Of a DNA stretch of 64,000 nucleotides, positions 1 through 64,000 are shown one piece after another; position 1 is the first letter of the stretch, and each line of letters begins with the position of its first letter. The stretch comes from an uncultured Gammaproteobacteria bacterium (GTDB lineage Bacteria > Pseudomonadota > Gammaproteobacteria > Pseudomonadales > Cellvibrionaceae). Made by a program: the position numbers and the translations under genes. The notes below the pieces were generated by a model. It saw only the letters and a program-made list of their open reading frames with translations. It was not told the origin of the DNA and did no database searches. The stretch lies in contig CBHTVU010000001.1 in the NCBI GenBank assembly GCA_966096785.1, positions 8,850-72,849 of the forward strand, given 5' to 3'.

Positions 1-251
1 ATTACCCACCAGTCACCATAAAATTGGCTGCTAGGTAATAAGCCGATACAGCCGACCATTAGCGTCTTTGCAATATGCCAGCTATCAAAGCGGTAACCAA
101 GAATCTTTTTAACCCACTTCCAGGATTCGCGTTTGTACCAGAAACGTTGGTTCCATTCTTTGAAAATTGATTCAAAGTAGTTTTCATTTTCAAACGCATC
201 CATACAGGCGTTTAAGAATGCCATCATTGCTATGAGTAAATACCCGCTCAT
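1..251 (-). CDS. hypothetical membrane protein (3' end beyond window edge)
   Basis: ATG at 249-251 (minus) overlaps the TGA of ORF 248..457 (ATGA junction). The frame stays open to position 1 (MSGYLLIAMMAFLNACMDAFENENYF...). It is missing from the ORF track only because no stop lies in the window. Confidence 0.45.
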   Translation of the reverse strand, partial: MSGYLLIAMMAFLNACMDAFENENYFESIFKEWNQRFWYKRESWKWVKKILGYRFDSWHIAKTLMVGCIGLLPSSQFYGDWWV

Positions 252-457
252 TGCTTATGACCTCCGCGTGCACCATAGGTAAACATAATAATAAGCCCTG
301 TCACAATCATTACACTACCGGTTATCATCATGAATAGGCCCCCACGTGTACGCTCCGCTATAGTTGAGGTGTATTTATCCCAGCCCCAGCCACCTATGAT
401 CATACCGCCTAAAAGGCCAACAAATGCCCAGAATAATGGGTTTTTCAAAAGTTTCAT
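248..457 (-). CDS. small two-TM membrane protein (holin-like)
   Basis: 69 aa with two hydrophobic helices (FWAFVGLLGGMIIGGWGW; LFMMITGSVMIVTGLIIMF) and a charged C-terminus. Belongs to a run of translationally coupled small membrane genes. Confidence 0.5.
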   Translation of the reverse strand: MKLLKNPLFWAFVGLLGGMIIGGWGWDKYTSTIAERTRGGLFMMITGSVMIVTGLIIMFTYGARGGHKQ

Positions 458-463
458 AAATAA

Positions 464-1213
464 TTATTTTCGTAAACGAATAAGGATGTTACCATTAATG
501 CGGCCATACCAACCACCGCCATTTTGTAAGCCGCCTGACACTTGCCAAAGCTTATTGGTTTTGGTCTTTAGGGACAACACAGCGCCAGCGTTTTGTACAA
601 GTAATTGCTGACTGCCTATAAATTCAGCGCCTATATATATTTGATTAGTTGGTTTACTACGCTTATCAGCTTCTGCGTAGAAGTGCTGTAATGCTTTGAA
701 ATCTTTATCACATTGAAGCTTCGCTGCACGCTCCTTATTAAGCAATTGCGTCTGTAGATTATAGGCAGTATCTTTCATCGCAAGTAAACTTGTGTTTTTG
801 CGTTTATAAGCTGTATAATCAACTGCTATACTATCTGCTGTATAAGCCAGACTATCGCAATACGTGACATATTCCCCACTAACTGTAATTGCTGTTGAGT
901 CAACCGGCCAGCCCTTTATACGCCTAAGTTCAGCGGCTAATCTTGTTGCAGTTGCTACAGATGCATTTAATTTACCTTCAGCGCTACGCTGATCTTCACG
1001 TGCAACTTGGGCTTGCCCGATGGCAACATTTAGCTTATTCTCCAGCGCTTGTGCGTTTATCTTATGTACAGAATCGCTCATGCGCCGCTCGATTAATAAC
1101 GCTTGCACGTCCCCATTGAGATCATCGGTTTTGTCCCTATGGCATTTAGATAATACAATTATTATTAAGGCGATGATCCCCACCCAAACGATATCTCTGA
1201 AAGTGATATTCAT
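464..1213 (-). CDS. N-terminally anchored coiled-coil envelope protein (spanin-like / lysis-associated candidate)
   Basis: 249 aa. N-terminal TM (IVWVGIIALIIIVL), long helical Q/A/E-rich middle, Gly-rich beta-like C-terminus. Its start overlaps the upstream ORF stop. Confidence 0.4.
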   Translation of the reverse strand: MNITFRDIVWVGIIALIIIVLSKCHRDKTDDLNGDVQALLIERRMSDSVHKINAQALENKLNVAIGQAQVAREDQRSAEGKLNASVATATRLAAELRRIKGWPVDSTAITVSGEYVTYCDSLAYTADSIAVDYTAYKRKNTSLLAMKDTAYNLQTQLLNKERAAKLQCDKDFKALQHFYAEADKRSKPTNQIYIGAEFIGSQQLLVQNAGAVLSLKTKTNKLWQVSGGLQNGGGWYGRINGNILIRLRK

Positions 1214-1503
1214 TCAACCTCGTTTATATCTTTAGGTTTTTTAATATTTACAATGCCCGATAGCATAGAGCTGCCAAACGTTCCTATAATTACACATGTA
1301 AGCGGTGACATGACGATTAAATCAGCAGGCAATGAATCTCCAATGTATACCAATACAAATATTGATATAACGTTCATGGCAATGCTAATGTAGAATGTGT
1401 CCATAATAAACTTTTCCTTACGTTTAATGGACTCACCCCACAACTTTAGCAGGTGTATAATGTAGCCCGCCAAGGCCAACAGCAATTGTTCATAAAAGCT
1501 CAT
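1210..1503 (-). CDS. small multi-TM membrane protein (holin-like)
   Basis: 97 aa with three hydrophobic segments. ATGA-type overlaps on both sides. Confidence 0.5.
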   Translation of the reverse strand: MSFYEQLLLALAGYIIHLLKLWGESIKRKEKFIMDTFYISIAMNVISIFVLVYIGDSLPADLIVMSPLTCVIIGTFGSSMLSGIVNIKKPKDINEVE

Positions 1504-1793
1504 TGCTTATTATTTATTGATTCGATTCTAATTATTCGCTCCCTTACATCGCGAACGTCGAGCTGTAACGTATTGACCTTTACGCGCATCTCTTCACGCA
1601 CACGTATGGATTCGGTTTCTCGCTCTTGCATTCGCGCCAATGTCCCATTTAAGTTCCATAGAAACCCAAAGCAACCAATCACACCAGCAGTAACAACAGA
1701 TAATAATGCAGTTACTAACTTATCCGGCATAACGGGCGCTGATAATTTAGATGTACCATTAGGGGACATAGTGATATTTTTAACCTTCTCCAT
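1500..1793 (-). CDS. membrane-anchored coiled-coil protein
   Basis: 97 aa. One TM (LVTALLSVVTAGVIGCFGFLW) followed by a charged helix. Overlaps both neighbours. Confidence 0.45.
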   Translation of the reverse strand: MEKVKNITMSPNGTSKLSAPVMPDKLVTALLSVVTAGVIGCFGFLWNLNGTLARMQERETESIRVREEMRVKVNTLQLDVRDVRERIIRIESINNKQ

Positions 1794-3007
1794 TAAATAA
1801 TTCTATAGGTGAATGTGAAATACCAGTCCTGTGCAGATGTGGTGCCTGATACACCTATAGTAAAGATTAACTCTGCACGATCATTGGTGGCATCCCCGCG
1901 AATCGATCCAAAAAGATCTGTAGTATTACCCACAGTACCGGTTCCGCCGCACTCATTATTATTTGCAATAGCAGATGCAACAGGCAATGATATGCCAAGG
2001 GCTGTTGCGCCATTAGTGGTTGGCGTTACATTAACTTTCCCGCTTACGGTAACTGTATTACCTACCCGCATATATTGGCAACTGGACGCCGAGGATGCAG
2101 CGACGTTTGTGCCGTTTGTTAGGGTTGGGGTATATGTGCCAGCCGCAACAACCGGCCCCTCAATAATCGCACCCGCTGAAGTAGTTTGTATGGTAGCTGT
2201 TGGCGTACCGGTATGAGTGCCTGCCCCATAAGTGTCCCATGTCCATTGCCCACTACCTGCCAGTGCTGCCTTACGGGCTGTTGTTGCACTATTAACACCG
2301 TAGATTTCGAATTGTGATGTTCTTGTTGCATTTGTTGCGTCAGTCCATTGAAAGGCAATCGATCCGGCGATCTGCGATGTTCCATTAGTTGCTGTCTCTA
2401 ATTCATACTGAATGGCGGCACCAAGGCCGTTAGCGCCAGCGCCAGATGATGCTGTTCGGAGCATGGTTTGCACGTTCTCAACGGTATTATTAGCGCTTGG
2501 GTTCACTTGCCCTCTAAGCGCTGCGCCAGTAGTGCTAATTCCAACAACCCCGAAGGATGAAGATGATTGACCCTGAACGCCAACGCTTGACGTTGAGCTA
2601 CCGAATACACCTAGATACTGACTTGATGTGCCACTTACGCCAATGCTTGTTGTGCCGCTTGCTGACCCTGATATCGCGCTTGCGCTTGTAGTGCCATTGT
2701 TAATAACAGAAAATGTTGTTTCGTTGTCATTAGTACCAGTCCAGGTCGTTGTAAACCCAGCTGTGCTAACCGTAACATCGCTAGGTAATGAACCGCTGCC
2801 GCCGTAAATACCATTGCCATCACCGGTAATATTAGTTGGCTTATAGAACAAAATGGAATCTGTCCTAAATGATGCTATGCTATCAGCTGTATTAATCAAA
2901 TAAAACCGATAACTATTAATATTGTAGCCACCATTGCCGAATAGCTTTAATTGCGCATTGGCAACGAAAGGGGTTAGTAATATAATCACTAAAATGTTCT
3001 TCACCAT
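1793..3007 (-). CDS. tail fibre-like protein with Ser/Thr/Gly-rich repeats
   Basis: 404 aa. Signal-like N-terminus (MVKNILVIILLTPFVANAQ), then reiterated GxSxxSxGVxG motifs (SGTTSIGVSGTSSQYLGVFGSSTSSVGVQGQSSSSFGVVG). Sits at the distal end of the structural module. Confidence 0.5.
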   Translation of the reverse strand: MVKNILVIILLTPFVANAQLKLFGNGGYNINSYRFYLINTADSIASFRTDSILFYKPTNITGDGNGIYGGSGSLPSDVTVSTAGFTTTWTGTNDNETTFSVINNGTTSASAISGSASGTTSIGVSGTSSQYLGVFGSSTSSVGVQGQSSSSFGVVGISTTGAALRGQVNPSANNTVENVQTMLRTASSGAGANGLGAAIQYELETATNGTSQIAGSIAFQWTDATNATRTSQFEIYGVNSATTARKAALAGSGQWTWDTYGAGTHTGTPTATIQTTSAGAIIEGPVVAAGTYTPTLTNGTNVAASSASSCQYMRVGNTVTVSGKVNVTPTTNGATALGISLPVASAIANNNECGGTGTVGNTTDLFGSIRGDATNDRAELIFTIGVSGTTSAQDWYFTFTYRII

Positions 3008-4780
3008 TTATTTAGTATTGGTTGTAAAATATGTGATATATGTATCAACGCCCCCAATAACAGCAACCAGGTGGTAGTAGTATAATGTTGCGGAAGATAG
3101 GCCACTATCAACATAACTACCTTCTGTACCTGTGTGTATCAGTGTTCGTGCTCCGTGTTTGGTAGTTGATCTATAAATTTTATAATTTGTTGCGCTTGGG
3201 TAGGTTATCTGCCAACGTACTAAGGTGCTTGTCGTTGAAGTTGGCGCCGCTACTAACCAGCATTCATAGACGCCAAATGTCCAGAAATTGCAACTTGTAG
3301 TGAACCAGGTATTTGATGCGTCAAATGCGTATGCATTTATTTGCTTCCCGTAATTGCCACTATTACTAATAAGGATTTCGTCATTTGAGGTTGGAGCAGC
3401 TGTTACAGCATTTCCAAAAGCATCCTGTAGTATAAAACCAACAGTATATGCCCCCAGCGCAGAATATTGTCGCCTAATCGTATAGCCGCTTGTACCAATG
3501 TATTGTAGGCCAATGCCATCCGGGTCGTAATTAAATGCGCCCGCAGCCGTTAAAACATCAAATCTCGTTAAGCCATTGCCCGTATTATAGGAGTCCACAC
3601 TAAAGCATGAAGGGCACGTGCCGCTGTTTTTTGTCCATGTGGTTGTGCCGTTCCCTGTTAGCCTCGCGCCAAGTGAAGACATTGAGTAAAGAGGTGCCTC
3701 AAAGTTGTCCAACGCTGTTGTAGAACCCGTTACAATACAACGGGATGAGATGGTTTCGTCTGGCGTTATTGTGGTATTAATCACATTTTTAACCGTTGGG
3801 AAAAATACCTTCAATCGTTGACTGCCGCTATTATAACCTGCGCTGTCAAAAAATGAACTATTATGCGCTGTGGTATAATCTAATATTTGCCAGTTGATCG
3901 GCACACCATTTGACCACGAATTATTCGGATAAACAATAGCCGATGCAAACACAACAAAGGTGGGGTCAAATGAGGTGGCAGGACCAAAATATACGCCTGG
4001 ATTCTGCAATGCTGGAGTGTTTTTTATTTCGGCAAAGTCTATACTATCCCATAGAATTTGTGTAGTACTACGTTTTAAATAAGTAGAGGCAATTGCGGCT
4101 GTTATATCGGCCACATTCCCTGTAGAATTCGTGCTACGACCAACTACTGACAGCCCTGCCGATTGGCGAAACTTAGCATTGCTTACAGCATTTGCAGCAA
4201 TCGTAGCCGCCTGTGATCCAGTGCCTGGCCCCGCTGTTACGTCACCGGTAAGCTCGTTGATGCCCGATACAATTTGTGTCAGGTCATATTGCGTTGCCAG
4301 AACTGCTGTGTCAGCTTTAGCGGTTAACGCATTCGCGTTACTTGTTGAATCCCATAATATAGTATTACTAGAGGCGAGCGTTTTAATTGAACCGAATGGC
4401 GTTGTTACAAGACGGTGCCCGCTGCCAACATTGCTTAAGGTAAAGCTTACAGAATTAATGCGGTTACTTAGTGATATAGTATCGGTGCCATTTAGGAATG
4501 CCCTCCAGCGTGTGCCATGGTAACCATACCAGCGATTGTCCGAGTTTTTATATTTAATTGCAGGCCAACGGGGGATGGCAAAAGTATCGCCACCCATTAT
4601 CATAAGGAATGAATCAACTAGCTGGTAGTTTTTAAACTCATACAATTTTCCTCCGAATAGCTGTGGCGCGGCGCCAGTGGGCACTGTATCACGCAACAGT
4701 GACTTAGTTGCATATCCCTTGTCTGAATAAGTAAACGCAAGGCTAATAAAAACTACCAATATGACTAAAAGCCACTTCAT
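3008..4780 (-). CDS. tail fibre / receptor-binding protein with C-terminal FN3-like module
   Basis: 590 aa. Hydrophobic N-terminus; C-terminal YKIYRSTT...GSYVDSGLSSATLYYYHLVAV resembles a fibronectin type III strand pattern. Lies between other fibre-like genes. Confidence 0.5.
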   Translation of the reverse strand: MKWLLVILVVFISLAFTYSDKGYATKSLLRDTVPTGAAPQLFGGKLYEFKNYQLVDSFLMIMGGDTFAIPRWPAIKYKNSDNRWYGYHGTRWRAFLNGTDTISLSNRINSVSFTLSNVGSGHRLVTTPFGSIKTLASSNTILWDSTSNANALTAKADTAVLATQYDLTQIVSGINELTGDVTAGPGTGSQAATIAANAVSNAKFRQSAGLSVVGRSTNSTGNVADITAAIASTYLKRSTTQILWDSIDFAEIKNTPALQNPGVYFGPATSFDPTFVVFASAIVYPNNSWSNGVPINWQILDYTTAHNSSFFDSAGYNSGSQRLKVFFPTVKNVINTTITPDETISSRCIVTGSTTALDNFEAPLYSMSSLGARLTGNGTTTWTKNSGTCPSCFSVDSYNTGNGLTRFDVLTAAGAFNYDPDGIGLQYIGTSGYTIRRQYSALGAYTVGFILQDAFGNAVTAAPTSNDEILISNSGNYGKQINAYAFDASNTWFTTSCNFWTFGVYECWLVAAPTSTTSTLVRWQITYPSATNYKIYRSTTKHGARTLIHTGTEGSYVDSGLSSATLYYYHLVAVIGGVDTYITYFTTNTK

Positions 4781-4781
4781 A

Positions 4782-5987
4782 TTAAAATGTATAAATTGAT
4801 ATTAATTGGTCTGCCACTAACGCAGTATTCCAGGTAATTACCCCTGTAGCGGAGTTATAGGTTATTGAAACTCTGTCGGTCAATCCGTTACCCATAAGCA
4901 GGCTATCGAGGAACACCATGACGCTTTTGTTGATAAGCAGCGCATCGGTATAAGTGGTAGCACCAGCTGCTGGCGCATTGTTTACGCCACTATCAACAAT
5001 CATCTGTTTAAAGAATGCAAATGACCCACTACTAGTGCTGCCCCAGTCGTATGGCGCAATGGCTTCATTAGTGTTGGTGTAAGCGGGGGTGACACAATTG
5101 CTCAATAACTTTTGCAACTGTAGCACATACGCGTCAAGGCCCGTGGTTACCCCTTCGCGGCCCCGCTCAACTATATGCGTGTATATCGAAACCGCTAGTG
5201 TATATGTATTTTTTAAGGGTGTGCAGTTGTCAACGCAACCTGTGCCACATATACAATGAGCCGCATCAACCGTAGCCTTATAATCAGTAAGCATCTCCAG
5301 CAATTCAACCAATGTTGGCGGTATGAATGCGTAGTAAGTCTCTTCGAATAGAATTGTATCTTCTATTGTAACCCAGTCATCTGGAGAATCAAGGGTATAG
5401 GTGGCTGTGGCCGATAATGAAACATCATAACGTGAGTCGTAGTACGATCCTAAATAATTGAGGTCAAATGTTTGTGTAGTGGATGAAATATCCTGATTGG
5501 TGCCTTCAACGCTTATAATGGTTGCTTGCCAGTCCCGAGCAACGCTATCCAGTGACATTCCCGTTTGTGTATAACTGGTTGCATCTGTTACTGATAACGA
5601 CGGAGTAAAAACATCAAAGTTATCCGTAACATCGAGCGTTGGGGAAGTGTAACTAAGTTCAAATGTTTTAGTAAGTGTTGTTTCGTCATAGCCGGGCGCT
5701 ACAATATTATAGGTAATACTATATTCGCCCTGCTGAAACCCGCCATTTGACTTTAACCTAAGCTGTTTACTTGCCTCTACCAGACTACCGCCTGAATAAT
5801 AAATATCAGGTGTTAAATAATTACCTGTAATAGTGATCCCGTCTGGTTGTGTAATAACGAAATAACCCTTCAAGTTTACATCAACACCAGCGGGATAGTT
5901 ATCAGGGTCTGATAATACTAGCGCTGATGTTGTAGTGCTCTTTTGAAGCACTATATTAAAGTCAATATATGCGGATAGATTTGCCAT
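4782..5987 (-). CDS. tail-associated structural protein
   Basis: 401-aa ORF, beta-rich and Thr/Ser/Asp-rich, abutting the fibre gene (2-nt gap). Confidence 0.4.
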   Translation of the reverse strand: MANLSAYIDFNIVLQKSTTTSALVLSDPDNYPAGVDVNLKGYFVITQPDGITITGNYLTPDIYYSGGSLVEASKQLRLKSNGGFQQGEYSITYNIVAPGYDETTLTKTFELSYTSPTLDVTDNFDVFTPSLSVTDATSYTQTGMSLDSVARDWQATIISVEGTNQDISSTTQTFDLNYLGSYYDSRYDVSLSATATYTLDSPDDWVTIEDTILFEETYYAFIPPTLVELLEMLTDYKATVDAAHCICGTGCVDNCTPLKNTYTLAVSIYTHIVERGREGVTTGLDAYVLQLQKLLSNCVTPAYTNTNEAIAPYDWGSTSSGSFAFFKQMIVDSGVNNAPAAGATTYTDALLINKSVMVFLDSLLMGNGLTDRVSITYNSATGVITWNTALVADQLISIYTF

Positions 5988-6057
5988 TCCTTAAGTTTAA
6001 AAATGGCTCCCGCATGAACATATCAGGAGCGTATACAAAACCCAATTAATAAAACCA

Positions 6058-6942
6058 TTAGGCCTTATGCTTTATTAGGCCCTTTATCTTTATTAGCACT
6101 TCTTGGCCGTTCTTGCTGGTGCTTAACCAATCGCTCATGCGCTCAAGCACCTTGCCATCCTCACAGCGATCAAGTATTGCTATTGTTTGGTTATTTGAGG
6201 CCCAAACGAATTTATTTTCTACTGGGTGCCACTTGATAATATTGTTGTCCATTGCGCGCTTAATTACAGCGCGGTATTCAATGCTCTTGTTGTCAATAAA
6301 GTTTTTGAACCATTCTGGGTCATTGTCTGCCAGCTCCATTACTTTATTGCGAAGGATATTAATATCCTGGTGTTCATCCCAACCCATAGCACATGCAAAG
6401 TCAGCAATCTCTGTGACCGACATTTGCGATGCTACAAACATGGCATTGGCGCGGTTTTCCCTGGCGGTTAGCTCTGTTTTGGCCTCCTTCACATCATCAA
6501 TGCGTCGGAATACGGCCATTTCATTTTTATCCCTGAATTCGCCGCCCTCCAGCTTAGGATGCATTTCCAAATACATGAATTTGTCTTGGTCCGCCTGGTT
6601 TTCCATGTCCAGTGTTAACACGCCAGCAAACTGCTCATCCAGATGCACCCTTCCGAAGTGGTCTGAGGGGTGACCATACTCTTTCAAATGCTTAATTATG
6701 CCAATGCGTTTGCGCAGGTTATCGAATGGGTCTGTTATTGAATATGATACTGGTGTTAATGACCACCGTAACGGATACAGATATTCACCACCGGTTTTCA
6801 TCTCGCCATCAGGGTTTCGCTTGGCTATAGAGAACTTATACTTTACATATCGCCCAGACTCCTTAGCCTTCTTTTCAAGCTTCTCGCGCAGCTGAGGCGA
6901 AATATTATTATAAACGGGCTTTGTACCTACTTGATCTAACAT
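6058..6942 (-). CDS. hypothetical protein
   Basis: The track ORF 6058..6996 begins inside the hairpin at 6981-7012. The internal ATG at 6942 (MLDQVGTKPVY...) is the more plausible start. Confidence 0.5.
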   Translation of the reverse strand: MLDQVGTKPVYNNISPQLREKLEKKAKESGRYVKYKFSIAKRNPDGEMKTGGEYLYPLRWSLTPVSYSITDPFDNLRKRIGIIKHLKEYGHPSDHFGRVHLDEQFAGVLTLDMENQADQDKFMYLEMHPKLEGGEFRDKNEMAVFRRIDDVKEAKTELTARENRANAMFVASQMSVTEIADFACAMGWDEHQDINILRNKVMELADNDPEWFKNFIDNKSIEYRAVIKRAMDNNIIKWHPVENKFVWASNNQTIAILDRCEDGKVLERMSDWLSTSKNGQEVLIKIKGLIKHKA

Positions 6943-6980
6943 TTTGGGTTGTATTATGTATATGCGTAAATGTGTTACAA

Positions 6981-7012
6981 AATAGGTTGCTAACATGCGT
7001 TAGCAACCTATT
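6981..7012 (-). terminator. intrinsic terminator after the capsid gene
   Basis: Perfect 14-bp inverted repeat AATAGGTTGCTAAC-ATGC-GTTAGCAACCTATT. On the minus strand it is followed by TTTTGT, and it lies 14 nt downstream of the 7026 stop. Confidence 0.65.
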
Positions 7013-7025
7013 ATACCGTTAGTAT

Positions 7026-8372
7026 TTATACTACTCTAAACCTTTGCATGTGCTTGGCGCCCAGCACCTCCAACCCTTGGTTCGTCCACCAGTCGGTATG
7101 CCACACCATAACCGAATTTGTTGGAATCGGTGCTAGAGCACCGGTATTCCATTCGGTGATAATGCCGTTAGATTGGCTATTACCGCCCGCCATAGGCTTT
7201 GGTAGGTAACGAATCTGTAAGCGTGGCTCCATGCCACCGCCTTCGACCTGAACCTTGTCCTTTGGCGTGAAATAAACTGATCCCACCATTTCAGGCACGA
7301 TGCCATATGGGAACAGTTGCGGGTGGTCAAAAATTGGCAGGTGAATAAATTCAAACTCAGCATTGCCATAACGCATACGGTCAACTTCAAAGTCAACCTC
7401 GCGGCCATCGATATTGAGACGCACAGACTCAACGCCCGAACTTCCCAGGTTTTTCAGCCAAACATCCCAGGGGCGGCGTGCTACGCTACCCATCCAGCCC
7501 ATTTGCTGGAGTGGTGCCTTGTTTGCGAGGAAATTGTCAATGATGGCATCAACATCTGCGAACGTCATTGTGCCAAGTGTAGCAGCTGCGTCGCTAATGC
7601 CATAGGTGGTGATGTACTGATCAAGACCCATGGTTGTTTGGATAGGGTTACCACTGGAGTCTGCCAGGATAGGGTTACTATCTGAGAACAATGTAGTTGA
7701 CTGCACACCTGCAATCATCTGCGCGCTGATAAACCCGTTAAGGGCTTTTAGCTTATAGATATGCTGTAGTGGTGTGTAATACGGCTGACCATTAATGGTA
7801 AGCTCAATTTTAGATACCTTCTGTACGTCCGTAATCTCATCAGCCTCACGGAATATCTGCACCTGGTTAACATACCGGGTTACAGGATAACGGCGGCTCA
7901 GAGGGGTGTCGGACTTTTCACCGAAGGCATTAGATTGGAATGTGATGGTGTCGTTTGTAGCAGCAAACAGCGGTGTTCCATCTACAGATTGCAACACAAT
8001 CGTATCTACGCTAGATACGGATGTAACCTGCATGATACGAGCTTGGCGTCCTGTTGAGTTGGTGTTGCTGATGCGTACCAGGTCACCAACACGCGCATAG
8101 CCACCTGTGCCAGCAGTCAGTACAACGGTCATGATCGATGTACCGTAACCAGATGATACGCTGCTAATGGTTGCCGTAGCAAACACATCATTGTTAACAA
8201 AGTGGTTGTAGATTGGCACTTTTGCCTCTTTGTACCTATTTACCACCTTCATGATATCGGTGAATTGCGCATCACGCGCCACGTCAATCAGGTTAGGATT
8301 TATATCACGTTGATCAAGGAAGGCAATGGCAGAGACGTAGGCCTTGTTCAACGTTCCTTGTGAAACAGCCAT
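7026..8372 (-). CDS. major capsid protein (by synteny)
   Basis: 448 aa, directly downstream of the scaffold-like gene and followed by a strong terminator. The order portal - small ORF - scaffold - this gene is the classical head-module order. Confidence 0.65.
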   Translation of the reverse strand: MAVSQGTLNKAYVSAIAFLDQRDINPNLIDVARDAQFTDIMKVVNRYKEAKVPIYNHFVNNDVFATATISSVSSGYGTSIMTVVLTAGTGGYARVGDLVRISNTNSTGRQARIMQVTSVSSVDTIVLQSVDGTPLFAATNDTITFQSNAFGEKSDTPLSRRYPVTRYVNQVQIFREADEITDVQKVSKIELTINGQPYYTPLQHIYKLKALNGFISAQMIAGVQSTTLFSDSNPILADSSGNPIQTTMGLDQYITTYGISDAAATLGTMTFADVDAIIDNFLANKAPLQQMGWMGSVARRPWDVWLKNLGSSGVESVRLNIDGREVDFEVDRMRYGNAEFEFIHLPIFDHPQLFPYGIVPEMVGSVYFTPKDKVQVEGGGMEPRLQIRYLPKPMAGGNSQSNGIITEWNTGALAPIPTNSVMVWHTDWWTNQGLEVLGAKHMQRFRVV

Positions 8373-8398
8373 TTTAATTTAAGTTGAAAGGTGAAATA

Positions 8399-9538
8399 TT
8401 AATCACCTGAAGTAATCGTTCCGAATCTAGCGAGTTGCGCAATTGGGTTGGCAGATTCAGCATTGCCAGTTGCAGGTGTGCCGGCAGCGGGTGCTGATGC
8501 ATTGGCTATTTTATCGGCGACCGACTTAGCACCTAACATTTCGTAGTGCTTAGTAAGATTGCTGAAAAATGCCGTATCATCATTAGCGATCGCTGCTAAT
8601 ACCAATTGCTTGCGTACGTTAGGTGTGCCATCCTCATTCCAGAGTTTCTGTGCCCATTTAGCAGGATCATACAGTAGCCCTAATAACTCATCAGGCTTTG
8701 ACACCTCCAGGTTAAAGGCTTTATCGCCTTCACCAATTTTAAGCAAGCTGGTACTTAACAGCTCTTTCGTATATGAATTGTTCTGTACATGATTGTGATA
8801 ATCTTGTACTTGCTTTTCACGCTGCTCTAATTCTGCTCTTGCTGCCGCTTCTGCTGCTGAATTATCAGGCTCTGGTGGTTTACTTAACAGCATGTCTTGC
8901 TGCCGTTTAATAAACTCCTGGCGTACCCGATCAGCTTCAACGCTCAGTAGTAGCCTGCCTCGCCTAACGTCTTTCTCATCGAATACATCAGGGTCAAGCT
9001 TATACTGTTCAATTACTTTCATCTTATAAACTTCTTCAAAGTCTTCTGCGGACAGCCCACCAAAGTCCTTCATCAAGTGTCGTCTCAACACTTCTTCAGG
9101 CGTCATTTTAGTATAGTCCGTTGTAACGGCTTCTAAGTAGTCTCTAAGATCCTCGCCGCTTTTCCACCTGGAAAGAAAATTGATCATTTTTTCATCCAAG
9201 CCGAAATGCTTCAATACCTCTGCTTCAGGTTGTTGTTTAATTAATTCACGCCAATCGGGCGCAGCTACTTGAGCTGGGCGCGGCTCCGGCGTGACGGGAG
9301 GTGCCTGTTTTGGAGGCTCTTCCACCTTTGGCGCTTCTGTACTTGGGGGAGCTGTAACCGTTTCAGTTTGGGCTTCCGCAGTACGAGGCGCTTCTGTAGG
9401 TGTGGCCTCTGGTGCAGGCGGTGTATCTTGAACCGGAATAGTTACCGGCGAATCATCAGTTTTAAAACCTTCCTTTGCCATCATAGCGGCAATGTTCACA
9501 GGCTCTGTAGTTGTAGGTGTTGCGACAACTTCACTCAT
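8399..9538 (-). CDS. scaffolding protein candidate
   Basis: 379 aa. Pro/Thr/Ala/Glu-rich low-complexity N-terminus followed by highly charged helical sequence. Located immediately upstream of the capsid gene. Confidence 0.55.
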   Translation of the reverse strand: MSEVVATPTTTEPVNIAAMMAKEGFKTDDSPVTIPVQDTPPAPEATPTEAPRTAEAQTETVTAPPSTEAPKVEEPPKQAPPVTPEPRPAQVAAPDWRELIKQQPEAEVLKHFGLDEKMINFLSRWKSGEDLRDYLEAVTTDYTKMTPEEVLRRHLMKDFGGLSAEDFEEVYKMKVIEQYKLDPDVFDEKDVRRGRLLLSVEADRVRQEFIKRQQDMLLSKPPEPDNSAAEAAARAELEQREKQVQDYHNHVQNNSYTKELLSTSLLKIGEGDKAFNLEVSKPDELLGLLYDPAKWAQKLWNEDGTPNVRKQLVLAAIANDDTAFFSNLTKHYEMLGAKSVADKIANASAPAAGTPATGNAESANPIAQLARFGTITSGD

Positions 9539-9870
9539 AATATTGTATTGGGTTGATTGTATGACTTAGTTTGGAACGGGTCTTTGCCAATTCGCACACT
9601 GTCGGCTGCATTGCCTTCAATGAACAGCGCATTAAATGTATTTGGCCATAGTATTTGCCACAGGCCATCTGGGTGGCGTATTAGCCATTGGGTTTCGTAT
9701 ATCCTGTGGAGATTTTCGCCCTGCTGTAAAAGGGCCAGGTATTGGTCGGCGCCTACATGTTTAACTTGTCCAGATTCAAAATATACCGGCTTGCGCTGTT
9801 TGATCAATTCCTTTTCCTCATCTGTCAACTTAAACTGTACGGCATCAACCTTTTTATAGTAAAGAGCCAT
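9535..9870 (-). CDS. hypothetical head-module protein
   Basis: 111-aa ORF. It is the first gene after promoter-like element copy 1 and overlaps the scaffold gene start (ATGA). Confidence 0.45.
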   Translation of the reverse strand: MALYYKKVDAVQFKLTDEEKELIKQRKPVYFESGQVKHVGADQYLALLQQGENLHRIYETQWLIRHPDGLWQILWPNTFNALFIEGNAADSVRIGKDPFQTKSYNQPNTIL

Positions 9871-9874
9871 GCCC

Positions 9875-9924
9875 CAAACCTAAAGGGGTTTTAATTTAAT
9901 TAACCAAAAAGCGGATTGACTTTA
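9875..9924 (-). promoter_or_regulatory. conserved late-type promoter element, copy 1
   Basis: Minus strand: TAAAGTCAATCCGCTTTTTGG-N21-TAGGTTTG, then GGGC-ATG. The downstream box is a perfect Bacteroidota -7 consensus (TAnnTTTG). The upstream end overlaps the portal stop codon. Confidence 0.6.
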
Positions 9925-12225
9925 TGCAGGCTCTGCTTCAGCTTCTTTATTTTCGGCTATTCGTTCCTTACTTTCATTCTGCATTTCAGTTGTGACTATT
10001 TTTGTTTGGTTGTTTTCTGTATTCATTCCCAGCTTCATTTGCAATTCCATTTGGAGTAGCGCCGCTTCAAGCTGCTTCTCGCGCTCCATATATTGCATTT
10101 TCAGACCCCATTCCATTTGGAGGGTTTGTTGACGGGCCTGCTCTGCAACCATAGCAGTCTGTTGCGCGCCCTGGTTGTTTTCCTGAATCTTTGCCATTTC
10201 AGCCTTCTGAGCCGCCTCCTTGTTCTTACGGGCTTTATATGCCAGCATCTGCTGGGCCTGCTTAACATTATATACATTTAATATATACAACGCATCGGCG
10301 CTGTCCAGAAACCCTTGGGCTTGATCCTGCTGAATCGCCATCATTAATAGCTGCTTCTGATCATCGTTGGGGCGCTCATCTAACATGATGCCGTAATCGC
10401 GCATACGCAAGGTGTCTGACACCTCTATAAACTGTAGGGTGTTGCTGTTAAGCGCTTTGGCGTAGCCTTCTACTTTGCCCATTTTCAACGACTGCTGCAT
10501 AAGCATCAACATGTCATTGGCAAGGGATTCGAGCAGATACCGTTCGCCGAATTGAAGCGGGAACAATGAATTATTGGTAGATTCCACCGCTATTGATGCG
10601 ACGCCATTCAGTGTTTTTGGATTAGGCGTAGAGCCGTCTGTAAGTTCATTAAGCCCTATGATGCTCTGCATCTGCGTTATTGTAATCTGCAAGTGTTCAT
10701 ATAGCGCTTTAAGCTGATCATAAACGTTGTTGTCAATAGGTATTACAGGCTTGTAATTGACATTATTGCCCATGATATCCTTACTTCGACCGGCAAGGAT
10801 ACCAGTCTCAAAAAACATTTGAAGAAGATCAACAGGCTTCATGTTTTCGCCCCCCTTATTAAGCGCTACATTCTCCAGGGCGTCAAGATCAACCCACCAA
10901 CCCGAAGGCACCATGCGGTTGATAAAGTTTTGTATGCGGTAAACACACATTTGGTATTCATCGGCCAACGGCATTAACCGTTCCATCATTGATAAGGTGC
11001 GCATTTCATAGAAGTTTGGCGCAAAGAATTTATAATCGAGCGTTGTATGGGCCATTTTCTCAGGGTTAACAGACCGCTTCATGTCCTTCTTTAGCCGGAA
11101 GTCATATACATAATCGGTTCCTATTATCCACTTAACCTCATAAACAACCTTAATTTTCTTGCGTAAGTATTTATCTTTCTTATAATTACGGCGCTCCCAT
11201 TCAACTTCGTTAAACATTATGTTACCCCTGCGGTTGATGTTACGCTCAAAGTTTAATTCATTGTAAGAATAGAATTGTAAGTCTAACACTTTAACTGTGT
11301 TCTTATCGTAACTTTTAAAGTAGTTTGTACTTCGGCCAACCATGGCGGGGTTTGACCACTTGCCAGCAACATTATTCTTCATTTCATCGATTTGCTCTGG
11401 CGTGAATACCGAATTGCCATTGTCGTCACGCAATACCGCCAAGTCGATCAGGCTAACATCGATCACCTCGCCAGCATGCAGCAAGTCCCTAAAATCTGGG
11501 AAGCGGCAATAATTGGTAACAACAGCCTCTGGGTTAACATCGCGGCAGCGTGGACGCCCATCCTTATCAAGCCATGCCTTGTACCCAGCTGGGCCACAAT
11601 CAAACTCGCTTTCAAACCAGCGGCGGCGCATCATCTTAACATCGTTCTCATAGAACATGAGCTGTATGGCTTGTTCAGCGTCTTTGCTGCGGTTGAACTG
11701 TTCGCCAAACTCAACCCGCATTTCCAACTCTTCAAAATCCATTGGCTCACCTGGCTGTGGTTGTAACATCGGGTGGTTTGCCAGTTCGGGGTTTTGCTGC
11801 TCCATCAGCTTACGCATAGCGATCTTTGCCTTGGTATCAGCGTAATAACCGTCAAGCTCACCCTTGGCCTGTGGATCAATGGGCGTTGCTACGATATTAT
11901 ATTCCTGTTGTACAAGCCGGGAAATAGCAATGTCACGAAATTTGGGTATGATAGGGCGTACTGACCAATCAACAACCAACCAAGTATTATCAGTTTGTTC
12001 GTCAACTGCTAACAGCTTCTTATACTTATTTATCGGCTGTTTGCCTTGCGCATATAAACGCAGTTCCTCGTACTTATCTGCTGCGTTGTAAAAGCATGTT
12101 CGGGGAATGGTATAATTCCAGTCGCTCCAAGCTGCCTTTGCATACTTCATACCCCACTTAGCATCCTTTAACTTAGGATCAATATCATGTGGGGGGTAAA
12201 CGCCTTTGTCATCTACAGAGATCAT
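9922..12225 (-). CDS. portal protein (by size and synteny)
   Basis: 767 aa. Its start overlaps the terminase stop (ATGA at 12222-12225). Q/E/K-rich helical C-terminal tail. Confidence 0.65.
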   Translation of the reverse strand: MISVDDKGVYPPHDIDPKLKDAKWGMKYAKAAWSDWNYTIPRTCFYNAADKYEELRLYAQGKQPINKYKKLLAVDEQTDNTWLVVDWSVRPIIPKFRDIAISRLVQQEYNIVATPIDPQAKGELDGYYADTKAKIAMRKLMEQQNPELANHPMLQPQPGEPMDFEELEMRVEFGEQFNRSKDAEQAIQLMFYENDVKMMRRRWFESEFDCGPAGYKAWLDKDGRPRCRDVNPEAVVTNYCRFPDFRDLLHAGEVIDVSLIDLAVLRDDNGNSVFTPEQIDEMKNNVAGKWSNPAMVGRSTNYFKSYDKNTVKVLDLQFYSYNELNFERNINRRGNIMFNEVEWERRNYKKDKYLRKKIKVVYEVKWIIGTDYVYDFRLKKDMKRSVNPEKMAHTTLDYKFFAPNFYEMRTLSMMERLMPLADEYQMCVYRIQNFINRMVPSGWWVDLDALENVALNKGGENMKPVDLLQMFFETGILAGRSKDIMGNNVNYKPVIPIDNNVYDQLKALYEHLQITITQMQSIIGLNELTDGSTPNPKTLNGVASIAVESTNNSLFPLQFGERYLLESLANDMLMLMQQSLKMGKVEGYAKALNSNTLQFIEVSDTLRMRDYGIMLDERPNDDQKQLLMMAIQQDQAQGFLDSADALYILNVYNVKQAQQMLAYKARKNKEAAQKAEMAKIQENNQGAQQTAMVAEQARQQTLQMEWGLKMQYMEREKQLEAALLQMELQMKLGMNTENNQTKIVTTEMQNESKERIAENKEAEAEPA

Positions 12226-14237
12226 ATAGTAGCTTTACGCATTCTGAAATAATTTGATATATCGCGTGTTTCCTCAACCTTTCGTTGGTAGGTTTTGTCA
12301 CGGGCGGCGATCAACGCAAAACCAGCTGCCATTGCAACGTCATACTTAGTTGTAGCGCCAAGATCAAAGAGCAACCATTCCCTTAGCAGCTCTTTGAAGT
12401 AAACTTTTTCACAGTGTTCATTAATGTAGGATTCTGTATAATCAGCCAACCATTGGTGTACTTTCTTGTGGCCATCTGTATAAACCCCATAATCATCTTC
12501 GCCGGGTAACATCATTAAAAACCCTTCACAATTTTTATCTATGAAGTAGGACCGCCAGTGATCCACATTGCGTTCAAACAATACCTGACAGCCATAATAC
12601 CACGCCATCTTTAATATATCCTCATTGGCCATGGCAGTTGTTACTGCCCGGTAACGGTAGTAACAAACGAACGTATCATTATATGGGTGTTTGCTATTAA
12701 GTGGGTCGTATTTCTTATAGACAAATGCCGCGCAGTCTGATCTGCGATTGTCCTTTACAGCATCATATTTAAACGGGTCACAGCCGATGGCAAAGGCAAA
12801 ATTGTTATTAGGGTAATATCGCTCATTGCGTTTTACCACCTTGTTTGCCTGATCATAATTCTCCATTAGATACGCGACTTCCCAGCGGCCATTGCTTGAT
12901 TTCTCAAACTTTACCTTTGTAAATGGCTCACCATTCTCCCAAACAAAATTGCCCCTGGTAACCAGGTTTTGTTTATAACTTATGGCGTCCAGTTGGTAAT
13001 TGAGCCGCATGGAGTCGTACAGACAACGATCACCGTCAATGCGAAACGCCTCCTGAATACTAAATGGGTTTTTGCGTATAATGGAGCTTAAAGCTCTGGG
13101 GTCACTTTGTAGGCCGGCGCGTTCCTTAAGAAAGAATTCTTTAGCCCGTTCAACTTCCGGCATGCCGTACTTATCAAAATAGAAGGTTTCATAAGCTGGC
13201 AGAAAGAACCGGTACAGGCCTGACTTAGTACGGCCATTCTCGTTACGTTCGTTAGGGTCCGAACTGTCCCAAATCTTTTTGCCGTTCTCACCACCATTTT
13301 CCATCTCTTCAATGGTCGTTGTTAACAGCGCTTTACCTACCCAGTTGCCATCCTGATCTAAACAAAAACGCACAACATTCCAACGGTCCCACACATTACA
13401 GTCCATAGTCTTGCCAAACTCATCCATTACATAGGTGTTCAGCTTACTGCCGTCATAATAAAATGGCTCTGATGAACCAAAATCTATCCAGCTTTCCAGC
13501 TCTTCACCCTGTAAGATCTTCTCAGCATTACGGCCCTTTGTTGACGTTTGAAAGAACCGTAATTCAGTTGAAGGCGCCATACCCTTTGACCTGTCATATA
13601 CAGGCCTGAAGAAATCGGGCATTTTCTTAAAGAAGGATACCACCGTTTTCTTAAACACCTGCCGGGCGTCCTCGCCCGTTTTGGACTGAATACCGCCATG
13701 ATGATTACGGTACAGACTGGTACGATCAAGTAATATGGAACCGGACTTATAGGTTTTACCCATGCGCCGACGCTCAATATCTACCAGTCCTGCACACCTG
13801 GGGTCCTCCACACAATACTCCCACACGTAGTAAAATTTACGATCAGTATCCCGATAGTACGGATAGCCAATGTCTATTTTACAATAATTAATGTATGTAA
13901 AGTAAGAGCCGTTTATATAGGTAGGGTGCCCGTTATTAAAGAACCATACACCACATAAGCGGTATTTCCAGTGCTGCTCACGTATACGCTCAAGGTCCTT
14001 GTCAAAATATTCCGGGTCATCCCGTTGCTCATCCTCTTCCTCCCTGCGGCGCTTTTCCCAGTCGTCTGGCAGCTCTATACGTCGCCATAGCTGATCTTCT
14101 TTTTTATTGGCGATTTTTTGGATGCCTACAAACTCCAGCTCGCCTGTCAGCCGGTTTTTACCATAACCAACTGGCGGTAACTGGCACTCGTAGCCTTGAA
14201 TCTCTTCTACACTTCCTCCTTCAATTGGGTAGTACAT
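12222..14237 (-). CDS. terL: terminase large subunit
   Basis: 671 aa. Walker A-like RRRMGKTY, Walker B-like LNTYVMDEFG, and a C-terminal nuclease-like acidic motif (AIGCDPFKYD). Confidence 0.85.
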   Translation of the reverse strand: MYYPIEGGSVEEIQGYECQLPPVGYGKNRLTGELEFVGIQKIANKKEDQLWRRIELPDDWEKRRREEEDEQRDDPEYFDKDLERIREQHWKYRLCGVWFFNNGHPTYINGSYFTYINYCKIDIGYPYYRDTDRKFYYVWEYCVEDPRCAGLVDIERRRMGKTYKSGSILLDRTSLYRNHHGGIQSKTGEDARQVFKKTVVSFFKKMPDFFRPVYDRSKGMAPSTELRFFQTSTKGRNAEKILQGEELESWIDFGSSEPFYYDGSKLNTYVMDEFGKTMDCNVWDRWNVVRFCLDQDGNWVGKALLTTTIEEMENGGENGKKIWDSSDPNERNENGRTKSGLYRFFLPAYETFYFDKYGMPEVERAKEFFLKERAGLQSDPRALSSIIRKNPFSIQEAFRIDGDRCLYDSMRLNYQLDAISYKQNLVTRGNFVWENGEPFTKVKFEKSSNGRWEVAYLMENYDQANKVVKRNERYYPNNNFAFAIGCDPFKYDAVKDNRRSDCAAFVYKKYDPLNSKHPYNDTFVCYYRYRAVTTAMANEDILKMAWYYGCQVLFERNVDHWRSYFIDKNCEGFLMMLPGEDDYGVYTDGHKKVHQWLADYTESYINEHCEKVYFKELLREWLLFDLGATTKYDVAMAAGFALIAARDKTYQRKVEETRDISNYFRMRKATI

Positions 14238-14245
14238 ATCACCGC

Positions 14246-14295
14246 CTAAACTATAGGGAAGGCGGCTTATTTAGCCAAAAAGCGGATTGACTTAT
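14246..14295 (-). promoter_or_regulatory. conserved late-type promoter element, copy 2
   Basis: Minus strand: ATAAGTCAATCCGCTTTTTGG-N21-TAGTTTAG, then 8 nt to the terL ATG. Same spacing as copies 1 and 3. Confidence 0.6.
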
Positions 14296-14873
14296 TTGCC
14301 GTTAGCAATCATTTCTGGTGTAAGTCGTCGTTTAGCTTTCTGCTGAAGATCATCATCCTCACCAAAAAATGTTCGGTATAGTTGATCCAGGCGCCGAATA
14401 TCCTTTTCTATCTCTTCCTTGATAGCCGCCTTCTTCTGTACAGAGTCTAGTTTCTCCCGGCTGTTCTTACCACTAATAGGCTCACACACTTCTTTAATGG
14501 ACTCCCAGAATGAAGATTCAAACGCACATATAGCCGCCCATTCTTTGGAACGGGCAAACCGCATAAGGTATTTGATAATTAATGATGGGCTATAGATGTG
14601 CGTTGAGTTAACAACAGCTGCTGCTAATGTTTCATCTGTCAGTCTTGCCAGCAATACCGCAGTATCTTTACGGTAATTAAGGTCCCGCTCATAGCTTACA
14701 AGCGGCGACTTTGGATCATATACCATTATCATAAATCGTAAGATGCTGTCCAGGTTCTCGTCATACCATTCTGCATCTATGATTTCGCCCAGCTTTGGAT
14801 AAGTTTCCAGTATCTCCGTATCAATTAACGGGTTAAACTGACAATTCTTAAAGTCTGATTGTTTGTAGGTCAT
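14292..14873 (-). CDS. hypothetical protein (small-terminase position)
   Basis: 193-aa helical, acidic ORF immediately upstream of terL. No motif recognised; the call rests on position only. Confidence 0.3.
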   Translation of the reverse strand: MTYKQSDFKNCQFNPLIDTEILETYPKLGEIIDAEWYDENLDSILRFMIMVYDPKSPLVSYERDLNYRKDTAVLLARLTDETLAAAVVNSTHIYSPSLIIKYLMRFARSKEWAAICAFESSFWESIKEVCEPISGKNSREKLDSVQKKAAIKEEIEKDIRRLDQLYRTFFGEDDDLQQKAKRRLTPEMIANGK

Positions 14874-17800
14874 TGGTTTTGTTTGGCTTTTCTTTCATCG
14901 GATTGTTTTTTCTGCCCAGCCTTCTTTTGTTCTGCTGCTTCAATTTTGTATATATCCATTTTTTGTTCTTCCCATGTCTTTAGCAACTCCTTGCTATAAT
15001 CGATCAGTTGGTTGCCTATTTCTTCGCGTTGCTCATCGGTATCAGCGTTAAAATAATCACCAACAATTCCATTAAATGCCTTATAAGCAGGAACCCTAGT
15101 TAGGCCGAACTCTTTGGCATATGCGATCATGTCTTGGACAGACTTTGAATTATATGCTGGGCTACGCTTAAACAAACCGGTATCCGTAAAATCAAACTTA
15201 TGGCGACTATCATCACGTCCAATGTCTGACAACTTAAGGGCAAAGGCGCCAGTGTAGGAGAATTGCCGTTGTAAAAAATGATCCCACTTACGAGCATCAA
15301 TGTCAGCTAGATTTTGTACAAATGGTATATATTTAATTGCTTCGATTTGTGAAAACCTCTGCAAAAGCTGTCCTAACCTGGAAGCTGTTTCTGTGTGACG
15401 CATAGCCAAGTTTAAAGCATCTTCGTCAATGGGTATTATATTGCGCTCCCTAAAGAAATCATAGTTAGCCATGCCTTCTATTACTGTTTGATAAGGACCG
15501 GCTATATTGCCCTCATCAAATGGCAGTATAAGCTTCAATACTTGCGGCGCTAGTCCATCAAAAGCTTTCTTATTGTCGGCATATTTATAACTTAATAGCC
15601 GATCAACGCCCATTAGTGGGATAGCTAACTCGTATGGCTTGGGTATGCTGAGCCATTTATTAGGGCCAACGCGAAAATTCCAAAACATGTCACGTTGGTA
15701 ACCTGGCAGTTCTTCATAAAGTTTTTCATCCTCTTCGTTACGGTGGTTCCAGAGCCATGCGGCTACGCCAGGAACAATGCTATAAGCAAACGTTTTTAGC
15801 ATAAACCCGCCAGGATTTTCCTTAAAACTGTATGCGGCAGAACGTAAGCCTTGTACTGCTGCATTACTGAATGGAATTATCTGATTGGCAATTTTCATCC
15901 AATTCCCCATAATCGCGAAGTCAATAAGGTTACGTGCTTTATACGCCGCATACATCGAAGCGTTATAATCATCCATGCCTTTCTTCTTTGCTTCTTTAAA
16001 GGCAGATCGATATTCAGCAACACGGTTAGATGTTTCTCCCTTGGTCAATAAATCTGTATACCCGCCCCACATACGCTTGAACAGTGCGGGGTCAGCCAGA
16101 ATAAATCGCTTATCTTTCGCCATCCCGCTCATGGCCTCCGTCAACAGGCCATAGTAATAATCTTTGCTTTTAGCGTAATGTCCACTATTTAAGCCGCCAG
16201 CCCGCGCAATAGCGTGCCAGTCCTCTTGGCTACCAATTAAGCTGGCGAATCCAGAGCCTGTAGTTGATTTTATGAGCCTATCCTGGGTATCCCTTACCCA
16301 GTTACGAACCGCAAAGGCCGGGAAGTGGGTGGTAAAAAATCTTAAAGTAGTTGCTGGCAATGTTATTAATGTTGGGAGCCTATATGCCTCTTTATCAAGC
16401 CCCTTAAGTTGTTCGTGAATATCCTTTTGGAATCGCCATTTCTCAGCCTTCCCGTTTATAAAAATAGATATTGTGTCTGGGTCCCCATCCTTCGCTATGA
16501 TGCCAATATCTGAATAACGCTTGGGGTCCCCTTCATTGCTGAAACGCGGATCAATTAACAAATCCCTAAACGCTCGTAGCACATCATTACGATCTGATTC
16601 ACGCATTGTTTTATAGAGCGTGTCAAGTAATGAAGAGTATGGGTTTTTTATGGTTTTAGTTGACCCTTGAATGTTATGCAGAAATTGGGTAGCGCTACCT
16701 AATGCTGCACCAGGCCCCTCAAAGCCAGTTATTTCTTCACCAGGCGCTGTTTCCATTACACGCTGCAACGCAACATATTGCTCATTGTTCTCTGTAATAT
16801 ATTCATACGCCTCCTGTGATAAGCGTCCTTTATCTACCGCGTAGCTCAGTATTGCATCCGCTAATTGTCGGTAGCGTTTTGCTGCTTCCTGTATACGCGC
16901 CAGCCGCTTAGGGTCGCCATTATAATATTCGGTCAATGCTTTCTGTGCAACTTCAAAGTCTTCCCTGATTCCTGCACCAACACCCGTTAATTCATTGCCG
17001 CGCGCAAATTTCTTAGACAACTCAACTGTTCTTTCTGCTACCATAAACGCAATTGTATCCTGCATATCTGCCTTAACTGTACCAGACGTTGAGTTGTCAA
17101 AAGGCGCTAAGAGCCACGCAAGATTCATGGCATTGCCATTGCCGTCTGAAAGTACTTCGCCTCGCCCATTGATCATTCCACTCTTAAGAATCTCTCCAAA
17201 CTTACCGTCTATGCCTAGCAGTATGCGTGACAGGATAAGCGGGTCATTTTCCGGCAATACATCATCAAGGCCACGCAGGCCTTTGGCGTATTTAAAAGCT
17301 TTCTCAAAAGCCGCTAACGGGTTTATGAAGTTTGCCGCAAGCTTGTTGACCCATGTGATGCTAAACTCATTATTTGTTTCTTCCTTCTTAAAAAGTTTTC
17401 CTAAAAGCCCTTTCGGTTTATCAGGCTCAAATTCAATATTAGCCTTCATGATATCTGAACCATTAGCACCCGCTAGGATTCTGATATCATCGGAGAATGA
17501 TTGAATAGTGCTGCGAAATTTATCGCTGGTATTTGCTTTGTATAACGCCGTAACCTTGGGCGCCATTTGTTCAGCAGCTGCCGGATTTACAACATATGCA
17601 CGCAGCCATTCAGCAAACCCTTCCTTGTCTATATATCGACGCGGGTTTGGGTGTCCAGTTGGCGGTGTGCTACCAAATGAAGCAAACTGATCCAGCTCTG
17701 TCAATGCAACTGGGTCTTTTGCAATTTTAGTATAAAGATCAAAGTGGTCGTCTATAGCGTGTCCAAGCTCATGGGCAATAGTATCCAGATCGTTATTGCG

Positions 17801-20767
17801 TTTTATTTTTATGCCTTTAAACCCCGGTAGATATGCTCCAATACCCCCGTAACGACCCGTTTTCCCATAAATCAGGCGCTGCTTAAGGCCAGTTGTCACG
17901 TCCTTTACAATTTGTGGTAATTTCTTTGGTTGTTTCCCAACGATTGGATCAGGCATGATACGACCTGTCTGAGCAGGCGTTGCGCCTATGTTGGACTCAT
18001 AAAACTTTTCTTGCGTTTGTGTGACTTTTTGTTTTGGCGCCTTTGATCTTGTAGCTCCTGCGCTTTCTTCAAAGGATGCAGCAGGCTTCTGCACATTTGC
18101 CCGCTGAATATTTTCTACAATTTCCTTTGCATTTTGGGTTTGCATCGCTTTCTCCGAGAATTCCATCTCGCCGCTATCCATCTTAGCGTATAGCTTGCCA
18201 TCACGCAAAACAAATGACTGTCCGGTAGTCGGGTTGGTCCAGTGCTGTTCATTAGAGGTATCTGTATTTTGAGCATTTGCACGCCTATTGCCCCAGAACG
18301 CCTTCCCATCTTTTGATTGTACTGTACTTGGCTCTATGCTTATATTAAATTGCTTTTCAGCTAAATCATACATTTTCGTTGCGAGTCCCTGACGCTGGTA
18401 CTTTCTCTCAACATCAACCCCCGTTGCATAATATGCCTTACCATCTTTCTTTTTTTTAAGCCTTAGAGTGCCTATTCGTTTATCGCCATCATACAACTTT
18501 ACACTATATACATTGCTCCCATGATCATCTGCTACAGCTTTGTACTTATTGCCACTTTTATCAGTAATTTCAGATGTTACTGCTTTTTGAGTTGGCGGTT
18601 GTTCTGAAATTGTTTCAGTTTCTATCCTAACTTTAAACTCATCTAACGTCAATGGTGTCTCATCAGGCTCAAGATTCTCCCTGTAGTCATTATACATGTT
18701 AATGTAAACATCATCTGGTAACGCGTCCAGTTTGTTTGCGCTTGGTTCAGTAACCGGCGCGGCTGTTCCTTCTGTACCCCCGATTATTTCAGCCGCGCCA
18801 GGTTCTGGCGCTGTTGCGGTAGCGCTACCTTCGGGCTGCGTTTGTTCTTGTTCTTCTGTTTCTGTTGCCTCCTTTTTATGGGTTGAATGCTCAAGAATTT
18901 CCTCATTGAGCTTTTTGATTTCTTCCTTTATTGGTGGGTGTAGTGCCTCATCTTCGGTTTCCAGGCGCTTTTGTAACTCATCGCGCTTAGCAATCTTATC
19001 AATCATGGCCATACGCGAAACGTCCTTAATATCTTCAGGAACGGTTTTATCTACAGCGCGCTGTTCCTTTATTTGGTTTTGTATATCATCTGCATCCTCT
19101 TTGGTAATGTCACCGTTCAAAACCATTTCACCCAGCTTGGCATTGGTAGTTTCTTCTGGCTGCTTGGTAATCCAATACAGTATTTTTTTATACGTCTTTG
19201 GGTCTACAGCCGCCCTGCCAACCTGGGATAAAGTACCGGCAGCTAAAGCGAATGTCAATTCACCCATGAATGCCTCACGCACAGTGTCATCATCTCTGAA
19301 CATGCCGGCTTCACGGGCAGCTTCATTCTTTTTGTCTTGTAAATAGGCCGCTACCATGCCATCGGTAACGCCTTCAATGGTTGTTTCAGCGGCAAAATGC
19401 TTAGACTTAGCAAGAACTTCCTTAACAGCATTTTTGAAACCGCCAGTGATTTTAAACTTAGGCAGTTCTTTAATACCAATACGACCGCCAAGATAGGAGG
19501 ATATAAATCCTTCGGCAGCATTATATTTGCCCTCGATCTTGGCCTGTTTTAATGCGCCCTCATAGGCTTCATCCTCGGATTTGCCCTGATTGCGCAAATC
19601 ATTATAGCTCTGCGTAAAGGCGGCTTCAAAGCCACGCTTGTAATATTCAGGGGTGTTGATAGCGGCACTTATATAAGGAGCTGCGCCCTCTGCGCCCACC
19701 AAACTTGTTGCCATGGTAGTAGCCGTGCCTTTTAACAGCGTTGCCCATTCTGAACCGAACATCTGGCCAATTTCACCAGCTCCTTTAGGAACCTCAACTG
19801 CATCATCAGGATCATACGCCGCTCTTCGGGCTTCCATAATCTTTATAACCTGGTCCTTTGGCAACTGTAGGATTTTATATCCTTCCAGGCTTTCAGCGCG
19901 CTGCCTTACACCAGCAATTAATGCTTTGAAGAAGGGCAACTCCTTAACTAGCTGTCCCGTTTGTGCATTATATTTTAGGTCGCCTTTTTCAATCGATTCA
20001 ATGTTCTGAATTATTTTATTACCAGATGCTGGCCGTTCTTGCATCCTGGCACTGGCATCCAATGCATACATCGAGCTTTGCAGCTCTTTCGCCTTCTCCG
20101 GCTTGTGTACGACAAGCTGGTTTACAAATTGTCTGGCTTGTGGCTCATTGGTTTTAATCTCACTCTTTAATCTGCCAACTTCCTCTGCTGACACTGGCAA
20201 GTCCTGTGGTTTTATTTGAGGATCTACCCGCTCACGAATTCCTGCCAGCGCGGCTGCAACAGGCATGTCTGTGCGCCGGGACTGCGCAAATTCATTATAG
20301 GCTTGCTGTTTTGCATCTTCATAACGCTGGTAGCGGATAAGCTTTTCTACAACATCATCATTCGCATCCAGTTCATTGAATAGATTAGTTTTAGCGGTTT
20401 GTAGCTTTTTATCAAATACGTCTTTTTGCACTTGTCCTGTTTTAACAGGAATGGTTGCGGCACGCGCAGTGCTTTCGGCAACAGTTGGCGACTTTACAGG
20501 TTTAGTAAAATCTTCTTTTGGTATTGTAGGCGTCTCTGGTGTTTGCTTAATAGCCGGAGCGGCACTACCACTGAAATATGATTTTAATTCAGGGTAATAG
20601 TTACTAATTTCCTCATATTTAATTTTGCTATTTGTAAGGCCATAGTATAAGCTTCTGAAGGCTTTAACTTCTTCACTTTTAAGCTTAAAATCCTTCATTA
20701 ACACATCATCCCCTTTACCGGCCTCAATGGCGTCTAACACATCATCGCCTGGTCCTGTGAATGGCAT
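14870..20767 (-). CDS. giant multidomain virion protein (polyvalent / ejected-protein type) with GNAT-like and HExxH zincin motifs
   Basis: Uninterrupted 1965-aa ORF. GNAT motif-A-like VDVERKYQRQGLATKMYDLA is encoded around 18377-18397. Zincin motif IAHELGHAIDDH is encoded around 17759-17773. Long helical linkers and a K/E/Q-rich C-terminus. Confidence 0.6.
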   Translation of the reverse strand: MPFTGPGDDVLDAIEAGKGDDVLMKDFKLKSEEVKAFRSLYYGLTNSKIKYEEISNYYPELKSYFSGSAAPAIKQTPETPTIPKEDFTKPVKSPTVAESTARAATIPVKTGQVQKDVFDKKLQTAKTNLFNELDANDDVVEKLIRYQRYEDAKQQAYNEFAQSRRTDMPVAAALAGIRERVDPQIKPQDLPVSAEEVGRLKSEIKTNEPQARQFVNQLVVHKPEKAKELQSSMYALDASARMQERPASGNKIIQNIESIEKGDLKYNAQTGQLVKELPFFKALIAGVRQRAESLEGYKILQLPKDQVIKIMEARRAAYDPDDAVEVPKGAGEIGQMFGSEWATLLKGTATTMATSLVGAEGAAPYISAAINTPEYYKRGFEAAFTQSYNDLRNQGKSEDEAYEGALKQAKIEGKYNAAEGFISSYLGGRIGIKELPKFKITGGFKNAVKEVLAKSKHFAAETTIEGVTDGMVAAYLQDKKNEAAREAGMFRDDDTVREAFMGELTFALAAGTLSQVGRAAVDPKTYKKILYWITKQPEETTNAKLGEMVLNGDITKEDADDIQNQIKEQRAVDKTVPEDIKDVSRMAMIDKIAKRDELQKRLETEDEALHPPIKEEIKKLNEEILEHSTHKKEATETEEQEQTQPEGSATATAPEPGAAEIIGGTEGTAAPVTEPSANKLDALPDDVYINMYNDYRENLEPDETPLTLDEFKVRIETETISEQPPTQKAVTSEITDKSGNKYKAVADDHGSNVYSVKLYDGDKRIGTLRLKKKKDGKAYYATGVDVERKYQRQGLATKMYDLAEKQFNISIEPSTVQSKDGKAFWGNRRANAQNTDTSNEQHWTNPTTGQSFVLRDGKLYAKMDSGEMEFSEKAMQTQNAKEIVENIQRANVQKPAASFEESAGATRSKAPKQKVTQTQEKFYESNIGATPAQTGRIMPDPIVGKQPKKLPQIVKDVTTGLKQRLIYGKTGRYGGIGAYLPGFKGIKIKRNNDLDTIAHELGHAIDDHFDLYTKIAKDPVALTELDQFASFGSTPPTGHPNPRRYIDKEGFAEWLRAYVVNPAAAEQMAPKVTALYKANTSDKFRSTIQSFSDDIRILAGANGSDIMKANIEFEPDKPKGLLGKLFKKEETNNEFSITWVNKLAANFINPLAAFEKAFKYAKGLRGLDDVLPENDPLILSRILLGIDGKFGEILKSGMINGRGEVLSDGNGNAMNLAWLLAPFDNSTSGTVKADMQDTIAFMVAERTVELSKKFARGNELTGVGAGIREDFEVAQKALTEYYNGDPKRLARIQEAAKRYRQLADAILSYAVDKGRLSQEAYEYITENNEQYVALQRVMETAPGEEITGFEGPGAALGSATQFLHNIQGSTKTIKNPYSSLLDTLYKTMRESDRNDVLRAFRDLLIDPRFSNEGDPKRYSDIGIIAKDGDPDTISIFINGKAEKWRFQKDIHEQLKGLDKEAYRLPTLITLPATTLRFFTTHFPAFAVRNWVRDTQDRLIKSTTGSGFASLIGSQEDWHAIARAGGLNSGHYAKSKDYYYGLLTEAMSGMAKDKRFILADPALFKRMWGGYTDLLTKGETSNRVAEYRSAFKEAKKKGMDDYNASMYAAYKARNLIDFAIMGNWMKIANQIIPFSNAAVQGLRSAAYSFKENPGGFMLKTFAYSIVPGVAAWLWNHRNEEDEKLYEELPGYQRDMFWNFRVGPNKWLSIPKPYELAIPLMGVDRLLSYKYADNKKAFDGLAPQVLKLILPFDEGNIAGPYQTVIEGMANYDFFRERNIIPIDEDALNLAMRHTETASRLGQLLQRFSQIEAIKYIPFVQNLADIDARKWDHFLQRQFSYTGAFALKLSDIGRDDSRHKFDFTDTGLFKRSPAYNSKSVQDMIAYAKEFGLTRVPAYKAFNGIVGDYFNADTDEQREEIGNQLIDYSKELLKTWEEQKMDIYKIEAAEQKKAGQKKQSDERKAKQNQ

Positions 20768-20770
20768 ATC

Positions 20771-22387
20771 TTATTTATTTGCTTCAGTAAATGGTAGCCC
20801 TAATGGCTGGGTCGTTATTTGACGCCAAGCTTTTACTTTCTTTTCACGTCTATCAATATCCCGTTGCATCTCTACTTCCTCGCTAACCTTAAATTTATTA
20901 TTCTCATAGCCGATCTTTTTAAGAAGCTCTTTTATGCGGGGATAGCCAATACCGTTTGCTTCACCGATCTGGTATATAAACTTACCAATGTCTGATTCCT
21001 TTATAACTTCTGTAGATACTGGCTTCCGACCATACATATCTAACTTACCCTCCTTCTCAACTGTCAGCTCCCTTGTATCTGGATTGTAATATATTCCCCT
21101 ATAGTTAAAGTTCTGGCCACGGCCAGCCTTAAGACCTCCTTTAGGGAATACAGTTGTTACATCAATCAAAGGGCTATTTGGTATTGTATTCTGTAAATAG
21201 TCAGGGTTACCACTAAATATTTCACCAATGGTTTCAATGGGGTTTGTTTTGAGGGGCTTATGTTGATCCCTTACCTCTGCTTTTATTTCTGTGATCTCAC
21301 GTAAATTTTCCTTGTATTGCGGCGTGCTTTGAACGTTTAAACTAATCATTTGCGGACTCGGCTTATTGTTGATAATCTTTTCACCTATTTTCCCATAGTT
21401 TCGTTGTGGTCGGTTTAGTTCTCTGTACGCCAAAGCCTGTTCCACCAACTGAGCCTGTTGGCTATTAGGTGATATCTTCTTGCCAGTTGCAGATTCGTAG
21501 TTATTAAGTTCGGTTTTTAGCTTGCCGCGAAGATCCGCACGCAAGTCATCTGATAGCCCCTCAAATATTGATTTATCTAGGAGCCTCACTTGCTCCCGTA
21601 CCGGCTTGCCAGCTTCATCTGTAAACGTATGCATCAAAGGCTGGCCACCATCATAAGCCAATGTGTATTTGGGCACAAAGCCTTTAATTTTCTTGCCGTC
21701 CCATTCTGGTTGCATATATTCCTGGTAAGTCACATTAACGTCAACCTTATCTTTAGTGCCAAACCTATCATAATCTTCAACGCTGTGTGTCTCTGTTTTT
21801 GTTTTAGCCTTATTGGCAAAGTCTTCCCACCCTCGCACAGATGTAACTGCCTCGGGGCGATCTTTGATTGCTTGGCTTACCCAGTTCACAGACGGGTCTG
21901 CCTGATCTGGATCAAGTTGTAGCTGACCATTTGCATCAGGTTTATAAAATGCACTTTTTAGCGCCTCTTCACGGAGCTTAGCAAAGTCATAACCAGTATA
22001 GCCGGAGTCTTTAAGCTTTGCAATCTGATCATCAACCTGTTTATTTATATTCTTCGCATTGGTGGAATATGTACTTAGCTTATTGACCATAGGCCCAAGT
22101 GCCATCATCAGCATTGGTGAGTCTGCACCGGCTGCAACCAATCTTGCGCCTTGTTGCAATGCCTCATGGATACCTTGATTTATAAGGGGGTCAAGCTGTG
22201 TTCCTGACAAATAATCTTTAGGGTCCAGGTAGTTTTGCAGAAATGTACCCGCAGCGTTACGCTTAGCCTGCTGTTGTAGCGCCAATTGATCAGCTTTTAG
22301 CTGGCGCTTTTCCATTTGATCAGCAGCGTGATATAAGCCCGCCCATTGATTTGGTTCGCCTACGAATCCCTGTAAGTTTAAAGGCAT
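20771..22387 (-). CDS. virion-associated protein
   Basis: 538-aa ORF lying between internal-protein-like genes. No motif recognised. Confidence 0.4.
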   Translation of the reverse strand: MPLNLQGFVGEPNQWAGLYHAADQMEKRQLKADQLALQQQAKRNAAGTFLQNYLDPKDYLSGTQLDPLINQGIHEALQQGARLVAAGADSPMLMMALGPMVNKLSTYSTNAKNINKQVDDQIAKLKDSGYTGYDFAKLREEALKSAFYKPDANGQLQLDPDQADPSVNWVSQAIKDRPEAVTSVRGWEDFANKAKTKTETHSVEDYDRFGTKDKVDVNVTYQEYMQPEWDGKKIKGFVPKYTLAYDGGQPLMHTFTDEAGKPVREQVRLLDKSIFEGLSDDLRADLRGKLKTELNNYESATGKKISPNSQQAQLVEQALAYRELNRPQRNYGKIGEKIINNKPSPQMISLNVQSTPQYKENLREITEIKAEVRDQHKPLKTNPIETIGEIFSGNPDYLQNTIPNSPLIDVTTVFPKGGLKAGRGQNFNYRGIYYNPDTRELTVEKEGKLDMYGRKPVSTEVIKESDIGKFIYQIGEANGIGYPRIKELLKKIGYENNKFKVSEEVEMQRDIDRREKKVKAWRQITTQPLGLPFTEANK

Positions 22388-22399
22388 CTTGTAAATGTT

Positions 22400-23086
22400 T
22401 TATCTATAGCTTGCAAGCGGCATTGTAAATGGCCGCGCCTGTAAATTATTCTCATAATTAAACCTTGGGTCATATGGATAATTAGGGACCCCGCCGGCTC
22501 CAGCCCTGTTCCCACCACCACCAAATAAAGCCTCACTGCCGCCCGCAAGGCCAAGATTCATGGCACCAAACCCAAGATTACTTATGCTGCTCCAGGTGTT
22601 TTGACGATTCGCATTTTGCGCACCGCGTATCTGGGCCATATCCTGGAACCGTCGCACGCTGTCCTGGAATACTTTATCATCCTCATTGATCTGCGTTGCT
22701 TGCGCATTTGTTAGATTACCATAACGGCGCTGGTAATCCTGGGCTTCCTGGGTAGCCAAATTGCCAAACGCTTGGTTGGTTTGACCTTGGCCGGCAGCAG
22801 CCAATGCTAATGCCTGGGATGCATCGGTGGCATTACGATTGATTTGGCCAAATGTATTGGCTTGGTTTTGATAGATGTTACGTTCAGCCGCAGCCGCACC
22901 TGGCATACGGGCGTTTAATAACGTTTGTGCCAGCCCAAGCTGCTGGGCTGCTAAAGGATTGGCTTTGTATTGGGGGTTCATTCCAATTAGTCTTTCCAGC
23001 TGCCTATTGGCCTTACGGTTGCCAAATAGACTACCAATGCCGCCAATTACGCCAAGGCCTAAGCCTGCTATTGCTAAAGGATTCAT
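22400..23086 (-). CDS. Gly/Ala/Gln/Asn-rich internal virion protein candidate
   Basis: 228 aa. N-terminal hydrophobic Gly-zipper (AIAGLGLGVIGGIGSLFG) followed by low-complexity Q/N/A-rich sequence. Confidence 0.4.
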   Translation of the reverse strand: MNPLAIAGLGLGVIGGIGSLFGNRKANRQLERLIGMNPQYKANPLAAQQLGLAQTLLNARMPGAAAAERNIYQNQANTFGQINRNATDASQALALAAAGQGQTNQAFGNLATQEAQDYQRRYGNLTNAQATQINEDDKVFQDSVRRFQDMAQIRGAQNANRQNTWSSISNLGFGAMNLGLAGGSEALFGGGGNRAGAGGVPNYPYDPRFNYENNLQARPFTMPLASYR

Positions 23087-23098
23087 GTTACTATGTCT

Positions 23099-23821
23099 TT
23101 ATTGTGGTACATATGCCAAAGCTGGCGACTCCATAGGCTGCGCTTTTCTACTCGCCATAGCTTTTTGAATCGCCTTTTGTATCTCAGGATGCTTTTTAAT
23201 TATCTCGTCACGAACCGACATGATCGTTTTACCATACACAGGGTTGGTCGCCATATTTAGTGGATTGGCCCTTGTAGTTGGAATACCATAATAGTATTCA
23301 GTAGTTGGCACGCCAGCTCCAGCCCCCCTGGGCATAAGCTTACCGTATCCATTGTAGGCTTGCAACGCAAAGGCTTCGCCTTTCTTATCATACCCCAACC
23401 GCTTCGCATAATCTAATTTATCTACCAAGGCTTTTACCATTGAGTTTGCCCCCTGTTCATAAGGGTTAGTAATGCCTGAATCAGGCAAGGTTGCCCAAGC
23501 ACTTCCAACGTCCTCATTAAGATTGCCCAGCTTCGTTTCCTGTAGTGCAATTGCAAGCGCAGTATTGGGGTCAACGCCTTTGTTCATTGCCTGCTTTATA
23601 ACATAATCTATCACGTCTGGATTAACTGACGCCGACATTGGCGCATCGCCTTTCCATGGTTGCCCTGTTGCCGGGTTAAACTTGCGCAAATCCTGTATTT
23701 TTAAGCGCCTTGTATCTTTGGGAACGTATAAAGGCAGCTTCCCTGCTGGTACAGGATCTTCGGCATTAAGGCCATCCAGCCCAGAGGCCATGCCAAGGCC
23801 TTTAAATAATGCTGAATTCAT
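23099..23821 (-). CDS. lytic transglycosylase (SLT-domain) virion-associated peptidoglycan hydrolase
   Basis: 240 aa with DPNTALAIALQETKLGN (catalytic Glu context) and ALQAYNGYG, both typical of the SLT family. Embedded in the structural module. Confidence 0.7.
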   Translation of the reverse strand: MNSALFKGLGMASGLDGLNAEDPVPAGKLPLYVPKDTRRLKIQDLRKFNPATGQPWKGDAPMSASVNPDVIDYVIKQAMNKGVDPNTALAIALQETKLGNLNEDVGSAWATLPDSGITNPYEQGANSMVKALVDKLDYAKRLGYDKKGEAFALQAYNGYGKLMPRGAGAGVPTTEYYYGIPTTRANPLNMATNPVYGKTIMSVRDEIIKKHPEIQKAIQKAMASRKAQPMESPALAYVPQ

Positions 23822-26800
23822 TGTGTAGGTATTGAATGTCCTAAACTTAATTGGTATCCAATGTTTACAAACCGCAATTCTAACGGCGTAGTGCTAACTG
23901 TAAACTCCAACATAAACCGAAATGCGTAGGTGCGCATTTTCTCCCCTGTAACTAATGCGTTTGCCTTTAAGCCGGTTGCTGTAGGTGTTAGTACATTGCG
24001 ATATATCTGGCTATATAATATGCCTTCACGATTTTCATAATCAAAGTCCTGGAGGTTACTAACCTGGGTATATGGTGATAGGCTCATGAAATACGTAAGC
24101 GTCGGCAACATATTGGCTTCAACACATATATTATTATAAACCTTAACGCGCTCTGGTTGCTGGTTACATATACCCATAATACGCGGCTTGTATTGCGTGC
24201 CATAAAATTCGCCATATGACTCTGTGCTGTTGTGCTCATAGAGCTGGCCAAACTTGAAGCTGTATAGCTTATTTTGAATTGCTACCCAGCCCTCGGGCGT
24301 CTGGCTATATGACCCAATCCAGTAATTAGGTTCGGCATTAATTTTATATACCAGCGTTTTTGCCTGACCATCATAAATATCAAACGGGTATACATAGCTT
24401 GTATATGGTGAATCGGGCAAATACCCCAATGGCGGGTTTTGTAAAACACGTGGCACAGTAATAAGCAATTCCCAGTGATGCGGGTCAACGGTAGTAAATA
24501 TAAAAGGCCGACTACCCAATGCCTCGATCTGCTCTTGCGTCATTGACATGTACTGATCACAAAACAGTTTCCAGTAACGTGTCATTTTATAATTGGAAAT
24601 AGGGAACAACCCATTTAGGCTGTATTGTACAACCTTTCCATTGAGCACATCTACCCAGTAAACATTGCCTCGGAATTGGGTAACCGATTCCGGGTTGATC
24701 GTGCCGAAAGAGCCTTTCAGATTATTAATGGTGCCAATTACTTCCAAAGATGCCGCTAAGAACTGCGATACCCCTGTATTGTCTAATACCTTAGTTTCTC
24801 CCAGATACAATGAACTGGTTTCATTAGTACACACAGCGAGCATTACATCACCTTCATCCTGTGTTTTAGAAGTAAGGATAAGCCTATTTATTTCGCCGTT
24901 CTCAAGCGGTACTGCCTTTTCATTTAAAGCTTCAAACGTTGATAACCCATTTGTAGCAGTTCCTGGGATGTAAACATTGCTGTATGATATGTTTTGAGGC
25001 TTAATGCTTTGCCCCGACTTAACTATAAAATTAACCTTTCCGCCATCATTGTCCCACCGGCTATAGAACCGATCATTAGGCGACATGGTTTCAGCGAAGT
25101 ATGTAATACTATCATAATTTCTTGTTAGCGCATAAGCATCAGGCAAAAACGTCCCTGTTAATATGCTAAACAAGCGCCCCGATGTTGCGGGATTTGATAT
25201 CTTGTACATTTCGCCCACCTCATAAAATGGCTCCTGACTTCCGGCTTGATATGGTGTATATATTTCATAAATGAGCTTGAACGAGGCGAAATCGCCTATG
25301 CCGCCCTCTGGAACGTTTACTATTATATATTTTCCGCTTTGTCCAATTACCGATAATGTATAAGCTGTATTGTCCTCTTTAATAAGATAGCACACATCGC
25401 CTTCACTGAATACATAACCAAGACCGGCCTGTGTTAAAGATGTAGTATCCAGCGCAATGCCTACTGCGCCCGATACAAATGTTGTACTGGTGAACTGGTA
25501 ATTGCCATCAGCGTCTTTTGTGGCATACTTTGCATTCGATGTTTGTTGAACAGCCTGTAAAAAAAATCTGGTTCGTAGGTTAAGCGTTCTAACGACTGAA
25601 TAATAATATGCCCACTCTGGTATTTCATTTAAGGCGTTATCATTACTTAAAGACCAGTTAATACCGTTGATGGCTGTACTTAAGGCATAATTACGCGCAG
25701 GAATTATTACCAATGTCGGATCGGCAACATTTGATCCAAAAGGTGGCGTCACTACGCCACACTTCCGCATGGCATAATCATAAAACACAATACCAAGCTT
25801 ATACTGTGTTTGGGTTTTAAAGATATCATAAGTACTAACGGACAGCCCAGTTATTGTAGTCCAATAAATTGAATAAAAGTTTTGCGCGCTTGTTAGCGAT
25901 AATGAGAATGCTGCGTTGACACTAGCAAGTGCTGCATTTAAATCAACCCCTCTATATGTTAAAGCCGCCAGCGTTACTGTTGCTGGTGGTGGTGGTATAG
26001 TTGGGTATGTTGAACAGCTACAATATTGCTCAGATGATGTAACGGCATAATAACCTGCTGGTGAAACCATATTGAGGTATACGTACCATGCGGAATATCG
26101 CTGGGGGCCAAGAAATGGCCGCGTCATATACACCTCTTCCAAATTCACGCTAACGCTGGAACCAGAAAGCGTAACGGTGTTTAGCGAATAGGTTAATGAT
26201 GTGCTTAGCGGTGCATCATATCCCTCAACATTATTGCCAAGGAAAAGGCGATTCTTAGCAATTTCTAATGTTTTAGAATAAATAGGAACGCTATCAAAGG
26301 GTTTTAATATTAAATCGCTGCTGACTGTTGGCCCAGTAATGTTGTTGTAAAAATTATAGGTTAGTTGGCCCGTGCCTGAATTCTGTGAATTTATTTCAGT
26401 TTCTTCTGCACTAATTGCCTTATCCCATGTCTTTATTACGTTAGCTGTATTTGCATAACGAACAATAAGATTAACAATTTTAACAGTATTGGGAATGCGC
26501 TCAAGCGGGTCCATTGTAACGATGATTCTATTGAAAGTATCCGTAACCTTATTCAACCGCGAGGCATTGCTGTAAGTCCCTACTACTGTTATTTCATTGT
26601 TATAATAAATATATTGATATGAAAAACTAAAGCTTTCATTGGCGATAAAGTTATTAGCGAAGCTAACATCTGTATCTTTCACTATGTTAGGCGCTAATGG
26701 TGGCGGCGGCTTAATGATAGTGATTTCAGAGAAGTCAATTGGCGCGGTATATGGCACGGCATCCGTTACATAGGATGGATCATTTAATTTTATACCTGCA

Positions 26801-27246
26801 TCAATATCGATTTTACGTGGTTCATTGGTTGTGCTGTCTGGCCAGTACAGAAGGCCATTAACGACACTGGCCGAATGTATTAAACTGTTCTTATTAAAGT
26901 TTAAACCGCCAGTAACTTGATTAGCTAACAGCACATCATAAAATGTCCCTGACTCAACGAAATAACAAATTATCTTATCCCATGGTCCATAAAGATCTTT
27001 TAGAAAGTATATAATGCGGTTGTTTTCTTGATCTACAACACTACCGATCTGTACAAATGTTACCGAAGGTAATATTGGTGATAGCAGAGTGTTACTTCCA
27101 ATCGATTCTACTGTTCCAATTACGCCGTTATCTGTTGACCCAACCCTGGCATTTTCAAGGTTTACCCACTCATTAGGCGCAATGCGGAAATCAACATCAT
27201 CGAAGTTGCCATGTCCATCCCCGTAATATTTTTTCTCGTAATTCAT
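23818..27246 (-). CDS. large tail structural protein
   Basis: 1142-aa beta-rich ORF. Its stop overlaps the SLT gene start (ATGA). Confidence 0.5.
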   Translation of the reverse strand: MNYEKKYYGDGHGNFDDVDFRIAPNEWVNLENARVGSTDNGVIGTVESIGSNTLLSPILPSVTFVQIGSVVDQENNRIIYFLKDLYGPWDKIICYFVESGTFYDVLLANQVTGGLNFNKNSLIHSASVVNGLLYWPDSTTNEPRKIDIDAGIKLNDPSYVTDAVPYTAPIDFSEITIIKPPPPLAPNIVKDTDVSFANNFIANESFSFSYQYIYYNNEITVVGTYSNASRLNKVTDTFNRIIVTMDPLERIPNTVKIVNLIVRYANTANVIKTWDKAISAEETEINSQNSGTGQLTYNFYNNITGPTVSSDLILKPFDSVPIYSKTLEIAKNRLFLGNNVEGYDAPLSTSLTYSLNTVTLSGSSVSVNLEEVYMTRPFLGPQRYSAWYVYLNMVSPAGYYAVTSSEQYCSCSTYPTIPPPPATVTLAALTYRGVDLNAALASVNAAFSLSLTSAQNFYSIYWTTITGLSVSTYDIFKTQTQYKLGIVFYDYAMRKCGVVTPPFGSNVADPTLVIIPARNYALSTAINGINWSLSNDNALNEIPEWAYYYSVVRTLNLRTRFFLQAVQQTSNAKYATKDADGNYQFTSTTFVSGAVGIALDTTSLTQAGLGYVFSEGDVCYLIKEDNTAYTLSVIGQSGKYIIVNVPEGGIGDFASFKLIYEIYTPYQAGSQEPFYEVGEMYKISNPATSGRLFSILTGTFLPDAYALTRNYDSITYFAETMSPNDRFYSRWDNDGGKVNFIVKSGQSIKPQNISYSNVYIPGTATNGLSTFEALNEKAVPLENGEINRLILTSKTQDEGDVMLAVCTNETSSLYLGETKVLDNTGVSQFLAASLEVIGTINNLKGSFGTINPESVTQFRGNVYWVDVLNGKVVQYSLNGLFPISNYKMTRYWKLFCDQYMSMTQEQIEALGSRPFIFTTVDPHHWELLITVPRVLQNPPLGYLPDSPYTSYVYPFDIYDGQAKTLVYKINAEPNYWIGSYSQTPEGWVAIQNKLYSFKFGQLYEHNSTESYGEFYGTQYKPRIMGICNQQPERVKVYNNICVEANMLPTLTYFMSLSPYTQVSNLQDFDYENREGILYSQIYRNVLTPTATGLKANALVTGEKMRTYAFRFMLEFTVSTTPLELRFVNIGYQLSLGHSIPTQ

Positions 27247-27276
27247 TTAATTAAGTATCTTGCTTCCTTCATAAGT

Positions 27277-27323
27277 GTGACCTCATTTGTGAGGTCACAG
27301 CGCCCGACCCTTTTGGGTTGGGC
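27277..27323. other. tandem hairpins between tail genes (possible leaky terminator or RNA-stability element)
   Basis: GTGACCTCA-TTTG-TGAGGTCAC (27277-27298) and GCCCGACCC-TTTT-GGGTTGGGC (27302-27323). Neither has a clear U-tract on either strand. Confidence 0.4.
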
Positions 27324-27328
27324 TTATT

Positions 27329-28075
27329 CTATTCCTTAATGGCCGCTGTATAGTTTCTATATATAATTTGTCGTAGGTCATATAGGGTTAACTCACTCAT
27401 CCGTGCCCGTAACAGCCGGCGCTGGTTTAAGTAATTTCTGGATTCTGGCGATACATCACTATCAGCGTTTACACTACGTTTCCAGTTAATATAAGCCTCT
27501 ATTGTGCTCCATGCATACTGTTCAACTTGTGTGGCATTGTCAGAGGTCTGGCCATCACTGATATACTCAAGAACGTAAGTGCAGTCGCGTGAGGATTCTA
27601 AGAACTGTATTTGATTACGCTCCTTTAGTATTTTAAAGCCATCAGGTACAATTCCAGTATTGTAACCATATAGGCGCCCAAGATTCTCCCCCAAGTCATC
27701 AATGTTTTGAAACATCCAGTAACCCGGCCAAAAGGGGAAATCCAGATTAAACGTACCAGGGTCCTGGTAGGTAGTTATCTGGCCCTGGTTGTTATATGCA
27801 TGTAGCCGGTTGATACTATCTCGCTGCGTAATAGGCTGCACGAACTGACCCATTTTAATACCAACCTTGGTCCAGTCGAGGTAGTCACATGGAAGATCGG
27901 CAGCATAGTAATCGTTAAGCTCAAGCTCTACAGTGTTTATTATCTTCAGGCTATCAAATGTCAGTTCTCGTAGGCAGGTGGAAGCATGCACCATGTATTC
28001 TATATAATAGTGTAATGGCATCCGCTTAGCCAGCAGATTACGACGTACTATTTTATCGAGTGTTGTGTATTTCAT
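27329..28075 (-). CDS. tail/adaptor-region structural protein
   Basis: 248-aa ORF, coupled to the upstream ORF by a 4-nt overlap. Confidence 0.45.
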   Translation of the reverse strand: MKYTTLDKIVRRNLLAKRMPLHYYIEYMVHASTCLRELTFDSLKIINTVELELNDYYAADLPCDYLDWTKVGIKMGQFVQPITQRDSINRLHAYNNQGQITTYQDPGTFNLDFPFWPGYWMFQNIDDLGENLGRLYGYNTGIVPDGFKILKERNQIQFLESSRDCTYVLEYISDGQTSDNATQVEQYAWSTIEAYINWKRSVNADSDVSPESRNYLNQRRLLRARMSELTLYDLRQIIYRNYTAAIKE

Positions 28076-28740
28076 GATTGCATTTGCTGATTAATAGCCA
28101 CCCCCCTTTGCTCTTTAACTCCGCTGTCAACCAGCTTATCAGAAATAGGCTCAGTTGTAAACAGCTTGTAAACCTCCTGTATAACATCCCACTCCATATC
28201 TGAGGGAATGGGCAGTATATCATAATCGCTGTACTGACTTATATCCAACACCACCAACCGCATTGTGACTGTTATTGGGTCGGGTTGGGTAAGATCTGTG
28301 GTATAGACAATATCCATCCCATACCATTCATAGCCAACCTGCCCGAGCAGATCATTAAGTAAGGGTTGAGACTTTAGAAGACCCAGCTGGCCCATCTCCA
28401 GGGGAATGAATGGACAATCAGGGTTCGCTGGGTCAAAGATTTGATATACGCCTATGCCTCTAGGTAATTTAAGCGGCATGGCCGGCAGCGTTGATTTGCT
28501 GCGCGTTCCATACTGCACAATAGGAATATCTTCATACGTCGCTACACTGGCGCCGTTTGGTATCATTTCAAACGATGGGATATTCAGGTTTAAATATTCC
28601 ATCTTTAGCAGCTTGTTAAGCACCTGCTCAACCGCTATTTTCACCTCCGGTATTTTCACTTTGGCAGCTGCCGGAATATTACCACCGTTTAACAGTCGCA
28701 CTACTTGCTCTGCAATTCGATATTTTGTTGTTGTTGCCAT
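28072..28740 (-). CDS. structural protein
   Basis: 222-aa ORF, translationally coupled on both sides. Confidence 0.45.
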   Translation of the reverse strand: MATTTKYRIAEQVVRLLNGGNIPAAAKVKIPEVKIAVEQVLNKLLKMEYLNLNIPSFEMIPNGASVATYEDIPIVQYGTRSKSTLPAMPLKLPRGIGVYQIFDPANPDCPFIPLEMGQLGLLKSQPLLNDLLGQVGYEWYGMDIVYTTDLTQPDPITVTMRLVVLDISQYSDYDILPIPSDMEWDVIQEVYKLFTTEPISDKLVDSGVKEQRGVAINQQMQS

Positions 28741-29408
28741 TATGCTTTAGGTACAGCAGTTAGATTTTGCTGTGATTTCATTTCGCTCCATTGGATAATG
28801 TCAGGCTCTGATAGGTTTATTCCCAGGCCGTTAAGTGCTATTAAGATTATGCTTAATATGTCCTTGTCGTTCCATTGAAGCTGTACGCTTGTAAGGGGGT
28901 CGTAAACGATGACACGCCCGCTCATAAGCGTATAGCCAAATACAGGCGTCCTGGGAACTGCGAGGTATACCATTGTGCCCGCGTGCTGGACCTTTGGATA
29001 CAGTTGCCACGTGTCATTATCGACCCGAACAACAACCGGTGTAAACTCGCTCGGCGCGTCGATCTGGCTATTGAGCCTATAGGCAAGTTCGTCGTCTGCA
29101 ATCACCTCTACAGGACGTGTTCGGGTAACGTTTAAGTCATCAACTACTGTAGTTGTGATTGCCAGCATGTCCTGGTAATCTTCTGGGTTTGTAATGACAC
29201 CTGTTGCGTGCGAGAATGTAAGTGCAGCCTTGAACGGTGCCAAGGCGTCATCAAGCCGCTGGCTTGTTTGGTATTTTGTATAGTATGTATTAAACAGGGT
29301 ACGCTGCCCCCGGTCAACAATCATAGTTAACTCTTCGGGCGTGTACCAGCCGCCTTGGGCCTTATTTATATAGAAATTTAAAAGCTCGTATATCTCGTTT
29401 AGGTCCAT
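28740..29408 (-). CDS. structural protein (first gene after promoter copy 3)
   Basis: 222-aa ORF. Its ATG lies 6 nt after the TAGTTTAG box. Confidence 0.45.
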   Translation of the reverse strand: MDLNEIYELLNFYINKAQGGWYTPEELTMIVDRGQRTLFNTYYTKYQTSQRLDDALAPFKAALTFSHATGVITNPEDYQDMLAITTTVVDDLNVTRTRPVEVIADDELAYRLNSQIDAPSEFTPVVVRVDNDTWQLYPKVQHAGTMVYLAVPRTPVFGYTLMSGRVIVYDPLTSVQLQWNDKDILSIILIALNGLGINLSEPDIIQWSEMKSQQNLTAVPKA

Positions 29409-29414
29409 GAAGGC

Positions 29415-29464
29415 CTAAACTATAGGTAATCAGTGAGATGTTGCCAAAAAGCGGATTGACTTTA
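29415..29464 (-). promoter_or_regulatory. conserved late-type promoter element, copy 3
   Basis: Minus strand: TAAAGTCAATCCGCTTTTTGG-N21-TAGTTTAG, then GCCTTC-ATG. Shares the 13-bp CCTATAGTTTAGG with copy 2. Confidence 0.6.
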
Positions 29465-30100
29465 TCCCTCCTTAGCCAATACATACTGTTCTTTAATTAT
29501 ATAAAACTTTTCCAGGTTAAGCTGGTATTGCATGACCGTTTGCGGATTTATGTAAACTGTATCACCAACGTAAATGGGCAGGCTGCTATTGACTGCCCGG
29601 ACTACTGCCCTGTCCTTAATAACAATATTATTATAATTGTCAGGCCTGATAATCCGACTGGTAAAATCGGCCCGCTTTTCAGTGATCGGGTCAAGCATCA
29701 CATAACCATTTATCATTTGGTACTGCCCATCCTTAATTATGGCAAATACCTGGAGTATGTCACATAGCCACAACTCTTCATACTGTTCAAGTTGTTCGTT
29801 GTAAACAAACAGCAGGTTTTTATATACAGGCGTATCTCTGTCCGGCTGATCACGGTAAGCAAACACCACGTCATATCGTATTAGGATTTCATCACCAGGT
29901 TCAACGCAAATGCTATAGCCTTTATAATCTTGTCGGTTTATAACGCCTGGGGCAACCGAAATTACTCGGGCCTTTAACATCGCATATTCCTCTGGTTGCC
30001 AAGTGGGATCGAAGTAAATTGTCTGGCCAGATTCAAACGTGCGAGAATCATACAGCTTCTTATCTAGTGATACAATCAATTTATTTATTGGTGTGTGCAT
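29462..30100 (-). CDS. hypothetical protein with two GroES-fold-like halves
   Basis: 212 aa. Both halves follow the Cpn10 pattern: LIVSLDKK...ESGQTIYF...ARVISVAPGV...VEPGDEILI, and YVMLDPITEK...RIIRPD...AVVRAVNSS...YVGDTVYI. Judged by eye only. Confidence 0.35.
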   Translation of the reverse strand: MHTPINKLIVSLDKKLYDSRTFESGQTIYFDPTWQPEEYAMLKARVISVAPGVINRQDYKGYSICVEPGDEILIRYDVVFAYRDQPDRDTPVYKNLLFVYNEQLEQYEELWLCDILQVFAIIKDGQYQMINGYVMLDPITEKRADFTSRIIRPDNYNNIVIKDRAVVRAVNSSLPIYVGDTVYINPQTVMQYQLNLEKFYIIKEQYVLAKEG

Positions 30101-30155
30101 ATAAAAAATCTACAAATAATTTTTTTAATTAAACAAAGTCCCTTAGATTTTTAAT

Positions 30156-30383
30156 ATGGTCATGCTCTTATTAATTGCGGTCTACCTTCTGGGTTATGTT
30201 TGCGCCTATTTATCATATAGGTCCCTTATAAAATCCAAACATAGCCGTGACTGGCTTTTAATAGAGAAGATTGTAGTTATTGCCCTAAGCCTGTTTAGCT
30301 GGCCAGGGCTACTAACATTTGCCTTTATAATTATTGCAGGTTTCACATTTCGTATTGATTTAGACAAACAATGTAAATGGTAA
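30156..30383 (+). CDS. small two-TM membrane protein
   Basis: 75 aa, two hydrophobic helices. Overlaps the GroES-like gene start by 7 nt. Confidence 0.45.
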   Translation: MVMLLLIAVYLLGYVCAYLSYRSLIKSKHSRDWLLIEKIVVIALSLFSWPGLLTFAFIIIAGFTFRIDLDKQCKW

Positions 30384-30655
30384 ACATTATACCACTGGGC
30401 CATCGTGTGCTCGTAAAACCCATTTTGCGCAAAGAGAAGCAAAGCGGTGGACTGATAATACCAGCCAGCGTTAATAAGGAATTAGAAGAGGCTGAAGTTA
30501 TAAAGACCGGCGATGCTGTCATAAACGTTAAGGTTGGCGATAAGATATTGTATCATTCGCGCATTGGCACGCCATTGCTGATCGAGGACATAACCTATAA
30601 GTTTCTCAATGGGCCTTCTGCCACAGATACCGGTGAAATAATTGCCATCATATGA
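30377..30655 (+). CDS. groES: co-chaperonin GroES (Cpn10) homologue
   Basis: 92 aa. IIPLGHRVLVKP...KQSGGLIIPAS...AEVIKTGD...VKVGDKILY...GEIIAII aligns along its full length with the bacterial GroES pattern. Confidence 0.85.
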   Translation: MVNIIPLGHRVLVKPILRKEKQSGGLIIPASVNKELEEAEVIKTGDAVINVKVGDKILYHSRIGTPLLIEDITYKFLNGPSATDTGEIIAII

Positions 30656-30867
30656 TCCACGAATGTAATAAACCCATACCATGCCTAACGCCGTTAGGAC
30701 CTGGTTATATCTGGTACATCACCAGCAACGGGATGCTTGAAAACGATGAGGTAACGGTTGTATTAACAAGCGACGGCGGCGTCAAGCATTTTACTACAGA
30801 GCAGATCAAGATATGGTACAATGCCACTTACGATATTAATAAAGGGATTCCACAACCGCCATTCTAA
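30652..30867 (+). CDS. hypothetical protein
   Basis: 71 aa, ATGA overlap with the GroES stop. Confidence 0.45.
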   Translation: MIHECNKPIPCLTPLGPGYIWYITSNGMLENDEVTVVLTSDGGVKHFTTEQIKIWYNATYDINKGIPQPPF

Positions 30868-31539
30868 ATGAAAATACTATTTAAGCTACCGAGCCGTAGC
30901 AGGCCTGAGCGATTCTTTAAGACGCTGGATAACCTGCATACTATGATAGTTGATAAGGAAAACTTTCATATTGCTTGCACACTGGATGAAGATGATTATT
31001 CTATGAATAATCAGGAGGTAAGAGCACGCATTACGGCATATCCTAACACAACTGCAATGTTCGGTTATTCAAAGTCAAAGATCGATGCTTTCAACAGGGA
31101 TATGCTTGATATTGATGGCTGGGACATATGCGTTGCGGTCAGTGATGATATGCAGTTTACTGTAGTTGGTTTTGATAACCTTATACGTGAGGGCTTTAGA
31201 TGTAACGCATCAGATTTAGATGCATTATTACACTACCCGGACCAAGATGCTAAACAGGCAATACCAGTATTATATATAGCGGGTAGGAAATACTTTATTC
31301 GGGACCTGTTCATTTATAACCCTATCTACGAAAGCCTGTTTTGTGATAACGAATCAATGGAGGTAGCTAAAATGCGCGGCAAATATTTCTATATGGGCAT
31401 ACGCATCTTAAATCATTTAAACCCGGCTTATGGCCACCTTCCGCGAGACGCCCAATTTGACCGGCAGCAAAACCTATGGGGAAGGGATGAGCGCGTATTC
31501 AACATTCGTAAAGCTAACAACTTTGGTCTTATTATATGA
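30868..31539 (+). CDS. glycosyltransferase-like protein (GT-A type)
   Basis: 223 aa. N-terminal ILFKLPSRSRPERF and acidic motifs TLDEDD and VSDDM are consistent with a DxD nucleotide-sugar transferase. Confidence 0.45.
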   Translation: MKILFKLPSRSRPERFFKTLDNLHTMIVDKENFHIACTLDEDDYSMNNQEVRARITAYPNTTAMFGYSKSKIDAFNRDMLDIDGWDICVAVSDDMQFTVVGFDNLIREGFRCNASDLDALLHYPDQDAKQAIPVLYIAGRKYFIRDLFIYNPIYESLFCDNESMEVAKMRGKYFYMGIRILNHLNPAYGHLPRDAQFDRQQNLWGRDERVFNIRKANNFGLII

Positions 31540-32129
31540 GCCAGATACTTCTGTCAGTCCTCATACCAACAGTACTGGAGCGGGCTGAGCAATTCCATAA
31601 ATTAAAGCAACACATATTCCACCAGCTGGTTGATCACGAGCTGACTGACATAGTGGAGATCCTGTATATCCAGGACAATAAAGAGATGACCATTGGTGCA
31701 AAGAGAAATAAGTTGTATCGCATGGCAAAGGGCGAGTATAGTTTACAGGTGGATGATGATGATTGGTTACACCCTTTGGCCATGCCGTACATTGTTGATG
31801 AACTTAAAGATAATCCTGATTGCGTTGGTTATAAAGAATTATGCATATATGATGGCAAGCGTGTTGAGTCTAGCAATTTTAGTATTGCTTATCCTGGCTG
31901 GTTAGATAATTACGATGGCTTTAACCATGTACGGACTCCTTTTTTTAAGACTCCGATTAAAACCAGGTTGTGCTTACAATGCCCGATACCTGATATACGG
32001 TTTGGTGAAGATCATGAATTTGCTAAAATGATATATCCATTATTAAGCCGGGAGAATTATATAGATGAGTTTATTTACTACTATCAGCATAATTCAACAC
32101 CTCACAATGAGCGATATGGAATAACCTGA
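31536..32129 (+). CDS. family-2-type glycosyltransferase
   Basis: 197 aa. LSVLIPTVLERAEQF...YIQDNKEMTIGAKRNKLYRMAKGEYSLQVDDDDW is the canonical GT2 N-terminal signature. Confidence 0.7.
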   Translation: MSQILLSVLIPTVLERAEQFHKLKQHIFHQLVDHELTDIVEILYIQDNKEMTIGAKRNKLYRMAKGEYSLQVDDDDWLHPLAMPYIVDELKDNPDCVGYKELCIYDGKRVESSNFSIAYPGWLDNYDGFNHVRTPFFKTPIKTRLCLQCPIPDIRFGEDHEFAKMIYPLLSRENYIDEFIYYYQHNSTPHNERYGIT

Positions 32130-32153
32130 TGAATCCAACAAAACAATAATCAT

Positions 32154-32366
32154 ATGTCAGAAAAGTCTTTAGGAGAACAACGTGTACGAACAGATTTTAA
32201 TGCCAGTGGCTCAGAGCTGGTGGATATTATTAAAAATAAAAGCGCAGACCTCATTAACATTTGCGAAGCCTTAAAGGCTAACGGCAAAGATGCGCGGCTT
32301 GCCTCACTTGCCCAAACCAGTTATGAGGAAGCGGCTATGTGGGCAGTTAAATCAGCAACATCGTAA
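32154..32366 (+). CDS. hypothetical protein
   Basis: 70-aa ORF inside the glycosylation island. Confidence 0.4.
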   Translation: MSEKSLGEQRVRTDFNASGSELVDIIKNKSADLINICEALKANGKDARLASLAQTSYEEAAMWAVKSATS

Positions 32367-32369
32367 AAA

Positions 32370-33053
32370 ATGGAATTAACAAAAGCTAAAATCTGCATCA
32401 TAAACGCTGGTATTGGCGGCTGGTACCCGGTGGGGACTAAACGATTACGGAAGAGCTTGAACGAGGTTGGCTTTGCGGGAGATGTGCTAACCTGGGAGGA
32501 TCAGTATCCACCGAACAGCCACCCTCACCAGGAAGTACCGTACTACTTTAAGATTGCAGCCTTTGAATGGGCTTTATACCGGCAATACACACATATATTA
32601 TGGTGTGACAGTAGTTTCTGGGCTGTTAATGATCCCATGCCAATATTCGATATTATCAATGATCAGGGGTATTATATGTTCTCATCTGGGTACAGCCTTG
32701 GCCAAACGGCTAACGATCGTAGCCTTGAATACCTGGACTACAAACGCGAGCATTTAATGGGCATACCTGAGTGGGCGACGGGCTGTGTTGGAATCAACTT
32801 TGAGAACCCAACAGGCCGCGAACTATACAAGCTTTGGAAGGAATATATGGATGCGGGCTTAAGCATTGGTTCCAGGTTACATGACAACCAAAGCACTGAT
32901 CCGCGCTTTCTGTTCCACCGACAAGATCAGACATGCTGGAGCTTGGCTTGCTATAAACTTGAAGCCCGCAATGAACGAGGCCTGGATCACATAGCATATT
33001 ACGGCACCGGTCACAACCCACAACAATTAATCTTTTATATAAGAGGTGTATGA
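32370..33053 (+). CDS. putative nucleotide-diphospho-sugar transferase
   Basis: 227 aa. YYFKIAAFEWALYRQYTHILWCDSSFWAV resembles the GT-A 'K...ylDsD' core. Weak call. Confidence 0.35.
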   Translation: MELTKAKICIINAGIGGWYPVGTKRLRKSLNEVGFAGDVLTWEDQYPPNSHPHQEVPYYFKIAAFEWALYRQYTHILWCDSSFWAVNDPMPIFDIINDQGYYMFSSGYSLGQTANDRSLEYLDYKREHLMGIPEWATGCVGINFENPTGRELYKLWKEYMDAGLSIGSRLHDNQSTDPRFLFHRQDQTCWSLACYKLEARNERGLDHIAYYGTGHNPQQLIFYIRGV

Positions 33054-33874
33054 CAGCAATAATTAGCATTACTCACGATGATAAATATCTGTTTTATTTA
33101 CCTATTGTAGCATGGTCCTGGAATAAGATAGGCTGCGATGTGGTTGTTATAGGGCCAGACCTGGGCGTTGAAACTACTGATGATCGCATTGAACTAATCA
33201 TAGACACCAGATGGGAAAATGATATCAGTTTCCATTGGGTGGGTTTCAACGCGCCGCCTGAGAAAGAAGCTACGTATGCGCAATGCTCCAGGTTATATGC
33301 AGCTGGGTTTAGGCGGCTCCTGCCTGATGACGAGGTGCTGATCACTAGTGATGTTGATATGGCCGTGTTTAATAAGGAGTATTTAGAAACTGGTCAAGAT
33401 GGCCGCATACATGTTTACGGCGCCGACCTGGTGCCAGAAGGTCAATACCCAATATGTTATATCGCCATGACCGGCGCCACTTGGCGGGATGTAATGGATA
33501 TTAAGTTGGGCGAAACCATGCAGGATAAACTGGATCAGCTATTGGGGGACTTAGATTGTGAACACTTCAGAGGTAATTATTGGTGCAAAGATCAGGAAAC
33601 AATTTACAGTCAGCTCAATAACGGCAATTGGCATCCTGTAATACATAATCGCGCAAAGCTCCCACATCAATTTGCTACACGCCGCGCTGATCGAGACGGC
33701 TGGCCAGATGAGCCCGCATCAGATATTATAGACGCACACTTGCCCCGACCTGGATATACTGATGAGAACTTTGAAAGAATCATTCGTTTGTTTACAACAA
33801 TGTACCCTAATGAAAACTTTACCTGGATGCGCGATTACAGAGATAAATATGTACGATTAATTACAAATAAATGA
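33050..33874 (+). CDS. putative glycosyltransferase (DxD type)
   Basis: 274 aa. LITSDVDMAVF motif preceded by a Rossmann-like N-terminus. ATGA coupling on both sides. Confidence 0.4.
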   Translation: MTAIISITHDDKYLFYLPIVAWSWNKIGCDVVVIGPDLGVETTDDRIELIIDTRWENDISFHWVGFNAPPEKEATYAQCSRLYAAGFRRLLPDDEVLITSDVDMAVFNKEYLETGQDGRIHVYGADLVPEGQYPICYIAMTGATWRDVMDIKLGETMQDKLDQLLGDLDCEHFRGNYWCKDQETIYSQLNNGNWHPVIHNRAKLPHQFATRRADRDGWPDEPASDIIDAHLPRPGYTDENFERIIRLFTTMYPNENFTWMRDYRDKYVRLITNK

Positions 33875-34431
33875 CAGGACTAAGCGACTTCCAACGATTT
33901 GACCCCACCAACGGCCTTGTTGAACCCTGGCTTACTCACCCAGCTCTTGACGTAATCAAGAGCTGGGATTTGTCAGATAAGTTAGTGCTGGAGTATGGCG
34001 CAGGCTTATCAACATTATGGTGGGCTGACAAATGCAAGTATGTAATGTCAATTGAGGCTGATGCGAAATGGTTCGCAGATATAGTTAGGCAGAGAAACGA
34101 ACGCGGCCTGGAGGGCAAGGCTGAGTTGCATTATCGAAACTGTAATGAAGGCGATCAAACTAAAATTGACTTTTATACTGAAGTGCCGGCATGGTATACA
34201 CCAAACATTGTGGTCGTAGATGGCATCTTGCGTTATGAATGTATTCTGAAAGCGCTTGAGTTGCCCAGGCCCCTAACCCTTATAGTAGATAACTGGCAAC
34301 AAGACTATGTATTTATCTGTCCAGCTGCTGAAGAAGCGCTTAAGGGTTTCACGGGAAACGTTTATGTACAACCGGGCCATACCAATCATGAAGGCAGACC
34401 ATGGGCAACAGCAATATTTAACATTGAATAA
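33871..34431 (+). CDS. class I SAM-dependent methyltransferase-like protein
   Basis: 186 aa. Motif I VLEYGAGLSTLWW, acidic residue after beta-2 (SIEAD), and LIVDNWQ. Confidence 0.55.
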   Translation: MTGLSDFQRFDPTNGLVEPWLTHPALDVIKSWDLSDKLVLEYGAGLSTLWWADKCKYVMSIEADAKWFADIVRQRNERGLEGKAELHYRNCNEGDQTKIDFYTEVPAWYTPNIVVVDGILRYECILKALELPRPLTLIVDNWQQDYVFICPAAEEALKGFTGNVYVQPGHTNHEGRPWATAIFNIE

Positions 34432-34441
34432 ATAATTACTT

Positions 34442-34708
34442 ATGCGCATAGAAATGCCAAATCATAGCAGCAGAGAAGATATCCATGCCATCCACGGCAA
34501 CACAATGACCTTGTTAAGCGAAAAAGAAGTTAATGAGGGCGATACGATAGTAAGCCCTCATAAAATCACACTAACGCATTATGCTGTTTTCTATGTAGAA
34601 GAAATTAAAGAAAAGCGCCGGCCTATGGGTGATTGGAAGTGTGAGCCGCCGAATTTATATAAGATTAGGTTTCGCAAAGAAATGGTAAAGTTTGAGATGA
34701 CAAATTAA
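34442..34708 (+). CDS. hypothetical protein
   Basis: 88-aa ORF. Confidence 0.4.
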   Translation: MRIEMPNHSSREDIHAIHGNTMTLLSEKEVNEGDTIVSPHKITLTHYAVFYVEEIKEKRRPMGDWKCEPPNLYKIRFRKEMVKFEMTN

Positions 34709-34713
34709 CACAC

Positions 34714-35370
34714 ATGGCAAAGAAGAAAAAAGAACCTGTTCCTATTGAACCGGTTTACCAACCTGGTGTGCCGCTGCCCCTTGATCACCCGGAAATTCCA
34801 GATGAATGGATGCCCGTTGATGATTTTAGCAGCCACCGACCTATGCTATATAGAGCAATTATGAATACACACCATGTTGGATTTTTTGAGTTTGGGACTG
34901 GTAACGGGAGCACGCCACTATTAACACAGTTGTATGCAGACGAATTTAGAATGAATGACTGCATAAGTTATGAAAGCGATTACCAATGGTTTGAGTTAAT
35001 GAAAACTAAATCCTATGAGGCCATAGCCCATGGAGATAATATTTGGACTTATAAGAACCATACTTTGTTTTATGAGCCGGAATACTTGCATGTAAATGTA
35101 TGGAAGGGGTCTATTGTATTTATAGACTGTGCACCAGCAGAGCTGCGCAAATATCTTATCAGCAAGCACAGCAATATCGCAAAGCTGATCATTGTACATG
35201 ACACAGAGCATGGCGCTGAGTACGTATATGGCATGCAGGATATTCTAAGCAGCTTCAAATATCGTTGTGACCTAATTGTTGAAGGAGCGCCGCAAACAAC
35301 TGTAGTAAGCAATTTGTACGAATTTAATAACTGGAAAACTGTTGTCAATGACAAAATTAGATTTGAGTGA
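34714..35370 (+). CDS. methyltransferase-fold protein (second copy, divergent)
   Basis: 218 aa. FFEFGTGNGSTPLL (motif I-like), IVFIDCAP and IIVHDTEH. Architecture parallels 33871..34431. Confidence 0.4.
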   Translation: MAKKKKEPVPIEPVYQPGVPLPLDHPEIPDEWMPVDDFSSHRPMLYRAIMNTHHVGFFEFGTGNGSTPLLTQLYADEFRMNDCISYESDYQWFELMKTKSYEAIAHGDNIWTYKNHTLFYEPEYLHVNVWKGSIVFIDCAPAELRKYLISKHSNIAKLIIVHDTEHGAEYVYGMQDILSSFKYRCDLIVEGAPQTTVVSNLYEFNNWKTVVNDKIRFE

Positions 35371-35548
35371 TTTCTTAGTATTCGCTCTTGCGGGTGCAAC
35401 CATTGTTGTTATAGCGTTTGTGGTTGGTTATTTAATCGGCTGGAGCTTATACAACATGAACCATAAATTTCGGGACTGGGTTGATAATATACGTCATAAT
35501 GATAGCACATATAATTATAAATCCCGACAACCCACGGCCAAAAGATAA
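35342..35548 (+). CDS. small single-TM protein
   Basis: 68 aa with one TM (FLVFALAGATIVVIAFVVGYLIGW). Overlaps both neighbours. Confidence 0.35.
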   Translation: MSMTKLDLSDFLVFALAGATIVVIAFVVGYLIGWSLYNMNHKFRDWVDNIRHNDSTYNYKSRQPTAKR

Positions 35549-36092
35549 TCTATACCTGGAGTTGGATCAGCAGGGTATAACAGCAAAATTCTGGGTCTGT
35601 GTGCCAGATCGCAATAATGTTGTACGGTCCATAAACCTGTCTCATAAACAAATTGTCAGCTTTGCTAAGGACCATTTACTTCCTGAAATATGTATTATGG
35701 AGGAAGATGTAATGTTCCCGGCTCAGGATGGCTGGCGATATTTCTTGGATAATAAGCCGCATGAATTTGACTTGTACCTCGCAGGGGCATACGGGCTGAA
35801 TGATGCGGCTTTTACCAGGATACTTAAAAAGCCTGGAGCAGTTGCGGTGCATAATTTTGCTGGGCTGCATTGCTATATAATAAGAAACACTTACTATGAT
35901 AAGTTTTTATCCTTAGACGAAAACCAGCATATCGATAACCAGCCCGGTATGGGACGGTTTTTTGTGTGTGCGCCATTTGCTGCGTTGCAACGGCCTGGTT
36001 ATAGTTATAATGCTAAGCGAACTGTTGACTATAATAGCGATAGACGTATTTTACCACCTGAATGTATATATTATGGGACGCAAAGTGAATAA
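35499..36092 (+). CDS. glycosyltransferase family 25-like protein
   Basis: The track ORF starts at a TTG (35481); the ATG at 35499 is preferred. HIIINPDNPRPKDN...INLSHKQIV...ICIMEEDVMF resembles the GT25 pattern (VINL..R ... ilEDD). Confidence 0.45.
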   Translation: MIAHIIINPDNPRPKDNLYLELDQQGITAKFWVCVPDRNNVVRSINLSHKQIVSFAKDHLLPEICIMEEDVMFPAQDGWRYFLDNKPHEFDLYLAGAYGLNDAAFTRILKKPGAVAVHNFAGLHCYIIRNTYYDKFLSLDENQHIDNQPGMGRFFVCAPFAALQRPGYSYNAKRTVDYNSDRRILPPECIYYGTQSE

Positions 36093-36471
36093 GCCAATAA
36101 TCGAACTGGATATGCCTAACGGCAAAATCAAGCAATATTGGCACAGTGCCAAAGCTGCCAGCGACTTTTATAATATAAATGTTGTTAATATATCCTATAA
36201 TGTTAATGGTATCACAAAGCAGGCCAAAGGCCATTATTTTAGGTTTGCAACCCAACAAGAAATTGAGCAATACAGCAAAATTGCAGAAACAATTGCTCCA
36301 CCAATAAGCACTGACCCAGCTCCGATAGACGACAATAGCGCCATTTCTGTAAGCCCGGCTCCGGTAATCGAAGAGACTGTACAACCAGATGAGCAACAAG
36401 AAAATATAACGTCGCCCTTCGCCCGACTCTTAGAAAAGAGTAAAAAAAAGTTCCAAAATAATCCAAAATAA
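36073..36471 (+). CDS. stand-alone NUMOD1/IENR1-like DNA-binding protein
   Basis: ATG at 36073 (MGRKVNKPIIELD...). GKIKQYWHSAKAASDFYNINVVNISYNVNGITKQAKGHYFRF matches the nuclease-associated modular DNA-binding repeat. No nuclease domain is present. Confidence 0.5.
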   Translation: MGRKVNKPIIELDMPNGKIKQYWHSAKAASDFYNINVVNISYNVNGITKQAKGHYFRFATQQEIEQYSKIAETIAPPISTDPAPIDDNSAISVSPAPVIEETVQPDEQQENITSPFARLLEKSKKKFQNNPK

Positions 36472-36627
36472 TTATATACATTAGGGGCGTTTCATAATTA
36501 TAAACACCTTAATCGTATGCATATGCGCTCTATTCCTGCACGCGGCCAACCATGCTGCAAAAGCCCGCCTGTATTCCTTCTTAACGTCGCTTTTCTGATA
36601 ACTGCATTTTGAGTATAACATGAAACA

Positions 36628-37077
36628 ATGGAACATGAACAACAATGGGCTGGTATCAATATTCAATGGGATGGCAAGGAGATCGCTATAAAATACTCAG
36701 ATATGACAGTTGAGCAGTTGACCAATTTATTATATGGTGCGCTGCTCGAAATTCCATGGTGCCGTGAGGCAATGGAAATAGCCATTGAGAAAACAAAACC
36801 CAATGAAATGGACCGGTCAACATTTATACATAACCTACGATTGCTTCGCATTAATGAAAATTTAAATACGATTGAATTAGCCGATAGACTAAATCTGCCT
36901 TACAATAGGATTTCTTTAATTGAGAATAATCCAAAAATTAAGATCGCTCCTGAAGAAATTGAAATTATTGCCAATTATTTCAAGCTGACGCCAGAAACCT
37001 TAACTAACATTAGGGGGTCTGTTACATTCAAAACCCAAAACGATGGCAAAGAAGAAGAACAGCCGGAAGCCTATTAA
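36628..37077 (+). CDS. XRE-family HTH protein
   Basis: 149 aa. The C-terminal half (IHNLRLLRINENLNTIELADRLNLPYNRISLIENN) is a Cro/C1-type HTH. Confidence 0.65.
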   Translation: MEHEQQWAGINIQWDGKEIAIKYSDMTVEQLTNLLYGALLEIPWCREAMEIAIEKTKPNEMDRSTFIHNLRLLRINENLNTIELADRLNLPYNRISLIENNPKIKIAPEEIEIIANYFKLTPETLTNIRGSVTFKTQNDGKEEEQPEAY

Positions 37078-37321
37078 AAAAGCAGCTGCAACTGTTGCAA
37101 AGAAAACATCAATTAAAGCCGCAAATAAAATAAAGAATAAGATTGTTGGGGACTTATATTCTAGGTCGCCAGAGGCTAAGGCTATCTATAAGAATCGTTG
37201 GTACTATAAACATCATACTAACAACCTAAAAAAGCAAATGGAGTATGATAAAAAGCACGATGAAAAGAAGCGACTAGCCTTTATTGAATACTATAATAAA
37301 AAATACCCACCACCAAAATGA
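37043..37321 (+). CDS. highly basic Lys-rich protein
   Basis: 92 aa, starts MAKKKNSRKPIKKAAATVAKK. Overlaps the upstream ORF by 35 nt. Confidence 0.4.
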   Translation: MAKKKNSRKPIKKAAATVAKKTSIKAANKIKNKIVGDLYSRSPEAKAIYKNRWYYKHHTNNLKKQMEYDKKHDEKKRLAFIEYYNKKYPPPK

Positions 37322-38163
37322 GCAAAACTTTTGTAATTGGCGATATACACGGTGCCCATAAAGCGCTTGAGCAGTGCCTTGAGCGTTGTGGGTTTGATTA
37401 TGAGAATGATACTTTAATTGCTTTAGCTGATTATTGTGATGGCTGGCCTTATGTTTATGAATGTATTGAAATCCTTCTGCGCATTGTCAATTTGATCCCT
37501 TTGCTTGGAAATCATGATCAATGGCTTAGATATTGGTTAGAAACTGGCGTTCACCCTGTTAATTGGAGCCAGGGCGGTAAGGGCACTGTAACATCATATT
37601 TACGGAATTCAGGTAAGGATATTGATCATTATAGAGCATTTTATGTTTATAATCAGAACGGTCGCCCTGTAGAGTGTTATGAATACGCCGAATTTAATTT
37701 TACAGACGTTCCTCCGTCTCACCAAGCATTTTTCAGATCCTTACACCTTTACTATAAAGACGATAAGAATCGCCTATTCGTACATGCGGGCATGTATAAT
37801 AAAAATCTTACACTAAAAGAGAATCAGCAGCAATCACCAGCTGATTTTTATTGGGATAGGAAATTATGGAATAAGGCAAAGAGCGCAAAGGGTGCCAAGA
37901 TGAAATTTGCTGAACCGCTCAGTGAAATATTCATTGGCCATACAGCAACCACTCAATGGACTACGAAGGAAATAAGAACCGACGCCGGCATAATAATCCC
38001 TAAAGGTGACCCAATTACAACACCAATGCACGCTGACATTATATGGAACCTGGATACTGGTGCCGGCGCCAATGGCAAATTAACAATCATGGATGTTGAT
38101 ACCCATGAGTATTGGCAGTCTGATTTGGTAAATACATTTTATGGCGATTATAAACCTAGATGA
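37318..38163 (+). CDS. calcineurin-like metallophosphatase (Ser/Thr phosphatase / ApaH type)
   Basis: 281 aa. VIGDIHG, ALADYCDGWP (GDxxDRG variant), LLGNHD, FVHAG and IGHT appear in the canonical order. Confidence 0.8.
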   Translation: MSKTFVIGDIHGAHKALEQCLERCGFDYENDTLIALADYCDGWPYVYECIEILLRIVNLIPLLGNHDQWLRYWLETGVHPVNWSQGGKGTVTSYLRNSGKDIDHYRAFYVYNQNGRPVECYEYAEFNFTDVPPSHQAFFRSLHLYYKDDKNRLFVHAGMYNKNLTLKENQQQSPADFYWDRKLWNKAKSAKGAKMKFAEPLSEIFIGHTATTQWTTKEIRTDAGIIIPKGDPITTPMHADIIWNLDTGAGANGKLTIMDVDTHEYWQSDLVNTFYGDYKPR

Positions 38164-38441
38164 TGAAAAAGCCTAATTACAGCCCATTCCCAAAACTGGA
38201 ACAAAGCAGCAATGATACTGGCCGCTTAGTATCTTACCATGTTCAAAAAAGGGGGCCAGAGAAGCGTACAATTTATTACTTATTTAAAGACGTTGTAGCA
38301 GCTAAAGGCGGCATAGTACAACAAAACTACCTTGTATATACCACGTTTAATTTTGAGCGACTGCACCAGTATCTTACACAGTCCGGTTTAGTGCCAATGA
38401 TAAATCAAATAGACCCAAGGATCGTAATGGAGTATTTATAA
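38160..38441 (+). CDS. hypothetical protein
   Basis: 93 aa, ATGA-coupled to the phosphatase gene. Confidence 0.45.
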   Translation: MMKKPNYSPFPKLEQSSNDTGRLVSYHVQKRGPEKRTIYYLFKDVVAAKGGIVQQNYLVYTTFNFERLHQYLTQSGLVPMINQIDPRIVMEYL

Positions 38442-38449
38442 ACAAAAAA

Positions 38450-38466
38450 CCCCTGCACAGCAGGGG
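38450..38466. terminator. hairpin terminator at the end of the plus-strand operon
   Basis: CCCCTGC-ACA-GCAGGGG. The A-run lies upstream and the T-run is on the minus strand only, so it is stronger for leftward transcription. Confidence 0.5.
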
Positions 38467-38670
38467 TTACACTAATCAAATACCATTAACCATTAAACCT
38501 TATCCTATGTCCAAATATAATACAGTAATTTTATTGAACAAAATTATATGAGTAATTAATCTTTCCTGCAACAAGATTATCTTAACATATACTTTATTGT
38601 TAGTATTATATTTATACTTTATATAATATGGCGGGTTCAGATTAGGCTGAAAAGGACTAACGCTAAATTA

Positions 38671-38844
38671 ATGGGCCTCATACATCAGTTCAATTATCAG
38701 AATTATCAAATGGCTCAGGTGCAAATTGAATACTTTAATAATAAACCTGATATAACACCCCAGGAACGGGAAAAGCTCTATAAAGCACAAATAATTGTTC
38801 AGAAATTCCATGATAATTATGAGCAGCCAACTGAAAATTCTTAA
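38671..38844 (+). CDS. possible small protein (57 aa)
   Basis: ATG..TAA frame MGLIHQFNYQNYQMAQVQIEYFNNKPDITPQEREKLYKAQIIVQKFHDNYEQPTENS. It falls below the track cutoff and is the only protein-like frame in the 1.3-kb gap. Confidence 0.3.
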   Translation: MGLIHQFNYQNYQMAQVQIEYFNNKPDITPQEREKLYKAQIIVQKFHDNYEQPTENS

Positions 38845-38901
38845 ACTTTTTTCAACCTGTATATCACATCGTTAGTATTTAATTAAGGTGCTTTCTACTT
38901 A

Positions 38902-38951
38902 TAAAGTCAATCTGGAATTTGGCAATTTCGCAAAAAACACCTGTAGGTTTA
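38902..38951 (+). promoter_or_regulatory. conserved late-type promoter element, copy 4 (plus strand, no CDS downstream)
   Basis: TAAAGTCAATCTGGAATTTGG-N21-TAGGTTTA. Spacing is identical to copies 1-3 (43 nt from the first T to the -7-like box). Confidence 0.5.
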
Positions 38952-38956
38952 CAGTG

Positions 38957-39058
38957 CTTTGATCCGAATAGGTAATGCGCATATCTACTCGGGTTGCGAA
39001 TGGGACCTGAAATTCCGCTAGTAACTCGCCTGCACATGCGCATTGTGCGGGCTTTTTT
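38957..39058 (+). ncRNA. candidate ~100-nt phage small RNA
   Basis: Bounded by promoter copy 4 and an intrinsic terminator. No start codon or open frame. Contains two copies of the palindrome ATGCGCAT (38975-38982 and 39036-39043). Confidence 0.4.
39028..39058 (+). terminator. intrinsic terminator, plus-strand specific
   Basis: GCCTGCACA-TGCGCAT-TGTGCGGGC followed by TTTTTT. The single non-Watson-Crick pair is G-U on the plus-strand RNA and would be A-C on the minus strand. Confidence 0.6.
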
Positions 39059-39372
39059 ATGCCCGACTGTTCCAAAGCTGGCTGCCTAACAGGTAACCGG
39101 GCTAATGACCGGGACTGGTTCTTCACTCGACAGAGTTCTTTACAGTGTTGTTAGGGGAATGACGGGGGAATAAAGGGGCTAGTGCCCAAGGACCCGTTGC
39201 AGCCTCAAAAGGGCTGCTGGTAAATAACGGCGACGGCGACCGACGAATCGTTATAACCAATTCTGAAGAGGTTAAGCCCCTCTTTAGGAATTGGTGTATC
39301 CAGCTCTGGCTCCCTCTGAATTGTTATTATGATGAATATAGTTAGTGTATAAAGGGCATGATACAAACAAAA

Positions 39373-39398
39373 ACACCCCTGGTGTTACCCAAGGGTGT
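39373..39398 (-). terminator. intrinsic terminator, minus-strand specific
   Basis: Minus strand: CACCCTTGG-GTAACA-CCAGGGGTG followed by TTTTTGTTTG. The odd pair is G-U on the minus RNA and C-A on the plus RNA. Confidence 0.55.
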
Positions 39399-39506
39399 GT
39401 AAGACAGCATAACCAATAAAACGATACCGACAATGATTAGGAAGTTACCTGTTAATACTGCCTTTATAGGTTATTCTTTCGCGGGAAATAAACTATGCCT
39501 CAAATA

Positions 39507-39525
39507 TCTTCACATTTCTTCACAT
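39507..39525. repeat. direct repeat TCTTCACAT x2 (10-bp period)
   Basis: TCTTCACAT at 39507-39515 and at 39517-39525. Confidence 0.6.
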
Positions 39526-39538
39526 ATCCAAATAAAAA

Positions 39539-39561
39539 GCCCCGAGTGGAGAACCCAGGGC
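39539..39561 (-). terminator. intrinsic terminator, minus-strand specific
   Basis: Minus strand: GCCCTGGG-TTCTCCA-CTCGGGGC followed by TTTTTATTT. Two G-U pairs on the minus RNA would be A-C mismatches on the plus RNA. Confidence 0.5.
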
Positions 39562-39717
39562 GTCTGATTGATTGTAACCTTTAAAAACATCTAGTGTTCT
39601 CTTTCGAGCGTTTTTGCGTAACTATCCATTGATGTGATTAAAAAATATTGTTGACATGTGCAATATCTTAACATTACTTAACTTTTCCTAACAATCGTTC
39701 ATATAAAATATTTTACT

Positions 39718-39906
39718 ATGGAAAGACTGTTCTGGATCGACATAAAATATGCTTGTTTTGGCATTATCAGCCGGGATGGACTAATTGTTGATGCGCCTCC
39801 GATAGCCCGCTGGATGGTCTATAAACGCCTTACTGATGTAAAGCCTTATTTGCTGGGCAAACAAGCCAAGGTGGTTGAGGTTAAATGTGACGTGGGTAAA
39901 GCTTAG
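39718..39906 (+). CDS. hypothetical small protein
   Basis: 62 aa (MERLFWIDIKYACFGIISRDGLIVDAPPIARWMVYKRL...). Protein-like composition; first gene after the non-coding hub. Confidence 0.5.
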   Translation: MERLFWIDIKYACFGIISRDGLIVDAPPIARWMVYKRLTDVKPYLLGKQAKVVEVKCDVGKA

Positions 39907-40112
39907 CCATTCTACCAACCACCGGCAACGCAACATTGTCAGCAACTTTAAATCCGTCCCATGCTTTCGAATTGCTTTTTGTGCTACCTCTTTTAAGTGT
40001 TTTACGATATTTGTTACATCCTGATCCATAGTTATATAATTACAAATTTACTATATGAAAACAGTGAAATAATTTTGTTCAAAATAATAAAATTAATTTC
40101 TAACTTGGCTGC

Positions 40113-40634
40113 ATGTTCGATGGTTATTTTGTTACTTGCGACGTTGCGATTGCCTTACGAAACGTAGGATTTGACGAGCCATGTATGGCAGTGCATGAGC
40201 ATTATACCCATAATAGCATGCAGTATACAAAACTGATTATTGGCTATAGCAACCAACCAACCACGCCTGAGATTTACAATTCCACTATCCAAAAACTATT
40301 AGAAGAGAAACCCGACTTATTCAAAGAACAACGCAGAAATTCACTGTTGCCTGTATGGCAGTATGCGGCGCCGTTATATGATCAGGTATTTGATTGGCTA
40401 ATGATTAAGGGTTACTACTTACATGACTATCCCATACCTAAATTAGAACAAGCGCCTGTACGATGGGGTGTGAATTTATATGATGATAAAGGGGGTTTGG
40501 TTTGGCCTAAATTAACCTTGAATGATCAGGCTTATTTATATGAAGAAAAACGGGAGGCGTGGCGCTATGGGCTGCTTGCAGCATTAAAATTTCTTGAACA
40601 TAATAAAGAAAACGTAAAGCATGGCAAGATCTAA
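40113..40634 (+). CDS. hypothetical protein
   Basis: 173-aa ORF. Confidence 0.5.
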   Translation: MFDGYFVTCDVAIALRNVGFDEPCMAVHEHYTHNSMQYTKLIIGYSNQPTTPEIYNSTIQKLLEEKPDLFKEQRRNSLLPVWQYAAPLYDQVFDWLMIKGYYLHDYPIPKLEQAPVRWGVNLYDDKGGLVWPKLTLNDQAYLYEEKREAWRYGLLAALKFLEHNKENVKHGKI

Positions 40635-41010
40635 ATTTTCGCCAGTTGACTACAATCATATTGCTGATCGTGCGGCCTGCATGGAAATCATTGTGCTTAA
40701 TTATATAGCCAGCATAGAGGCAGTATGTGAGAATAAGAAGCTGAGCGATTATGCACGTGATGTAATGGGATCGCTGAGGTTATTACATGAGGCAGCACTG
40801 GCTAAAGGGAGCGAGAACGACAATACATTGCATGATCGTGCGGCCTGGTTATGTGATGTTGTAAGCGATCTGCTGGTAGAGCAACCAGAGATACAGAAAG
40901 ACAGGAAAGCCCACAGGTCAGCGCATAGTGCTATGTGTAGGTTATGGACGCTTTACCAGCACCTTGCAGAAAAGTGGTTTAATAAAAACCGGAGCCTGAG
41001 ACTAAAGTAA
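40621..41010 (+). CDS. hypothetical protein
   Basis: 129-aa helical ORF, 14-nt overlap with the upstream gene. Confidence 0.5.
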   Translation: MARSKFSPVDYNHIADRAACMEIIVLNYIASIEAVCENKKLSDYARDVMGSLRLLHEAALAKGSENDNTLHDRAAWLCDVVSDLLVEQPEIQKDRKAHRSAHSAMCRLWTLYQHLAEKWFNKNRSLRLK

Positions 41011-41022
41011 AACCTTAAAAGC

Positions 41023-41295
41023 ATGGCAGATCTATACGTTAGTGTTTCAGAAAAAGTAAATGATTTCATTAAAGAGCTTAATGGGCGCTACAAAGATCAC
41101 ATAAGCGACGGTATGTTGTATCATTTGCTTGTTGATAGAATTATAAGCTTGCAGCAGGAACGGCCAAAACAGTTATTAGTGAATACAGCATATGACGCTG
41201 GTTGTTATTTTTTTGAATCGGTTTTAGAATATAAGTGTGAAGCGGGTGGCAATGGCCATCATGTCGCACAGGATTTGGCAAAAAAGTTTGTATGA
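41023..41295 (+). CDS. hypothetical protein
   Basis: 90-aa ORF. Confidence 0.45.
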   Translation: MADLYVSVSEKVNDFIKELNGRYKDHISDGMLYHLLVDRIISLQQERPKQLLVNTAYDAGCYFFESVLEYKCEAGGNGHHVAQDLAKKFV

Positions 41296-41627
41296 TAAAT
41301 CATGATCTTATCTATGAAAATAACAAAGAGTGGTATTTGTACTTATGCTGGAACCCGCATCGGGGACTTTGCGGTATTATGCGTATGACATTTACAGTTG
41401 GGTTGTTTTATAACATTGAATATGGCGGCTTGTGGGGAGCACCTGAAGGTCGTTATTGTTACCATACTATGGCTGAAGCTGTTCAGGACCTTATTGAATG
41501 GGATGGTAAGGATGATCCGCCTGGTGATTGGATTAAACATAAAGGGCTACAGGAATATGAGCACCCTAACTCAGATAATACATTTGCTATAAAAAAGTCA
41601 CACTATGAACAAAGCAAAAACCCGTAA
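41292..41627 (+). CDS. hypothetical protein
   Basis: 111 aa, ATGA-coupled. Confidence 0.45.
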   Translation: MINHDLIYENNKEWYLYLCWNPHRGLCGIMRMTFTVGLFYNIEYGGLWGAPEGRYCYHTMAEAVQDLIEWDGKDDPPGDWIKHKGLQEYEHPNSDNTFAIKKSHYEQSKNP

Positions 41628-41663
41628 AACTACACTGCAATTCTGGTAACAAACCAGATTGCT

Positions 41664-42011
41664 ATGAGTAGAAGTTACAAAAAACCATGGGTTAAAGATT
41701 ATCAACCCTATCTTAAGAAAATTCACAGCCGCCGTTATCGCAGATTTATTAGGCAGGATGTAAAGCAGTGGCGCAATAGATACACTAAAGGCATCATTAG
41801 CTATTGCGGCTCCTATTGGGAATGGTCAGAAGACATGTTTAGTAAGTATTGGGATTGGGACGAGGAAATATTATTCTGGAGAAGTACATTATCATTACAA
41901 TATGAACCAGAATATAGCCCGCGCAACAAATGGATTAACATATGGAACGTCTGCGATTGGCGCATCTATTGGGTAGATATTGACCCGACCGTTAAATATC
42001 TACGCAAGTAA
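41664..42011 (+). CDS. basic, Trp-rich protein
   Basis: 115 aa. 11 Trp residues and an Arg/Lys-rich N-terminus (KKIHSRRYRRFIRQDVKQWRNRY). Confidence 0.45.
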   Translation: MSRSYKKPWVKDYQPYLKKIHSRRYRRFIRQDVKQWRNRYTKGIISYCGSYWEWSEDMFSKYWDWDEEILFWRSTLSLQYEPEYSPRNKWINIWNVCDWRIYWVDIDPTVKYLRK

Positions 42012-42109
42012 CCAACTTACGCTGTCGGGTGCTACAAGGGCTATCTGGCGATGGAACTCTTCTTAGCAACCGGGTGTTAACCGGGCTTGGCAGCGTTTTT
42101 AACTTAATC

Positions 42110-42165
42110 ACACCGCCAGTAAAACCTCATTTTCTCGCTCCTTTAGAGGCCTGGCGGTGTTTTAT
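42110..42165 (+). terminator. long hairpin terminator candidate
   Basis: 10-bp arms ACACCGCCAG / CTGGCGGTGT enclose a 31-nt loop with an inner CCTC/GAGG stem, followed by TTTTA. Confidence 0.4.
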
Positions 42166-42318
42166 CCCGACCCAAACTAACATAAGCTTGCGAGGCTTAT
42201 TATCTCAAACATAGAACACAACAGCGCTACGGTTGAAGCTGCAAAAGAATACTTAATTAGTGAGGGCTATGATCCAGATGCCATCGTTAAGAAGGGACTT
42301 GAAAAGATAAAATCATTT

Positions 42319-42696
42319 ATGGATAAACAAAGCGCATATCTACACGAATTAACCAGTTTAACTGTTAAGCTTATGCAGTCAGCGGAATTAAAAGGCTTTA
42401 GGGCAAGTGAAAACGTCAAAAGCATTATGCTGGCTGACTGGATGCCGGTTGCAGAAATATTTGCCAATACAGTGTGCGTTGCGCTGCAATGGTGGTTGAG
42501 AACTAAACATAAAATTGACGTATGGGTAGAGCCTGTTGTCCCAGAGCGTTATAAAGGGTTTGTTAGATATTTTGGGATTCATAAAGCACCAAATGAATAT
42601 GATTCAGATATTAGCCGTAACTATGAAATGCAGTTTATAGGCGCATTAGATTTCGCAATTAAATCGTTACCACCAGCAGCTCAGGAGCAAAGCTAA
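42319..42696 (+). CDS. hypothetical protein
   Basis: 125-aa ORF. The frame is open from 42181, but 42319 is the first ATG. Confidence 0.45.
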   Translation: MDKQSAYLHELTSLTVKLMQSAELKGFRASENVKSIMLADWMPVAEIFANTVCVALQWWLRTKHKIDVWVEPVVPERYKGFVRYFGIHKAPNEYDSDISRNYEMQFIGALDFAIKSLPPAAQEQS

Positions 42697-42766
42697 AACC
42701 GACTTCGCACAGATTGCCTGAGCAACTGGGGTAGGCAACCAGGCTGGTGGTATAAATTAACTATTT

Positions 42767-43054
42767 ATGAGTGAGTTGCATGTATTTGATAAAATGACGT
42801 GCCCGAAATGTGGCTATGAGCATATAATGGCAACTAAATTAACCAATATATCACCTAATATGCAGAGTGGTGATTTTGGGATTTGTGGTAAGTGTAAATG
42901 TTTTCTGCGGGTTATTATAATAAATAAACAAGCTAAATTCAGGATACCACTGGAAATAGAGCTTATTATGATAGCGCTCAAACAACCGGCATCCTTTATG
43001 CGACTGCTGAGGCTTGCAACACCAAAAACACCAGAAAATGATACTAACACCTGA
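42767..43054 (+). CDS. zinc-ribbon protein
   Basis: 95 aa with CPKCGYEH...CGKCKCF. Confidence 0.45.
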   Translation: MSELHVFDKMTCPKCGYEHIMATKLTNISPNMQSGDFGICGKCKCFLRVIIINKQAKFRIPLEIELIMIALKQPASFMRLLRLATPKTPENDTNT

Positions 43055-43613
43055 AGAACACGCATTGATATTTAACTATTACCCTTTTGCTGAAATAACA
43101 AAGGACAATAAGCGGACGCTGAAGGTTATTAAATATATAACCGACTTTGAGGTTTATATGCTTTGTTACAGAGCATGGTCGGAGCCATTTACAAAAGGCT
43201 TATGGCTTATTGAACGTGAGAACGAAATTATTTATGTTCGAAAGCGTAATAATGAGGTTGCATATCATATAAATACGGCTACCGGGAACGTATATGTGTA
43301 TTATAATGGCAGGCTTACACCAGAGGCCAATAATTTGAATGTAATGCAGTTCTACATAAAGTATAGTTATGCATTTCCTGTATTCATTGAAAAAGGGCAC
43401 TGGGCCAATGGTAAGACGCCCTTTGCGCTAGGTGTTGCTATTCCTGATAAGCAGCACTTAAAAGACGCTTTAAATATTATATACGATAAGGATCAATCGC
43501 AAATTGATCAATGGTTCTTTGACAAACGGCTATACAACATTGACCTTACTGACATTAATGTATTCGAAAAAGAATTGACCCAGATCAATAAATCAATTAT
43601 GGGTAACCGTTAG
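43038..43613 (+). CDS. hypothetical protein
   Basis: The track ORF starts at TTG 43014; the ATG at 43038 (MILTPEEHALIF...) is preferred. Confidence 0.45.
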   Translation: MILTPEEHALIFNYYPFAEITKDNKRTLKVIKYITDFEVYMLCYRAWSEPFTKGLWLIERENEIIYVRKRNNEVAYHINTATGNVYVYYNGRLTPEANNLNVMQFYIKYSYAFPVFIEKGHWANGKTPFALGVAIPDKQHLKDALNIIYDKDQSQIDQWFFDKRLYNIDLTDINVFEKELTQINKSIMGNR

Positions 43614-43701
43614 TTTGTTATGTCAATATTAATACATAACTTTACCTTATGCAAGCAAATTAATTTAGATCACTTTATCGTACAAGCAGTTTGCCTTACG
43701 C

Positions 43702-43726
43702 GGTTCTGATTGTCTAATCAGGAACC
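43702..43726 (+). other. hairpin with GTCT loop upstream of the tRNA
   Basis: GGTTCTGATT-GTCT-AATCAGGAACC (one bulged C). Confidence 0.5.
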
Positions 43727-43743
43727 TTGGCAAGGCCCAATAT

Positions 43744-43815
43744 CGCGCGGTAGAGCAGGGGCAGCTCGGTAGGCTCATAACCTATAGGTCGGTGGTTCGA
43801 ATCCATCCCGCGCAA
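43744..43815 (+). tRNA. tRNA-Met (anticodon CAT) with initiator (fMet) hallmarks
   Basis: Hand-folded cloverleaf: acceptor CGCGCGG/CCGCGCA with a C1-A72 mismatch; D-stem GAGC/GCTC (A11:U24); anticodon loop CTCATAA; T-arm GGTGG-TTCGAAT-CCATC. Closely parallels E. coli tRNA-fMet. No encoded CCA. Confidence 0.85.
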
Positions 43816-43885
43816 CAGTCTTTTTAGCGATGAAAGCAGAAGAGGTTAAAGTAACATTTGTTTAATTCGTATTAATTCTGCTAAT

Positions 43886-43907
43886 ACCTGGGTTGTCTAA
43901 CCCAGGT
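43886..43907 (+). other. hairpin with GTCT loop downstream of the tRNA
   Basis: Perfect ACCTGGGTT-GTCT-AACCCAGGT. Confidence 0.5.
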
Positions 43908-44011
43908 CCCTTATACAACAACAACCATTGGGGGGACCGTCTATAGCAACTCTGAATTCCATTGTACGACCATTTAACCATGGTCCTCCTGATGGTTTAA
44001 ATATATGTGGC

Positions 44012-44080
44012 AATAATCGGGAGCGTATGTTTAGGTGTCATTAAGCAATCATTTGGTTTTCACAAGCGCTCCCGATTATT
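44012..44080. repeat. 14-bp perfect inverted repeat with 41-nt spacer
   Basis: AATAATCGGGAGCG (44012-44025) and CGCTCCCGATTATT (44067-44080), directly 3' of the minus-strand ORF 44089..44316. Confidence 0.6.
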
Positions 44081-44088
44081 GGAACTAA

Positions 44089-44316
44089 TTAGGGATAATT
44101 TTCGCCGTTATATACAAGGTCAACATATATTGTTGTTTCTGTTTTTGGTACTATATATAAGCTATTGCCATCCCTGTCCCATGCCCGCGCAAAGCGTACA
44201 TATACTTCTTTGACAGGATTGCCGTTTACCTCACGAACTTTAAACCACTTGTTGAGCTGGGTTTCTTTATTGCTTGTTAATTCAACTAACATAATAGTAA
44301 ATATATCTTCGCACAT
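44089..44316 (-). CDS. hypothetical protein (isolated minus-strand gene)
   Basis: 75 aa with protein-like composition (KWFKVREVNGNPVKEVYVRFARAWDRDGNSLYIV). The competing plus-strand ORFs look like junk. Divergent from the HTH gene at 44411. Confidence 0.45.
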   Translation of the reverse strand: MCEDIFTIMLVELTSNKETQLNKWFKVREVNGNPVKEVYVRFARAWDRDGNSLYIVPKTETTIYVDLVYNGENYP

Positions 44317-44410
44317 TTATAAACTTATTATATTTGGATTGAGTTTTTAGGAACATGGCCCAGGCCGTTACTAACGGCTTGGTATTTTTAACCTTAAACG
44401 TTAACCGCGT

Positions 44411-44830
44411 ATGGCACAGCCCAAAAGGCGTAACAAGACCCAACCATTAATTATTGCTGAAGATTTACACAAGGAGCATACTACAGCCGCGATAGTCTAT
44501 AAGAGAAACCCGCAGGAAATTGTATATACAGAGGCCGCTGTAATAAAAATTCTTACTAAATATGGGCACCCCGAACCTGACTTTGCCGGCTATGCTAAAA
44601 TTGCTAAAAACACAAGCGAGGGCTACTTTAACAGGAAGAAAGAGTTAAATAGCCTGGCCGCGCTTATTAAGAAGGAGATGGATAAAAAAGGCATTGATAA
44701 CACCGAGCTGGCACGGCTAATGAATCTATCAAAATCTGAGATTACAAGGTTGTTAAGTGGCGCTAACATGACGGTAGCCACTGTTCTGCGTATAGAGCGG
44801 GTTCTTGATATCAAATTATTAAATCATTAA
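44411..44830 (+). CDS. XRE-family HTH protein
   Basis: 139 aa with a C-terminal HTH (KKGIDNTELARLMNLSKSEITRLLSGANMTVATVLRIERVL). Confidence 0.6.
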   Translation: MAQPKRRNKTQPLIIAEDLHKEHTTAAIVYKRNPQEIVYTEAAVIKILTKYGHPEPDFAGYAKIAKNTSEGYFNRKKELNSLAALIKKEMDKKGIDNTELARLMNLSKSEITRLLSGANMTVATVLRIERVLDIKLLNH

Positions 44831-44906
44831 TGTGTTATTTGAAAAAATTGTGTGTAAATTTCTGCACTTTTCCTAATACAGCGTAAAACAAACAAAACCC
44901 ATAATA

Positions 44907-45452
44907 ATGATTCAACACAAGTTAACACCTGATAGCGCAGAGAGATTGCGGGCGCTATTGGAAACTGATATTGCACAGTACACAGAAAAGATCAATGAAT
45001 TTCAACAAAAGAAACTTGATTTGCTTAATGAGCTTGCGAATCTGACAAACTCTATGATAAGCGCGGGTTTTACACCAATAAACCTAAGCCAGCCAGCATT
45101 GCCGTCGCCAACGCAACCTGAACAGCCATTAACACCAACAGAGCCGACAATTGATATACCCAAGCTGGGGAGATACCGTAAAGGCGATGACTGGAGCTTA
45201 AGGGACAAAGCGATTTACATTTTACTAAAAGAGTCAATAGCGCGAAAAGAGAATGCGGCGCTACTATCCACAGATATTACAGATAGGATTGTAGAGATTG
45301 AACCCGATTATTCAAAAATCAAAAACATATCAACAATTATTGGCCAAAATAGCCCTAAGTTATTTACAAGGCTTGAATCAGATGGCAGAAGGCTATTAGT
45401 AAAATTGACAAACCCCAGAAAAGCCTACGAGTTAATATTTGATGAAGAATAA
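44907..45452 (+). CDS. hypothetical protein
   Basis: 181 aa. N-terminal coiled coil, Pro-rich linker. Confidence 0.5.
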   Translation: MIQHKLTPDSAERLRALLETDIAQYTEKINEFQQKKLDLLNELANLTNSMISAGFTPINLSQPALPSPTQPEQPLTPTEPTIDIPKLGRYRKGDDWSLRDKAIYILLKESIARKENAALLSTDITDRIVEIEPDYSKIKNISTIIGQNSPKLFTRLESDGRRLLVKLTNPRKAYELIFDEE

Positions 45453-45457
45453 CTAAT

Positions 45458-45475
45458 GGGAGGGGTACCCCTCCC
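45458..45475 (+). other. 18-nt perfect palindrome between genes
   Basis: GGGAGGGGTACCCCTCCC, 9 nt before the next ATG. No U-tract. Confidence 0.4.
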
Positions 45476-45484
45476 TCAAACTAT

Positions 45485-45691
45485 ATGCGTATTAAGCTTG
45501 CAAAGATCGTGTCCGAAGAGCAGTATTTGCAGTATGTACAGCGGCGGGCAAGCCTGGCAAACCGCCATAAATACGAAATACGCGCTCATTCTAAAGAGAT
45601 CAACGAACTGAACTTACGTATAATTGAATGGATAAACCGTCATGATAAAGTTAATCCGGTTCAGGTCGATGAATTGCATAAATCTCATTGA
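45485..45691 (+). CDS. hypothetical protein
   Basis: 68-aa helical ORF. Confidence 0.45.
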   Translation: MRIKLAKIVSEEQYLQYVQRRASLANRHKYEIRAHSKEINELNLRIIEWINRHDKVNPVQVDELHKSH

Positions 45692-45693
45692 TA

Positions 45694-45921
45694 ATGAACT
45701 CAAAACCGCAAGTAATGACAGTAGACCAATTTTTTGAGAAACACCCCTATATTACAGCTGCTGGCTTATCCAAAAAATCTGGCGTATCTTACCAAGCGAT
45801 TCGGCTTGAAATAGCCGGGAAATACTCTGATCCTAAGCGCATAGAGTATCTTGAAAAGGCAATACATCAGATGGGTAAAGAATTACAGGCCGTAAAGCTT
45901 AACCAACCGGCGAATACTTAA
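45694..45921 (+). CDS. small HTH-like protein
   Basis: ATG at 45694 (the track start at 45688 is TTG). ITAAGLSKKSGVSYQAIRLEIAG looks like a helix-turn-helix. Confidence 0.4.
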   Translation: MNSKPQVMTVDQFFEKHPYITAAGLSKKSGVSYQAIRLEIAGKYSDPKRIEYLEKAIHQMGKELQAVKLNQPANT

Positions 45922-45940
45922 TCATTAATAAATTAACATT

Positions 45941-46261
45941 ATGAAACCACTATTGTTATCCTTAACGCTACTGCTGTCGTGTAAATGCCTAACCGCCCAA
46001 ATCAAGTTACAAAAAGAGGAAGGCAAACCTATTATGATCTTACACAACGCGCCAGCCTATAAAATCATAGATACTGCCGCGAAGTATTTTAATTATCAGG
46101 TAGTTTATCGGTTTAATAAAGAACGTATCAATGATCCTTGGGCCGGAACAATGCCTTTGCAAAGTGTTGATAAGGTAATGACTGGTATTGCATATGCCCA
46201 GGATGGTTTATGTTACACTATAAAAAACAATAAACTAATTGTTGAATTGGTGGAAAATTGA
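45941..46261 (+). CDS. secreted protein resembling the C-terminal (STN/DUF4974-like) domain of FecR-type anti-sigma factors
   Basis: 106 aa. Signal peptide MKPLLLSLTLLLSCKCLTAQ. LHNAPAYKIIDTAAKYFNYQVVYRF...WAGTMPLQSVDKVMTGIAYAQDGLCYTIKNNKLIV follows the pattern I recall for Bacteroidota FecR C-termini (F.n.pL..vL..l...Y.v.i.f....ftg.f......vl..i......l.y.i.g..i.i). Confidence 0.4.
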   Translation: MKPLLLSLTLLLSCKCLTAQIKLQKEEGKPIMILHNAPAYKIIDTAAKYFNYQVVYRFNKERINDPWAGTMPLQSVDKVMTGIAYAQDGLCYTIKNNKLIVELVEN

Positions 46262-46266
46262 CAGTA

Positions 46267-47214
46267 ATGAAGCTCAACAAAAACTACAAAACCGCTCTAA
46301 TCTTAGTTCTTAAGTCAAAACAGTTTTTAGCATTAATAAAGGCTGCAAAATTATTTAAGTTCGCGAAGCCGTTTATTGCAATGATTTCTGTTGCTATTTC
46401 ACTGTTTGCTTATTCTTTAACATACAGCATTTCCCTAGCAATTGCCTTTATTATTTCTATGTTCGTTCATGAGCTTGGTCATGTGTATGCGATAAACAGA
46501 CTAGGGCTTAAAGCGGGCAGAATGATATTTATACCCTTTTTCGGAGCAATGGTCGGCGCGCCACCAGGCATGGACCGACGCCAAGAGGCCTATGTGGGTA
46601 TCGGTGGCCCATGGGCTGGAACTTTGTTAGCGCTACTGTTCATCGGATGTTATTTGGCCAGCCATAATACATGGTTCTTGCACACAGCTTATTTAGGGCT
46701 TCTTATTAACTTATTCAATATGATCCCTATAACCCCAATGGATGGTGGCCGCATTACACAAGCAATAGGTGGTTATTTCAATGTAATTGGGCTGGGATTG
46801 CTTGTGTTGCTTACCATTGCCTTAGGTAGCCCGTTGCTTTTACTGTTGTGGATTATAGCATTTTTGGATTTACAATGGCTTAATAAAACAACAAAGTTAA
46901 TCGCTGCGCTATTAACTGAAATTGTTTTGATTGTTATGTTATTTACTAAAACCGGCATAAACACTAAAATAGAATTTCGGGGCGTGGTCGTTGACATTAT
47001 CATTGGCGCGATTCTGATCACAGCATTTTATGTAAGCAATTTTTTATTGGATAAAGAAGATCAGGAGATAATTAACGAGCGCCACCAAAGACCAGCATTA
47101 GACCCCAAGGCAAAGATAAAATGGTTCATGGTTTGGTTACTAACGACACTATTTCTTTTGGGCGCAATTGGATGGCTGGTAGCATCAACAAACTTATCAC
47201 TGCATGTCAAATAA
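46267..47214 (+). CDS. site-2 protease family (peptidase M50) membrane metalloprotease
   Basis: ATG at 46267. Polytopic. HExxH in a TM helix (FVHELGHVYA, 46468-46482), then IPFFGA and NLFNMIPITPMDGGR (the NxxPxxxxDG motif). Confidence 0.8.
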   Translation: MKLNKNYKTALILVLKSKQFLALIKAAKLFKFAKPFIAMISVAISLFAYSLTYSISLAIAFIISMFVHELGHVYAINRLGLKAGRMIFIPFFGAMVGAPPGMDRRQEAYVGIGGPWAGTLLALLFIGCYLASHNTWFLHTAYLGLLINLFNMIPITPMDGGRITQAIGGYFNVIGLGLLVLLTIALGSPLLLLLWIIAFLDLQWLNKTTKLIAALLTEIVLIVMLFTKTGINTKIEFRGVVVDIIIGAILITAFYVSNFLLDKEDQEIINERHQRPALDPKAKIKWFMVWLLTTLFLLGAIGWLVASTNLSLHVK

Positions 47215-47365
47215 ATGTCATAAAATACCACACAAGACCTGGCGTAGCGCTGAAGCACATCAAACGCATCTTAAGCATGACCTGGAAACCGACAGCCATA
47301 TATATCGCTGTTCCAAATGCGGGTGGTTGCATATAACTACCACTGAAAAGTATTTTAAAGCATGA
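47204..47365 (+). CDS. possible small zinc-ribbon protein (53 aa)
   Basis: MSNKCHKIPHKTWRSAEAHQTHLKHDLETDSHIYRCSKCGWLHITTTEKYFKA. Its stop overlaps the next ATG (ATGA at 47362-47365) and its start overlaps the S2P gene end. Below the track cutoff. Confidence 0.4.
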   Translation: MSNKCHKIPHKTWRSAEAHQTHLKHDLETDSHIYRCSKCGWLHITTTEKYFKA

Positions 47366-47739
47366 TGCAGTTCAAAACGCTGAAGCATAAAACGCTGCCC
47401 GGCACGTATGGGTATCCAGCGAATGACCCAATTGAGCTGTGTCATATTAGCATTCCCAGGCTGTTGGGGATGAATAACACCATGGAAAGCCTTAGAAATT
47501 ACTGGCATGATCAACCATTAATACTGGAGCAGCTTAATGATTATGACCTTGTTACATACACACTTATTCCTGGTTTAAGTGCCATTGATATTGCAGCAGG
47601 TTTGATGAAAATCCATCATCATGATTATATAACTGACGAGATAGTTTATAAAGAAGATGAGTTGCTGGAGTTGCTTCACGCCTGGGGCCTCCCGCTACCT
47701 GACTGGGAAGGCAATGCAAAGCGCATAACTAACAAGTAA
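47362..47739 (+). CDS. hypothetical protein
   Basis: 125-aa ORF. Confidence 0.5.
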   Translation: MMQFKTLKHKTLPGTYGYPANDPIELCHISIPRLLGMNNTMESLRNYWHDQPLILEQLNDYDLVTYTLIPGLSAIDIAAGLMKIHHHDYITDEIVYKEDELLELLHAWGLPLPDWEGNAKRITNK

Positions 47740-47742
47740 ACT

Positions 47743-47961
47743 ATGAACTCCCCTCACACCGGCAAGCCAATGGAGCGCATGACAAAGCGCGTTAGCGTAG
47801 AATTCAAAGGTGATCATATATTGATCGATTGGATGTATTATTATTGTCCAGATGCTGGCCTTGAGTATACCAATGAAGAAACCGATGATATGAATCTCAA
47901 CCAGGTTTATCTCGCTTATTCAAAGAAGCACAATATCCCAATTGAACAAGTAAAACCTTAA
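47743..47961 (+). CDS. hypothetical protein
   Basis: 72-aa ORF. Confidence 0.45.
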   Translation: MNSPHTGKPMERMTKRVSVEFKGDHILIDWMYYYCPDAGLEYTNEETDDMNLNQVYLAYSKKHNIPIEQVKP

Positions 47962-47965
47962 TGCC

Positions 47966-48241
47966 ATGTCAACAATATTTATAGTATACCTACAATGTGA
48001 TATTTGTAAGGTAGAATTTGGCAAAGATAATCCGCAGACCAGGGCTTATATCATAAGAAATATGGCAGCGGAAGCTGGATGGACGGCTAATACAAATTTA
48101 GACCTGTGCCCCGAGTGCCGTAATTCAAAAATAAAAAAGTATAACTACGATATAAATACTAACACCAATATAAAAAGACGAAAAGCCTTAGCTGCTGCAA
48201 TGAAGCGCGATGAAAGAGATCAGTCAACAAATAGCAAATAA
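47966..48241 (+). CDS. zinc-ribbon protein
   Basis: 91 aa with CDICKVEF...CPECRN and a basic tail. Confidence 0.45.
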   Translation: MSTIFIVYLQCDICKVEFGKDNPQTRAYIIRNMAAEAGWTANTNLDLCPECRNSKIKKYNYDINTNTNIKRRKALAAAMKRDERDQSTNSK

Positions 48242-48497
48242 AATTAACAGTCGGCTTAAATCGTTGCGCATTAGTAAGACCGAGTTTGCAGCAATGGTAA
48301 AGGTTCCACCTTCTGCCGTATCAAAATGGCTGAGTGGGTCACATAACTTTACTATTGCAACACTTGTAGAGATACAAAGCGCTTTAATGATTAATTTTTT
48401 TGATCTGGGCGATAGCAAAAGTGATAAAGCTTGTTTCCCTTGCAATTATGAGTTTTGTATTTATGACAGCAAAACACAAGTACCATATTACATTTGA
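48210..48497 (+). CDS. XRE-family HTH protein
   Basis: 95 aa; RISKTEFAAMVKVPPSAVSKWLSGSHNFTIATLVEIQSAL. Confidence 0.6.
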   Translation: MKEISQQIANKINSRLKSLRISKTEFAAMVKVPPSAVSKWLSGSHNFTIATLVEIQSALMINFFDLGDSKSDKACFPCNYEFCIYDSKTQVPYYI

Positions 48498-49140
48498 AGA
48501 GCTGGCTATGCGGGGCGCGCAGGTCCTGGCAAAACAAGGTCCGGTAACTTATAAACAGGCATTAGCACAAATCAATAGAATTATGTCAAACAGCAAAGGT
48601 TATAACGCCTACGGCCAAATCTACCGCAACATTAAATCATGTGGCGACAATGCCCCCAAGCTCCAGCAGATCCTGGATGATCACATGAGCCTTTTTGTTA
48701 TGGCAAAAGGATCAACGCATAATCATCAGGCATGGCCAGGCGGCTATTTACAGCATGTTGCCGATTGTATGACCATAGCCAGGCGGTTGCTCAACAACAC
48801 TCCGCCCAGCTGGCCGGTACCGTTCTCCTTGGGCAGTGTTGTGCTCGTACTGTTCCTGCATGACATTGAGAAGCCATTTATGCAGAAGCGCATGGCAGCT
48901 GATCCTGAAATGCGATTATGGAGCGATCAACAGCGCATGGCGTTTAGAAGAAGCTTAATGGCTGAATACAAGATTGCTATTACAGAGGAAGAGGACATCG
49001 CACTTACCCATATACATGGCGAAGGAGGGGCTTATAGCAGCAAGCAGCGTGTCATGAACGAGCTGGGTGCCCTGTGCCATGCTGCTGACGTGCTAAGCTC
49101 CAGGTTGTGGTGGAATAGAAATAATCCGAAAAATATCTAA
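48463..49140 (+). CDS. HD-domain phosphohydrolase-like protein
   Basis: H...HD pattern (GGYLQHVADCM...VLVLFLHDIEKPF...HIHGEGG). The start is uncertain: ATG 48463 (35-nt overlap) or ATG 48508. Confidence 0.55.
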   Translation: MTAKHKYHITFEELAMRGAQVLAKQGPVTYKQALAQINRIMSNSKGYNAYGQIYRNIKSCGDNAPKLQQILDDHMSLFVMAKGSTHNHQAWPGGYLQHVADCMTIARRLLNNTPPSWPVPFSLGSVVLVLFLHDIEKPFMQKRMAADPEMRLWSDQQRMAFRRSLMAEYKIAITEEEDIALTHIHGEGGAYSSKQRVMNELGALCHAADVLSSRLWWNRNNPKNI

Positions 49141-49145
49141 TCATT

Positions 49146-49661
49146 ATGATCAAACACGTTCGCAACCTTGCACCAGAGCTTAGGGCCGCAATAAACACCA
49201 TACGCAGAGAACTGGCAACTGATGAGTTATATTTTAAAGCATGGCAATTTACCATGTCCAGGACGTTTCACAAAAAGATTACTGAATGGGCAGAAGCTCA
49301 AGGTGTTTCAGATAGCATCATGCAGGACAAGGAACACACGCTAAGTGATGTGTGTTTGCAGGCAGCTGCTGAGTATATAACTAAGTTTATAGGTGATATA
49401 AAGCAAGAGGATGAACGCGAATTGCTGTCCCCGCCTGGTGATCACATAAAAGAAACAATGAATGAGCTGGGCATAGATTTGCCATTGTTTGTCATTAAGA
49501 TGGGCATATCTGCCGAGGGCGCAAAAGATCTCTTAGATGGCAAAGCGCCGCTTACTGAAGCCATTGCCCGGCGGCTGGAGTTGACATTTAACACTGATGC
49601 CCAGTACTGGCTGAACCTGGAGACTAATTACCGGGAGAAATTACAACAACTAAACACTTAG
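49146..49661 (+). CDS. HigA/VapI-type antitoxin-like HTH protein with an N-terminal extension
   Basis: 171 aa. The C-terminal PPGDHIKETMNELGIDLPLFVIKMGISAEGAKDLLDGKAPLTEAIARRLELTFNTDAQYWLNLETNY matches the HigA antidote pattern. No HigB-like partner is adjacent. Confidence 0.6.
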   Translation: MIKHVRNLAPELRAAINTIRRELATDELYFKAWQFTMSRTFHKKITEWAEAQGVSDSIMQDKEHTLSDVCLQAAAEYITKFIGDIKQEDERELLSPPGDHIKETMNELGIDLPLFVIKMGISAEGAKDLLDGKAPLTEAIARRLELTFNTDAQYWLNLETNYREKLQQLNT

Positions 49662-49669
49662 TCATATGA
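49646..49669 (+). repeat. 24-bp direct repeat, copy A
   Basis: ACAACTAAACACTTAGTCATATGA, identical to 49941-49964. Confidence 0.8.
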
Positions 49670-49708
49670 CATTTCTTTTCACCATAAAGTTGATAAATAA
49701 TAACCCCG

Positions 49709-49927
49709 ATGAATAACTTAGAAGCAATTAAACAGCTGGAATCGGCTTTTAAGCACAATCCTGAATATAAGGGTAAATGGCAGGATTATATTGAACTGGC
49801 AATCATGGAAGCTTTTGATGACCAGGCGCCGCATGTAGGTAAAAATGCCGTTAAGAATGTTGTCAACGATGCCGCTAAAAAGATACTTCGCCTTTTTGAT
49901 ACAGCCTGGTGGGAAGCGCAGCGGTAA
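49709..49927 (+). CDS. hypothetical protein
   Basis: 72-aa helical ORF. Confidence 0.45.
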   Translation: MNNLEAIKQLESAFKHNPEYKGKWQDYIELAIMEAFDDQAPHVGKNAVKNVVNDAAKKILRLFDTAWWEAQR

Positions 49928-49940
49928 TAAGTTACAAATA

Positions 49941-49964
49941 ACAACTAAACACTTAGTCATATGA
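49941..49964 (+). repeat. 24-bp direct repeat, copy B (contains the start codon of 49961..50290)
   Basis: ACAACTAAACACTTAGTCATATGA. The AAACACTTA..ATATG core resembles the 55-64 kb cassette box. Confidence 0.8.
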
Positions 49965-50290
49965 ATCTTGACGACTTTGAAGCATTTGAAATCCTGGAGC
50001 GCTCTTATTCGCCCAACGCTGTAGTTGGCATTACGGATGACGGACGCCGGGTATTTATTACGGCACCTGTGCCTGCGCTGGGCAAGCAGTTGGGTGATAA
50101 AATAGCATTGGTTATCAAGGAAACATTAGAGCGTGAATGCAATATGAAGGTTGCGACATTATTTGAAGAGGCAGAACCCTCCATGGTTGAATGCCCGCAC
50201 TGCAAAGAATTTCAAACACATGGCTTCCCCATGAGCGGTAAGCTTTATTGCCGCAGCTGTGGGGAGTTGCTTGATGAGCTTATAGCCTAG
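49961..50290 (+). CDS. zinc-ribbon protein
   Basis: 109 aa with CPHCKEF...CRSCGE. Confidence 0.5.
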   Translation: MNLDDFEAFEILERSYSPNAVVGITDDGRRVFITAPVPALGKQLGDKIALVIKETLERECNMKVATLFEEAEPSMVECPHCKEFQTHGFPMSGKLYCRSCGELLDELIA

Positions 50291-50379
50291 CCAACTTATC
50301 ATGAAAAATAAATTTCATGAGGCTTCAGTAAAATACAAGTTCTGGGCTGTTTGTATATGTATACAAAACCCTCATCTAT

Positions 50380-50808
50380 ATGTACAAATACATACTAAGC
50401 TTAGTAACGCTTATTCCCGTGTACAGTCTTGCTCAAATGAACTCAGTACCCAGCTCTAACCCCATCGATAACCCCGCTAATAAAATGGCTATGGCGGTGC
50501 GCGCAACGGGTGCAAATATGGATATTAGCGTCCAGCAAGGCCCATGTTGCTTTGGCGATAAGGCTGCCGTTTTGTTTGTGGATTTAGGCAAGCTGCCGCC
50601 CGACCAATACAAAGACAAACAACTTAGGGACAGTATAATAAATGCCAGTAAGTTCTTATATATTGAAGACGCCTTGCAACAAGGCTGTCAAGAAGTGCGT
50701 TTCTTTATATCAAAGAAGGCCTTTTTGGGCGGCGCTGACAGCAGAACTTACACTGTTCTGCAGCTATTAGATGAAAGGCGTAAGGCCCGGTCCGCAATGA
50801 ACAAATAA
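50380..50808 (+). CDS. secreted hypothetical protein
   Basis: 142 aa with signal peptide MYKYILSLVTLIPVYSLAQ. Confidence 0.5.
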   Translation: MYKYILSLVTLIPVYSLAQMNSVPSSNPIDNPANKMAMAVRATGANMDISVQQGPCCFGDKAAVLFVDLGKLPPDQYKDKQLRDSIINASKFLYIEDALQQGCQEVRFFISKKAFLGGADSRTYTVLQLLDERRKARSAMNK

Positions 50809-50817
50809 ACCACCATA

Positions 50818-51042
50818 ATGAGCCCGTTTGAGAATTTACTTGTCTGCTTGTTAGTATTGCTATACCTTATACTGAAGTTTTATATATGGCAGGCAAAATT
50901 ATTTGATAATATCCCCATAAGTGATACAAAGGAATGGATCTGGACGCTTCCCACAGGGTACGGCATGGCTATAACGTTCACAAACGTTGATGGCAAACGG
51001 GGCTGTTGGCGTATGGGCTTTTTTAGGATAAGAAAGCAATAG
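50818..51042 (+). CDS. small membrane protein
   Basis: 74 aa with an N-terminal TM (LLVCLLVLLYLILKFYIW). Confidence 0.4.
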   Translation: MSPFENLLVCLLVLLYLILKFYIWQAKLFDNIPISDTKEWIWTLPTGYGMAITFTNVDGKRGCWRMGFFRIRKQ

Positions 51043-51054
51043 TATTTTAGCAAT

Positions 51055-51369
51055 ATGGATGACGAACTATATTTTGGCTGGTCTTGGATAACGCCAGAAG
51101 ATATAATAATTTACGAGCACCCGCTGCTATGGCGCTCCAACCTGTTAACCCAGCGCAATAAAACAGTCATTAAGCGGCTACGCCATATGGGGCGCCGGCA
51201 TATGCCACTGCCAAAGCCGCTACCCTGCAATTTTGACCATAACGGCGAATGTCTGGTTTGTGACTGCTGGCCCTCCGATTGTGCCTATAAGCGGTATTTA
51301 GCAGGGGATTATAGCTATGAGAGCAAAGTGCAACTGGAGTGTATGTTTAAGGAATACCATAGGCGATAG
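51055..51369 (+). CDS. Cys-rich hypothetical protein
   Basis: 104 aa with CNFDHNGECLVCDCWPSDC. Confidence 0.45.
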   Translation: MDDELYFGWSWITPEDIIIYEHPLLWRSNLLTQRNKTVIKRLRHMGRRHMPLPKPLPCNFDHNGECLVCDCWPSDCAYKRYLAGDYSYESKVQLECMFKEYHRR

Positions 51370-51421
51370 ATTAGTATTACGCACCATAACCCTAACACCC
51401 CAATACAAAACCCCTTAATCA

Positions 51422-52099
51422 ATGAAGCTGGCTCTTAAATTATCAGTTGCGCTCAATGTTCTATTTTTACTATTTTTTATTGGCAAACGTGTTTATTACA
51501 CTTATGGCGCTCCAGGCAAAGCTGCAGCGACGAATTACGAAGAAACAATATTCGCCAAAGCGTCTGTTCAAAACCAGCTGCCGATAGATAGCAATGATGT
51601 TGTATTTATTGGTAATTCTTTAACAGAAGGCTTTCCGGTCACAGAGTATTTTGCGAACGCAAAAAACCGTGGCGTCGGGGGCAGCGAAACCCGGCATGTA
51701 CTTGCCAGGATAGGCCCTATAGTAAATGGGCGCCCTAAGAAGATCTTTTTAGAAATAGGCGTAAATGACCTGGCTGCGGGGGTGTCTATAAATGACGCAT
51801 TGGCCAAATACAATACAATTATTAGCACCATTCAAACCCGGTCACCACGCACAGCTATATACATACAGTCCATTTTCCCAGTCTGCAAAGAGTATAGCAA
51901 CTTATTACCCGCTATCAAAGAATTTAATTCTAAGCTGGCACAACAGTATGGACATATTGCAGGAATTACATATTTGAATATTTACCCAAGCTTGGTTAAA
52001 AATAACAAATTAGACAGCGCACTAACGCATGATGGCATTCACTTAAACGCAAAAGGGTATCAAATATGGAAAAAGGAAATAGAACATGCAGTAAACTAA
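51422..52099 (+). CDS. SGNH/GDSL-family hydrolase (esterase), membrane-anchored or secreted
   Basis: 225 aa. N-terminal hydrophobic anchor. Block I VVFIGNSLTEG, block II GVGGSET, block III EIGVNDL, block V HDGIHLNAKGY. Confidence 0.8.
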   Translation: MKLALKLSVALNVLFLLFFIGKRVYYTYGAPGKAAATNYEETIFAKASVQNQLPIDSNDVVFIGNSLTEGFPVTEYFANAKNRGVGGSETRHVLARIGPIVNGRPKKIFLEIGVNDLAAGVSINDALAKYNTIISTIQTRSPRTAIYIQSIFPVCKEYSNLLPAIKEFNSKLAQQYGHIAGITYLNIYPSLVKNNKLDSALTHDGIHLNAKGYQIWKKEIEHAVN

Positions 52100-52114
52100 T
52101 AAACCAATACCCAC

Positions 52115-52339
52115 ATGGCAAAAATTAGCGCCCTAATCATCAAACAGCTATTTAAAATAATTACGCCTGAAGAGCGTAAAGAACTGGACAACTATGCCGC
52201 AGAGTCAGAAGAAAACAGGCAAATGGTCGAAAAATACACCGACGGTAAAAAGGTGCTGGAAGAGATTAAACTAAGCGAACAATTTTTAAATGAGGAAGAT
52301 TGGTTAAAGATTGAAGCCAATCTGCCCAAAAACACCTAA
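52115..52339 (+). CDS. FecR-N-terminal-like (anti-sigma domain-like) mini-protein, paralogue 1
   Basis: 74 aa. ISALIIKQLFKIITPEERKELDNYAAESEENRQMVEKY follows the Bacteroidota FecR N-terminal pattern (l..kyl.g.ls.eE...l..W...s.eN...f). No TM or periplasmic part. Confidence 0.5.
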   Translation: MAKISALIIKQLFKIITPEERKELDNYAAESEENRQMVEKYTDGKKVLEEIKLSEQFLNEEDWLKIEANLPKNT

Positions 52340-52361
52340 AGCAAAAACCCACCCCATCAAC

Positions 52362-52589
52362 ATGCAACGAATCAGTACGCTGATCATTAAATTACGCAAT
52401 AACGAGATTACGCCTGAGGAGCGTATAGAACTGGACGCCTTCGCAGCCCAGTCTGAAGACAATAAAAGATTGGTAGAAGACTATTCCAATTACAGCCATG
52501 TGCTAAAGGAAATAAAGGAATCAGATAAGTACCGTACAGAAGAAAACTGGCAAAGGGTTAAAGCAGGTCTGCCAAAGCCAGCTATGTAA
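52362..52589 (+). CDS. FecR-N-terminal-like mini-protein, paralogue 2
   Basis: ATG at 52362 (MQRISTLIIKLRNNEITPEERIELDAFAAQSEDNKRLVEDY...). Clearly paralogous to 52115..52339. Confidence 0.5.
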   Translation: MQRISTLIIKLRNNEITPEERIELDAFAAQSEDNKRLVEDYSNYSHVLKEIKESDKYRTEENWQRVKAGLPKPAM

Positions 52590-52652
52590 AGAAATGTTAG
52601 GAAATATGCGGCAAAACCCCGAGTTTAGACCAAAATAGTTAATACAAAGCCG

Positions 52653-52916
52653 ATGAGATTACAAATACCCGACTTCTCAATACCAGGACCCGATTGCTAC
52701 TTGACCGTAGATAAGAATAACGTACAGCTCAAAGTGGGCGATGTGGTACAAAGCTGCACGCTACCATTGCGGGGCCGGGAAAAGCGCACAGAACACTACC
52801 AACCCGTCAAAATGGTTGATGGCCACCTTGTTATACCGCATGCAGGATCACACCTGGTTGATATATTTGTTAAAACAGAATGCGAAATTGTAAAAAATAT
52901 CAGCAAACAAAGTTAA
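52653..52916 (+). CDS. hypothetical protein
   Basis: 87-aa ORF between paralogues 2 and 3. Confidence 0.45.
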   Translation: MRLQIPDFSIPGPDCYLTVDKNNVQLKVGDVVQSCTLPLRGREKRTEHYQPVKMVDGHLVIPHAGSHLVDIFVKTECEIVKNISKQS

Positions 52917-52974
52917 AATGCCGATCAGCCGTGTTTACTTATATGAGAGACTTCTAATTCATTAACGTAAACAC

Positions 52975-53205
52975 ATGATCAACATGAAAACCCGAATTGA
53001 GGAACTCCTGCTAAAAAGGCTGATGCAAATGCTTACTCCTGAAGAAGCCACCCAACTGGAAGACTTCAGAAACCAGTCCGAAGCTAACCGTGAACTGGTG
53101 GATAGCCTAAAGCCTGGCAAGAAGCTATATGACGCTGTAACGTGGAAGCTGGATGTTGAAGGGGCATTAGAAAAAACAAAACAAGAGCTGTTTGGCGACA
53201 GCTGA
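52975..53205 (+). CDS. FecR-N-terminal-like mini-protein, paralogue 3
   Basis: MINMKTRIEELLLKRLMQMLTPEEATQLEDFRNQSEANRELVDSL. A start at 52984 would align best with the other paralogues. Confidence 0.45.
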   Translation: MINMKTRIEELLLKRLMQMLTPEEATQLEDFRNQSEANRELVDSLKPGKKLYDAVTWKLDVEGALEKTKQELFGDS

Positions 53206-53260
53206 CGGTTAAGGGGCTAATCACCCCTCCCGCTCCTGGACAACGCAGGATGGCAAAAAA

Positions 53261-53545
53261 TCAATATAAAGACTCCAGCAAAACTTTAACGCCTGGCACA
53301 ACAGCCCAAAACGCCGGCAACTTATCTGGAGCAATATCCATATGATCTAATGATAGAATGTAAACAATAGGCAATGGCACCTCAAGTGTATTAGCTATCT
53401 TTATCATTGTGGCATGCTCAGGATGATGTTTATTATTCTCTATCAAGCTCATTGAGGTTGCTGATATACCAACCAGGTTGGCAAGTTCATATTGCTTTAG
53501 ACCACGCTCTTTTCGGAGTCTTTCTATTACAATACCTAAATTCAT
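53261..53545 (-). CDS. XRE/Cro-C1-type repressor-like HTH protein
   Basis: ATG at 53545 (MNLGIVIERLRKERGLKQYELANLVGISATSMSLIENNKHHP...). The track start at 53566 is TTG. One of only two minus-strand genes in the plus-strand half of the window. Confidence 0.7.
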   Translation of the reverse strand: MNLGIVIERLRKERGLKQYELANLVGISATSMSLIENNKHHPEHATMIKIANTLEVPLPIVYILSLDHMDIAPDKLPAFWAVVPGVKVLLESLY

Positions 53546-53585
53546 ACTTAAATACTTTCCCGGCAAAATACGTATTTATTTAAGT
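53546..53585. promoter_or_regulatory. inverted repeat (operator candidate) in the divergent intergenic region
   Basis: ACTTAAATA (53546-53554) and TATTTAAGT (53577-53585) flank the 55-nt gap between the divergent genes 53545(-) and 53601(+). Confidence 0.45.
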
Positions 53586-53600
53586 TAAAGGTACAAAACC

Positions 53601-53864
53601 ATGACAACAAAGCAAGCCTTCTCTGTCCCCGTAGGCACCCTCATAATCCATAAACGGTACGGCAAAGCCGTAGTATATGATCACATTCACAATTTTGGCC
53701 CCGCAATAATCCCAACAACGCCCTATGGGCGCTATTTGCTCCAGCAAGACAGCGGCATGCCTGACTGTCCCATCCATGAATTGTGGCGAACAGCAACACC
53801 ATATCTCGCTACAGACTATAAAAGGAATCTACAGTTCTATATAGCGAAGGACCGGGCGGGATGA
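53601..53864 (+). CDS. hypothetical protein (divergent from the XRE gene)
   Basis: 87-aa ORF. Confidence 0.5.
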   Translation: MTTKQAFSVPVGTLIIHKRYGKAVVYDHIHNFGPAIIPTTPYGRYLLQQDSGMPDCPIHELWRTATPYLATDYKRNLQFYIAKDRAG

Positions 53865-53891
53865 GGCAGGAAAATTCTGGTGAAGAAAGGG

Positions 53892-54033
53892 GGGCGGGAT
53901 GATTACATTTCGATGGGGGCCGGCAAATCGCGGGGAAACGCGTCTAAAATGACCCGGGGCGGTGCGATTTGGCCAATTTTGGATCGAATTTGGGCGAATT
54001 AGGGGTAAATAGTAAAATGCTCGCGGGAAATGC
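53892..54033. repeat. phased G-tract/A-T-tract repeat array (iteron-like)
   Basis: About 9 units of GGG(C)G-n-AAAT/ATTT at 10-13-bp spacing. The tightest stretch is GCGATTTGG CCAATTTTGG ATCGAATTTGG GCGAATTAGG GGTAAATA (53964-54011). Confidence 0.5.
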
Positions 54034-54201
54034 TCAAACTTATGTAATATATCTTATGTTAAATAGAATTTGCCTATCCCCTACCCTAGCATGATTGTCA
54101 ATTAATTACATATGCGCGCAGGAACGCATAACTAAGAACTTAGTCAATAATCCCCTCCGCTTTTCCTCCCGCTATACTTAATAATTCCCTATTTTGTAGT
54201 T

Positions 54202-54558
54202 GTGACAAGCGTTATACTATACATCGCCCACACCAACAGCACTTTAAAGCGCTTTACAGGCCACACAGAGAAACAAATTGTGCTGTTGGATCAATTGCAC
54301 AGGATTGGCAAGCCCTGCACTTATTCGCATTTATACAACGTTTTAGGCGATATGAATTGTACGTTAAATCACAGAGTCTACAATGCTATTTTAAGGCGTT
54401 GTATTGACAAGGGTTATATAACGCGTACTCAGGTTGGAAGGAATGTATTATTTGCTATTACTTTGTCAGGAAAGCAATTGCTCTATAGTTTTAGTATTGA
54501 GCTTGACAAGATTGTAAAGGCCGATATTGCAAAGCATGGCAATGGTTTGCCGTCATAA
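54202..54558 (+). CDS. winged-helix DNA-binding protein candidate
   Basis: 118 aa, GTG start. LLDQLHRIGKPCTYSHLYNVL...RRCIDKGYITRTQVGRNVLFAITLSGKQLL resembles a MarR/PadR-type wHTH. Confidence 0.45.
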   Translation: MTSVILYIAHTNSTLKRFTGHTEKQIVLLDQLHRIGKPCTYSHLYNVLGDMNCTLNHRVYNAILRRCIDKGYITRTQVGRNVLFAITLSGKQLLYSFSIELDKIVKADIAKHGNGLPS

Positions 54559-54585
54559 TCTGACTGTAATTGTTTTATATTTATT

Positions 54586-54621
54586 CCCAGTCAATATATA
54601 CTGACTGGGATTGTTGTTTTT
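54586..54621 (+). terminator. intrinsic terminator
   Basis: CCCAGTCA-ATATATAC-TGACTGGG followed by ATTGTTGTTTTT. Confidence 0.6.
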
Positions 54622-55234
54622 AAGGGCATATACTTATCTGTTAATAAATATTAACACTTAATACCTCAACTATTCTGTTAATATCGCTTGCCAGATTATC
54701 AATAATATTGTAATATTGTGGTGTTGTTACAGCGATAGGATAGTGGTAAAGATAATGTGGTAATGACACAAATAGCTCTTTGGTCGAATAGGTTGGATTG
54801 CTCTAATTACAGATCAGTATTGCTGCTAAGTTGTAAGCACTACAGGCACCTAATAGATGTTAACGTGTTGAGGTAAGTTCGCTAAATGTTAACCACTGGA
54901 TTTAAAGATCAGGCTATTGAGTGTACAGCAATATGAACGCTACAATGTAATTGTAGGTTACCACTTATAACTATATTCTTATAGGTCTTATAACAGCTGG
55001 TAAATATCTGCAACAAACGGTTAAACGGTGTGGGAATGCAATAGGAGTAATTGCATTACAAATGGGTGTTTAACCGGTTAGTAGCCTTAAAGTTTGTTGT
55101 CAACAGTCTGTTACTGTTGTGAAATAATGATTAAAGAGCAATGATTAATGTATATGTCGTTACGCTGTGGAGATAACGCATATACACAGAACAATTGATT
55201 ATCAAAGTGTTTTAATAGTGTTTTTTGAGTCTAA
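54622..55234. other. gene-free AT-rich region with TGTTAA-type repeats and a composite cruciform
   Basis: No ORF of 60 aa or more in any frame. TGTTAA(Y) at 54639, 54676, 54858 and 54887. Nested inverted repeat CGGTTAAAC...AATGCAAT-AGGAGTA-ATTGCATT...GTTTAACCG (55019-55076). Confidence 0.5.
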
Positions 55235-55283
55235 CCCCATATAATATCGTTTATATGGGGTTTTGTGTTTATAAAACACTTAT
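55235..55283 (+). promoter_or_regulatory. hairpin + conserved box cassette EC01
   Basis: Stem CCCCATATA/TATATGGGG, then TTTTGTGTTTATAAAACACTTAT|ATG(55284). Confidence 0.6.
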
Positions 55284-55757
55284 ATGAAATTCTTTAATAA
55301 TTGCAAAACGCTTGAAGAGGTCAAAAAGCTGTACAAAAAGCTTGCATTAGAACACCATCCTGACAAGGGCGGCAATACAGAAACTATGCAAACGATAAAT
55401 ACTGAATATGCGTTTATATGTGCAAAGCTCTTAAAGGGTGAAAACCTAACGGATGAACAGATCAATGAAGAAATGAATTTATCTGAAGAACTTAGGCAAG
55501 CAATTGAGCAAATTATACATTTGCCGGGTATTACTATTGAGGTAGTTGGTTATTACATTTGGGTTACTGGTAACACCTACCCAGTAAGAAACGAATTAAA
55601 GAGCGCAAAGTTTGTTTATCATGGTACAAAAGAATGTTGGTATTATGCCAATGCAAAATTTAAAGTAAGAGGTGGTAAAAAAACATTAGAAGAAATAAAG
55701 GCTAAGTATGGCAGCGCGACTGTTCACAAGTTTAAAACCAGCAAGGAAATTAATTAG
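55284..55757 (+). CDS. J-domain (DnaJ-like) co-chaperone protein
   Basis: 157 aa. LEEVKKLYKKLALEHHPDKGGNTETMQTINTEYAFI contains the HPD motif. Confidence 0.85.
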   Translation: MKFFNNCKTLEEVKKLYKKLALEHHPDKGGNTETMQTINTEYAFICAKLLKGENLTDEQINEEMNLSEELRQAIEQIIHLPGITIEVVGYYIWVTGNTYPVRNELKSAKFVYHGTKECWYYANAKFKVRGGKKTLEEIKAKYGSATVHKFKTSKEIN

Positions 55758-55763
55758 CACAAA

Positions 55764-55805
55764 GCCCGCAATGTTGCGGGCTTTGTTATTATAAAACACT
55801 TGTAT
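55764..55805 (+). promoter_or_regulatory. cassette EC02
   Basis: Stem GCCCGCA/TGCGGGC, then TTTGTTATTATAAAACACTTGTAT|ATG(55806). Confidence 0.6.
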
Positions 55806-56063
55806 ATGTTGAACTATGATAAATTAATTGCACTCAACCCCACGGTGTATTCTAAGTTTACCAACTCATTAGGGCAAGAAATAGAGTTTGTTGAGCATCC
55901 AACTAAAGGAGAAGATTATCCCGTTATTTGCGTATGTCATGCCCTTAAACTTGCAGCGTGTAGTGACTTCTACGAAACGACTGATATGTTAGCCGATCAT
56001 AAGGAGTATGAACCTAAATTTATTGACGGTCAATTTTGGATTGGGAATTTCTTACACGAATAG
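55806..56063 (+). CDS. hypothetical protein
   Basis: ATG at the cassette-defined position (MLNYDKLIAL...). The track start at 55800 is a TTG inside the box. Confidence 0.55.
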   Translation: MLNYDKLIALNPTVYSKFTNSLGQEIEFVEHPTKGEDYPVICVCHALKLAACSDFYETTDMLADHKEYEPKFIDGQFWIGNFLHE

Positions 56064-56102
56064 GGCGCAATTTGCGCCCTATGTTATTTTAAAAACACTT
56101 AT
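56062..56102 (+). promoter_or_regulatory. cassette EC03
   Basis: Stem AGGGCGCA/TGCGCCCT, then ATGTTATTTTAAAAACACTTAT|ATG(56103). Confidence 0.6.
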
Positions 56103-56267
56103 ATGACTACAACAGAGCAGGAAATTGAATTAACGAAAATTCAATCAATAAATATTGCGGCTAAAGCGCTGGCGCAATCTGCGTTTTTGATAGGGGTTTC
56201 TTTAGACGTGCTGTTGCCTATGGCAACCGCATTAGCAGAAAAAGAGTTAATAAAACTAAAAGGGTAG
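56103..56267 (+). CDS. hypothetical small protein (54 aa)
   Basis: MTTTEQEIELTKIQSINIAAKALAQSAFLIGVSLDVLLPMATALAEKELIKLKG. Framed by cassettes EC03 and EC04; below the track cutoff. Confidence 0.45.
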   Translation: MTTTEQEIELTKIQSINIAAKALAQSAFLIGVSLDVLLPMATALAEKELIKLKG

Positions 56268-56304
56268 CAATTATGCTACCCTTTGTTATTTATAAAACAC
56301 TTAT
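56262..56304 (+). promoter_or_regulatory. cassette EC04
   Basis: Stem GGGTAGCA/TGCTACCC (covers the preceding stop), then TTTGTTATTTATAAAACACTTAT|ATG(56305). Confidence 0.6.
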
Positions 56305-56391
56305 ATGAATCGTACTATCATGATCAATTTAGCTATTACAGTACTTGTTGTTTCTGCTAACATATTAGCACAGGTTGTACGGCATTTATAG
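56305..56391 (+). CDS. possible 28-aa hydrophobic micro-protein
   Basis: MNRTIMINLAITVLVVSANILAQVVRHL, with the ATG at the exact cassette position. Confidence 0.3.
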   Translation: MNRTIMINLAITVLVVSANILAQVVRHL

Positions 56392-56429
56392 TTGCAGTCA
56401 TGCACTCATTACGCAGTATAACACAGGAA

Positions 56430-56472
56430 CCCGGCTCAATGCCGGGTTTTGTTATTTATAAAAACACTTATT
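56430..56472 (+). promoter_or_regulatory. cassette EC05
   Basis: Stem CCCGGC/GCCGGG, then TTTTGTTATTTATAAAAACACTTATT|ATG(56473). Confidence 0.6.
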
Positions 56473-56748
56473 ATGCCTATAACATTTAATACGGGCGGGT
56501 ATTCGTATTGCACCATTGTACAGGATGCGATCGGTTGCCTGCATATCTGGGAGGGACAATGTATACCTACAAATAACCCAACATTGCCTAAAGTTGATGG
56601 CAATGAGTGTGATTTGTTTATAGAAAATGAATCGGATGTTAAGAACACGTTAGAGTATTTAACGGATGACGAAAGGGAATATATAAATAAAGGGTTCGCA
56701 ATACAGGTAAAAACTATTCCCGACGATTTATTGCTAAAAGATTATTAG
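56473..56748 (+). CDS. hypothetical protein
   Basis: MPITFNTGGYSYC... The track extension from 56449 reads through the box. Confidence 0.55.
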   Translation: MPITFNTGGYSYCTIVQDAIGCLHIWEGQCIPTNNPTLPKVDGNECDLFIENESDVKNTLEYLTDDEREYINKGFAIQVKTIPDDLLLKDY

Positions 56749-56780
56749 AACGGTCTCAGGATAAACAGAAGTACAAACAA

Positions 56781-56827
56781 CCCTACGCATGTCTATGCGT
56801 GGGGTTTTGTATTTATAAAACACTTAT
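56781..56827 (+). promoter_or_regulatory. cassette EC06
   Basis: Stem CCCTACGCAT/ATGCGTGGGG with loop GTCT, then TTTTGTATTTATAAAACACTTAT|ATG(56828). Confidence 0.6.
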
Positions 56828-57022
56828 ATGAATATTGAACAGATAAAGGCTAATTTACCAAAAAACATGCATGAAATAGACCGTAAGGAATACCTACGGT
56901 TACATAAACGTATAATTGAGATTGAAACAACCGGGTATAATAAACATGAATTGGAACCATTGCGTAACAGTGCCTTTAATATTATTAATCCATATATTTT
57001 AGATAGTAATTACAAAGGATAG
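56828..57022 (+). CDS. hypothetical protein
   Basis: 64-aa ORF framed by cassettes. Confidence 0.55.
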   Translation: MNIEQIKANLPKNMHEIDRKEYLRLHKRIIEIETTGYNKHELEPLRNSAFNIINPYILDSNYKG

Positions 57023-57058
57023 GGGCCATTTGGCCCTTTTTTATTTAAAAACACTTAT
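57023..57058 (+). promoter_or_regulatory. cassette EC07
   Basis: Stem GGGCC/GGCCC, then TTTTTTATTTAAAAACACTTAT|ATG(57059). Confidence 0.55.
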
Positions 57059-57310
57059 ATGAAATACGGCTTCAGCATAGTGAACACAATGCGCACTTAT
57101 AGCATTGAATTACGTGAACGCAATTACCCGGTATTTGCGGGTAGATACAATGCATATATGGCGGTTTATGGGCCGTTAAGCGGCGAATATATGGGCTTAA
57201 TTGAAACGCCTATAAAATTAGATATTACAGAAAATGATGTACCTGAGTTGCTGCTGAATGGAGAAAAGTTTGTAAAAGATAATGCATGTTGCAAGGTATC
57301 GGTTTGGTAA
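57059..57310 (+). CDS. hypothetical protein
   Basis: 83-aa ORF framed by cassettes. Confidence 0.55.
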   Translation: MKYGFSIVNTMRTYSIELRERNYPVFAGRYNAYMAVYGPLSGEYMGLIETPIKLDITENDVPELLLNGEKFVKDNACCKVSVW

Positions 57311-57345
57311 ATAATTGACGGTTTTTTAGCAGGTAGTACAAACAA

Positions 57346-57392
57346 CCCTATACATTTCTATGTGTGGGGTTTTGTTATTTAAAAACACTTGT
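57346..57392 (+). promoter_or_regulatory. cassette EC08
   Basis: Stem CCCTATACAT/ATGTGTGGGG (two G-U pairs), then TTTTGTTATTTAAAAACACTTGT|ATG(57393). The 5' flank GTACAAACAA is shared with EC06. Confidence 0.6.
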
Positions 57393-57593
57393 ATGAATAT
57401 GCCATATTTCAAACCGGGGTTATTACATCTTATTTTTGAGAATGAAACCGGTGAACAATTTATAGATGTAAATGGTTACCCTACTTTACAGTTAGCAGAA
57501 GTTGCAGCCGAATATTATAAACGCGGTAGATTTAGAATGTCAGGTTCAATAGTGGTAGGAGTTTATATTTGTCAGACAATTAAGCCCGCCTAA
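57393..57593 (+). CDS. hypothetical protein
   Basis: MNMPYFKPGLLHLIF... The track extension from 57360 lies inside the hairpin and box. Confidence 0.55.
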   Translation: MNMPYFKPGLLHLIFENETGEQFIDVNGYPTLQLAEVAAEYYKRGRFRMSGSIVVGVYICQTIKPA

Positions 57594-57625
57594 TTGGCGG
57601 GCTTTTGTATTATAAAAACACTAAA
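57584..57625 (+). promoter_or_regulatory. cassette EC09
   Basis: Stem GCCCGCC/GGCGGGC, then TTTTGTATTATAAAAACACTAAA|ATG(57626). Confidence 0.6.
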
Positions 57626-57883
57626 ATGATCACAATCTATAATTGGCATGAACCAACCACATCCTTAAGCCGCTGTAAGCCTATAGAGTGCAACAATACA
57701 ATGTCATTGGCCCGCTCATTTAGCCAAATAGGCAAGGCAAAGCTGGACAGCTCAATTGTTAGTATAACCCTTAAAGACGAAAACACGGGTAAAACTATAC
57801 GTATTGAATTTGATAATGAGGCAAGGAAAAAAATATTGGAATGGTTTAATATTGAACAGGAAATAGCAAAAGCCCGCGTTTAG
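57626..57883 (+). CDS. hypothetical protein
   Basis: MITIYNWHEPTTS... Start set by the cassette. Confidence 0.55.
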   Translation: MITIYNWHEPTTSLSRCKPIECNNTMSLARSFSQIGKAKLDSSIVSITLKDENTGKTIRIEFDNEARKKILEWFNIEQEIAKARV

Positions 57884-57910
57884 CGGGCTTTTGCTATTAT
57901 AAACACTTAT
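57871..57910 (+). promoter_or_regulatory. cassette EC10
   Basis: Stem AGCCCGC/GCGGGCT (the preceding stop lies in the hairpin), then TTTGCTATTATAAACACTTAT|ATG(57911). Confidence 0.6.
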
Positions 57911-58186
57911 ATGAAGTACATTTTTTTGTTACTGTTAGCATTCAACAGCACTAAAGGCATTGCACAAGATAAAAAGCCTATAGTACAATGCAAAGGAACT
58001 ACAGTGAAAGGCGTGCAATGTATGCGCAAAGCAAAGGAAGGCACAAAGGACAACGCTTATTGCAGCCAACACAACCTTGACGCGCCGCGCTGCGCAGGTC
58101 ATACTGGCAGCGGTGTGCGCTGTAAAAGAATAGTCGCAAAGGAAGGGGATAAATGTCATGACCACGTTTTTCAAAAACGCGCATAA
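57911..58186 (+). CDS. secreted Cys/His-repeat (putative zinc-binding) protein
   Basis: 91 aa. Signal-like N-terminus and two repeats: GVQCMRKAKEGTKDNAYCSQH and GVRCKRIVAKEGDKCHDH. Confidence 0.5.
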   Translation: MKYIFLLLLAFNSTKGIAQDKKPIVQCKGTTVKGVQCMRKAKEGTKDNAYCSQHNLDAPRCAGHTGSGVRCKRIVAKEGDKCHDHVFQKRA

Positions 58187-58208
58187 TCACCAGCTGAAAC
58201 CACATGAA

Positions 58209-58254
58209 CCCCGAACAGTGTTCGGGGTTTTGCTATTTATAAAACACTAGCAAA
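58209..58254 (+). promoter_or_regulatory. cassette EC11
   Basis: Stem CCCCGAA/TTCGGGG, then TTTTGCTATTTATAAAACACTAGCAAA|ATG(58255). Confidence 0.6.
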
Positions 58255-58719
58255 ATGAATACAGAAATTAAAACAGTAAGTGATAAGCAATATCAAGTAA
58301 CAAACACAGGTACTTACTACCATATTGAAACAAATTTGCAGGTTATAGAAGTACTTGAACAATGTCGCCTAAATAATACACGCATTCGCTTATTTTTAGG
58401 CGATACAATAACCGGTAAAGTATGGCCTGAACTTCACGATGTAACAGGCTACGTCAGTCGTTCAACGGGCGTTGTAAAGGTGCCAATTCTGCGTTATAAT
58501 AGTATTGCTGTTGGTGGTGGCGCAATACTTGATCATTGCATCATGAAAATAAGCGATACCAAAGGCAACGTATTGTATAAGGCTGGTAATTATAAGGAGC
58601 CGGTAATTGAGATAAAAGGCAATGAGGCGCAAGGCATACAGGTAATTTATGATAACGAACCGATTGCAAACTGTAAAACATTAAAAGAGGCGAACAAACT
58701 AAAAGAACAATTACTTTAA
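58255..58719 (+). CDS. hypothetical protein
   Basis: 154-aa ORF framed by cassettes. Confidence 0.6.
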   Translation: MNTEIKTVSDKQYQVTNTGTYYHIETNLQVIEVLEQCRLNNTRIRLFLGDTITGKVWPELHDVTGYVSRSTGVVKVPILRYNSIAVGGGAILDHCIMKISDTKGNVLYKAGNYKEPVIEIKGNEAQGIQVIYDNEPIANCKTLKEANKLKEQLL

Positions 58720-58757
58720 CCCCCGTAATGGGGGTTTTTGCTTTATAAAACACTTAT
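58719..58757 (+). promoter_or_regulatory. cassette EC12
   Basis: Stem CCCCC/GGGGG with loop GTAAT, then TTTTTGCTTTATAAAACACTTAT|ATG(58758). Confidence 0.6.
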
Positions 58758-59024
58758 ATGAAGCGCAAACATGATTTAATAATCTTTGCAATCTTTGCCG
58801 CCTTGGTGGTAGGGATAATGCTAGGGGCCAAAGGACAACAGGCCATACACAGCCGCAATTGTCCGGTTGCACCTGTAACTCTTACGAATATACTAGCAAG
58901 TAAGGATTATCAAATACAATGTAGTATTGATTCAGTATATGTATTTGATAACAACAGGCTAATAGGCGCTACTTTGTGGGGTAAAGATGGTATTGATTCA
59001 TTGATCTTAAAGGACAACGAATGA
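58758..59024 (+). CDS. small membrane-anchored protein
   Basis: 88 aa with an N-terminal TM (LIIFAIFAALVVGIMLGA). Confidence 0.55.
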   Translation: MKRKHDLIIFAIFAALVVGIMLGAKGQQAIHSRNCPVAPVTLTNILASKDYQIQCSIDSVYVFDNNRLIGATLWGKDGIDSLILKDNE

Positions 59025-59092
59025 AGCCCTACACAGTCGCGCTCCTGTTGCGCCTTGTCTGGTATGCAGTACTGATCTATTGTATTGCTTAA
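59021..59092 (+). CDS. possible 23-aa hydrophobic micro-protein
   Basis: MKPYTVALLLRLVWYAVLIYCIA. ATGA overlap with the upstream stop; its own stop abuts the EC13 hairpin. Confidence 0.25.
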   Translation: MKPYTVALLLRLVWYAVLIYCIA

Positions 59093-59130
59093 CCCCCGTT
59101 TGGGGGTTTTGTTATTTTAAAAACACTTAT
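59093..59130 (+). promoter_or_regulatory. cassette EC13
   Basis: Stem CCCCC/GGGGG with loop GTTT, then TTTTGTTATTTTAAAAACACTTAT|ATG(59131). Confidence 0.6.
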
Positions 59131-59703
59131 ATGAAATCAATACTAGATAAGACTAATGAAGCTCCCGCTAATACATTGCAATTTGGCAAGTTTAATGTCA
59201 ATACTTCCGCGCAAGCAATGACATTAATCGCTTATAGCGACGTACCACATTTGCACACATCTAACATTCCTTTCAGGCAGCTACAGTATGTTGCAGAATG
59301 TGAGAATTTTATCGACTTCTGCGCATGTTTGCGCATTATTCGCGGCTATAATGGTTTTGAAGCGGAAGAGGTTATTAAAAAAGGAACGCCACACTTTAAC
59401 ATTAAACGCTGGTATCCTAAAGGCAACGGCAATCATGGTATGAACATGTTTAACTTTCAGATTGCCCGCGAATATTCTGCTACCTTTTATATTCGATACG
59501 TTACACTGTTTAACAACAATAAGTTAATAGAGGTAGAAGGGGAGTATGGCGATTGTGAAGAGTTTACCCCAAATGATTTTGAGGATACAATGTTGTGTCT
59601 TAAGCATTTACTAAAACCTAGCGAATTTAATATTGAAAAATTGCCGTATGAGTTTCAAGGGCAAACACAATACTCTTATAGTGTGCGCTTTTGCTGGACT
59701 TAA
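59131..59703 (+). CDS. hypothetical protein
   Basis: MKSILDKTNEAPANTLQFG... The track extension from 59080 reads through the hairpin. Confidence 0.6.
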   Translation: MKSILDKTNEAPANTLQFGKFNVNTSAQAMTLIAYSDVPHLHTSNIPFRQLQYVAECENFIDFCACLRIIRGYNGFEAEEVIKKGTPHFNIKRWYPKGNGNHGMNMFNFQIAREYSATFYIRYVTLFNNNKLIEVEGEYGDCEEFTPNDFEDTMLCLKHLLKPSEFNIEKLPYEFQGQTQYSYSVRFCWT

Positions 59704-59714
59704 ACAACTTAGAA

Positions 59715-59766
59715 CCCCGTTGCAGTAATGCGCGGGGTTTTTGTTATTATAAAAACACTTAAACAT
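59715..59766 (+). promoter_or_regulatory. cassette EC14
   Basis: Imperfect stem CCCCGTTGCA../..TGCGCGGGG, then TTTTTGTTATTATAAAAACACTTAAACAT|ATG(59767). Confidence 0.55.
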
Positions 59767-60507
59767 ATGCAACAGGAAATCAATGGTAAATTTTTGATAT
59801 GTAACGGGTCAATTAATGCCACACTGACAATTGACGAATTGCTACAATTCAATGAAGATAATAAACGTACCGCTTTACGGTATTTTCAAATTGAAGGCCA
59901 ATATCGCCAGATCAATTCGGAAATTGATAGCAGTGTTTTTAAACCTATGCAGGAACTATATACTTATGAGACGTTAATGCAACTATCAGGCTCCGAACTT
60001 GATTTAGCACTAACAAAGGTTTACAATAACTTACAGCAACATGAAGCCCAATTGCAAGTCGCAACTAATAGGCTACATTATGATTTAGGTAAAAAGATAC
60101 ATGCGGCGACCATAGACTTAAAATTCTCCGGGGAGCTTAAATTAACCAAAGGGCAATTGTTGGGGTTTATTGATGCGATAGGTAACTGGAACGACTTTAG
60201 GGCAAATAAAGTCGCAAAAGCAATTAATTACCTACATGCCAGCGCGCCCCGTGTGAATTATGGTAATAATAATCCCAATACAGGGCGCTTGTGGCATGAA
60301 TGGTGCATTGCAGGTGATTCGATTTATATGAAATTTGGACTTTGTAATAGCGAAGCGCTGGCCACTATAAAGAATTGGTTTAACACAATTACAAATGTAA
60401 AAAGCATGGCCGGTGCGGATTCCTTTGAATTACATGTGCAGGAAATTCAAAACGAATATTCAAAAGACCAATGTTATATTGTAACCGTTGAATTATGGTG
60501 GGATTAA
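59767..60507 (+). CDS. hypothetical protein
   Basis: MQQEINGKFLICNG... 246 aa. Confidence 0.6.
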   Translation: MQQEINGKFLICNGSINATLTIDELLQFNEDNKRTALRYFQIEGQYRQINSEIDSSVFKPMQELYTYETLMQLSGSELDLALTKVYNNLQQHEAQLQVATNRLHYDLGKKIHAATIDLKFSGELKLTKGQLLGFIDAIGNWNDFRANKVAKAINYLHASAPRVNYGNNNPNTGRLWHEWCIAGDSIYMKFGLCNSEALATIKNWFNTITNVKSMAGADSFELHVQEIQNEYSKDQCYIVTVELWWD

Positions 60508-60525
60508 AGTTAGAGCCGTACAAAA

Positions 60526-60576
60526 CCCCGTTGCAACCAGTTTGCAACGGGGTTTTGTTATTATAAAAACACTTAT
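60526..60576 (+). promoter_or_regulatory. cassette EC15
   Basis: Perfect 11-bp stem CCCCGTTGCAA/TTGCAACGGGG, then TTTTGTTATTATAAAAACACTTAT|ATG(60577). Confidence 0.65.
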
Positions 60577-61233
60577 ATGAATACTTACAGTAAATACGTT
60601 GCTAACGTATTCTTAGCGAAATGCACAGAAAAGCACGAAAAAGGCGCAACCATTCCCGTTACTACTAAATATGGGAAAGAGAACGAATGTATTGTATTTA
60701 ACCTCATTTACGAAAAAGACGGTTATTACTATTACTCTATCATTCGCGCCGATGGGTTTAATTATCAAACCTGGGCGCAAAATAGAGCAGATCGCCGTCG
60801 TAGTTGGGCTGCAAGCGCTGAAAACAAGTCAGACGAATACTATCAGCGCTCTAACAAAGATCGCGCTTTCCTTAGCCTGGGTGAACCAATCAAAATTGGC
60901 CATCACAGCGAAAAAGGGCACCGTAAAATTATTGACCAGCAATGGGCAAACATGGGCAAAAGCGTTGCATATTCCAAAAAGGCAGAAGCTCATGAAAGTG
61001 TGGCTGAATTTTGGGAACGCAAAGCGAAGGATATTAACTTGTCCATGCCAGATAGCGCAGAATTTTTTACCTACAAGCTTGAGCTTGCTAATGCACACCA
61101 CCAGGAATTGAAAACAGACCCAAGCAAAAGAAGACATTCTATGTCGTTGCAGTACGCTAAAAAAGATGTTAATGAGTTGCAGAAAAAAGTAGCTTTAGCA
61201 CATAAGCTATGGGGAGATGTTGAGGAAAAATAG
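60577..61233 (+). CDS. DUF3560-like protein
   Basis: 218 aa. LSLGEPIKIGHHSEKGHRKIIDQQWANMGKSVAYSKKAEAHESVAEFWERKA matches my recollection of the DUF3560 core (GQPILVGHHSE..HR...), a family seen on plasmids and phages. Confidence 0.5.
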   Translation: MNTYSKYVANVFLAKCTEKHEKGATIPVTTKYGKENECIVFNLIYEKDGYYYYSIIRADGFNYQTWAQNRADRRRSWAASAENKSDEYYQRSNKDRAFLSLGEPIKIGHHSEKGHRKIIDQQWANMGKSVAYSKKAEAHESVAEFWERKAKDINLSMPDSAEFFTYKLELANAHHQELKTDPSKRRHSMSLQYAKKDVNELQKKVALAHKLWGDVEEK

Positions 61234-61251
61234 TGCTACATGGAAGAACAG

Positions 61252-61302
61252 CCCCCGTTGCAGTTTATCTGCGCGGGGGTTTTGTATTTTAAAACATCTA
61301 TT
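61252..61302 (+). promoter_or_regulatory. cassette EC16
   Basis: Imperfect stem CCCCCGTTGCAG/CTGCGCGGGGG, then TTTTGTATTTTAAAACATCTATT|ATG(61303). Confidence 0.55.
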
Positions 61303-61488
61303 ATGTATACAGTAACTTTCTCCGTCAAAATACAAATGGACATAGCAAGCGAACACGGCGCATTGGAGCAAATAAAAGAAACTATTGAGCTAATTAACTT
61401 GGACTTTCAACGTGCCGGGTATAATTCAACCCCGCAAATAATTGAAGGCTCCCAAAACATCTTATCAATTGAGAAAAGTACTTTATGA
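61303..61488 (+). CDS. hypothetical protein
   Basis: MYTVTFSVKIQMDIASEHG... 61 aa. Confidence 0.5.
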   Translation: MYTVTFSVKIQMDIASEHGALEQIKETIELINLDFQRAGYNSTPQIIEGSQNILSIEKSTL

Positions 61489-61496
61489 GACAAACA

Positions 61497-61544
61497 ACCC
61501 GGCAACAGCCGGGTTTTGTATTTATAAACACTAAATTATTACTT
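61497..61544 (+). promoter_or_regulatory. cassette EC17
   Basis: Stem CCCGGC/GCCGGG, then TTTTGTATTTATAAACACTAAATTATTACTT|ATG(61545). Confidence 0.55.
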
Positions 61545-61784
61545 ATGGCAAAAGCTGCTAAAAAAACAACAACAAAACGCAAACCAAGACCAAAGCCCAT
61601 AAAGGATGAATTATGGGTATTAAACCCTGATACCGGCGATGTAGATAAAGCATTCGTGAAGGGTGATAATTGTACCGGTTTTGATTATAACTCCGAAAGC
61701 GTCACCCCCTGGTTTAAAATTTACTATGGTAGTTTTTCTGTCACAACAATAGGAATACCTTATTCAGTTGTGGAGCCATATTAA
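61545..61784 (+). CDS. hypothetical protein with a basic N-terminus
   Basis: MAKAAKKTTTKRKPRPKPIKDELWVLNP... 79 aa. Confidence 0.5.
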   Translation: MAKAAKKTTTKRKPRPKPIKDELWVLNPDTGDVDKAFVKGDNCTGFDYNSESVTPWFKIYYGSFSVTTIGIPYSVVEPY

Positions 61785-61805
61785 AATAATTTTGGATTAG
61801 GCGCA

Positions 61806-61855
61806 CCCCGTTCACCGTTATGGTGGCGGGGTTTTTATTTATAAAAACACTTGTT
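61806..61855 (+). promoter_or_regulatory. cassette EC18
   Basis: Imperfect stem CCCCGTTCACC/GGTGGCGGGG, then TTTTTATTTATAAAAACACTTGTT|ATG(61856). Confidence 0.55.
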
Positions 61856-62215
61856 ATGGCCAATAAGACATTTAAAAATGAAATTTTACAAAATGCAGTT
61901 CGTTGTGGCTTCTTATCTGATAACCCAACAGCGCTAAACTACCATGTGCATTACCAGTACTTAGGAATGGTAGATAATCAGCTTGAATTTAGGCATATTA
62001 AAAACGGAGGCAGCATTATATTTTCATTGAAATTAATTACAGGACTATCAGAAAGGTTTAAACCTGCCGCTGAATTTAAGTTTAAGTTCACAGATAAAGA
62101 CGCCGATCTTATAGAGGCGGGGTTAATAGCGCTGTCAGTTAGTAAGCCTGAGAAGCTACAGGAGATTGAAGGGTTAATAGAATACATTCACAAACAAAGA
62201 AGGGAGCTTAATTAG
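61856..62215 (+). CDS. hypothetical protein
   Basis: MANKTFKNEILQNAVRCGF... 119 aa. Confidence 0.55.
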   Translation: MANKTFKNEILQNAVRCGFLSDNPTALNYHVHYQYLGMVDNQLEFRHIKNGGSIIFSLKLITGLSERFKPAAEFKFKFTDKDADLIEAGLIALSVSKPEKLQEIEGLIEYIHKQRRELN

Positions 62216-62251
62216 TTACTGTTCCCGGCAAATAGTTATAGTATAGGCGCG

Positions 62252-62302
62252 CCCCGTTCACCATTTTTGGTGAACGGGGTTTTGTATTAATAAACAACGC
62301 TT
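62252..62302 (+). promoter_or_regulatory. cassette EC19
   Basis: Perfect 11-bp stem CCCCGTTCACC/GGTGAACGGGG, then TTTTGTATTAATAAACAACGCTT|ATG(62303). Confidence 0.6.
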
Positions 62303-62461
62303 ATGAAATGTTTATTTGATCAATGGTATGATGGCGAAGCACAGAACCTTAATAATTTTACTATAAAGTTATTTGAGGCGCTTATGGTAGCGGATGGTTT
62401 AAACAGGGATAAATTTAAAATAGCATGGCCAGAGTATTTTAAAGACTGCAAAAACTTTTAA
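62303..62461 (+). CDS. hypothetical small protein (52 aa)
   Basis: MKCLFDQWYDGEAQNLNNFTIKLFEALMVADGLNRDKFKIAWPEYFKDCKNF. Framed by cassettes; below the track cutoff. Confidence 0.45.
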   Translation: MKCLFDQWYDGEAQNLNNFTIKLFEALMVADGLNRDKFKIAWPEYFKDCKNF

Positions 62462-62469
62462 CAACATTC

Positions 62470-62512
62470 CCCCGTCAAATAGGCGGGGTTTTGTATTTAT
62501 AAAACACTTGTT
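62470..62512 (+). promoter_or_regulatory. cassette EC20
   Basis: Stem CCCCGTC/GGCGGGG (one G-U pair), then TTTTGTATTTATAAAACACTTGTT|ATG(62513). Confidence 0.6.
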
Positions 62513-62680
62513 ATGCCTAAATTTAAAATTCCTGTTAGTTGGCAAATGTCCGGCGAATATGAAATAATTGCCTTAACTAAAGAAGCCGCCATAAACATAG
62601 CCAACAATTTGCCATTGCCTGACGGTAATTATGTTGACAAATCTTTTGAAATTCGTGAGGATGAAATTGAAACAGAATAG
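62513..62680 (+). CDS. hypothetical small protein (55 aa)
   Basis: MPKFKIPVSWQMSGEYEIIALTKEAAINIANNLPLPDGNYVDKSFEIREDEIETE. Framed by cassettes. Confidence 0.45.
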   Translation: MPKFKIPVSWQMSGEYEIIALTKEAAINIANNLPLPDGNYVDKSFEIREDEIETE

Positions 62681-62718
62681 GCGCAATTTTGCGCCTATTT
62701 GTATTTAAAAACACTACT
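62679..62718 (+). promoter_or_regulatory. cassette EC21
   Basis: Stem AGGCGCA/TGCGCCT, then ATTTGTATTTAAAAACACTACT|ATG(62719). The hairpin is near-identical to EC03. Confidence 0.6.
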
Positions 62719-63114
62719 ATGAATTTAGAATCTTACTGCAATACACTTGCAGAATACAAAAAGTCGCAACCTGTTAGCGCTGCCTATCCACCTATTAAGG
62801 GTATCAACACGCTATGGGTGCCACTGTGGAGCGGCAAAAGAACTGCAACACTGAATCTAAACCACGGGGTTCCTAATTATGACACAAAAACTGGCATGGC
62901 CTACGGCGAAAATGGCAATTGTCAAACCCCCTACGTAATTATAGAAGTGCCGGAATGGTTTACTGACCGACATGTTGAAATAGTCGCAGAATTACTCTGT
63001 AAGGAGATGAACAAACCAGCTGGTTATCCAACCATCCGCGTGTTAAAGGCTGAACGCATTGCGGCAATTAAAAGAATTATTGGTACATTGCAGCCGGAAA
63101 CCATTACACAATGA
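62719..63114 (+). CDS. hypothetical protein
   Basis: MNLESYCNTLAEYKKSQPV... 131 aa. Confidence 0.55.
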   Translation: MNLESYCNTLAEYKKSQPVSAAYPPIKGINTLWVPLWSGKRTATLNLNHGVPNYDTKTGMAYGENGNCQTPYVIIEVPEWFTDRHVEIVAELLCKEMNKPAGYPTIRVLKAERIAAIKRIIGTLQPETITQ

Positions 63115-63139
63115 GGTGTAGGTTGTGATTTGCTTTCAA

Positions 63140-63183
63140 GCCCTGGTCAATGACCAGGGCTTTTGTATTAATAAACACTCGTT
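63140..63183 (+). promoter_or_regulatory. cassette EC22
   Basis: Stem GCCCTGGTC/GACCAGGGC, then TTTTGTATTAATAAACACTCGTT|ATG(63184). Confidence 0.6.
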
Positions 63184-63666
63184 ATGCAATCAAACCAGTA
63201 TAAAGTTAAATTCGTAAAAGAGAATGACGACGAATCGCAATCTGTTCTGGCTGTGTTCCCTGACCTCAAGGATCGTACATATGTTCGAGGCTACAGTCAT
63301 CAGGGCCAACATTGCAATGTTGATAGCGAATATTATTTAGGCTTAGAGGAAGCAAATAGGCGCGAATTTCTACCGCTTTATTTCGAGCTTGTTGGTCTTG
63401 GCTACAAGCTACTCGTAATAAACGATAATGAACCGTCGCCAGACCCTATTAAAAAAGCGTTTAGCAGCCCAACTAAAGAAACCAGAACAATTGTTGTTTA
63501 CCAGGATGGATGCGTTAGGCTTTTCGACCAATCCAACACAGAGGAAGATACTGCAAAGGTTATAGTATATGAGCCTGATGAATTTAATGAGCTTTCAAAA
63601 GCGTATCAGGAAATAATTGACGGCGAAGAACTTTACGAGATTCAACAAGCCATACAAGCCCCGTAA
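63184..63666 (+). CDS. hypothetical protein
   Basis: 160-aa ORF framed by cassettes. Confidence 0.6.
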   Translation: MQSNQYKVKFVKENDDESQSVLAVFPDLKDRTYVRGYSHQGQHCNVDSEYYLGLEEANRREFLPLYFELVGLGYKLLVINDNEPSPDPIKKAFSSPTKETRTIVVYQDGCVRLFDQSNTEEDTAKVIVYEPDEFNELSKAYQEIIDGEELYEIQQAIQAP

Positions 63667-63697
63667 CCGGGGCTTTTTGTGTTAATAAACACATACT
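63657..63697 (+). promoter_or_regulatory. cassette EC23
   Basis: Stem AGCCCCG/CGGGGCT (the preceding stop lies in the loop), then TTTTGTGTTAATAAACACATACT|ATG(63698). Confidence 0.6.
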
Positions 63698-63868
63698 ATG
63701 TCTAAACAAAGTAAAAAGAAGTATAAATTTACCAGCACTGGCACTGGCGAAGTATCAGAAATCATAGATGCATTAGAGAAGGTTTTAAGTGGATTAAAAG
63801 CATTAAAAGAAAATCAGCCTATTAATTTAAAATGGGAGGATAAAACCCTTTATACTGAGATTAGGTAA
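63698..63868 (+). CDS. hypothetical small protein (56 aa)
   Basis: MSKQSKKKYKFTSTGTGEVSEIIDALEKVLSGLKALKENQPINLKWEDKTLYTEIR. Framed by cassettes. Confidence 0.45.
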   Translation: MSKQSKKKYKFTSTGTGEVSEIIDALEKVLSGLKALKENQPINLKWEDKTLYTEIR

Positions 63869-63870
63869 AC

Positions 63871-63917
63871 AATAGCCCCAATTACGGGGCTATTGTTATT
63901 TAAAAACACTTATACGT
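63871..63917 (+). promoter_or_regulatory. cassette EC24
   Basis: Stem AATAGCCCC/GGGGCTATT, then GTTATTTAAAAACACTTATACGT|ATG(63918). Confidence 0.55.
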
Positions 63918-64000
63918 ATGACATATACAAACATTCTGCCTACCATTAATACCATGCCAAGGTTTCATATTCTAAAAGTAACAATACTTCCCGCATCGCA
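63918..64000 (+). CDS. hypothetical protein (5' fragment, continues beyond the window)
   Basis: ATG at the cassette position; the frame is open to the window end (MTYTNILPTINTMPRFHILKVTILPAS...). Confidence 0.4.
   Translation, partial: MTYTNILPTINTMPRFHILKVTILPAS

Follow-up and report, generated by a model that had tools for sequence, protein, structure and literature searches.

A candidate structured RNA of about 380 nt with an embedded terminator, encoded behind a late-type promoter in phages of Chitinophagaceae

The pRNA of the phi29 family is organized by a helix between its 5′ and 3′ ends, which encloses two mutually complementary loops whose sequences covary among related phages. Complementary segments within a single phage transcript are also found in the P4 CI RNA and the c4 antisense RNAs of P1 and P7, where they control premature termination, and where the sequences of the segments differ between related phages while their complementarity is kept. 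Among riboswitches that rely on loop contacts, such as the purine three-way junction and the cobalamin riboswitches, a closing helix surrounds hairpins with pairing loops, and in the cobalamin case the L5–L13 kissing contact reaches the expression platform, the regulatory hairpin supplying one of the two loops. ROOL and GOLLD are large, intricately folded non-coding RNAs of phages that have no associated protein gene. At the lambdoid PR′ promoter (lambda 6S RNA; StxS of Stx phages, PMC7547250), a late-type promoter is followed about 100–200 nt on by a strong intrinsic terminator, and a short RNA is made unless that terminator is overridden.

Features comparable to some of these occur in a gap at positions 38442–39717 of the 64-kb stretch of DNA analysed here (the window). 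The gap contains no full-length gene, its longest open reading frame being 75 aa, and carries instead a predicted plus-strand RNA with a late-operon-type promoter, a closing helix, an internal terminator and a multi-helix 3′ domain (Table 1). Six independent homologous copies are present in phage contigs (L001, L007/L327, L331, L332, L336 and L338), and the comparisons below are based on an alignment, A5, of seven homologs, comprising the window and six related phage contigs. Because the six homologous copies show compensatory changes, we regard the element as a real, plus-strand, non-coding and structured phage RNA. Protein coding of the region was rejected, as the stop-free runs of the seven homologs lie in different frames and at different positions, and no frame is shared. 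The RNA is 70–80% identical at the nucleotide level, in contrast to 49–83% amino-acid identity for the flanking phosphatase across the homologs found for it. Its carriers are a group of phages of Chitinophagaceae (Bacteroidota) with genomes of approximately 75–80 kb; one relative, L337, lacks the RNA, which is thus not essential to the phage group.

Table 1 Positions of the features at and near the predicted RNA gene, numbered in the window.
Feature	Position	Strand	Basis or remark
Host (Chitinophagaceae) multi-copy sRNA gene, one copy	38441–38542	−	Promoter, C-free body, terminator
sRNA promoter, TTTG-N19-TATATTTG	38542 to 38512	−	Only full −33/−7 Bacteroidota-type match in the window
sRNA C-free body, CAUAGGAUAAGGUUUAAUGGUUAAUGGUAUUUGAUUAGUG	From 38509	−	Sequence
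sRNA terminator hairpin, then U-run	38468 to 38448	−	Terminator scan
57-aa open reading frame	38671–38844	+	Small-protein family (TM + C-terminal domain), N-terminally truncated; family lies upstream of the RNA in relatives
Late-operon-type promoter, TAAAGTCAATC-N5-TTTGG-N21-TAGGTTTA	38902–38951	+	One of exactly four copies in the window
Predicted structured RNA, about 370–385 nt	38956–39340	+	Alignment A5, pair covariation, G–U asymmetry, nhmmer
P1, 5′ strand, GCUUUG	38956–38961	+	Pairs with 39073–39078, past the terminator
Hairpin Ha/Ha′	38962–38994	+	Stem AUCCGA/UCGGGU, inner stem GGUA/UAUC, 7-nt loop
Intrinsic-terminator hairpin within the RNA	39028–39058	+	GCCUGCACA / loop UGCGCAU (39037–39043) / UGUGCGGGC + U6; terminator scan
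P1, 3′ strand, CAAAGC	39073–39078	+	Pairs with 38956–38961
3′ domain, multi-helix, approximately 250 nt	39080–39325	+	Helices 7–15; RNAalifold consensus
3′-domain helix	39085–39092/39148–39155	+	Example
3′-domain hairpin	39096–39100/39109–39113	+	Example
3′-domain hairpin	39199–39205/39211–39217	+	Example
3′-domain long hairpin	39256–39271/39279–39295	+	Example
Intrinsic terminator directed towards the RNA gene at its 3′ end	39373–39398	−	Terminator scan
Second intrinsic terminator	39539–39561	−	Terminator scan; TTTGG...GTGAAGATATTTG box then on the minus strand
Phage tRNA gene near the RNA	43744–43816		In the window

The promoter ties the RNA to the virion genes. Bacteroidota housekeeping promoters have a −33 TTTG box and a −7 TAnnTTTG box with a spacer of about 19–21 nt. 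The RNA promoter contains TTTG and, as TAGGTTTA, 7 of the 8 positions of the downstream box, but has a 22-nt spacer and an additional upstream box; the full canonical arrangement occurs in the window only in front of the minus-strand sRNA, and the −7 box taken by itself is no commoner in the window than expected (52 found, 52.8 expected). The complete motif GTCAATC-N5-TTTGG-N21-TAnnTT, by comparison, is present in exactly 4 copies in 64 kb, against an expectation of 0, all with identical spacing. Three copies lie on the minus strand, 6–10 nt ahead of the ATGs of terL (12222–14237), of a small ORF opening the operon after the portal gene (9922–12225) and of a virion structural gene (28740–29408). 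The fourth, on the plus strand, is followed by no ATG, just as the first-pass annotation had described it; instead, the start of helix P1 coincides with the position that the ATG occupies in the leaderless late mRNAs. All seven homologs keep both TTTGG and the TA of the downstream box without change. The late promoters of the L007/L340 phage have a different upstream box, AACCTGAGCTG-TTTTTTG, common to the promoters of terL, of the late operon that comes next (presumably that of the head) and of the RNA gene, and the link to late transcription is strengthened by this second genome, whose RNA gene carries that phage’s own late box. The RNA gene thus appears to be driven by the late (virion and packaging) promoter type of the phage.

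Promoter geometry and the start of P1 together place the probable 5′ end of the RNA at 38956. The 3′ end is approximate: conservation is unbroken from the promoter to ~39325 and fades at ~39325–39340, and in none of the homologs is the RNA followed by a plus-strand terminator or by a conserved signal for its 3′ end, so that read-through into downstream genes would be possible.

The proposed fold comprises 92 base pairs, with 94.4% of the cells of A5 paired. Compensatory changes occur in 38 of these pairs, compared with 16.8 ± 2.7 in shuffled and 8–13 in slid controls, a level reached by none of 500 shuffles, although the counts come from only seven related sequences and are therefore inflated to an unquantified degree by shared ancestry. 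G–U combinations (67 cells) far outnumber A–C combinations (8 cells), which identifies the plus strand as the one that folds, and the region folds better than shuffled sequences, with z-scores of −3.7 (5′ domain) and −3.1 (entire RNA). P1 forms a duplex in 7/7 homologs, with compensatory changes in 4 of its 6 pairs, and its 3′ strand begins 15 nt past the internal terminator. Inside P1, the outer stem of hairpin Ha is invariant, whereas two of the four pairs of the inner stem Ha′ show compensatory changes. The 3′ domain (helices 7–15) contributes 25 pairs with compensatory changes and contains the conserved, unpaired G-rich motifs AGGGGAAUGAC and GGGGGAAU. Among the stems listed by the first-pass annotation for this region, GCAGCC/GGCTGC and CCAATTC..AGAGG/CCTCT..GAATTGG covary (helices 13 and 15), but GCCCGACTGTT/AACAGGTAACCGGGC was discarded, since manual inspection of A5 showed it not to be conserved; its bases sit in other, covarying helices (A5 positions 138–145/202–209 and 149–153/162–166). 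Candidate pseudoknots between G-rich and U-rich segments from a helix scan (GUUCUUY with GGGGAAU) were likewise rejected, since L336 lacks them and helices with better support occupy some of the same bases.

Embedded in this fold, approximately 75 nt past the promoter, the terminator scan recovered a hairpin with the make-up of a canonical intrinsic terminator, a 9-bp stem with six G–C pairs, a 7-nt loop and T6 (GCCTGCACA-TGCGCAT-TGTGCGGGC-T6), whose U–G wobble falls on the plus strand, in agreement with its earlier description. Stem and U6AU tract hardly vary across 7/7 homologs; the differences are confined to L007, in which one G–C pair is replaced by A–U in a compensatory exchange and the last C of the stem, before the U-run, by U. 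When folding is stopped at the U-tract, the hairpin is part of the minimum free energy (MFE) structure in all seven, and the same design of hairpin and U-run ends 107 of 111 host sRNA genes. The 8-mer ATGCGCAT occurs both at 38975–38982 and at 39036–39043, a repeat from which pairing between the terminator loop and an upstream site had been proposed at the outset. Its count in the window is by itself unremarkable (3 found, 2.45 expected), and the remaining copy, at 34442, is at chance level and was rejected as a further target of the loop. The pairing is nevertheless taken to be real on the strength of covariation rather than of the 8-mer count. The Ha′ loop AUGCGCA (38975–38981) is the 5′ partner and the terminator loop UGCGCAU the 3′ partner of a helix between hairpin loops 55 nt apart, in which six of the seven pairs show compensatory changes. 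The seven phages hold six sequence versions, complementary in every case: AATGCGCAT/ATGCGCATT, AGTGCATGT/ACATGCACT, ATAACGGGT/ACCCGTTAT, AATTCAGGT/ACCTGAATT, AATACAGGT/ACCTGTATT and TACGGGT/ACCCGTA.

The first-pass annotation had been able to assign the locus to no known RNA family and had proposed an Rfam scan and a covariation analysis of related phages. Both were carried out, the latter with the outcome given above. In Rfam 15, with tmRNA, group I and II introns and riboswitches among the families considered, the only match at gathering level in the window was tRNA-Met, and the six homologous loci gave none; at E ≤ 10 there were only weak chance matches, centred on the terminator and differing between homologs. 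Neither sequence nor model searches linked the RNA to pRNA, ROOL or GOLLD, and the GenBank phage collection gave no DNA match to the locus, near or distant. An nhmmer search returned these homologs only, and the one metagenome scan only the contig already known as L007. Among viral contigs, the hairpin pattern ATCCGA..TCGGGTT was found in L001 and L007 alone; AGGGGAATGACGGGNGAAT matched L001’s contig and L003, the latter by chance within a coding region. The 15-mer CTCTTTAGGAATTGG gave 80 matches, all due to chance. GTGCGGGYTTTTTTATGCC is present in more than 120 viral contigs, which have only 22–27 nt in common, and therefore represents a common terminator sequence, not homology. The dCas12f–sigmaE guide RNAs (PMC13472631, a paper that mentions Chitinophagaceae) were rejected as relatives because their guide design differs. 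The RNA is previously undescribed and belongs to no Rfam family, the unnamed candidates of Fremin et al. 2023 (PMC10690425) lying outside this comparison.

Since P1 crosses the U-tract with covariation and conservation continues unbroken to ~39325, the functional unit is best taken to be the RNA of about 380 nt (38956 to ~39325–39340) spanning the terminator, rather than a 100-nt sRNA only; a 100-nt species would be a terminated by-product of it, or a second product. The embedded terminator is probably a conditional stop. An alternative, nested fold is the MFE structure in 5/7 homologs when downstream sequence is added, and the helices specific to it are 94.6–100% paired, with six wobble-compatible single changes. 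Double compensatory changes are missing from these antiterminator-specific helices, and L007 has one pair disrupted, which leaves a terminator/antiterminator switch plausible but unproven. Three compensatory pairs fall in the Ha′ inner stem and the terminator stem combined; bases serving both folds are invariant, and the helix common to both varies freely.

In the mechanism that we propose, the late-type promoter would start the RNA, whose first six bases close as P1 with bases past the internal terminator, around two hairpins with fully complementary 7-nt loops and ahead of the multi-helix 3′ domain of ~250 nt. If the upstream hairpin and the terminator hairpin fold, their loops being able to kiss, transcription would stop at ~39058 and an RNA of ~100 nt would be released. 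Alternatively, the loop–loop pairing could extend to a nested 10-bp helix, with CGGGUU/AACYCG and GGGC/GCCY pairs, that would pre-empt the terminator stem, so that the polymerase would read on and the full RNA would close via P1. The mature RNA might also keep the terminator hairpin with kissing loops. The full-length RNA would act in trans late in infection, either binding protein or associating with itself; action in trans is preferred to a leader function because different phages have different genes downstream of the RNA. As a whole, this explanation, an RNA gene of ~380 nt with a late-type promoter, a conditional terminator and a trans-acting full-length product, is in our estimation narrowly probable.

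The first-pass annotation had favoured a small RNA of ~100 nt bounded by the terminator, with a larger structured RNA reached by read-through as its second option. Its phage sRNA stands in so far as the RNA is plus-strand, structured and preceded by the promoter type of the structural operons, but the stand-alone form is the weaker of the two options. That the product should be only the terminated RNA (38956–39058), a late phage sRNA, and the downstream 270 nt a separate element, seems unlikely to us: the terminator is indeed canonical, essentially invariant and favoured at the decision point in 7/7 homologs, and the early-terminated PR′–tR′ RNAs of Stx phages offer a precedent for such sRNAs (PMC7547250), yet P1 covaries across the U-tract and could not form in a 100-nt product, the 3′ domain has no visible promoter of its own, and conservation shows no break. 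The absence of a terminator at the 3′ end of the RNA, the ORF that begins 0–50 nt past it in L336 and L001, and the existence of a terminator/antiterminator fold pair would suit a cis-acting leader, either a put/EAR-like element of processive antitermination or a riboswitch-like attenuator of plus-strand genes downstream. Those genes, however, are unrelated among the homologous phages, for which reason a leader of one particular gene was rejected, and downstream of the RNA both the window and L331 have convergent terminators on the minus strand and a gene-free stretch of ~380 nt. A conserved 250-nt domain after the terminator is also in the wrong order for an aptamer and expression platform, and no Rfam riboswitch or leader matched; a cis-acting role is accordingly improbable to about the same extent.

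A self-assembling or packaging RNA, whose complementary loops would pair between molecules, hand in hand like the phi29 pRNA or in the manner of the multimeric ROOL and GOLLD RNAs, to build a ring or cage for virion assembly, would accord with a promoter common to terL and other virion operons, and with a closing 5′/3′ helix around two loops of covarying complementarity on fixed stems. Judging from known kissing complexes, a fully paired 7-nt loop–loop helix would stack coaxially, which would be awkward for two hairpins that share one junction. On the other side, the linkers of 20–33 nt would probably permit pairing in cis, the nested alternative fold accounts for the same pairing, and covariation looks the same for cis and trans pairing; the phage packages with a large terminase rather than a phi29 system, and the searches for pRNA, ROOL and GOLLD gave no match. 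We rate this as quite a long shot, and place no more weight on its specific form, in which intermolecular 7-nt loop pairing builds the ring or cage, the rapidly changing loops act as a phage-specific assembly code and the terminator sets the dosage; if true, a terminase-type phage of Bacteroidota would have an RNA machine akin to pRNA or to ROOL/GOLLD. It is very improbable that the locus is a DNA-level element, such as a replication origin, a packaging site or protein-binding repeats, with incidental structure. The island is GC-richer, with G-rich repeats, and lies within a gene-poor stretch, but Watson–Crick or wobble pairing is kept by compensatory changes in 38 pairs, the G–U to A–C asymmetry indicates that one strand folds, and the promoter abuts the first helix.

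Relative to the described systems, the preferred ~380-nt RNA combines likeness with clear differences. It shares with the phi29 pRNA the closing helix around two loops with covarying complementarity (here P1 and the Ha′ and terminator loops), but the pRNA has a 4-bp loop pairing and 174 nt, compared with 7 bp, about 380 nt and an embedded terminator here, in a terminase-type phage (large terminase and portal) with a Bacteroidota host and without a model match; the RNA is not filed as a phi29-type pRNA. As in the P4 CI and c4 RNAs, complementary segments of one phage transcript vary and remain complementary. Those RNAs, however, serve immunity in the early or lysogenic programme and arise by processing of a longer transcript, whereas here the promoter is of the late type and the partners are separate hairpin loops; no Rfam model matched, C4 included if present in release 15. 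The arrangement of promoter and terminator resembles lambdoid PR′, where read-through mediated by the Q protein enters the late genes; in the present phage each late operon has its own promoter copy, read-through would yield a folded RNA domain of 250 nt that is conserved, no counterpart of Q was found, and the host is a member of the Bacteroidota with a different promoter grammar. ROOL and GOLLD are comparable as large phage RNAs, and a tRNA gene lies near the RNA here, but they gave no covariance-model match even at E ≤ 10, and the present RNA is smaller, has so far been found in one group of Chitinophagaceae phages only, and comes with a defined late promoter as well as a terminator inside the RNA. 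The loop-contact riboswitches have a similar closing helix around hairpins with pairing loops. Here, by contrast, the loops are hypervariable, no model matched, and a conserved regulated gene 3′ of the RNA, as expected of an attenuator, is absent among the homologs.

The locus contains more than the one RNA: it also carries a minus-strand host-type sRNA gene, a truncated small ORF and two minus-strand terminators, none of which the first-pass annotation had recognized as such. Its statement that the gap lacks a convincing reading frame holds for the 75-aa maximum but not for the 57-aa frame, which is a truncated real gene or gene remnant, since it aligns with the C-terminal half of a small-protein family encoded at the equivalent site in relatives (hmmsearch against a five-member family profile, E = 1.4e-7, profile positions 49–101 of 102); BLASTP alone gave no match for it. 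The TTTGG...GTGAAGATATTTG box beside the terminator at 39539–39561 is conserved, and this block is kept in L331 and L336. The 26-mer of the host-type sRNA is present in more than 119 Chitinophagaceae genome stretches. Among 111 host copies with flanks, the full body is found in 94, a TAnnTT[TA]G box 6 nt upstream in 81 and the terminator in 107. The sRNA is multi-copy, has 40 nt that are invariant across many genera and occurs in at least two unrelated phage groups. Pairing between it and the larger RNA was rejected, as the energies are no better than those of shuffled sRNA and the sites are not conserved; the sRNA gene is a second unexplored topic.

It is rare to find a large, strongly structured RNA without a known function, and several such RNAs proved to be new kinds of molecular machines. 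The anatomy obtained here from sequence alone is unusually complete, with a defined promoter that two phages link to their virion genes, a predicted 5′ end, 38 pairs that covary among only seven sequences, and a terminator within the fold whose loop pairing is altered in almost every lineage. The RNA is directly open to loop-swap, termination and oligomer tests. Chitinophagaceae are a soil and freshwater group for which, to our knowledge, there is almost no molecular genetics, and the RNA is among the few RNA-level leads for their phages.

The window is a phage genome whose long run of small plus-strand genes, from 30868 onward, includes a gap from the stop codon of a 93-aa ORF (38441) to the next plus-strand ORF (from 39718), in which frames reach at most 75 aa. 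The first-pass annotation had described this gap as an almost non-coding, structure-dense locus with a late-type promoter aimed at a short terminated RNA; that observation is confirmed, and every sequence feature that it listed was found in place.

Coordinates of features in and around the RNA locus (window numbering)
Feature	Position	Strand	Remark
Portal	9922–12225	minus	
Large terminase (terL)	12222–14237	minus	
Virion protein	28740–29408	minus	
Late promoter	9877–9924	minus	ends before the first gene's ATG
Late promoter	14248–14295	minus	ends before the first gene's ATG
Late promoter	29417–29464	minus	ends before the first gene's ATG
Fourth motif copy	38902–38951	plus	without a following ATG
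Complete small-RNA gene, ~70 nt	38542→38441	minus	promoter, body and terminator
Tandem terminators facing the RNA gene	39398→39373, 39561→39539	minus	
GTnAAGATATT(T)G box ahead of each terminator unit	39487–39500, 39660–39672	minus	conserved, common to L331

Comparative evidence identifies the RNA of the locus as structured and encoded on the plus strand. Nothing similar to the locus was found among GenBank phages; IMG/VR provided two related contigs (L001/L002 and L007, the latter the same contig as L327/L340), and tracing homologs of the neighbouring metallophosphatase to their encoding contigs added four loci with the region (L331, L332, L336 and L338); no further copies came up when all the DNA fetched, 2.8 Mb, was searched with a profile. 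The alignment of the seven sequences (A4, A5) runs from the promoter to about 39325, with 70–80% nucleotide identity in the RNA compared with 49–83% at the protein level in the flanking phosphatase. Of the 90 pairs predicted by RNAalifold, 36 show compensatory changes. In a hand-curated structure that includes a loop–loop pairing, 94.4% of 630 cells are paired across the seven sequences and compensatory changes occur in 38 of 92 pairs, against 16.8 ± 2.7 in column shuffles (0 of 500 reaching 38) and 8–13 when partners were slid by 1–3 columns. G-U cells outnumber A-C cells by 67 to 8, showing that it is the plus strand that folds.

The most striking feature of the locus is the pairing between a terminator loop and an upstream segment, correctly anticipated in the first-pass annotation. 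A 7-nt hairpin loop (stem AUCCGA/UCGGGU, inner stem GGUA/UAUC) forms the upstream side, and the terminator hairpin contributes its own 7-nt loop as the downstream side. The seven phages carry six versions of this loop pair, complementary over 7–9 bp in all: AATGCGCAT/ATGCGCATT in the window, AGTGCATGT/ACATGCACT in L331, ATAACGGGT/ACCCGTTAT in L338, AATTCAGGT/ACCTGAATT in L332 and L001, AATACAGGT/ACCTGTATT in L336 and TACGGGT/ACCCGTA in L007. The palindromy of the window's loop is a coincidence of that version alone.

Exactly four copies of the promoter motif, GTCAATC-N5-TTTGG-N21-TAnnTT, lie in the 64 kb, with none expected. Three copies, which precede terL, a small ORF opening the post-portal operon and a virion structural gene, end 6–10 nt ahead of ATG codons, indicating late operon mRNAs that are leaderless or nearly so. 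In the L007 phage, the promoters of terL and of the next late (presumed head) operon share a different upstream box (AACCTGAGCTG / AACCTGCTCTG, ahead of TTTTTTG), and the RNA gene carries AACCTGAGCTG-TTTTTTGG. The box differs between the two phages and agrees within each, which lends independent support, at the level of promoter sequence, to a place for the RNA in the late programme. Directly after the window's fourth copy, residues 38956–38961 (GCUUUG) pair with 39073–39078 (CAAAGC), 15 nt past the U-tract, to form helix P1, present in every homolog and with compensatory changes in four of its six pairs. Because P1 begins where leaderless late mRNAs have their ATG, the 5′ end of the RNA is likely to lie near 38956. 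A product of 100 nt ending at the terminator cannot form P1, so the conserved unit is an RNA of ~380 nt; the earlier interpretation is thus partly supported, its option of a larger structured RNA standing, since P1 crosses the terminator, and that of a 100-nt RNA alone being the weaker. No plus-strand terminator marks a 3′ end for the RNA in any homolog.

The embedded hairpin is best read as a putative conditional terminator forming a two-state element, judging from conservation and predicted folds. All seven sequences keep essentially the same stem and U6AU tract; the sole differences, both in L007, are a G-C pair replaced by A-U and a C to U change at the last position of the stem. Hairpin and U-run signals are used by the host, since 107 of 111 host small-RNA (sRNA) genes end in terminators of like design. 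When folding stops at the U-tract, the terminator hairpin is in the minimum free energy structure of all seven sequences; with downstream sequence added, five shift to a nested fold. Here the loop–loop pairing reaches 10 bp, a helix forms between CGGGUU and AACYCG, and GCCY pairs with the terminator stem's 3′ half. The nested-fold helices are 94.6–100% paired, their changes being wobble-compatible single substitutions only, plus one break; the terminator stem and the inner stem of the upstream hairpin together have three compensatory pairs. The partner-switching segments are invariant and the helix common to both folds varies freely, as fits a two-state element. More than 120 unrelated IMG/VR contigs (L088–L207), many from isolate genomes, also contain a 19-mer comprising the terminator's 3′ half and U-tract, GTGCGGGYTTTTTTATGCC, apparently a terminator sequence widespread in some other group of prophages.

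The minus-strand sRNA gene in the gap holds the window's only canonical Bacteroidota promoter (TTTG-N19-TATATTTG) and a C-free body of 40 nt (CAUAGGAUAAGGUUUAAUGGUUAAUGGUAUUUGAUUAGUG) that is invariant over many Chitinophagaceae genera and has no family in Rfam. Its 26-mer core turns up, at several copies per genome, in more than 119 stretches of Chitinophagaceae genomes (Niastella, Puia, Flavihumibacter, Flavitalea, Longitalea and others), which identifies that family as the host group. Each host copy (L208–L326) has its own TAnnTTTG promoter box, set at a constant distance, and the terminators vary. Besides the window phage and all its relatives, five unrelated viral contigs (L004–L008) carry the gene; of these, L008 has the 3′ part only and L005 has two copies separated by 8.8 kb. 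The gene could represent a host sRNA that was hijacked, or else an att core. In the relative L337 (6093–6728 and 8695–8837) the sRNA block is present and the structured RNA absent; the corresponding region has two ORFs with weak Sigma70_r2 matches. Six Logan contigs of 3.9–81 kb (L328, L329, L330, L333, L335 and L339) end within the sRNA block just after the phosphatase module, an assembly break owing to the repeat shared with host genomes; in many assemblies this conceals the RNA locus.

Between the sRNA and RNA genes, L001, L331, L332 and L336 encode a small-protein family (two paralogs in L001), of which the window's 57-aa ORF (38671–38844) is the C-terminal half, with the TM segment lost. 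The minus-strand terminator units contain no ORF in the window, which lacks the 157/158-aa minus-strand ORF found to the right in L331 and L336; they may be further small RNAs or remnants of the 3′ region of that gene. The RNA gene is followed 4.4 kb downstream by a phage-borne tRNA-Met (CAT) at 43744–43816.

Other identities for the locus were considered and rejected: a coding region, as no reading frame common to the homologs was found across the RNA region; the leader of one particular gene, as the downstream genes differ among homologs; a partner of the adjacent sRNA, on pairing analysis; and a known Rfam family, as searches with the window and homologs gave no match. The closest analogies include the lambdoid PR′–tR′ short late RNA and the large phage-borne RNAs ROOL and GOLLD. 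The phi29 pRNA is alike in its closing helix and two covarying complementary loops, and the P4 CI and P1 c4 RNAs in their covarying intra-transcript pairings, which there control termination. The locus represents a new phage family of structured RNA with two unusual traits: a built-in terminator and a hypervariable loop–loop pairing.

Follow-up and report, generated by a model that had tools for sequence, protein, structure and literature searches.

A phage-encoded, free-standing FecR C-terminal-like domain and its neighbours: possible parts of a toolkit acting on FecR/ECF cell-surface signalling

In Bacteroidota, dozens of loci for SusC-like transport and glycan use are under the control of FecR/ECF cell-surface signalling. 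Parts reminiscent of this pathway are encoded in a 64-kb stretch of a 79-kb contig (the whole analysed stretch is referred to below as the window), which is phage-derived, as the sequence-only reading had proposed, because it carries portal and large terminase genes. The phage probably infects a member of Bacteroidota; no close DNA relatives were found among deposited phages. At positions 45941 to 47365, a gene for a small, apparently secreted protein resembling the C-terminal domain of FecR lies directly upstream of a gene for a site-2 protease (S2P). What might a phage do with a detached periplasmic piece of FecR, and do the neighbouring genes belong to the same device? We approached these questions starting from what is observed at the locus, namely which domains are encoded, the signal for secretion, the motifs of catalysis, the order of the genes, and their conservation and co-occurrence across relatives.

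A secreted, free-standing FecR C-terminal-like domain

The first gene, ORF A (45941..46261, forward strand), starts with ATG and encodes 106 amino acids; its coordinates and motifs, as well as those of its neighbour, are as first described. On inspection, the N-terminus, MKPLLLSLTLLLSCKCLTA|QIK, resembles a signal peptide predicted to span residues 1-19 (45941..45997), with cleavage between Ala and Gln. Residues A19 and Q20 do not vary among the four members of the family, residues 1-15 are disordered in the AF2 model, and the A|Q site matches the Q-rule of Bacteroidetes, that is, export in Bacteroidota (PMC5837995). Alternatively, ORF A is possibly a lipoprotein anchored via Cys14, which lies in a weak lipobox that is not kept in the family member P0122. 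The predicted mature domain (45998..46258) consists of an N-terminal β-hairpin followed by an STN core of β-α-β repeats, as indicated by the Pfam match and the secondary structure of the AF2 model (strands 20-26, 29-38, 53-56, 66-72, 90-95 and 98-103; helices 39-49 and 76-86). Compared with a 67%-identical homologue, dN is 0.20, whereas synonymous sites are saturated, and ORF A is therefore a real gene.

The Pfam profile FecR_C (PF16344) matches residues 32-101 of ORF A over profile positions 2-70 of 70 with 20.0 bits (E-value = 7e-4), a score that lies under the curated gathering cutoff of 24.4 bits. Three homologues can be aligned with ORF A end to end, and two of them exceed this cutoff (P0125, 30.1 bits; P0126, 34.2 bits; P0122 reaches 21.7 bits), so that ORF A belongs to FecR_C transitively. 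Profile-profile comparison with hhalign gave a consistent result. Against sets of five and nine FecR proteins, the latter all genuine and from Bacteroidota, the ORF A family produced E-values of 9e-7 and 6e-7 with probabilities of 91-92%. The matches cover FecR columns 256-328 of 331 and 267-336 of 341, respectively, i.e. the final ~70 residues at the extreme C-terminus of genuine FecR.

Structure prediction points in the same direction. The AF2 model of ORF A has a pLDDT of 86 and a pTM of 0.76 and displays the β-α-β repeat of the STN fold; prediction from the single sequence (pLDDT 42) was unusable. The best four Foldseek matches in PDB are all FecR-type periplasmic domains; the top matches include 4m0h/4m0n (Parabacteroides anti-sigma factor) and 6ovk_R (PupR), with rmsd of 2.1-2.6 Å over 75-77 columns. 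Secretin N0 domains and the signalling STN domains of transducers rank below them, the transducer side appearing only at rank 19. Judged by profiles and modelled fold, ORF A is a stand-alone FecR C-terminal/STN-like domain, and the resemblance originally noticed by eye is thus borne out by profile, profile-profile and fold searches.

ORF A corresponds to the same domain as the C-terminal domains of cellular FecR proteins (PF16344; PupR CCSSD, 6OVK; FoxR residues 248-328; P. distasonis BDI_1681, 4M0H/4M0N), and its predicted periplasmic location is also the same. It differs from them in being phage-encoded and free-standing with a signal peptide of its own, and in having neither the anti-sigma domain, nor the transmembrane helix, nor the central FecR (PF04773) β-solenoid. 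Instead of a full-length FecR architecture, there is only a signal peptide and the C-terminal domain; PF04773 matched none of the 61 window ORFs searched with Pfam.

The ORF A family is tiny and was found on phage-like contigs only. A word-indexed protein search retrieved just ORF A itself, while an exhaustive phmmer search gave four hits, including relatives missed by the former, and no cellular FecR at an E-value of 1e-3. Two of these four hits (P0123 and P0124) were rejected as spurious, being repeat proteins. PDB sequence searches with ORF A and its family profile yielded nothing meaningful, the BFVD fold search no credible viral analogue, and neither tblastn against deposited phage records nor a family pattern scan of IMG/VR detected any homologue.

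An intact PDZ-less site-2 protease downstream

The ATG of the second gene (46267..47214, forward strand) lies six bases past the stop codon of ORF A (46259-46261), i.e. with 5 nt between them, and an in-frame TTG at 46258 even overlaps this stop codon. Gaps do not exceed 35 nt throughout 44907 to 49661, and both genes are part of one tightly packed array that is probably co-transcribed. Scans for sigma-70 promoters and terminators around the locus gave nothing over the shuffled expectation.

The product, hereafter M50, is a polytopic protein of 315 aa. It matches Peptidase_M50 (PF02163) with 45.5 bits against a cutoff of 27.2, has matches in PDB (MjS2P, 3b4r, E-value = 1e-10; SpoIVFB, 8vjl) and is 35-51% identical to its homologues P0003-P0009. 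The zinc-binding catalytic motif HELGH (46468..46482; H68, E69, H72) is invariant in nine homologues and aligns with HELGH of MjS2P. In the second motif, NLFNMIPITPMDGG (46708..46749), N148-P154, D159, G160 and G161 are invariant, and alignment with MjS2P identifies Asp159 as the third zinc ligand. With both catalytic motifs intact and invariant and the Pfam score over the cutoff, the S2P assignment made for this gene at the outset holds, and M50 is, by sequence, an intact PDZ-less site-2 protease with predicted activity.

The sequence-only reading had invoked proteases of the RseP type, and FecR cleavage is carried out by RseP (PMC8144685). Pfam finds no PDZ domain in M50, and the stretch between the HELGH helix and the hydrophobic helix that follows is only ~35 residues long. 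Since it has no PDZ domain, M50 is not an RseP-type (group I) enzyme. It shares with RseP, MjS2P (3B4R) and SpoIVFB (8VJL) the HExxH motif in a membrane helix and NxxPxxxxDG, and its core aligns to those of MjS2P and SpoIVFB, but it is devoid of both the PDZ tandem of RseP and the CBS domain of SpoIVFB. Unlike these three, M50 begins with a conserved segment rich in lysine and has roughly four additional hydrophobic segments at its C-terminus. Sequence comparison places M50 in an uncharacterised subfamily of phages, Patescibacteria and other bacteria. The subfamily recurs in several unrelated large phages; a jumbo-phage contig of 388 kb, contigs of IMG/VR and genomes of cellular organisms, Patescibacteria among them, contain members with no ECF or FecR genes as neighbours.

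Phages were said at the outset to encode S2P only uncommonly, and the searches agree: tblastn gave weak partial matches in 2 of 50,697 deposited phage records, and an S2P pattern scan of IMG/VR returned three loci. The three M50s of this phage group have motifs in common, for instance HELGHV.AIN, which set them apart from the nearest cellular homologues, and the gene therefore appears to have been retained within the group. GC content shows no foreign mark on M50.

Mini-proteins, a zinc-ribbon gene and their distribution among relatives

About 5 kb downstream, three small ORFs on the forward strand had been described as similar to the N-terminal segment of FecR: mini-proteins 1 (52115..52339, 74 aa), 2 (52362..52589, 75 aa if counted from the ATG, with a TTG further upstream, at 52311, as another possible start) and 3 (52975..53205, 76 aa). 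The alignment of these proteins was compared by hhalign with nine FecR proteins, and mini-protein columns 7-73 were matched to FecR columns 7-71, in the N-terminal cytoplasmic segment (E-value = 3.2e-5, probability 73%); with five FecR proteins only, the match was weaker (E-value = 0.004, probability 8%). Among 7,671 ORFs, the best match of the mini-protein HMM outside the family is a real FecR N-terminus. These comparisons uphold the earlier description with moderate confidence: the mini-proteins resemble the sigma-binding N-terminal segment of FecR, a fragment of which regulates FecI (PMC9249621). They have no transmembrane segment and no sequence match in Pfam, NCBIfam or PDB. Tblastn of one of them against plasmids and scans of IMG/VR and GTDB genomes with family patterns retrieved nothing. 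Mini-protein 2 is 91% identical in the relative L009, with dN/dS of 0.09, and mini-protein 3 has a homologue in L013 (10945-11313).

A 53-aa zinc-ribbon protein with the pattern C5...H32-x3-C36-x2-C39 is encoded at 47204..47365 (forward strand), overlapping the M50 stop by 11 nt. The gene has a dN/dS of 0.07, and its product is 90% identical to that of L008, in which the gene is located between the FecR_C-like and ECF sigma genes, and 78% identical to that of L007. Pfam gives weak zinc-ribbon matches only and no anti-sigma family; assignment to the ZAS anti-sigma factors, for which motif spacing was the sole basis, was rejected. The region delimited in the sequence-only reading ends at 47365 and takes in this ORF, which was not mentioned there.

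The link with ECF signalling, the context in which the locus was originally placed, is reinforced by the closest relative, a sister phage (L008-L011). One gene downstream of its FecR_C-like orthologue is not M50 but an ECF sigma factor. The best plasmid matches of the L008 sigma are mostly sigma factors of Bacteroidota, and in 9 of 12 loci inspected a FecR gene adjoins the sigma gene, in most cases followed by a gene for a SusC/TonB-dependent receptor. ECF-type sigma factors are also present in other Bacteroidota phages, including crAss-like ones. No sigma factor is encoded in any frame of the window. In this phage, the syntenic slot of the L008 sigma gene is taken by an unrelated ORF of 125 aa (47362-47739), which we rejected as a degenerate sigma factor: it has no Pfam match, and its homologues are found elsewhere in related phages.

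FecR_C-like genes and mini-proteins are found together in the window, L008/9 and L013 and, weakly, in L012. FecR_C-like genes occur without M50 in L008-L011, L012 and L013. Conversely, L007 has M50 alone, with no FecR_C-like gene, and in L006, where the whole equivalent region is covered, M50 is accompanied neither by a FecR_C-like gene nor by mini-proteins. M50 and a FecR_C-like gene are adjacent only in the phage studied here. This distribution implies that FecR_C-like genes and mini-proteins travel together and M50 does not. Co-occurrence of the gene set in related phages had been set beforehand as a refuting test, and for M50 it fails (L006-L013). Consequently, of the initial proposal that the phage mimics every layer of a trans-envelope ECF pathway, the pairing of the FecR_C-like domain with the mini-proteins stands as conserved, while the M50 link is not conserved; as M50 is in addition not of the RseP type and comes from a subfamily that also occurs outside any FecR/ECF context, mimicry of every layer can only be inferred.

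The likeliest alternative, although doubtful in our estimate, is that the FecR_C-like domain and mini-proteins act on ECF signalling and M50 came to lie beside them by accident, as an independent single-gene moron at a recombination hot spot. It would then work on some other target, for instance leftover signal peptides, a membrane regulator of the host with no relation to FecR, or a membrane protein of the phage. With L008 as the reference, M50 corresponds to ~950 bp inserted cleanly where the FecR_C-like gene meets the zinc-ribbon gene. The surrounding region is a shuffled mosaic. The presence of M50 in L006 and L007 without the FecR_C-like gene and at different positions, and the occurrence of its subfamily in jumbo phages and cellular genomes without ECF context, point the same way. 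On the other hand, an S2P, rare as it is in phages, is separated by just 5 nt from the gene for a domain copied from the best-known class of S2P substrates, the phage group also has FecR-N-like genes and an ECF sigma factor, and the group-specific motifs of M50 argue for its retention. In relatives, moreover, genes for M50, the FecR_C-like domain, the zinc ribbon, the sigma factor and HD-like proteins turn up repeatedly as neighbours in shuffled order. Participation of M50 in a signalling toolkit is plausible but unproven.

Possible modes of action on FecR/ECF signalling

What the parts bind, what the protease cuts, which way signalling is pushed and how the phage gains are all inferred from these observations. 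The reading that we favour, to which we give slightly less than an even chance, is that the phage carries a toolkit against FecR/ECF cell-surface signalling in which ORF A serves as a decoy in the periplasm. ORF A, exported by Sec, would bind the N-terminal signalling domains of the host's SusC-like TonB-dependent transducers and thereby break their coupling to the host FecR proteins. Pfam matches to the 61 forward-strand ORFs at 30-64 kb of the window include no TonB-dependent receptor, transducer, TonB or site-1 protease, so the transducer would have to be a host protein. The remaining parts of the kit would be the cytoplasmic mini-proteins, which copy the sigma-binding end of FecR, and a variable output gene, represented here by a PDZ-less site-2 protease and, in the sister phage, by an ECF sigma factor. 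The decoy would remove the protection that transducers give to host anti-sigma factors, and M50 would then cut the anti-sigma transmembrane segment, perhaps untrimmed beforehand, since an enzyme without a PDZ filter might not need prior trimming. ECF sigma activity would thus be freed without the natural signal, with the mini-proteins modulating the outcome.

A precedent for such interference is the overproduced signalling domain (SD) of FoxA, which blocks signalling by shielding FoxR (PMC11637429); both it and ORF A are free periplasmic STN-fold domains that perturb, or in the case of ORF A would perturb, transducer/anti-sigma contact. However, FoxA SD represents the transducer side of the interface, whereas ORF A resembles the anti-sigma side and should, for this reason, titrate transducers, with the opposite outcome. 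Speaking against a decoy, the isolated STN subdomain of PupR was unstable and did not pull down its transducer domain (PMC7186176).

A broader version, which we consider rather improbable, is that a lineage of Bacteroidota phages possesses a modular kit made of a secreted periplasmic tip, soluble sigma-binding ends and a swappable output (ECF sigma or unfiltered S2P) for signal-free commandeering of ECF-sigma-dependent transcription. It would be directed at host polysaccharide or transporter loci, or at the phage's own genes. A targeted literature search found no published description of a phage-encoded FecR fragment or S2P and no report of a virus targeting FecR/ECF cell-surface signalling; PADLOC defence models gave no relevant match. 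Should the decoy reading be true, phages would interfere from the periplasm with how the host senses nutrients or expresses receptors, which would add a new level to host takeover, and their proteins would be natural minimal reagents for asking whether transducer/anti-sigma contact serves protection or signal transmission.

Sequence does not tell activation from blockade, and the same parts could in principle silence the pathway, with the decoy blocking ligand relay and the soluble mini-proteins sequestering a host ECF sigma as non-degradable anti-sigma factors. We regard this as unlikely. In its favour, the classical model passes the signal through the transducer-FecR contact, which a decoy would break, and N-terminal fragments of some FecR-like proteins, e.g. 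FpvR, inhibit their sigma factors (PMC9249621). The mini-proteins, having no transmembrane segment, would also be beyond removal by regulated intramembrane proteolysis. However, a co-encoded S2P, or the ECF sigma of the sister phage, suits activation better. Moreover, according to current data, transducer contact protects the anti-sigma factor, and therefore titrating the transducer away should activate signalling (PMC11637429).

There is a smaller chance still that what the parts regulate is transcription of the phage itself, not host signalling. A phage ECF sigma would then time middle or late genes with the mini-proteins and the zinc-ribbon protein as its partners, and in this phage the sigma gene would lie beyond the window or have been lost, leaving the parts as remnants. 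Consistent with this, a conserved zinc-ribbon gene flanks the ECF sigma gene of the sister phage, other Bacteroidota phages, crAss-like ones among them, have sigmas of this type, and 15 kb of the contig lie beyond the window. Yet a secreted periplasmic domain has no part in a purely cytoplasmic circuit, and all parts are under purifying selection although 64 kb contain no sigma gene, whose syntenic slot holds the unrelated 125-aa ORF. Interference with host sigma usage would be shared with known phage sigma and anti-sigma factors (T4 AsiA; the ECF-type sigma of crAss-like phages); here, by contrast, both ends of a trans-envelope sensor are copied, one of them extracytoplasmic.

Least probable of all is superinfection exclusion, whereby ORF A would bind the phage's SusC-like TonB-dependent receptor from the periplasm and lock or down-regulate it, as Llp, a small lipoprotein of T5, does with FhuA (PMC9586334): ORF A is indeed small, secreted, possibly a lipoprotein and of a fold that binds TonB-dependent transducers, and it evolves faster than its neighbours (dN of 0.20 versus 0.05-0.11), as expected of a receptor-specific factor, but this leaves the FecR-N-like mini-proteins and the sister-phage ECF sigma unexplained, the signalling domain is flexibly tethered and its binding is not known to shut a transporter, and ORF A has no similarity to Llp or Cor and no lipobox conserved in P0122. 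What ORF A shares with Llp and Cor, the periplasm-facing inhibitors of FhuA, is small size, export, a phage origin and a predicted contact with a TonB-dependent protein of the outer membrane (PMC9586334). It is related to them neither in sequence nor in fold. Llp acts on the barrel and plug of a receptor that does not signal; for ORF A, which comes with sigma/anti-sigma parts, the target would be a signalling domain.

A secreted FecR C-terminal domain

All features named in the sequence-only reading, ORF A, the start of the M50 protease and its motifs, are present where it placed them. The 106-aa product of ORF A (45941-46261, plus strand) begins with a signal peptide and, as judged from sequence and modelling, is a FecR C-terminal STN-like domain, as that reading had proposed; four independent lines (Pfam, relatives, hhalign and fold) agree on this. 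ORF A covers the whole 70-position Pfam FecR_C profile at 20 bits (E = 7e-4), short of the curated cutoff of 24.4 bits. An exhaustive phmmer search among 1.84 billion representatives returned only two real relatives, and a profile search added a third. These proteins, P0122 (68% identity to ORF A), P0125 and P0126 (about 30% each), are ~105-109 aa long and share the signal peptide, and the latter two pass the FecR_C cutoff with 30.1 and 34.2 bits, respectively. The family is very small and known from metagenomes only. For reference we took nine genuine Bacteroidota FecR proteins, all from loci that contain an ECF sigma factor gene as well; a SusC/TonB-dependent receptor gene is present in all seven annotated loci. 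With hhalign, the four-member family aligned to the last ~70 residues of genuine FecR proteins (probability 91-92%, E = 9e-7 and 6e-7). The AlphaFold2 model built from the four-sequence alignment is confident (pLDDT 86, pTM 0.76). In the PDB it comes closest to 4M0H/4M0N, the periplasmic domain of an anti-sigma factor from Parabacteroides distasonis, and to 6OVK, the C-terminal signalling domain of PupR (rmsd 2.1-2.6 A across 75-77 columns). Secretin N0 domains and the signalling domains of transducers ranked lower, and the fold search found no viral structural analogue. ORF A is not itself a FecR protein: sigma-binding end, transmembrane helix and central FecR domain are all missing. Comparison with the sister-phage orthologue (L008; dN 0.20, synonymous sites saturated) indicates that the gene is under purifying selection, and it diverges faster than its neighbours.

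The site-2 protease and the FecR-N-like mini-proteins

Six bases after the ORF A stop, at 46267 on the plus strand, starts a polytopic 315-aa protease with the HELGH (46468-46482) and NLFNMIPITPMDGG (46708-46749) motifs. It matches Pfam Peptidase_M50 with 45.5 bits, and its catalytic core aligns to MjS2P (3B4R, E = 1e-10) and SpoIVFB. Since H68, E69, H72 and D159 do not vary in nine homologues, the protease is very probably active. No PDZ or CBS domain was found in it; the N-terminus is lysine-rich and conserved, and the C-terminus carries additional hydrophobic segments. S2P genes are indeed rare in phages, as had been anticipated: tblastn gave two weak partial matches in 50,697 phage records and a pattern scan of IMG/VR three loci. 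The closest relatives, at 42-51% identity, come from two related phage fragments (L006, L007) and two cellular metagenome-assembled contigs (L001, L003), and one at 35% from a 388-kb contig that encodes a T4-type capsid protein; among GTDB genomes, the nearest full-length relatives belong to an unclassified MAG and to Saccharibacteria/Patescibacteria. None of these phage, cellular, 388-kb contig or GTDB contexts contains ECF/FecR genes. The PDZ-less subfamily is found at 6001-6909 of the 388-kb JGI jumbo-phage contig (L023, encoding Gp23) and in the large viral IMG/VR contigs L014 (607 kb), L015 (75 kb) and L016 (199 kb), all likewise with no FecR/ECF neighbours beside the M50 gene.

A 53-aa zinc-ribbon ORF (47204-47365, plus strand) overlaps the protease stop codon, lying within the region up to 47365 delimited by the sequence-only reading. 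Its pattern C5...H32-x3-C36-x2-C39 is spaced like the HxxxCxxC motifs of zinc-binding anti-sigma factors; a Pfam scan gave weak zinc-ribbon-type matches only and no anti-sigma family. Homologues lie at L008 8713-8874, where the gene is directly upstream of an ECF sigma gene, and at L007 4929-5123. No other gene in the region is as well conserved (90% identity with the L008 copy, dN/dS 0.07).

The three mini-proteins (52115-52339, 52362-52589 and 52975-53205, plus strand) form one family, with members also in L008/L009 and L013. With hhalign they aligned to columns 7-71 of nine full-length FecR proteins (E = 3.2e-5, probability 73%), the cytoplasmic segment ahead of the transmembrane helix, and the top non-family match of their HMM over 7,671 ORFs was a real FecR N-terminus. 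Curated libraries and PDB sequences gave no match, so that support for their proposed identity as FecR N-terminal-like segments is moderate. A 164-aa protein in L013 (10438-10932) fuses such a domain to a homologue of a small membrane protein of the window (50818-51042), which would tether the sigma-binding-like segment to the membrane in that lineage. Just upstream of the mini-proteins, two further exported proteins are encoded on the plus strand: a 142-aa protein whose signal peptide follows the Q-rule, only 49% identical in L008 and with no family match found (50380-50808), and a GDSL-type lipase/esterase that has a hydrophobic anchor at its N-terminus (51422-52099).

Gene order in related phages and FecR/ECF signalling

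Contigs L008-L011 belong to one close relative, in which most genes are collinear with the window and 50-98% identical. There, the FecR_C-like gene is followed by the zinc-ribbon gene, an ECF sigma factor gene and the shared genes; in the window it is followed by M50, the zinc-ribbon gene, an unrelated 125-aa ORF and the same shared genes. Compared with the sister phage, M50 is therefore a clean insertion. The sigma factor (197 aa, Sigma70_r2 and r4_2; L008 8885-9478, also L009, L010 and L011) lies one gene 3' of the FecR_C-like orthologue, and many of its best plasmid matches adjoin FecR and SusC/TonB-receptor genes. L008/9 and L013 (two mini-proteins) combine FecR_C-like and mini-protein genes, as does the window with three mini-proteins; L012 (6 kb only) has the FecR_C-like gene and a weak mini-protein match, and L185 (IMG/VR) has a weak FecR_C-like candidate 5' of an HD-like gene, with no mini-proteins, M50 or ECF sigma. 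Neither L012 nor L013 encodes the sigma factor. The expected co-occurrence of M50 with the other two genes does not hold: M50 is absent from L008/9, L013 and L012, and in L006 (whole equivalent region covered) and L007 (9 kb only) it occurs with no FecR_C-like, mini-protein or ECF sigma gene. That the protease is an unrelated moron is accordingly a real, if minority, possibility, to be set beside its recurrence in this neighbourhood: the FecR_C-like, mini-protein, M50, sigma, zinc-ribbon and HD-like genes are recurrent neighbours in shuffled order, and the M50 gene of L007 and the FecR_C-like gene of L013 are followed by homologous genes. The conserved association is that of FecR_C-like and mini-protein genes, with an ECF sigma factor added in one lineage, and it ties ORF A to FecR/ECF signalling far more firmly than M50 does.

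FecR is cleaved by Prc and then RseP (PMC8144685), and its N-terminal fragment may activate or inhibit its own sigma factor (PMC9249621); current data indicate that contact with the transducer shields the anti-sigma factor (PMC11637429). From this published work we infer that ORF A, as a FecR_C domain free in the periplasm, should compete for the signalling domains of transducers and thereby leave host anti-sigma factors exposed. The phage protease, without the PDZ that serves RseP as a size filter (PMC7728848), might complete or bypass the cleavage cascade. On its own, the STN subdomain of PupR proved unstable and failed to bind in pull-downs (PMC7186176), whereas ORF A has an additional N-terminal beta-hairpin in the AlphaFold2 model; FoxR 256-328 bound in two-hybrid assays (PMC11637429). 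As N-terminal FecR fragments can act in either direction, the kit might silence signalling instead of activating it, which seems rather unlikely. The sister phage has its own sigma factor and the window, searched in all six frames over 64 kb, has none; that the parts serve a sigma circuit of the phage itself is improbable. Masking of a TonB-dependent receptor by ORF A, by analogy with T5 Llp (PMC9586334), is more doubtful still; defence-system models gave no relevant match on the window.

The component domains are already known. In literature searched for phage-encoded FecR fragments or site-2 proteases, we found none; new are the architecture, with the sensor split and its ends encoded separately, the phage as carrier, and the neighbouring gene, interchangeably a sigma factor or a protease.

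Phage genome and likely host

The window is phage DNA, covering 64 kb of a 79-kb contig (~15 kb lie outside it). Portal (phrog_6547, E = 3e-64), large terminase (phrog_6681, E = 1e-83) and virion structural protein genes are in a minus-strand block (1-30 kb), and small, densely packed early/accessory genes make up a plus-strand block (30-64 kb). No DNA-level relatives were found among deposited phages. The host is likely a member of Bacteroidota, as suggested by three sequence features: several predicted signal peptides ending in A|Q (ORF A, 50380, 57911 and 1793-3007), as in the Bacteroidetes Q-rule (PMC5837995); matches of the ORF A domain family here to FecR proteins of Bacteroidota only; and best matches of the sister-phage sigma factor mostly to Bacteroidota sigma factors.

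Between terminase and structural genes lies a 1,965-aa ORF (14870-20767, minus strand) whose sole match is phrog_9854, a PHROG of unknown function. Pfam matches on the plus strand (30156-63666) include an Acb2/Tad1 hairpin domain (anti-CBASS/Thoeris sponge family), Cpn10 co-chaperonin, a DnaJ domain, DUF3560, a glycosyltransferase, a NinI-like phosphatase (37318-38163) and a HigA-like HTH (49146-49661). Upstream of the operon-like array holding ORF A and M50, 800 bp are non-coding except for a tRNA-Met (CAT) gene (43744-43816, plus strand). Some 14 intergenic spacers (about 54560-63180) share one cassette, in which GGGGTTTTGT(A/T)ATTTATAAAACACTTAT comes after a GC-rich hairpin and ends exactly at the next ATG (e.g. 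55758-55805, 56064-56102, 58720-58757, 60508-60576 and 62462-62512), which looks like a repeated terminator/promoter unit of small early genes. The reverse-complement half, TACAAAACCC, occurs just 5' of the starts at 44907, 50380, 51422 and 53601.
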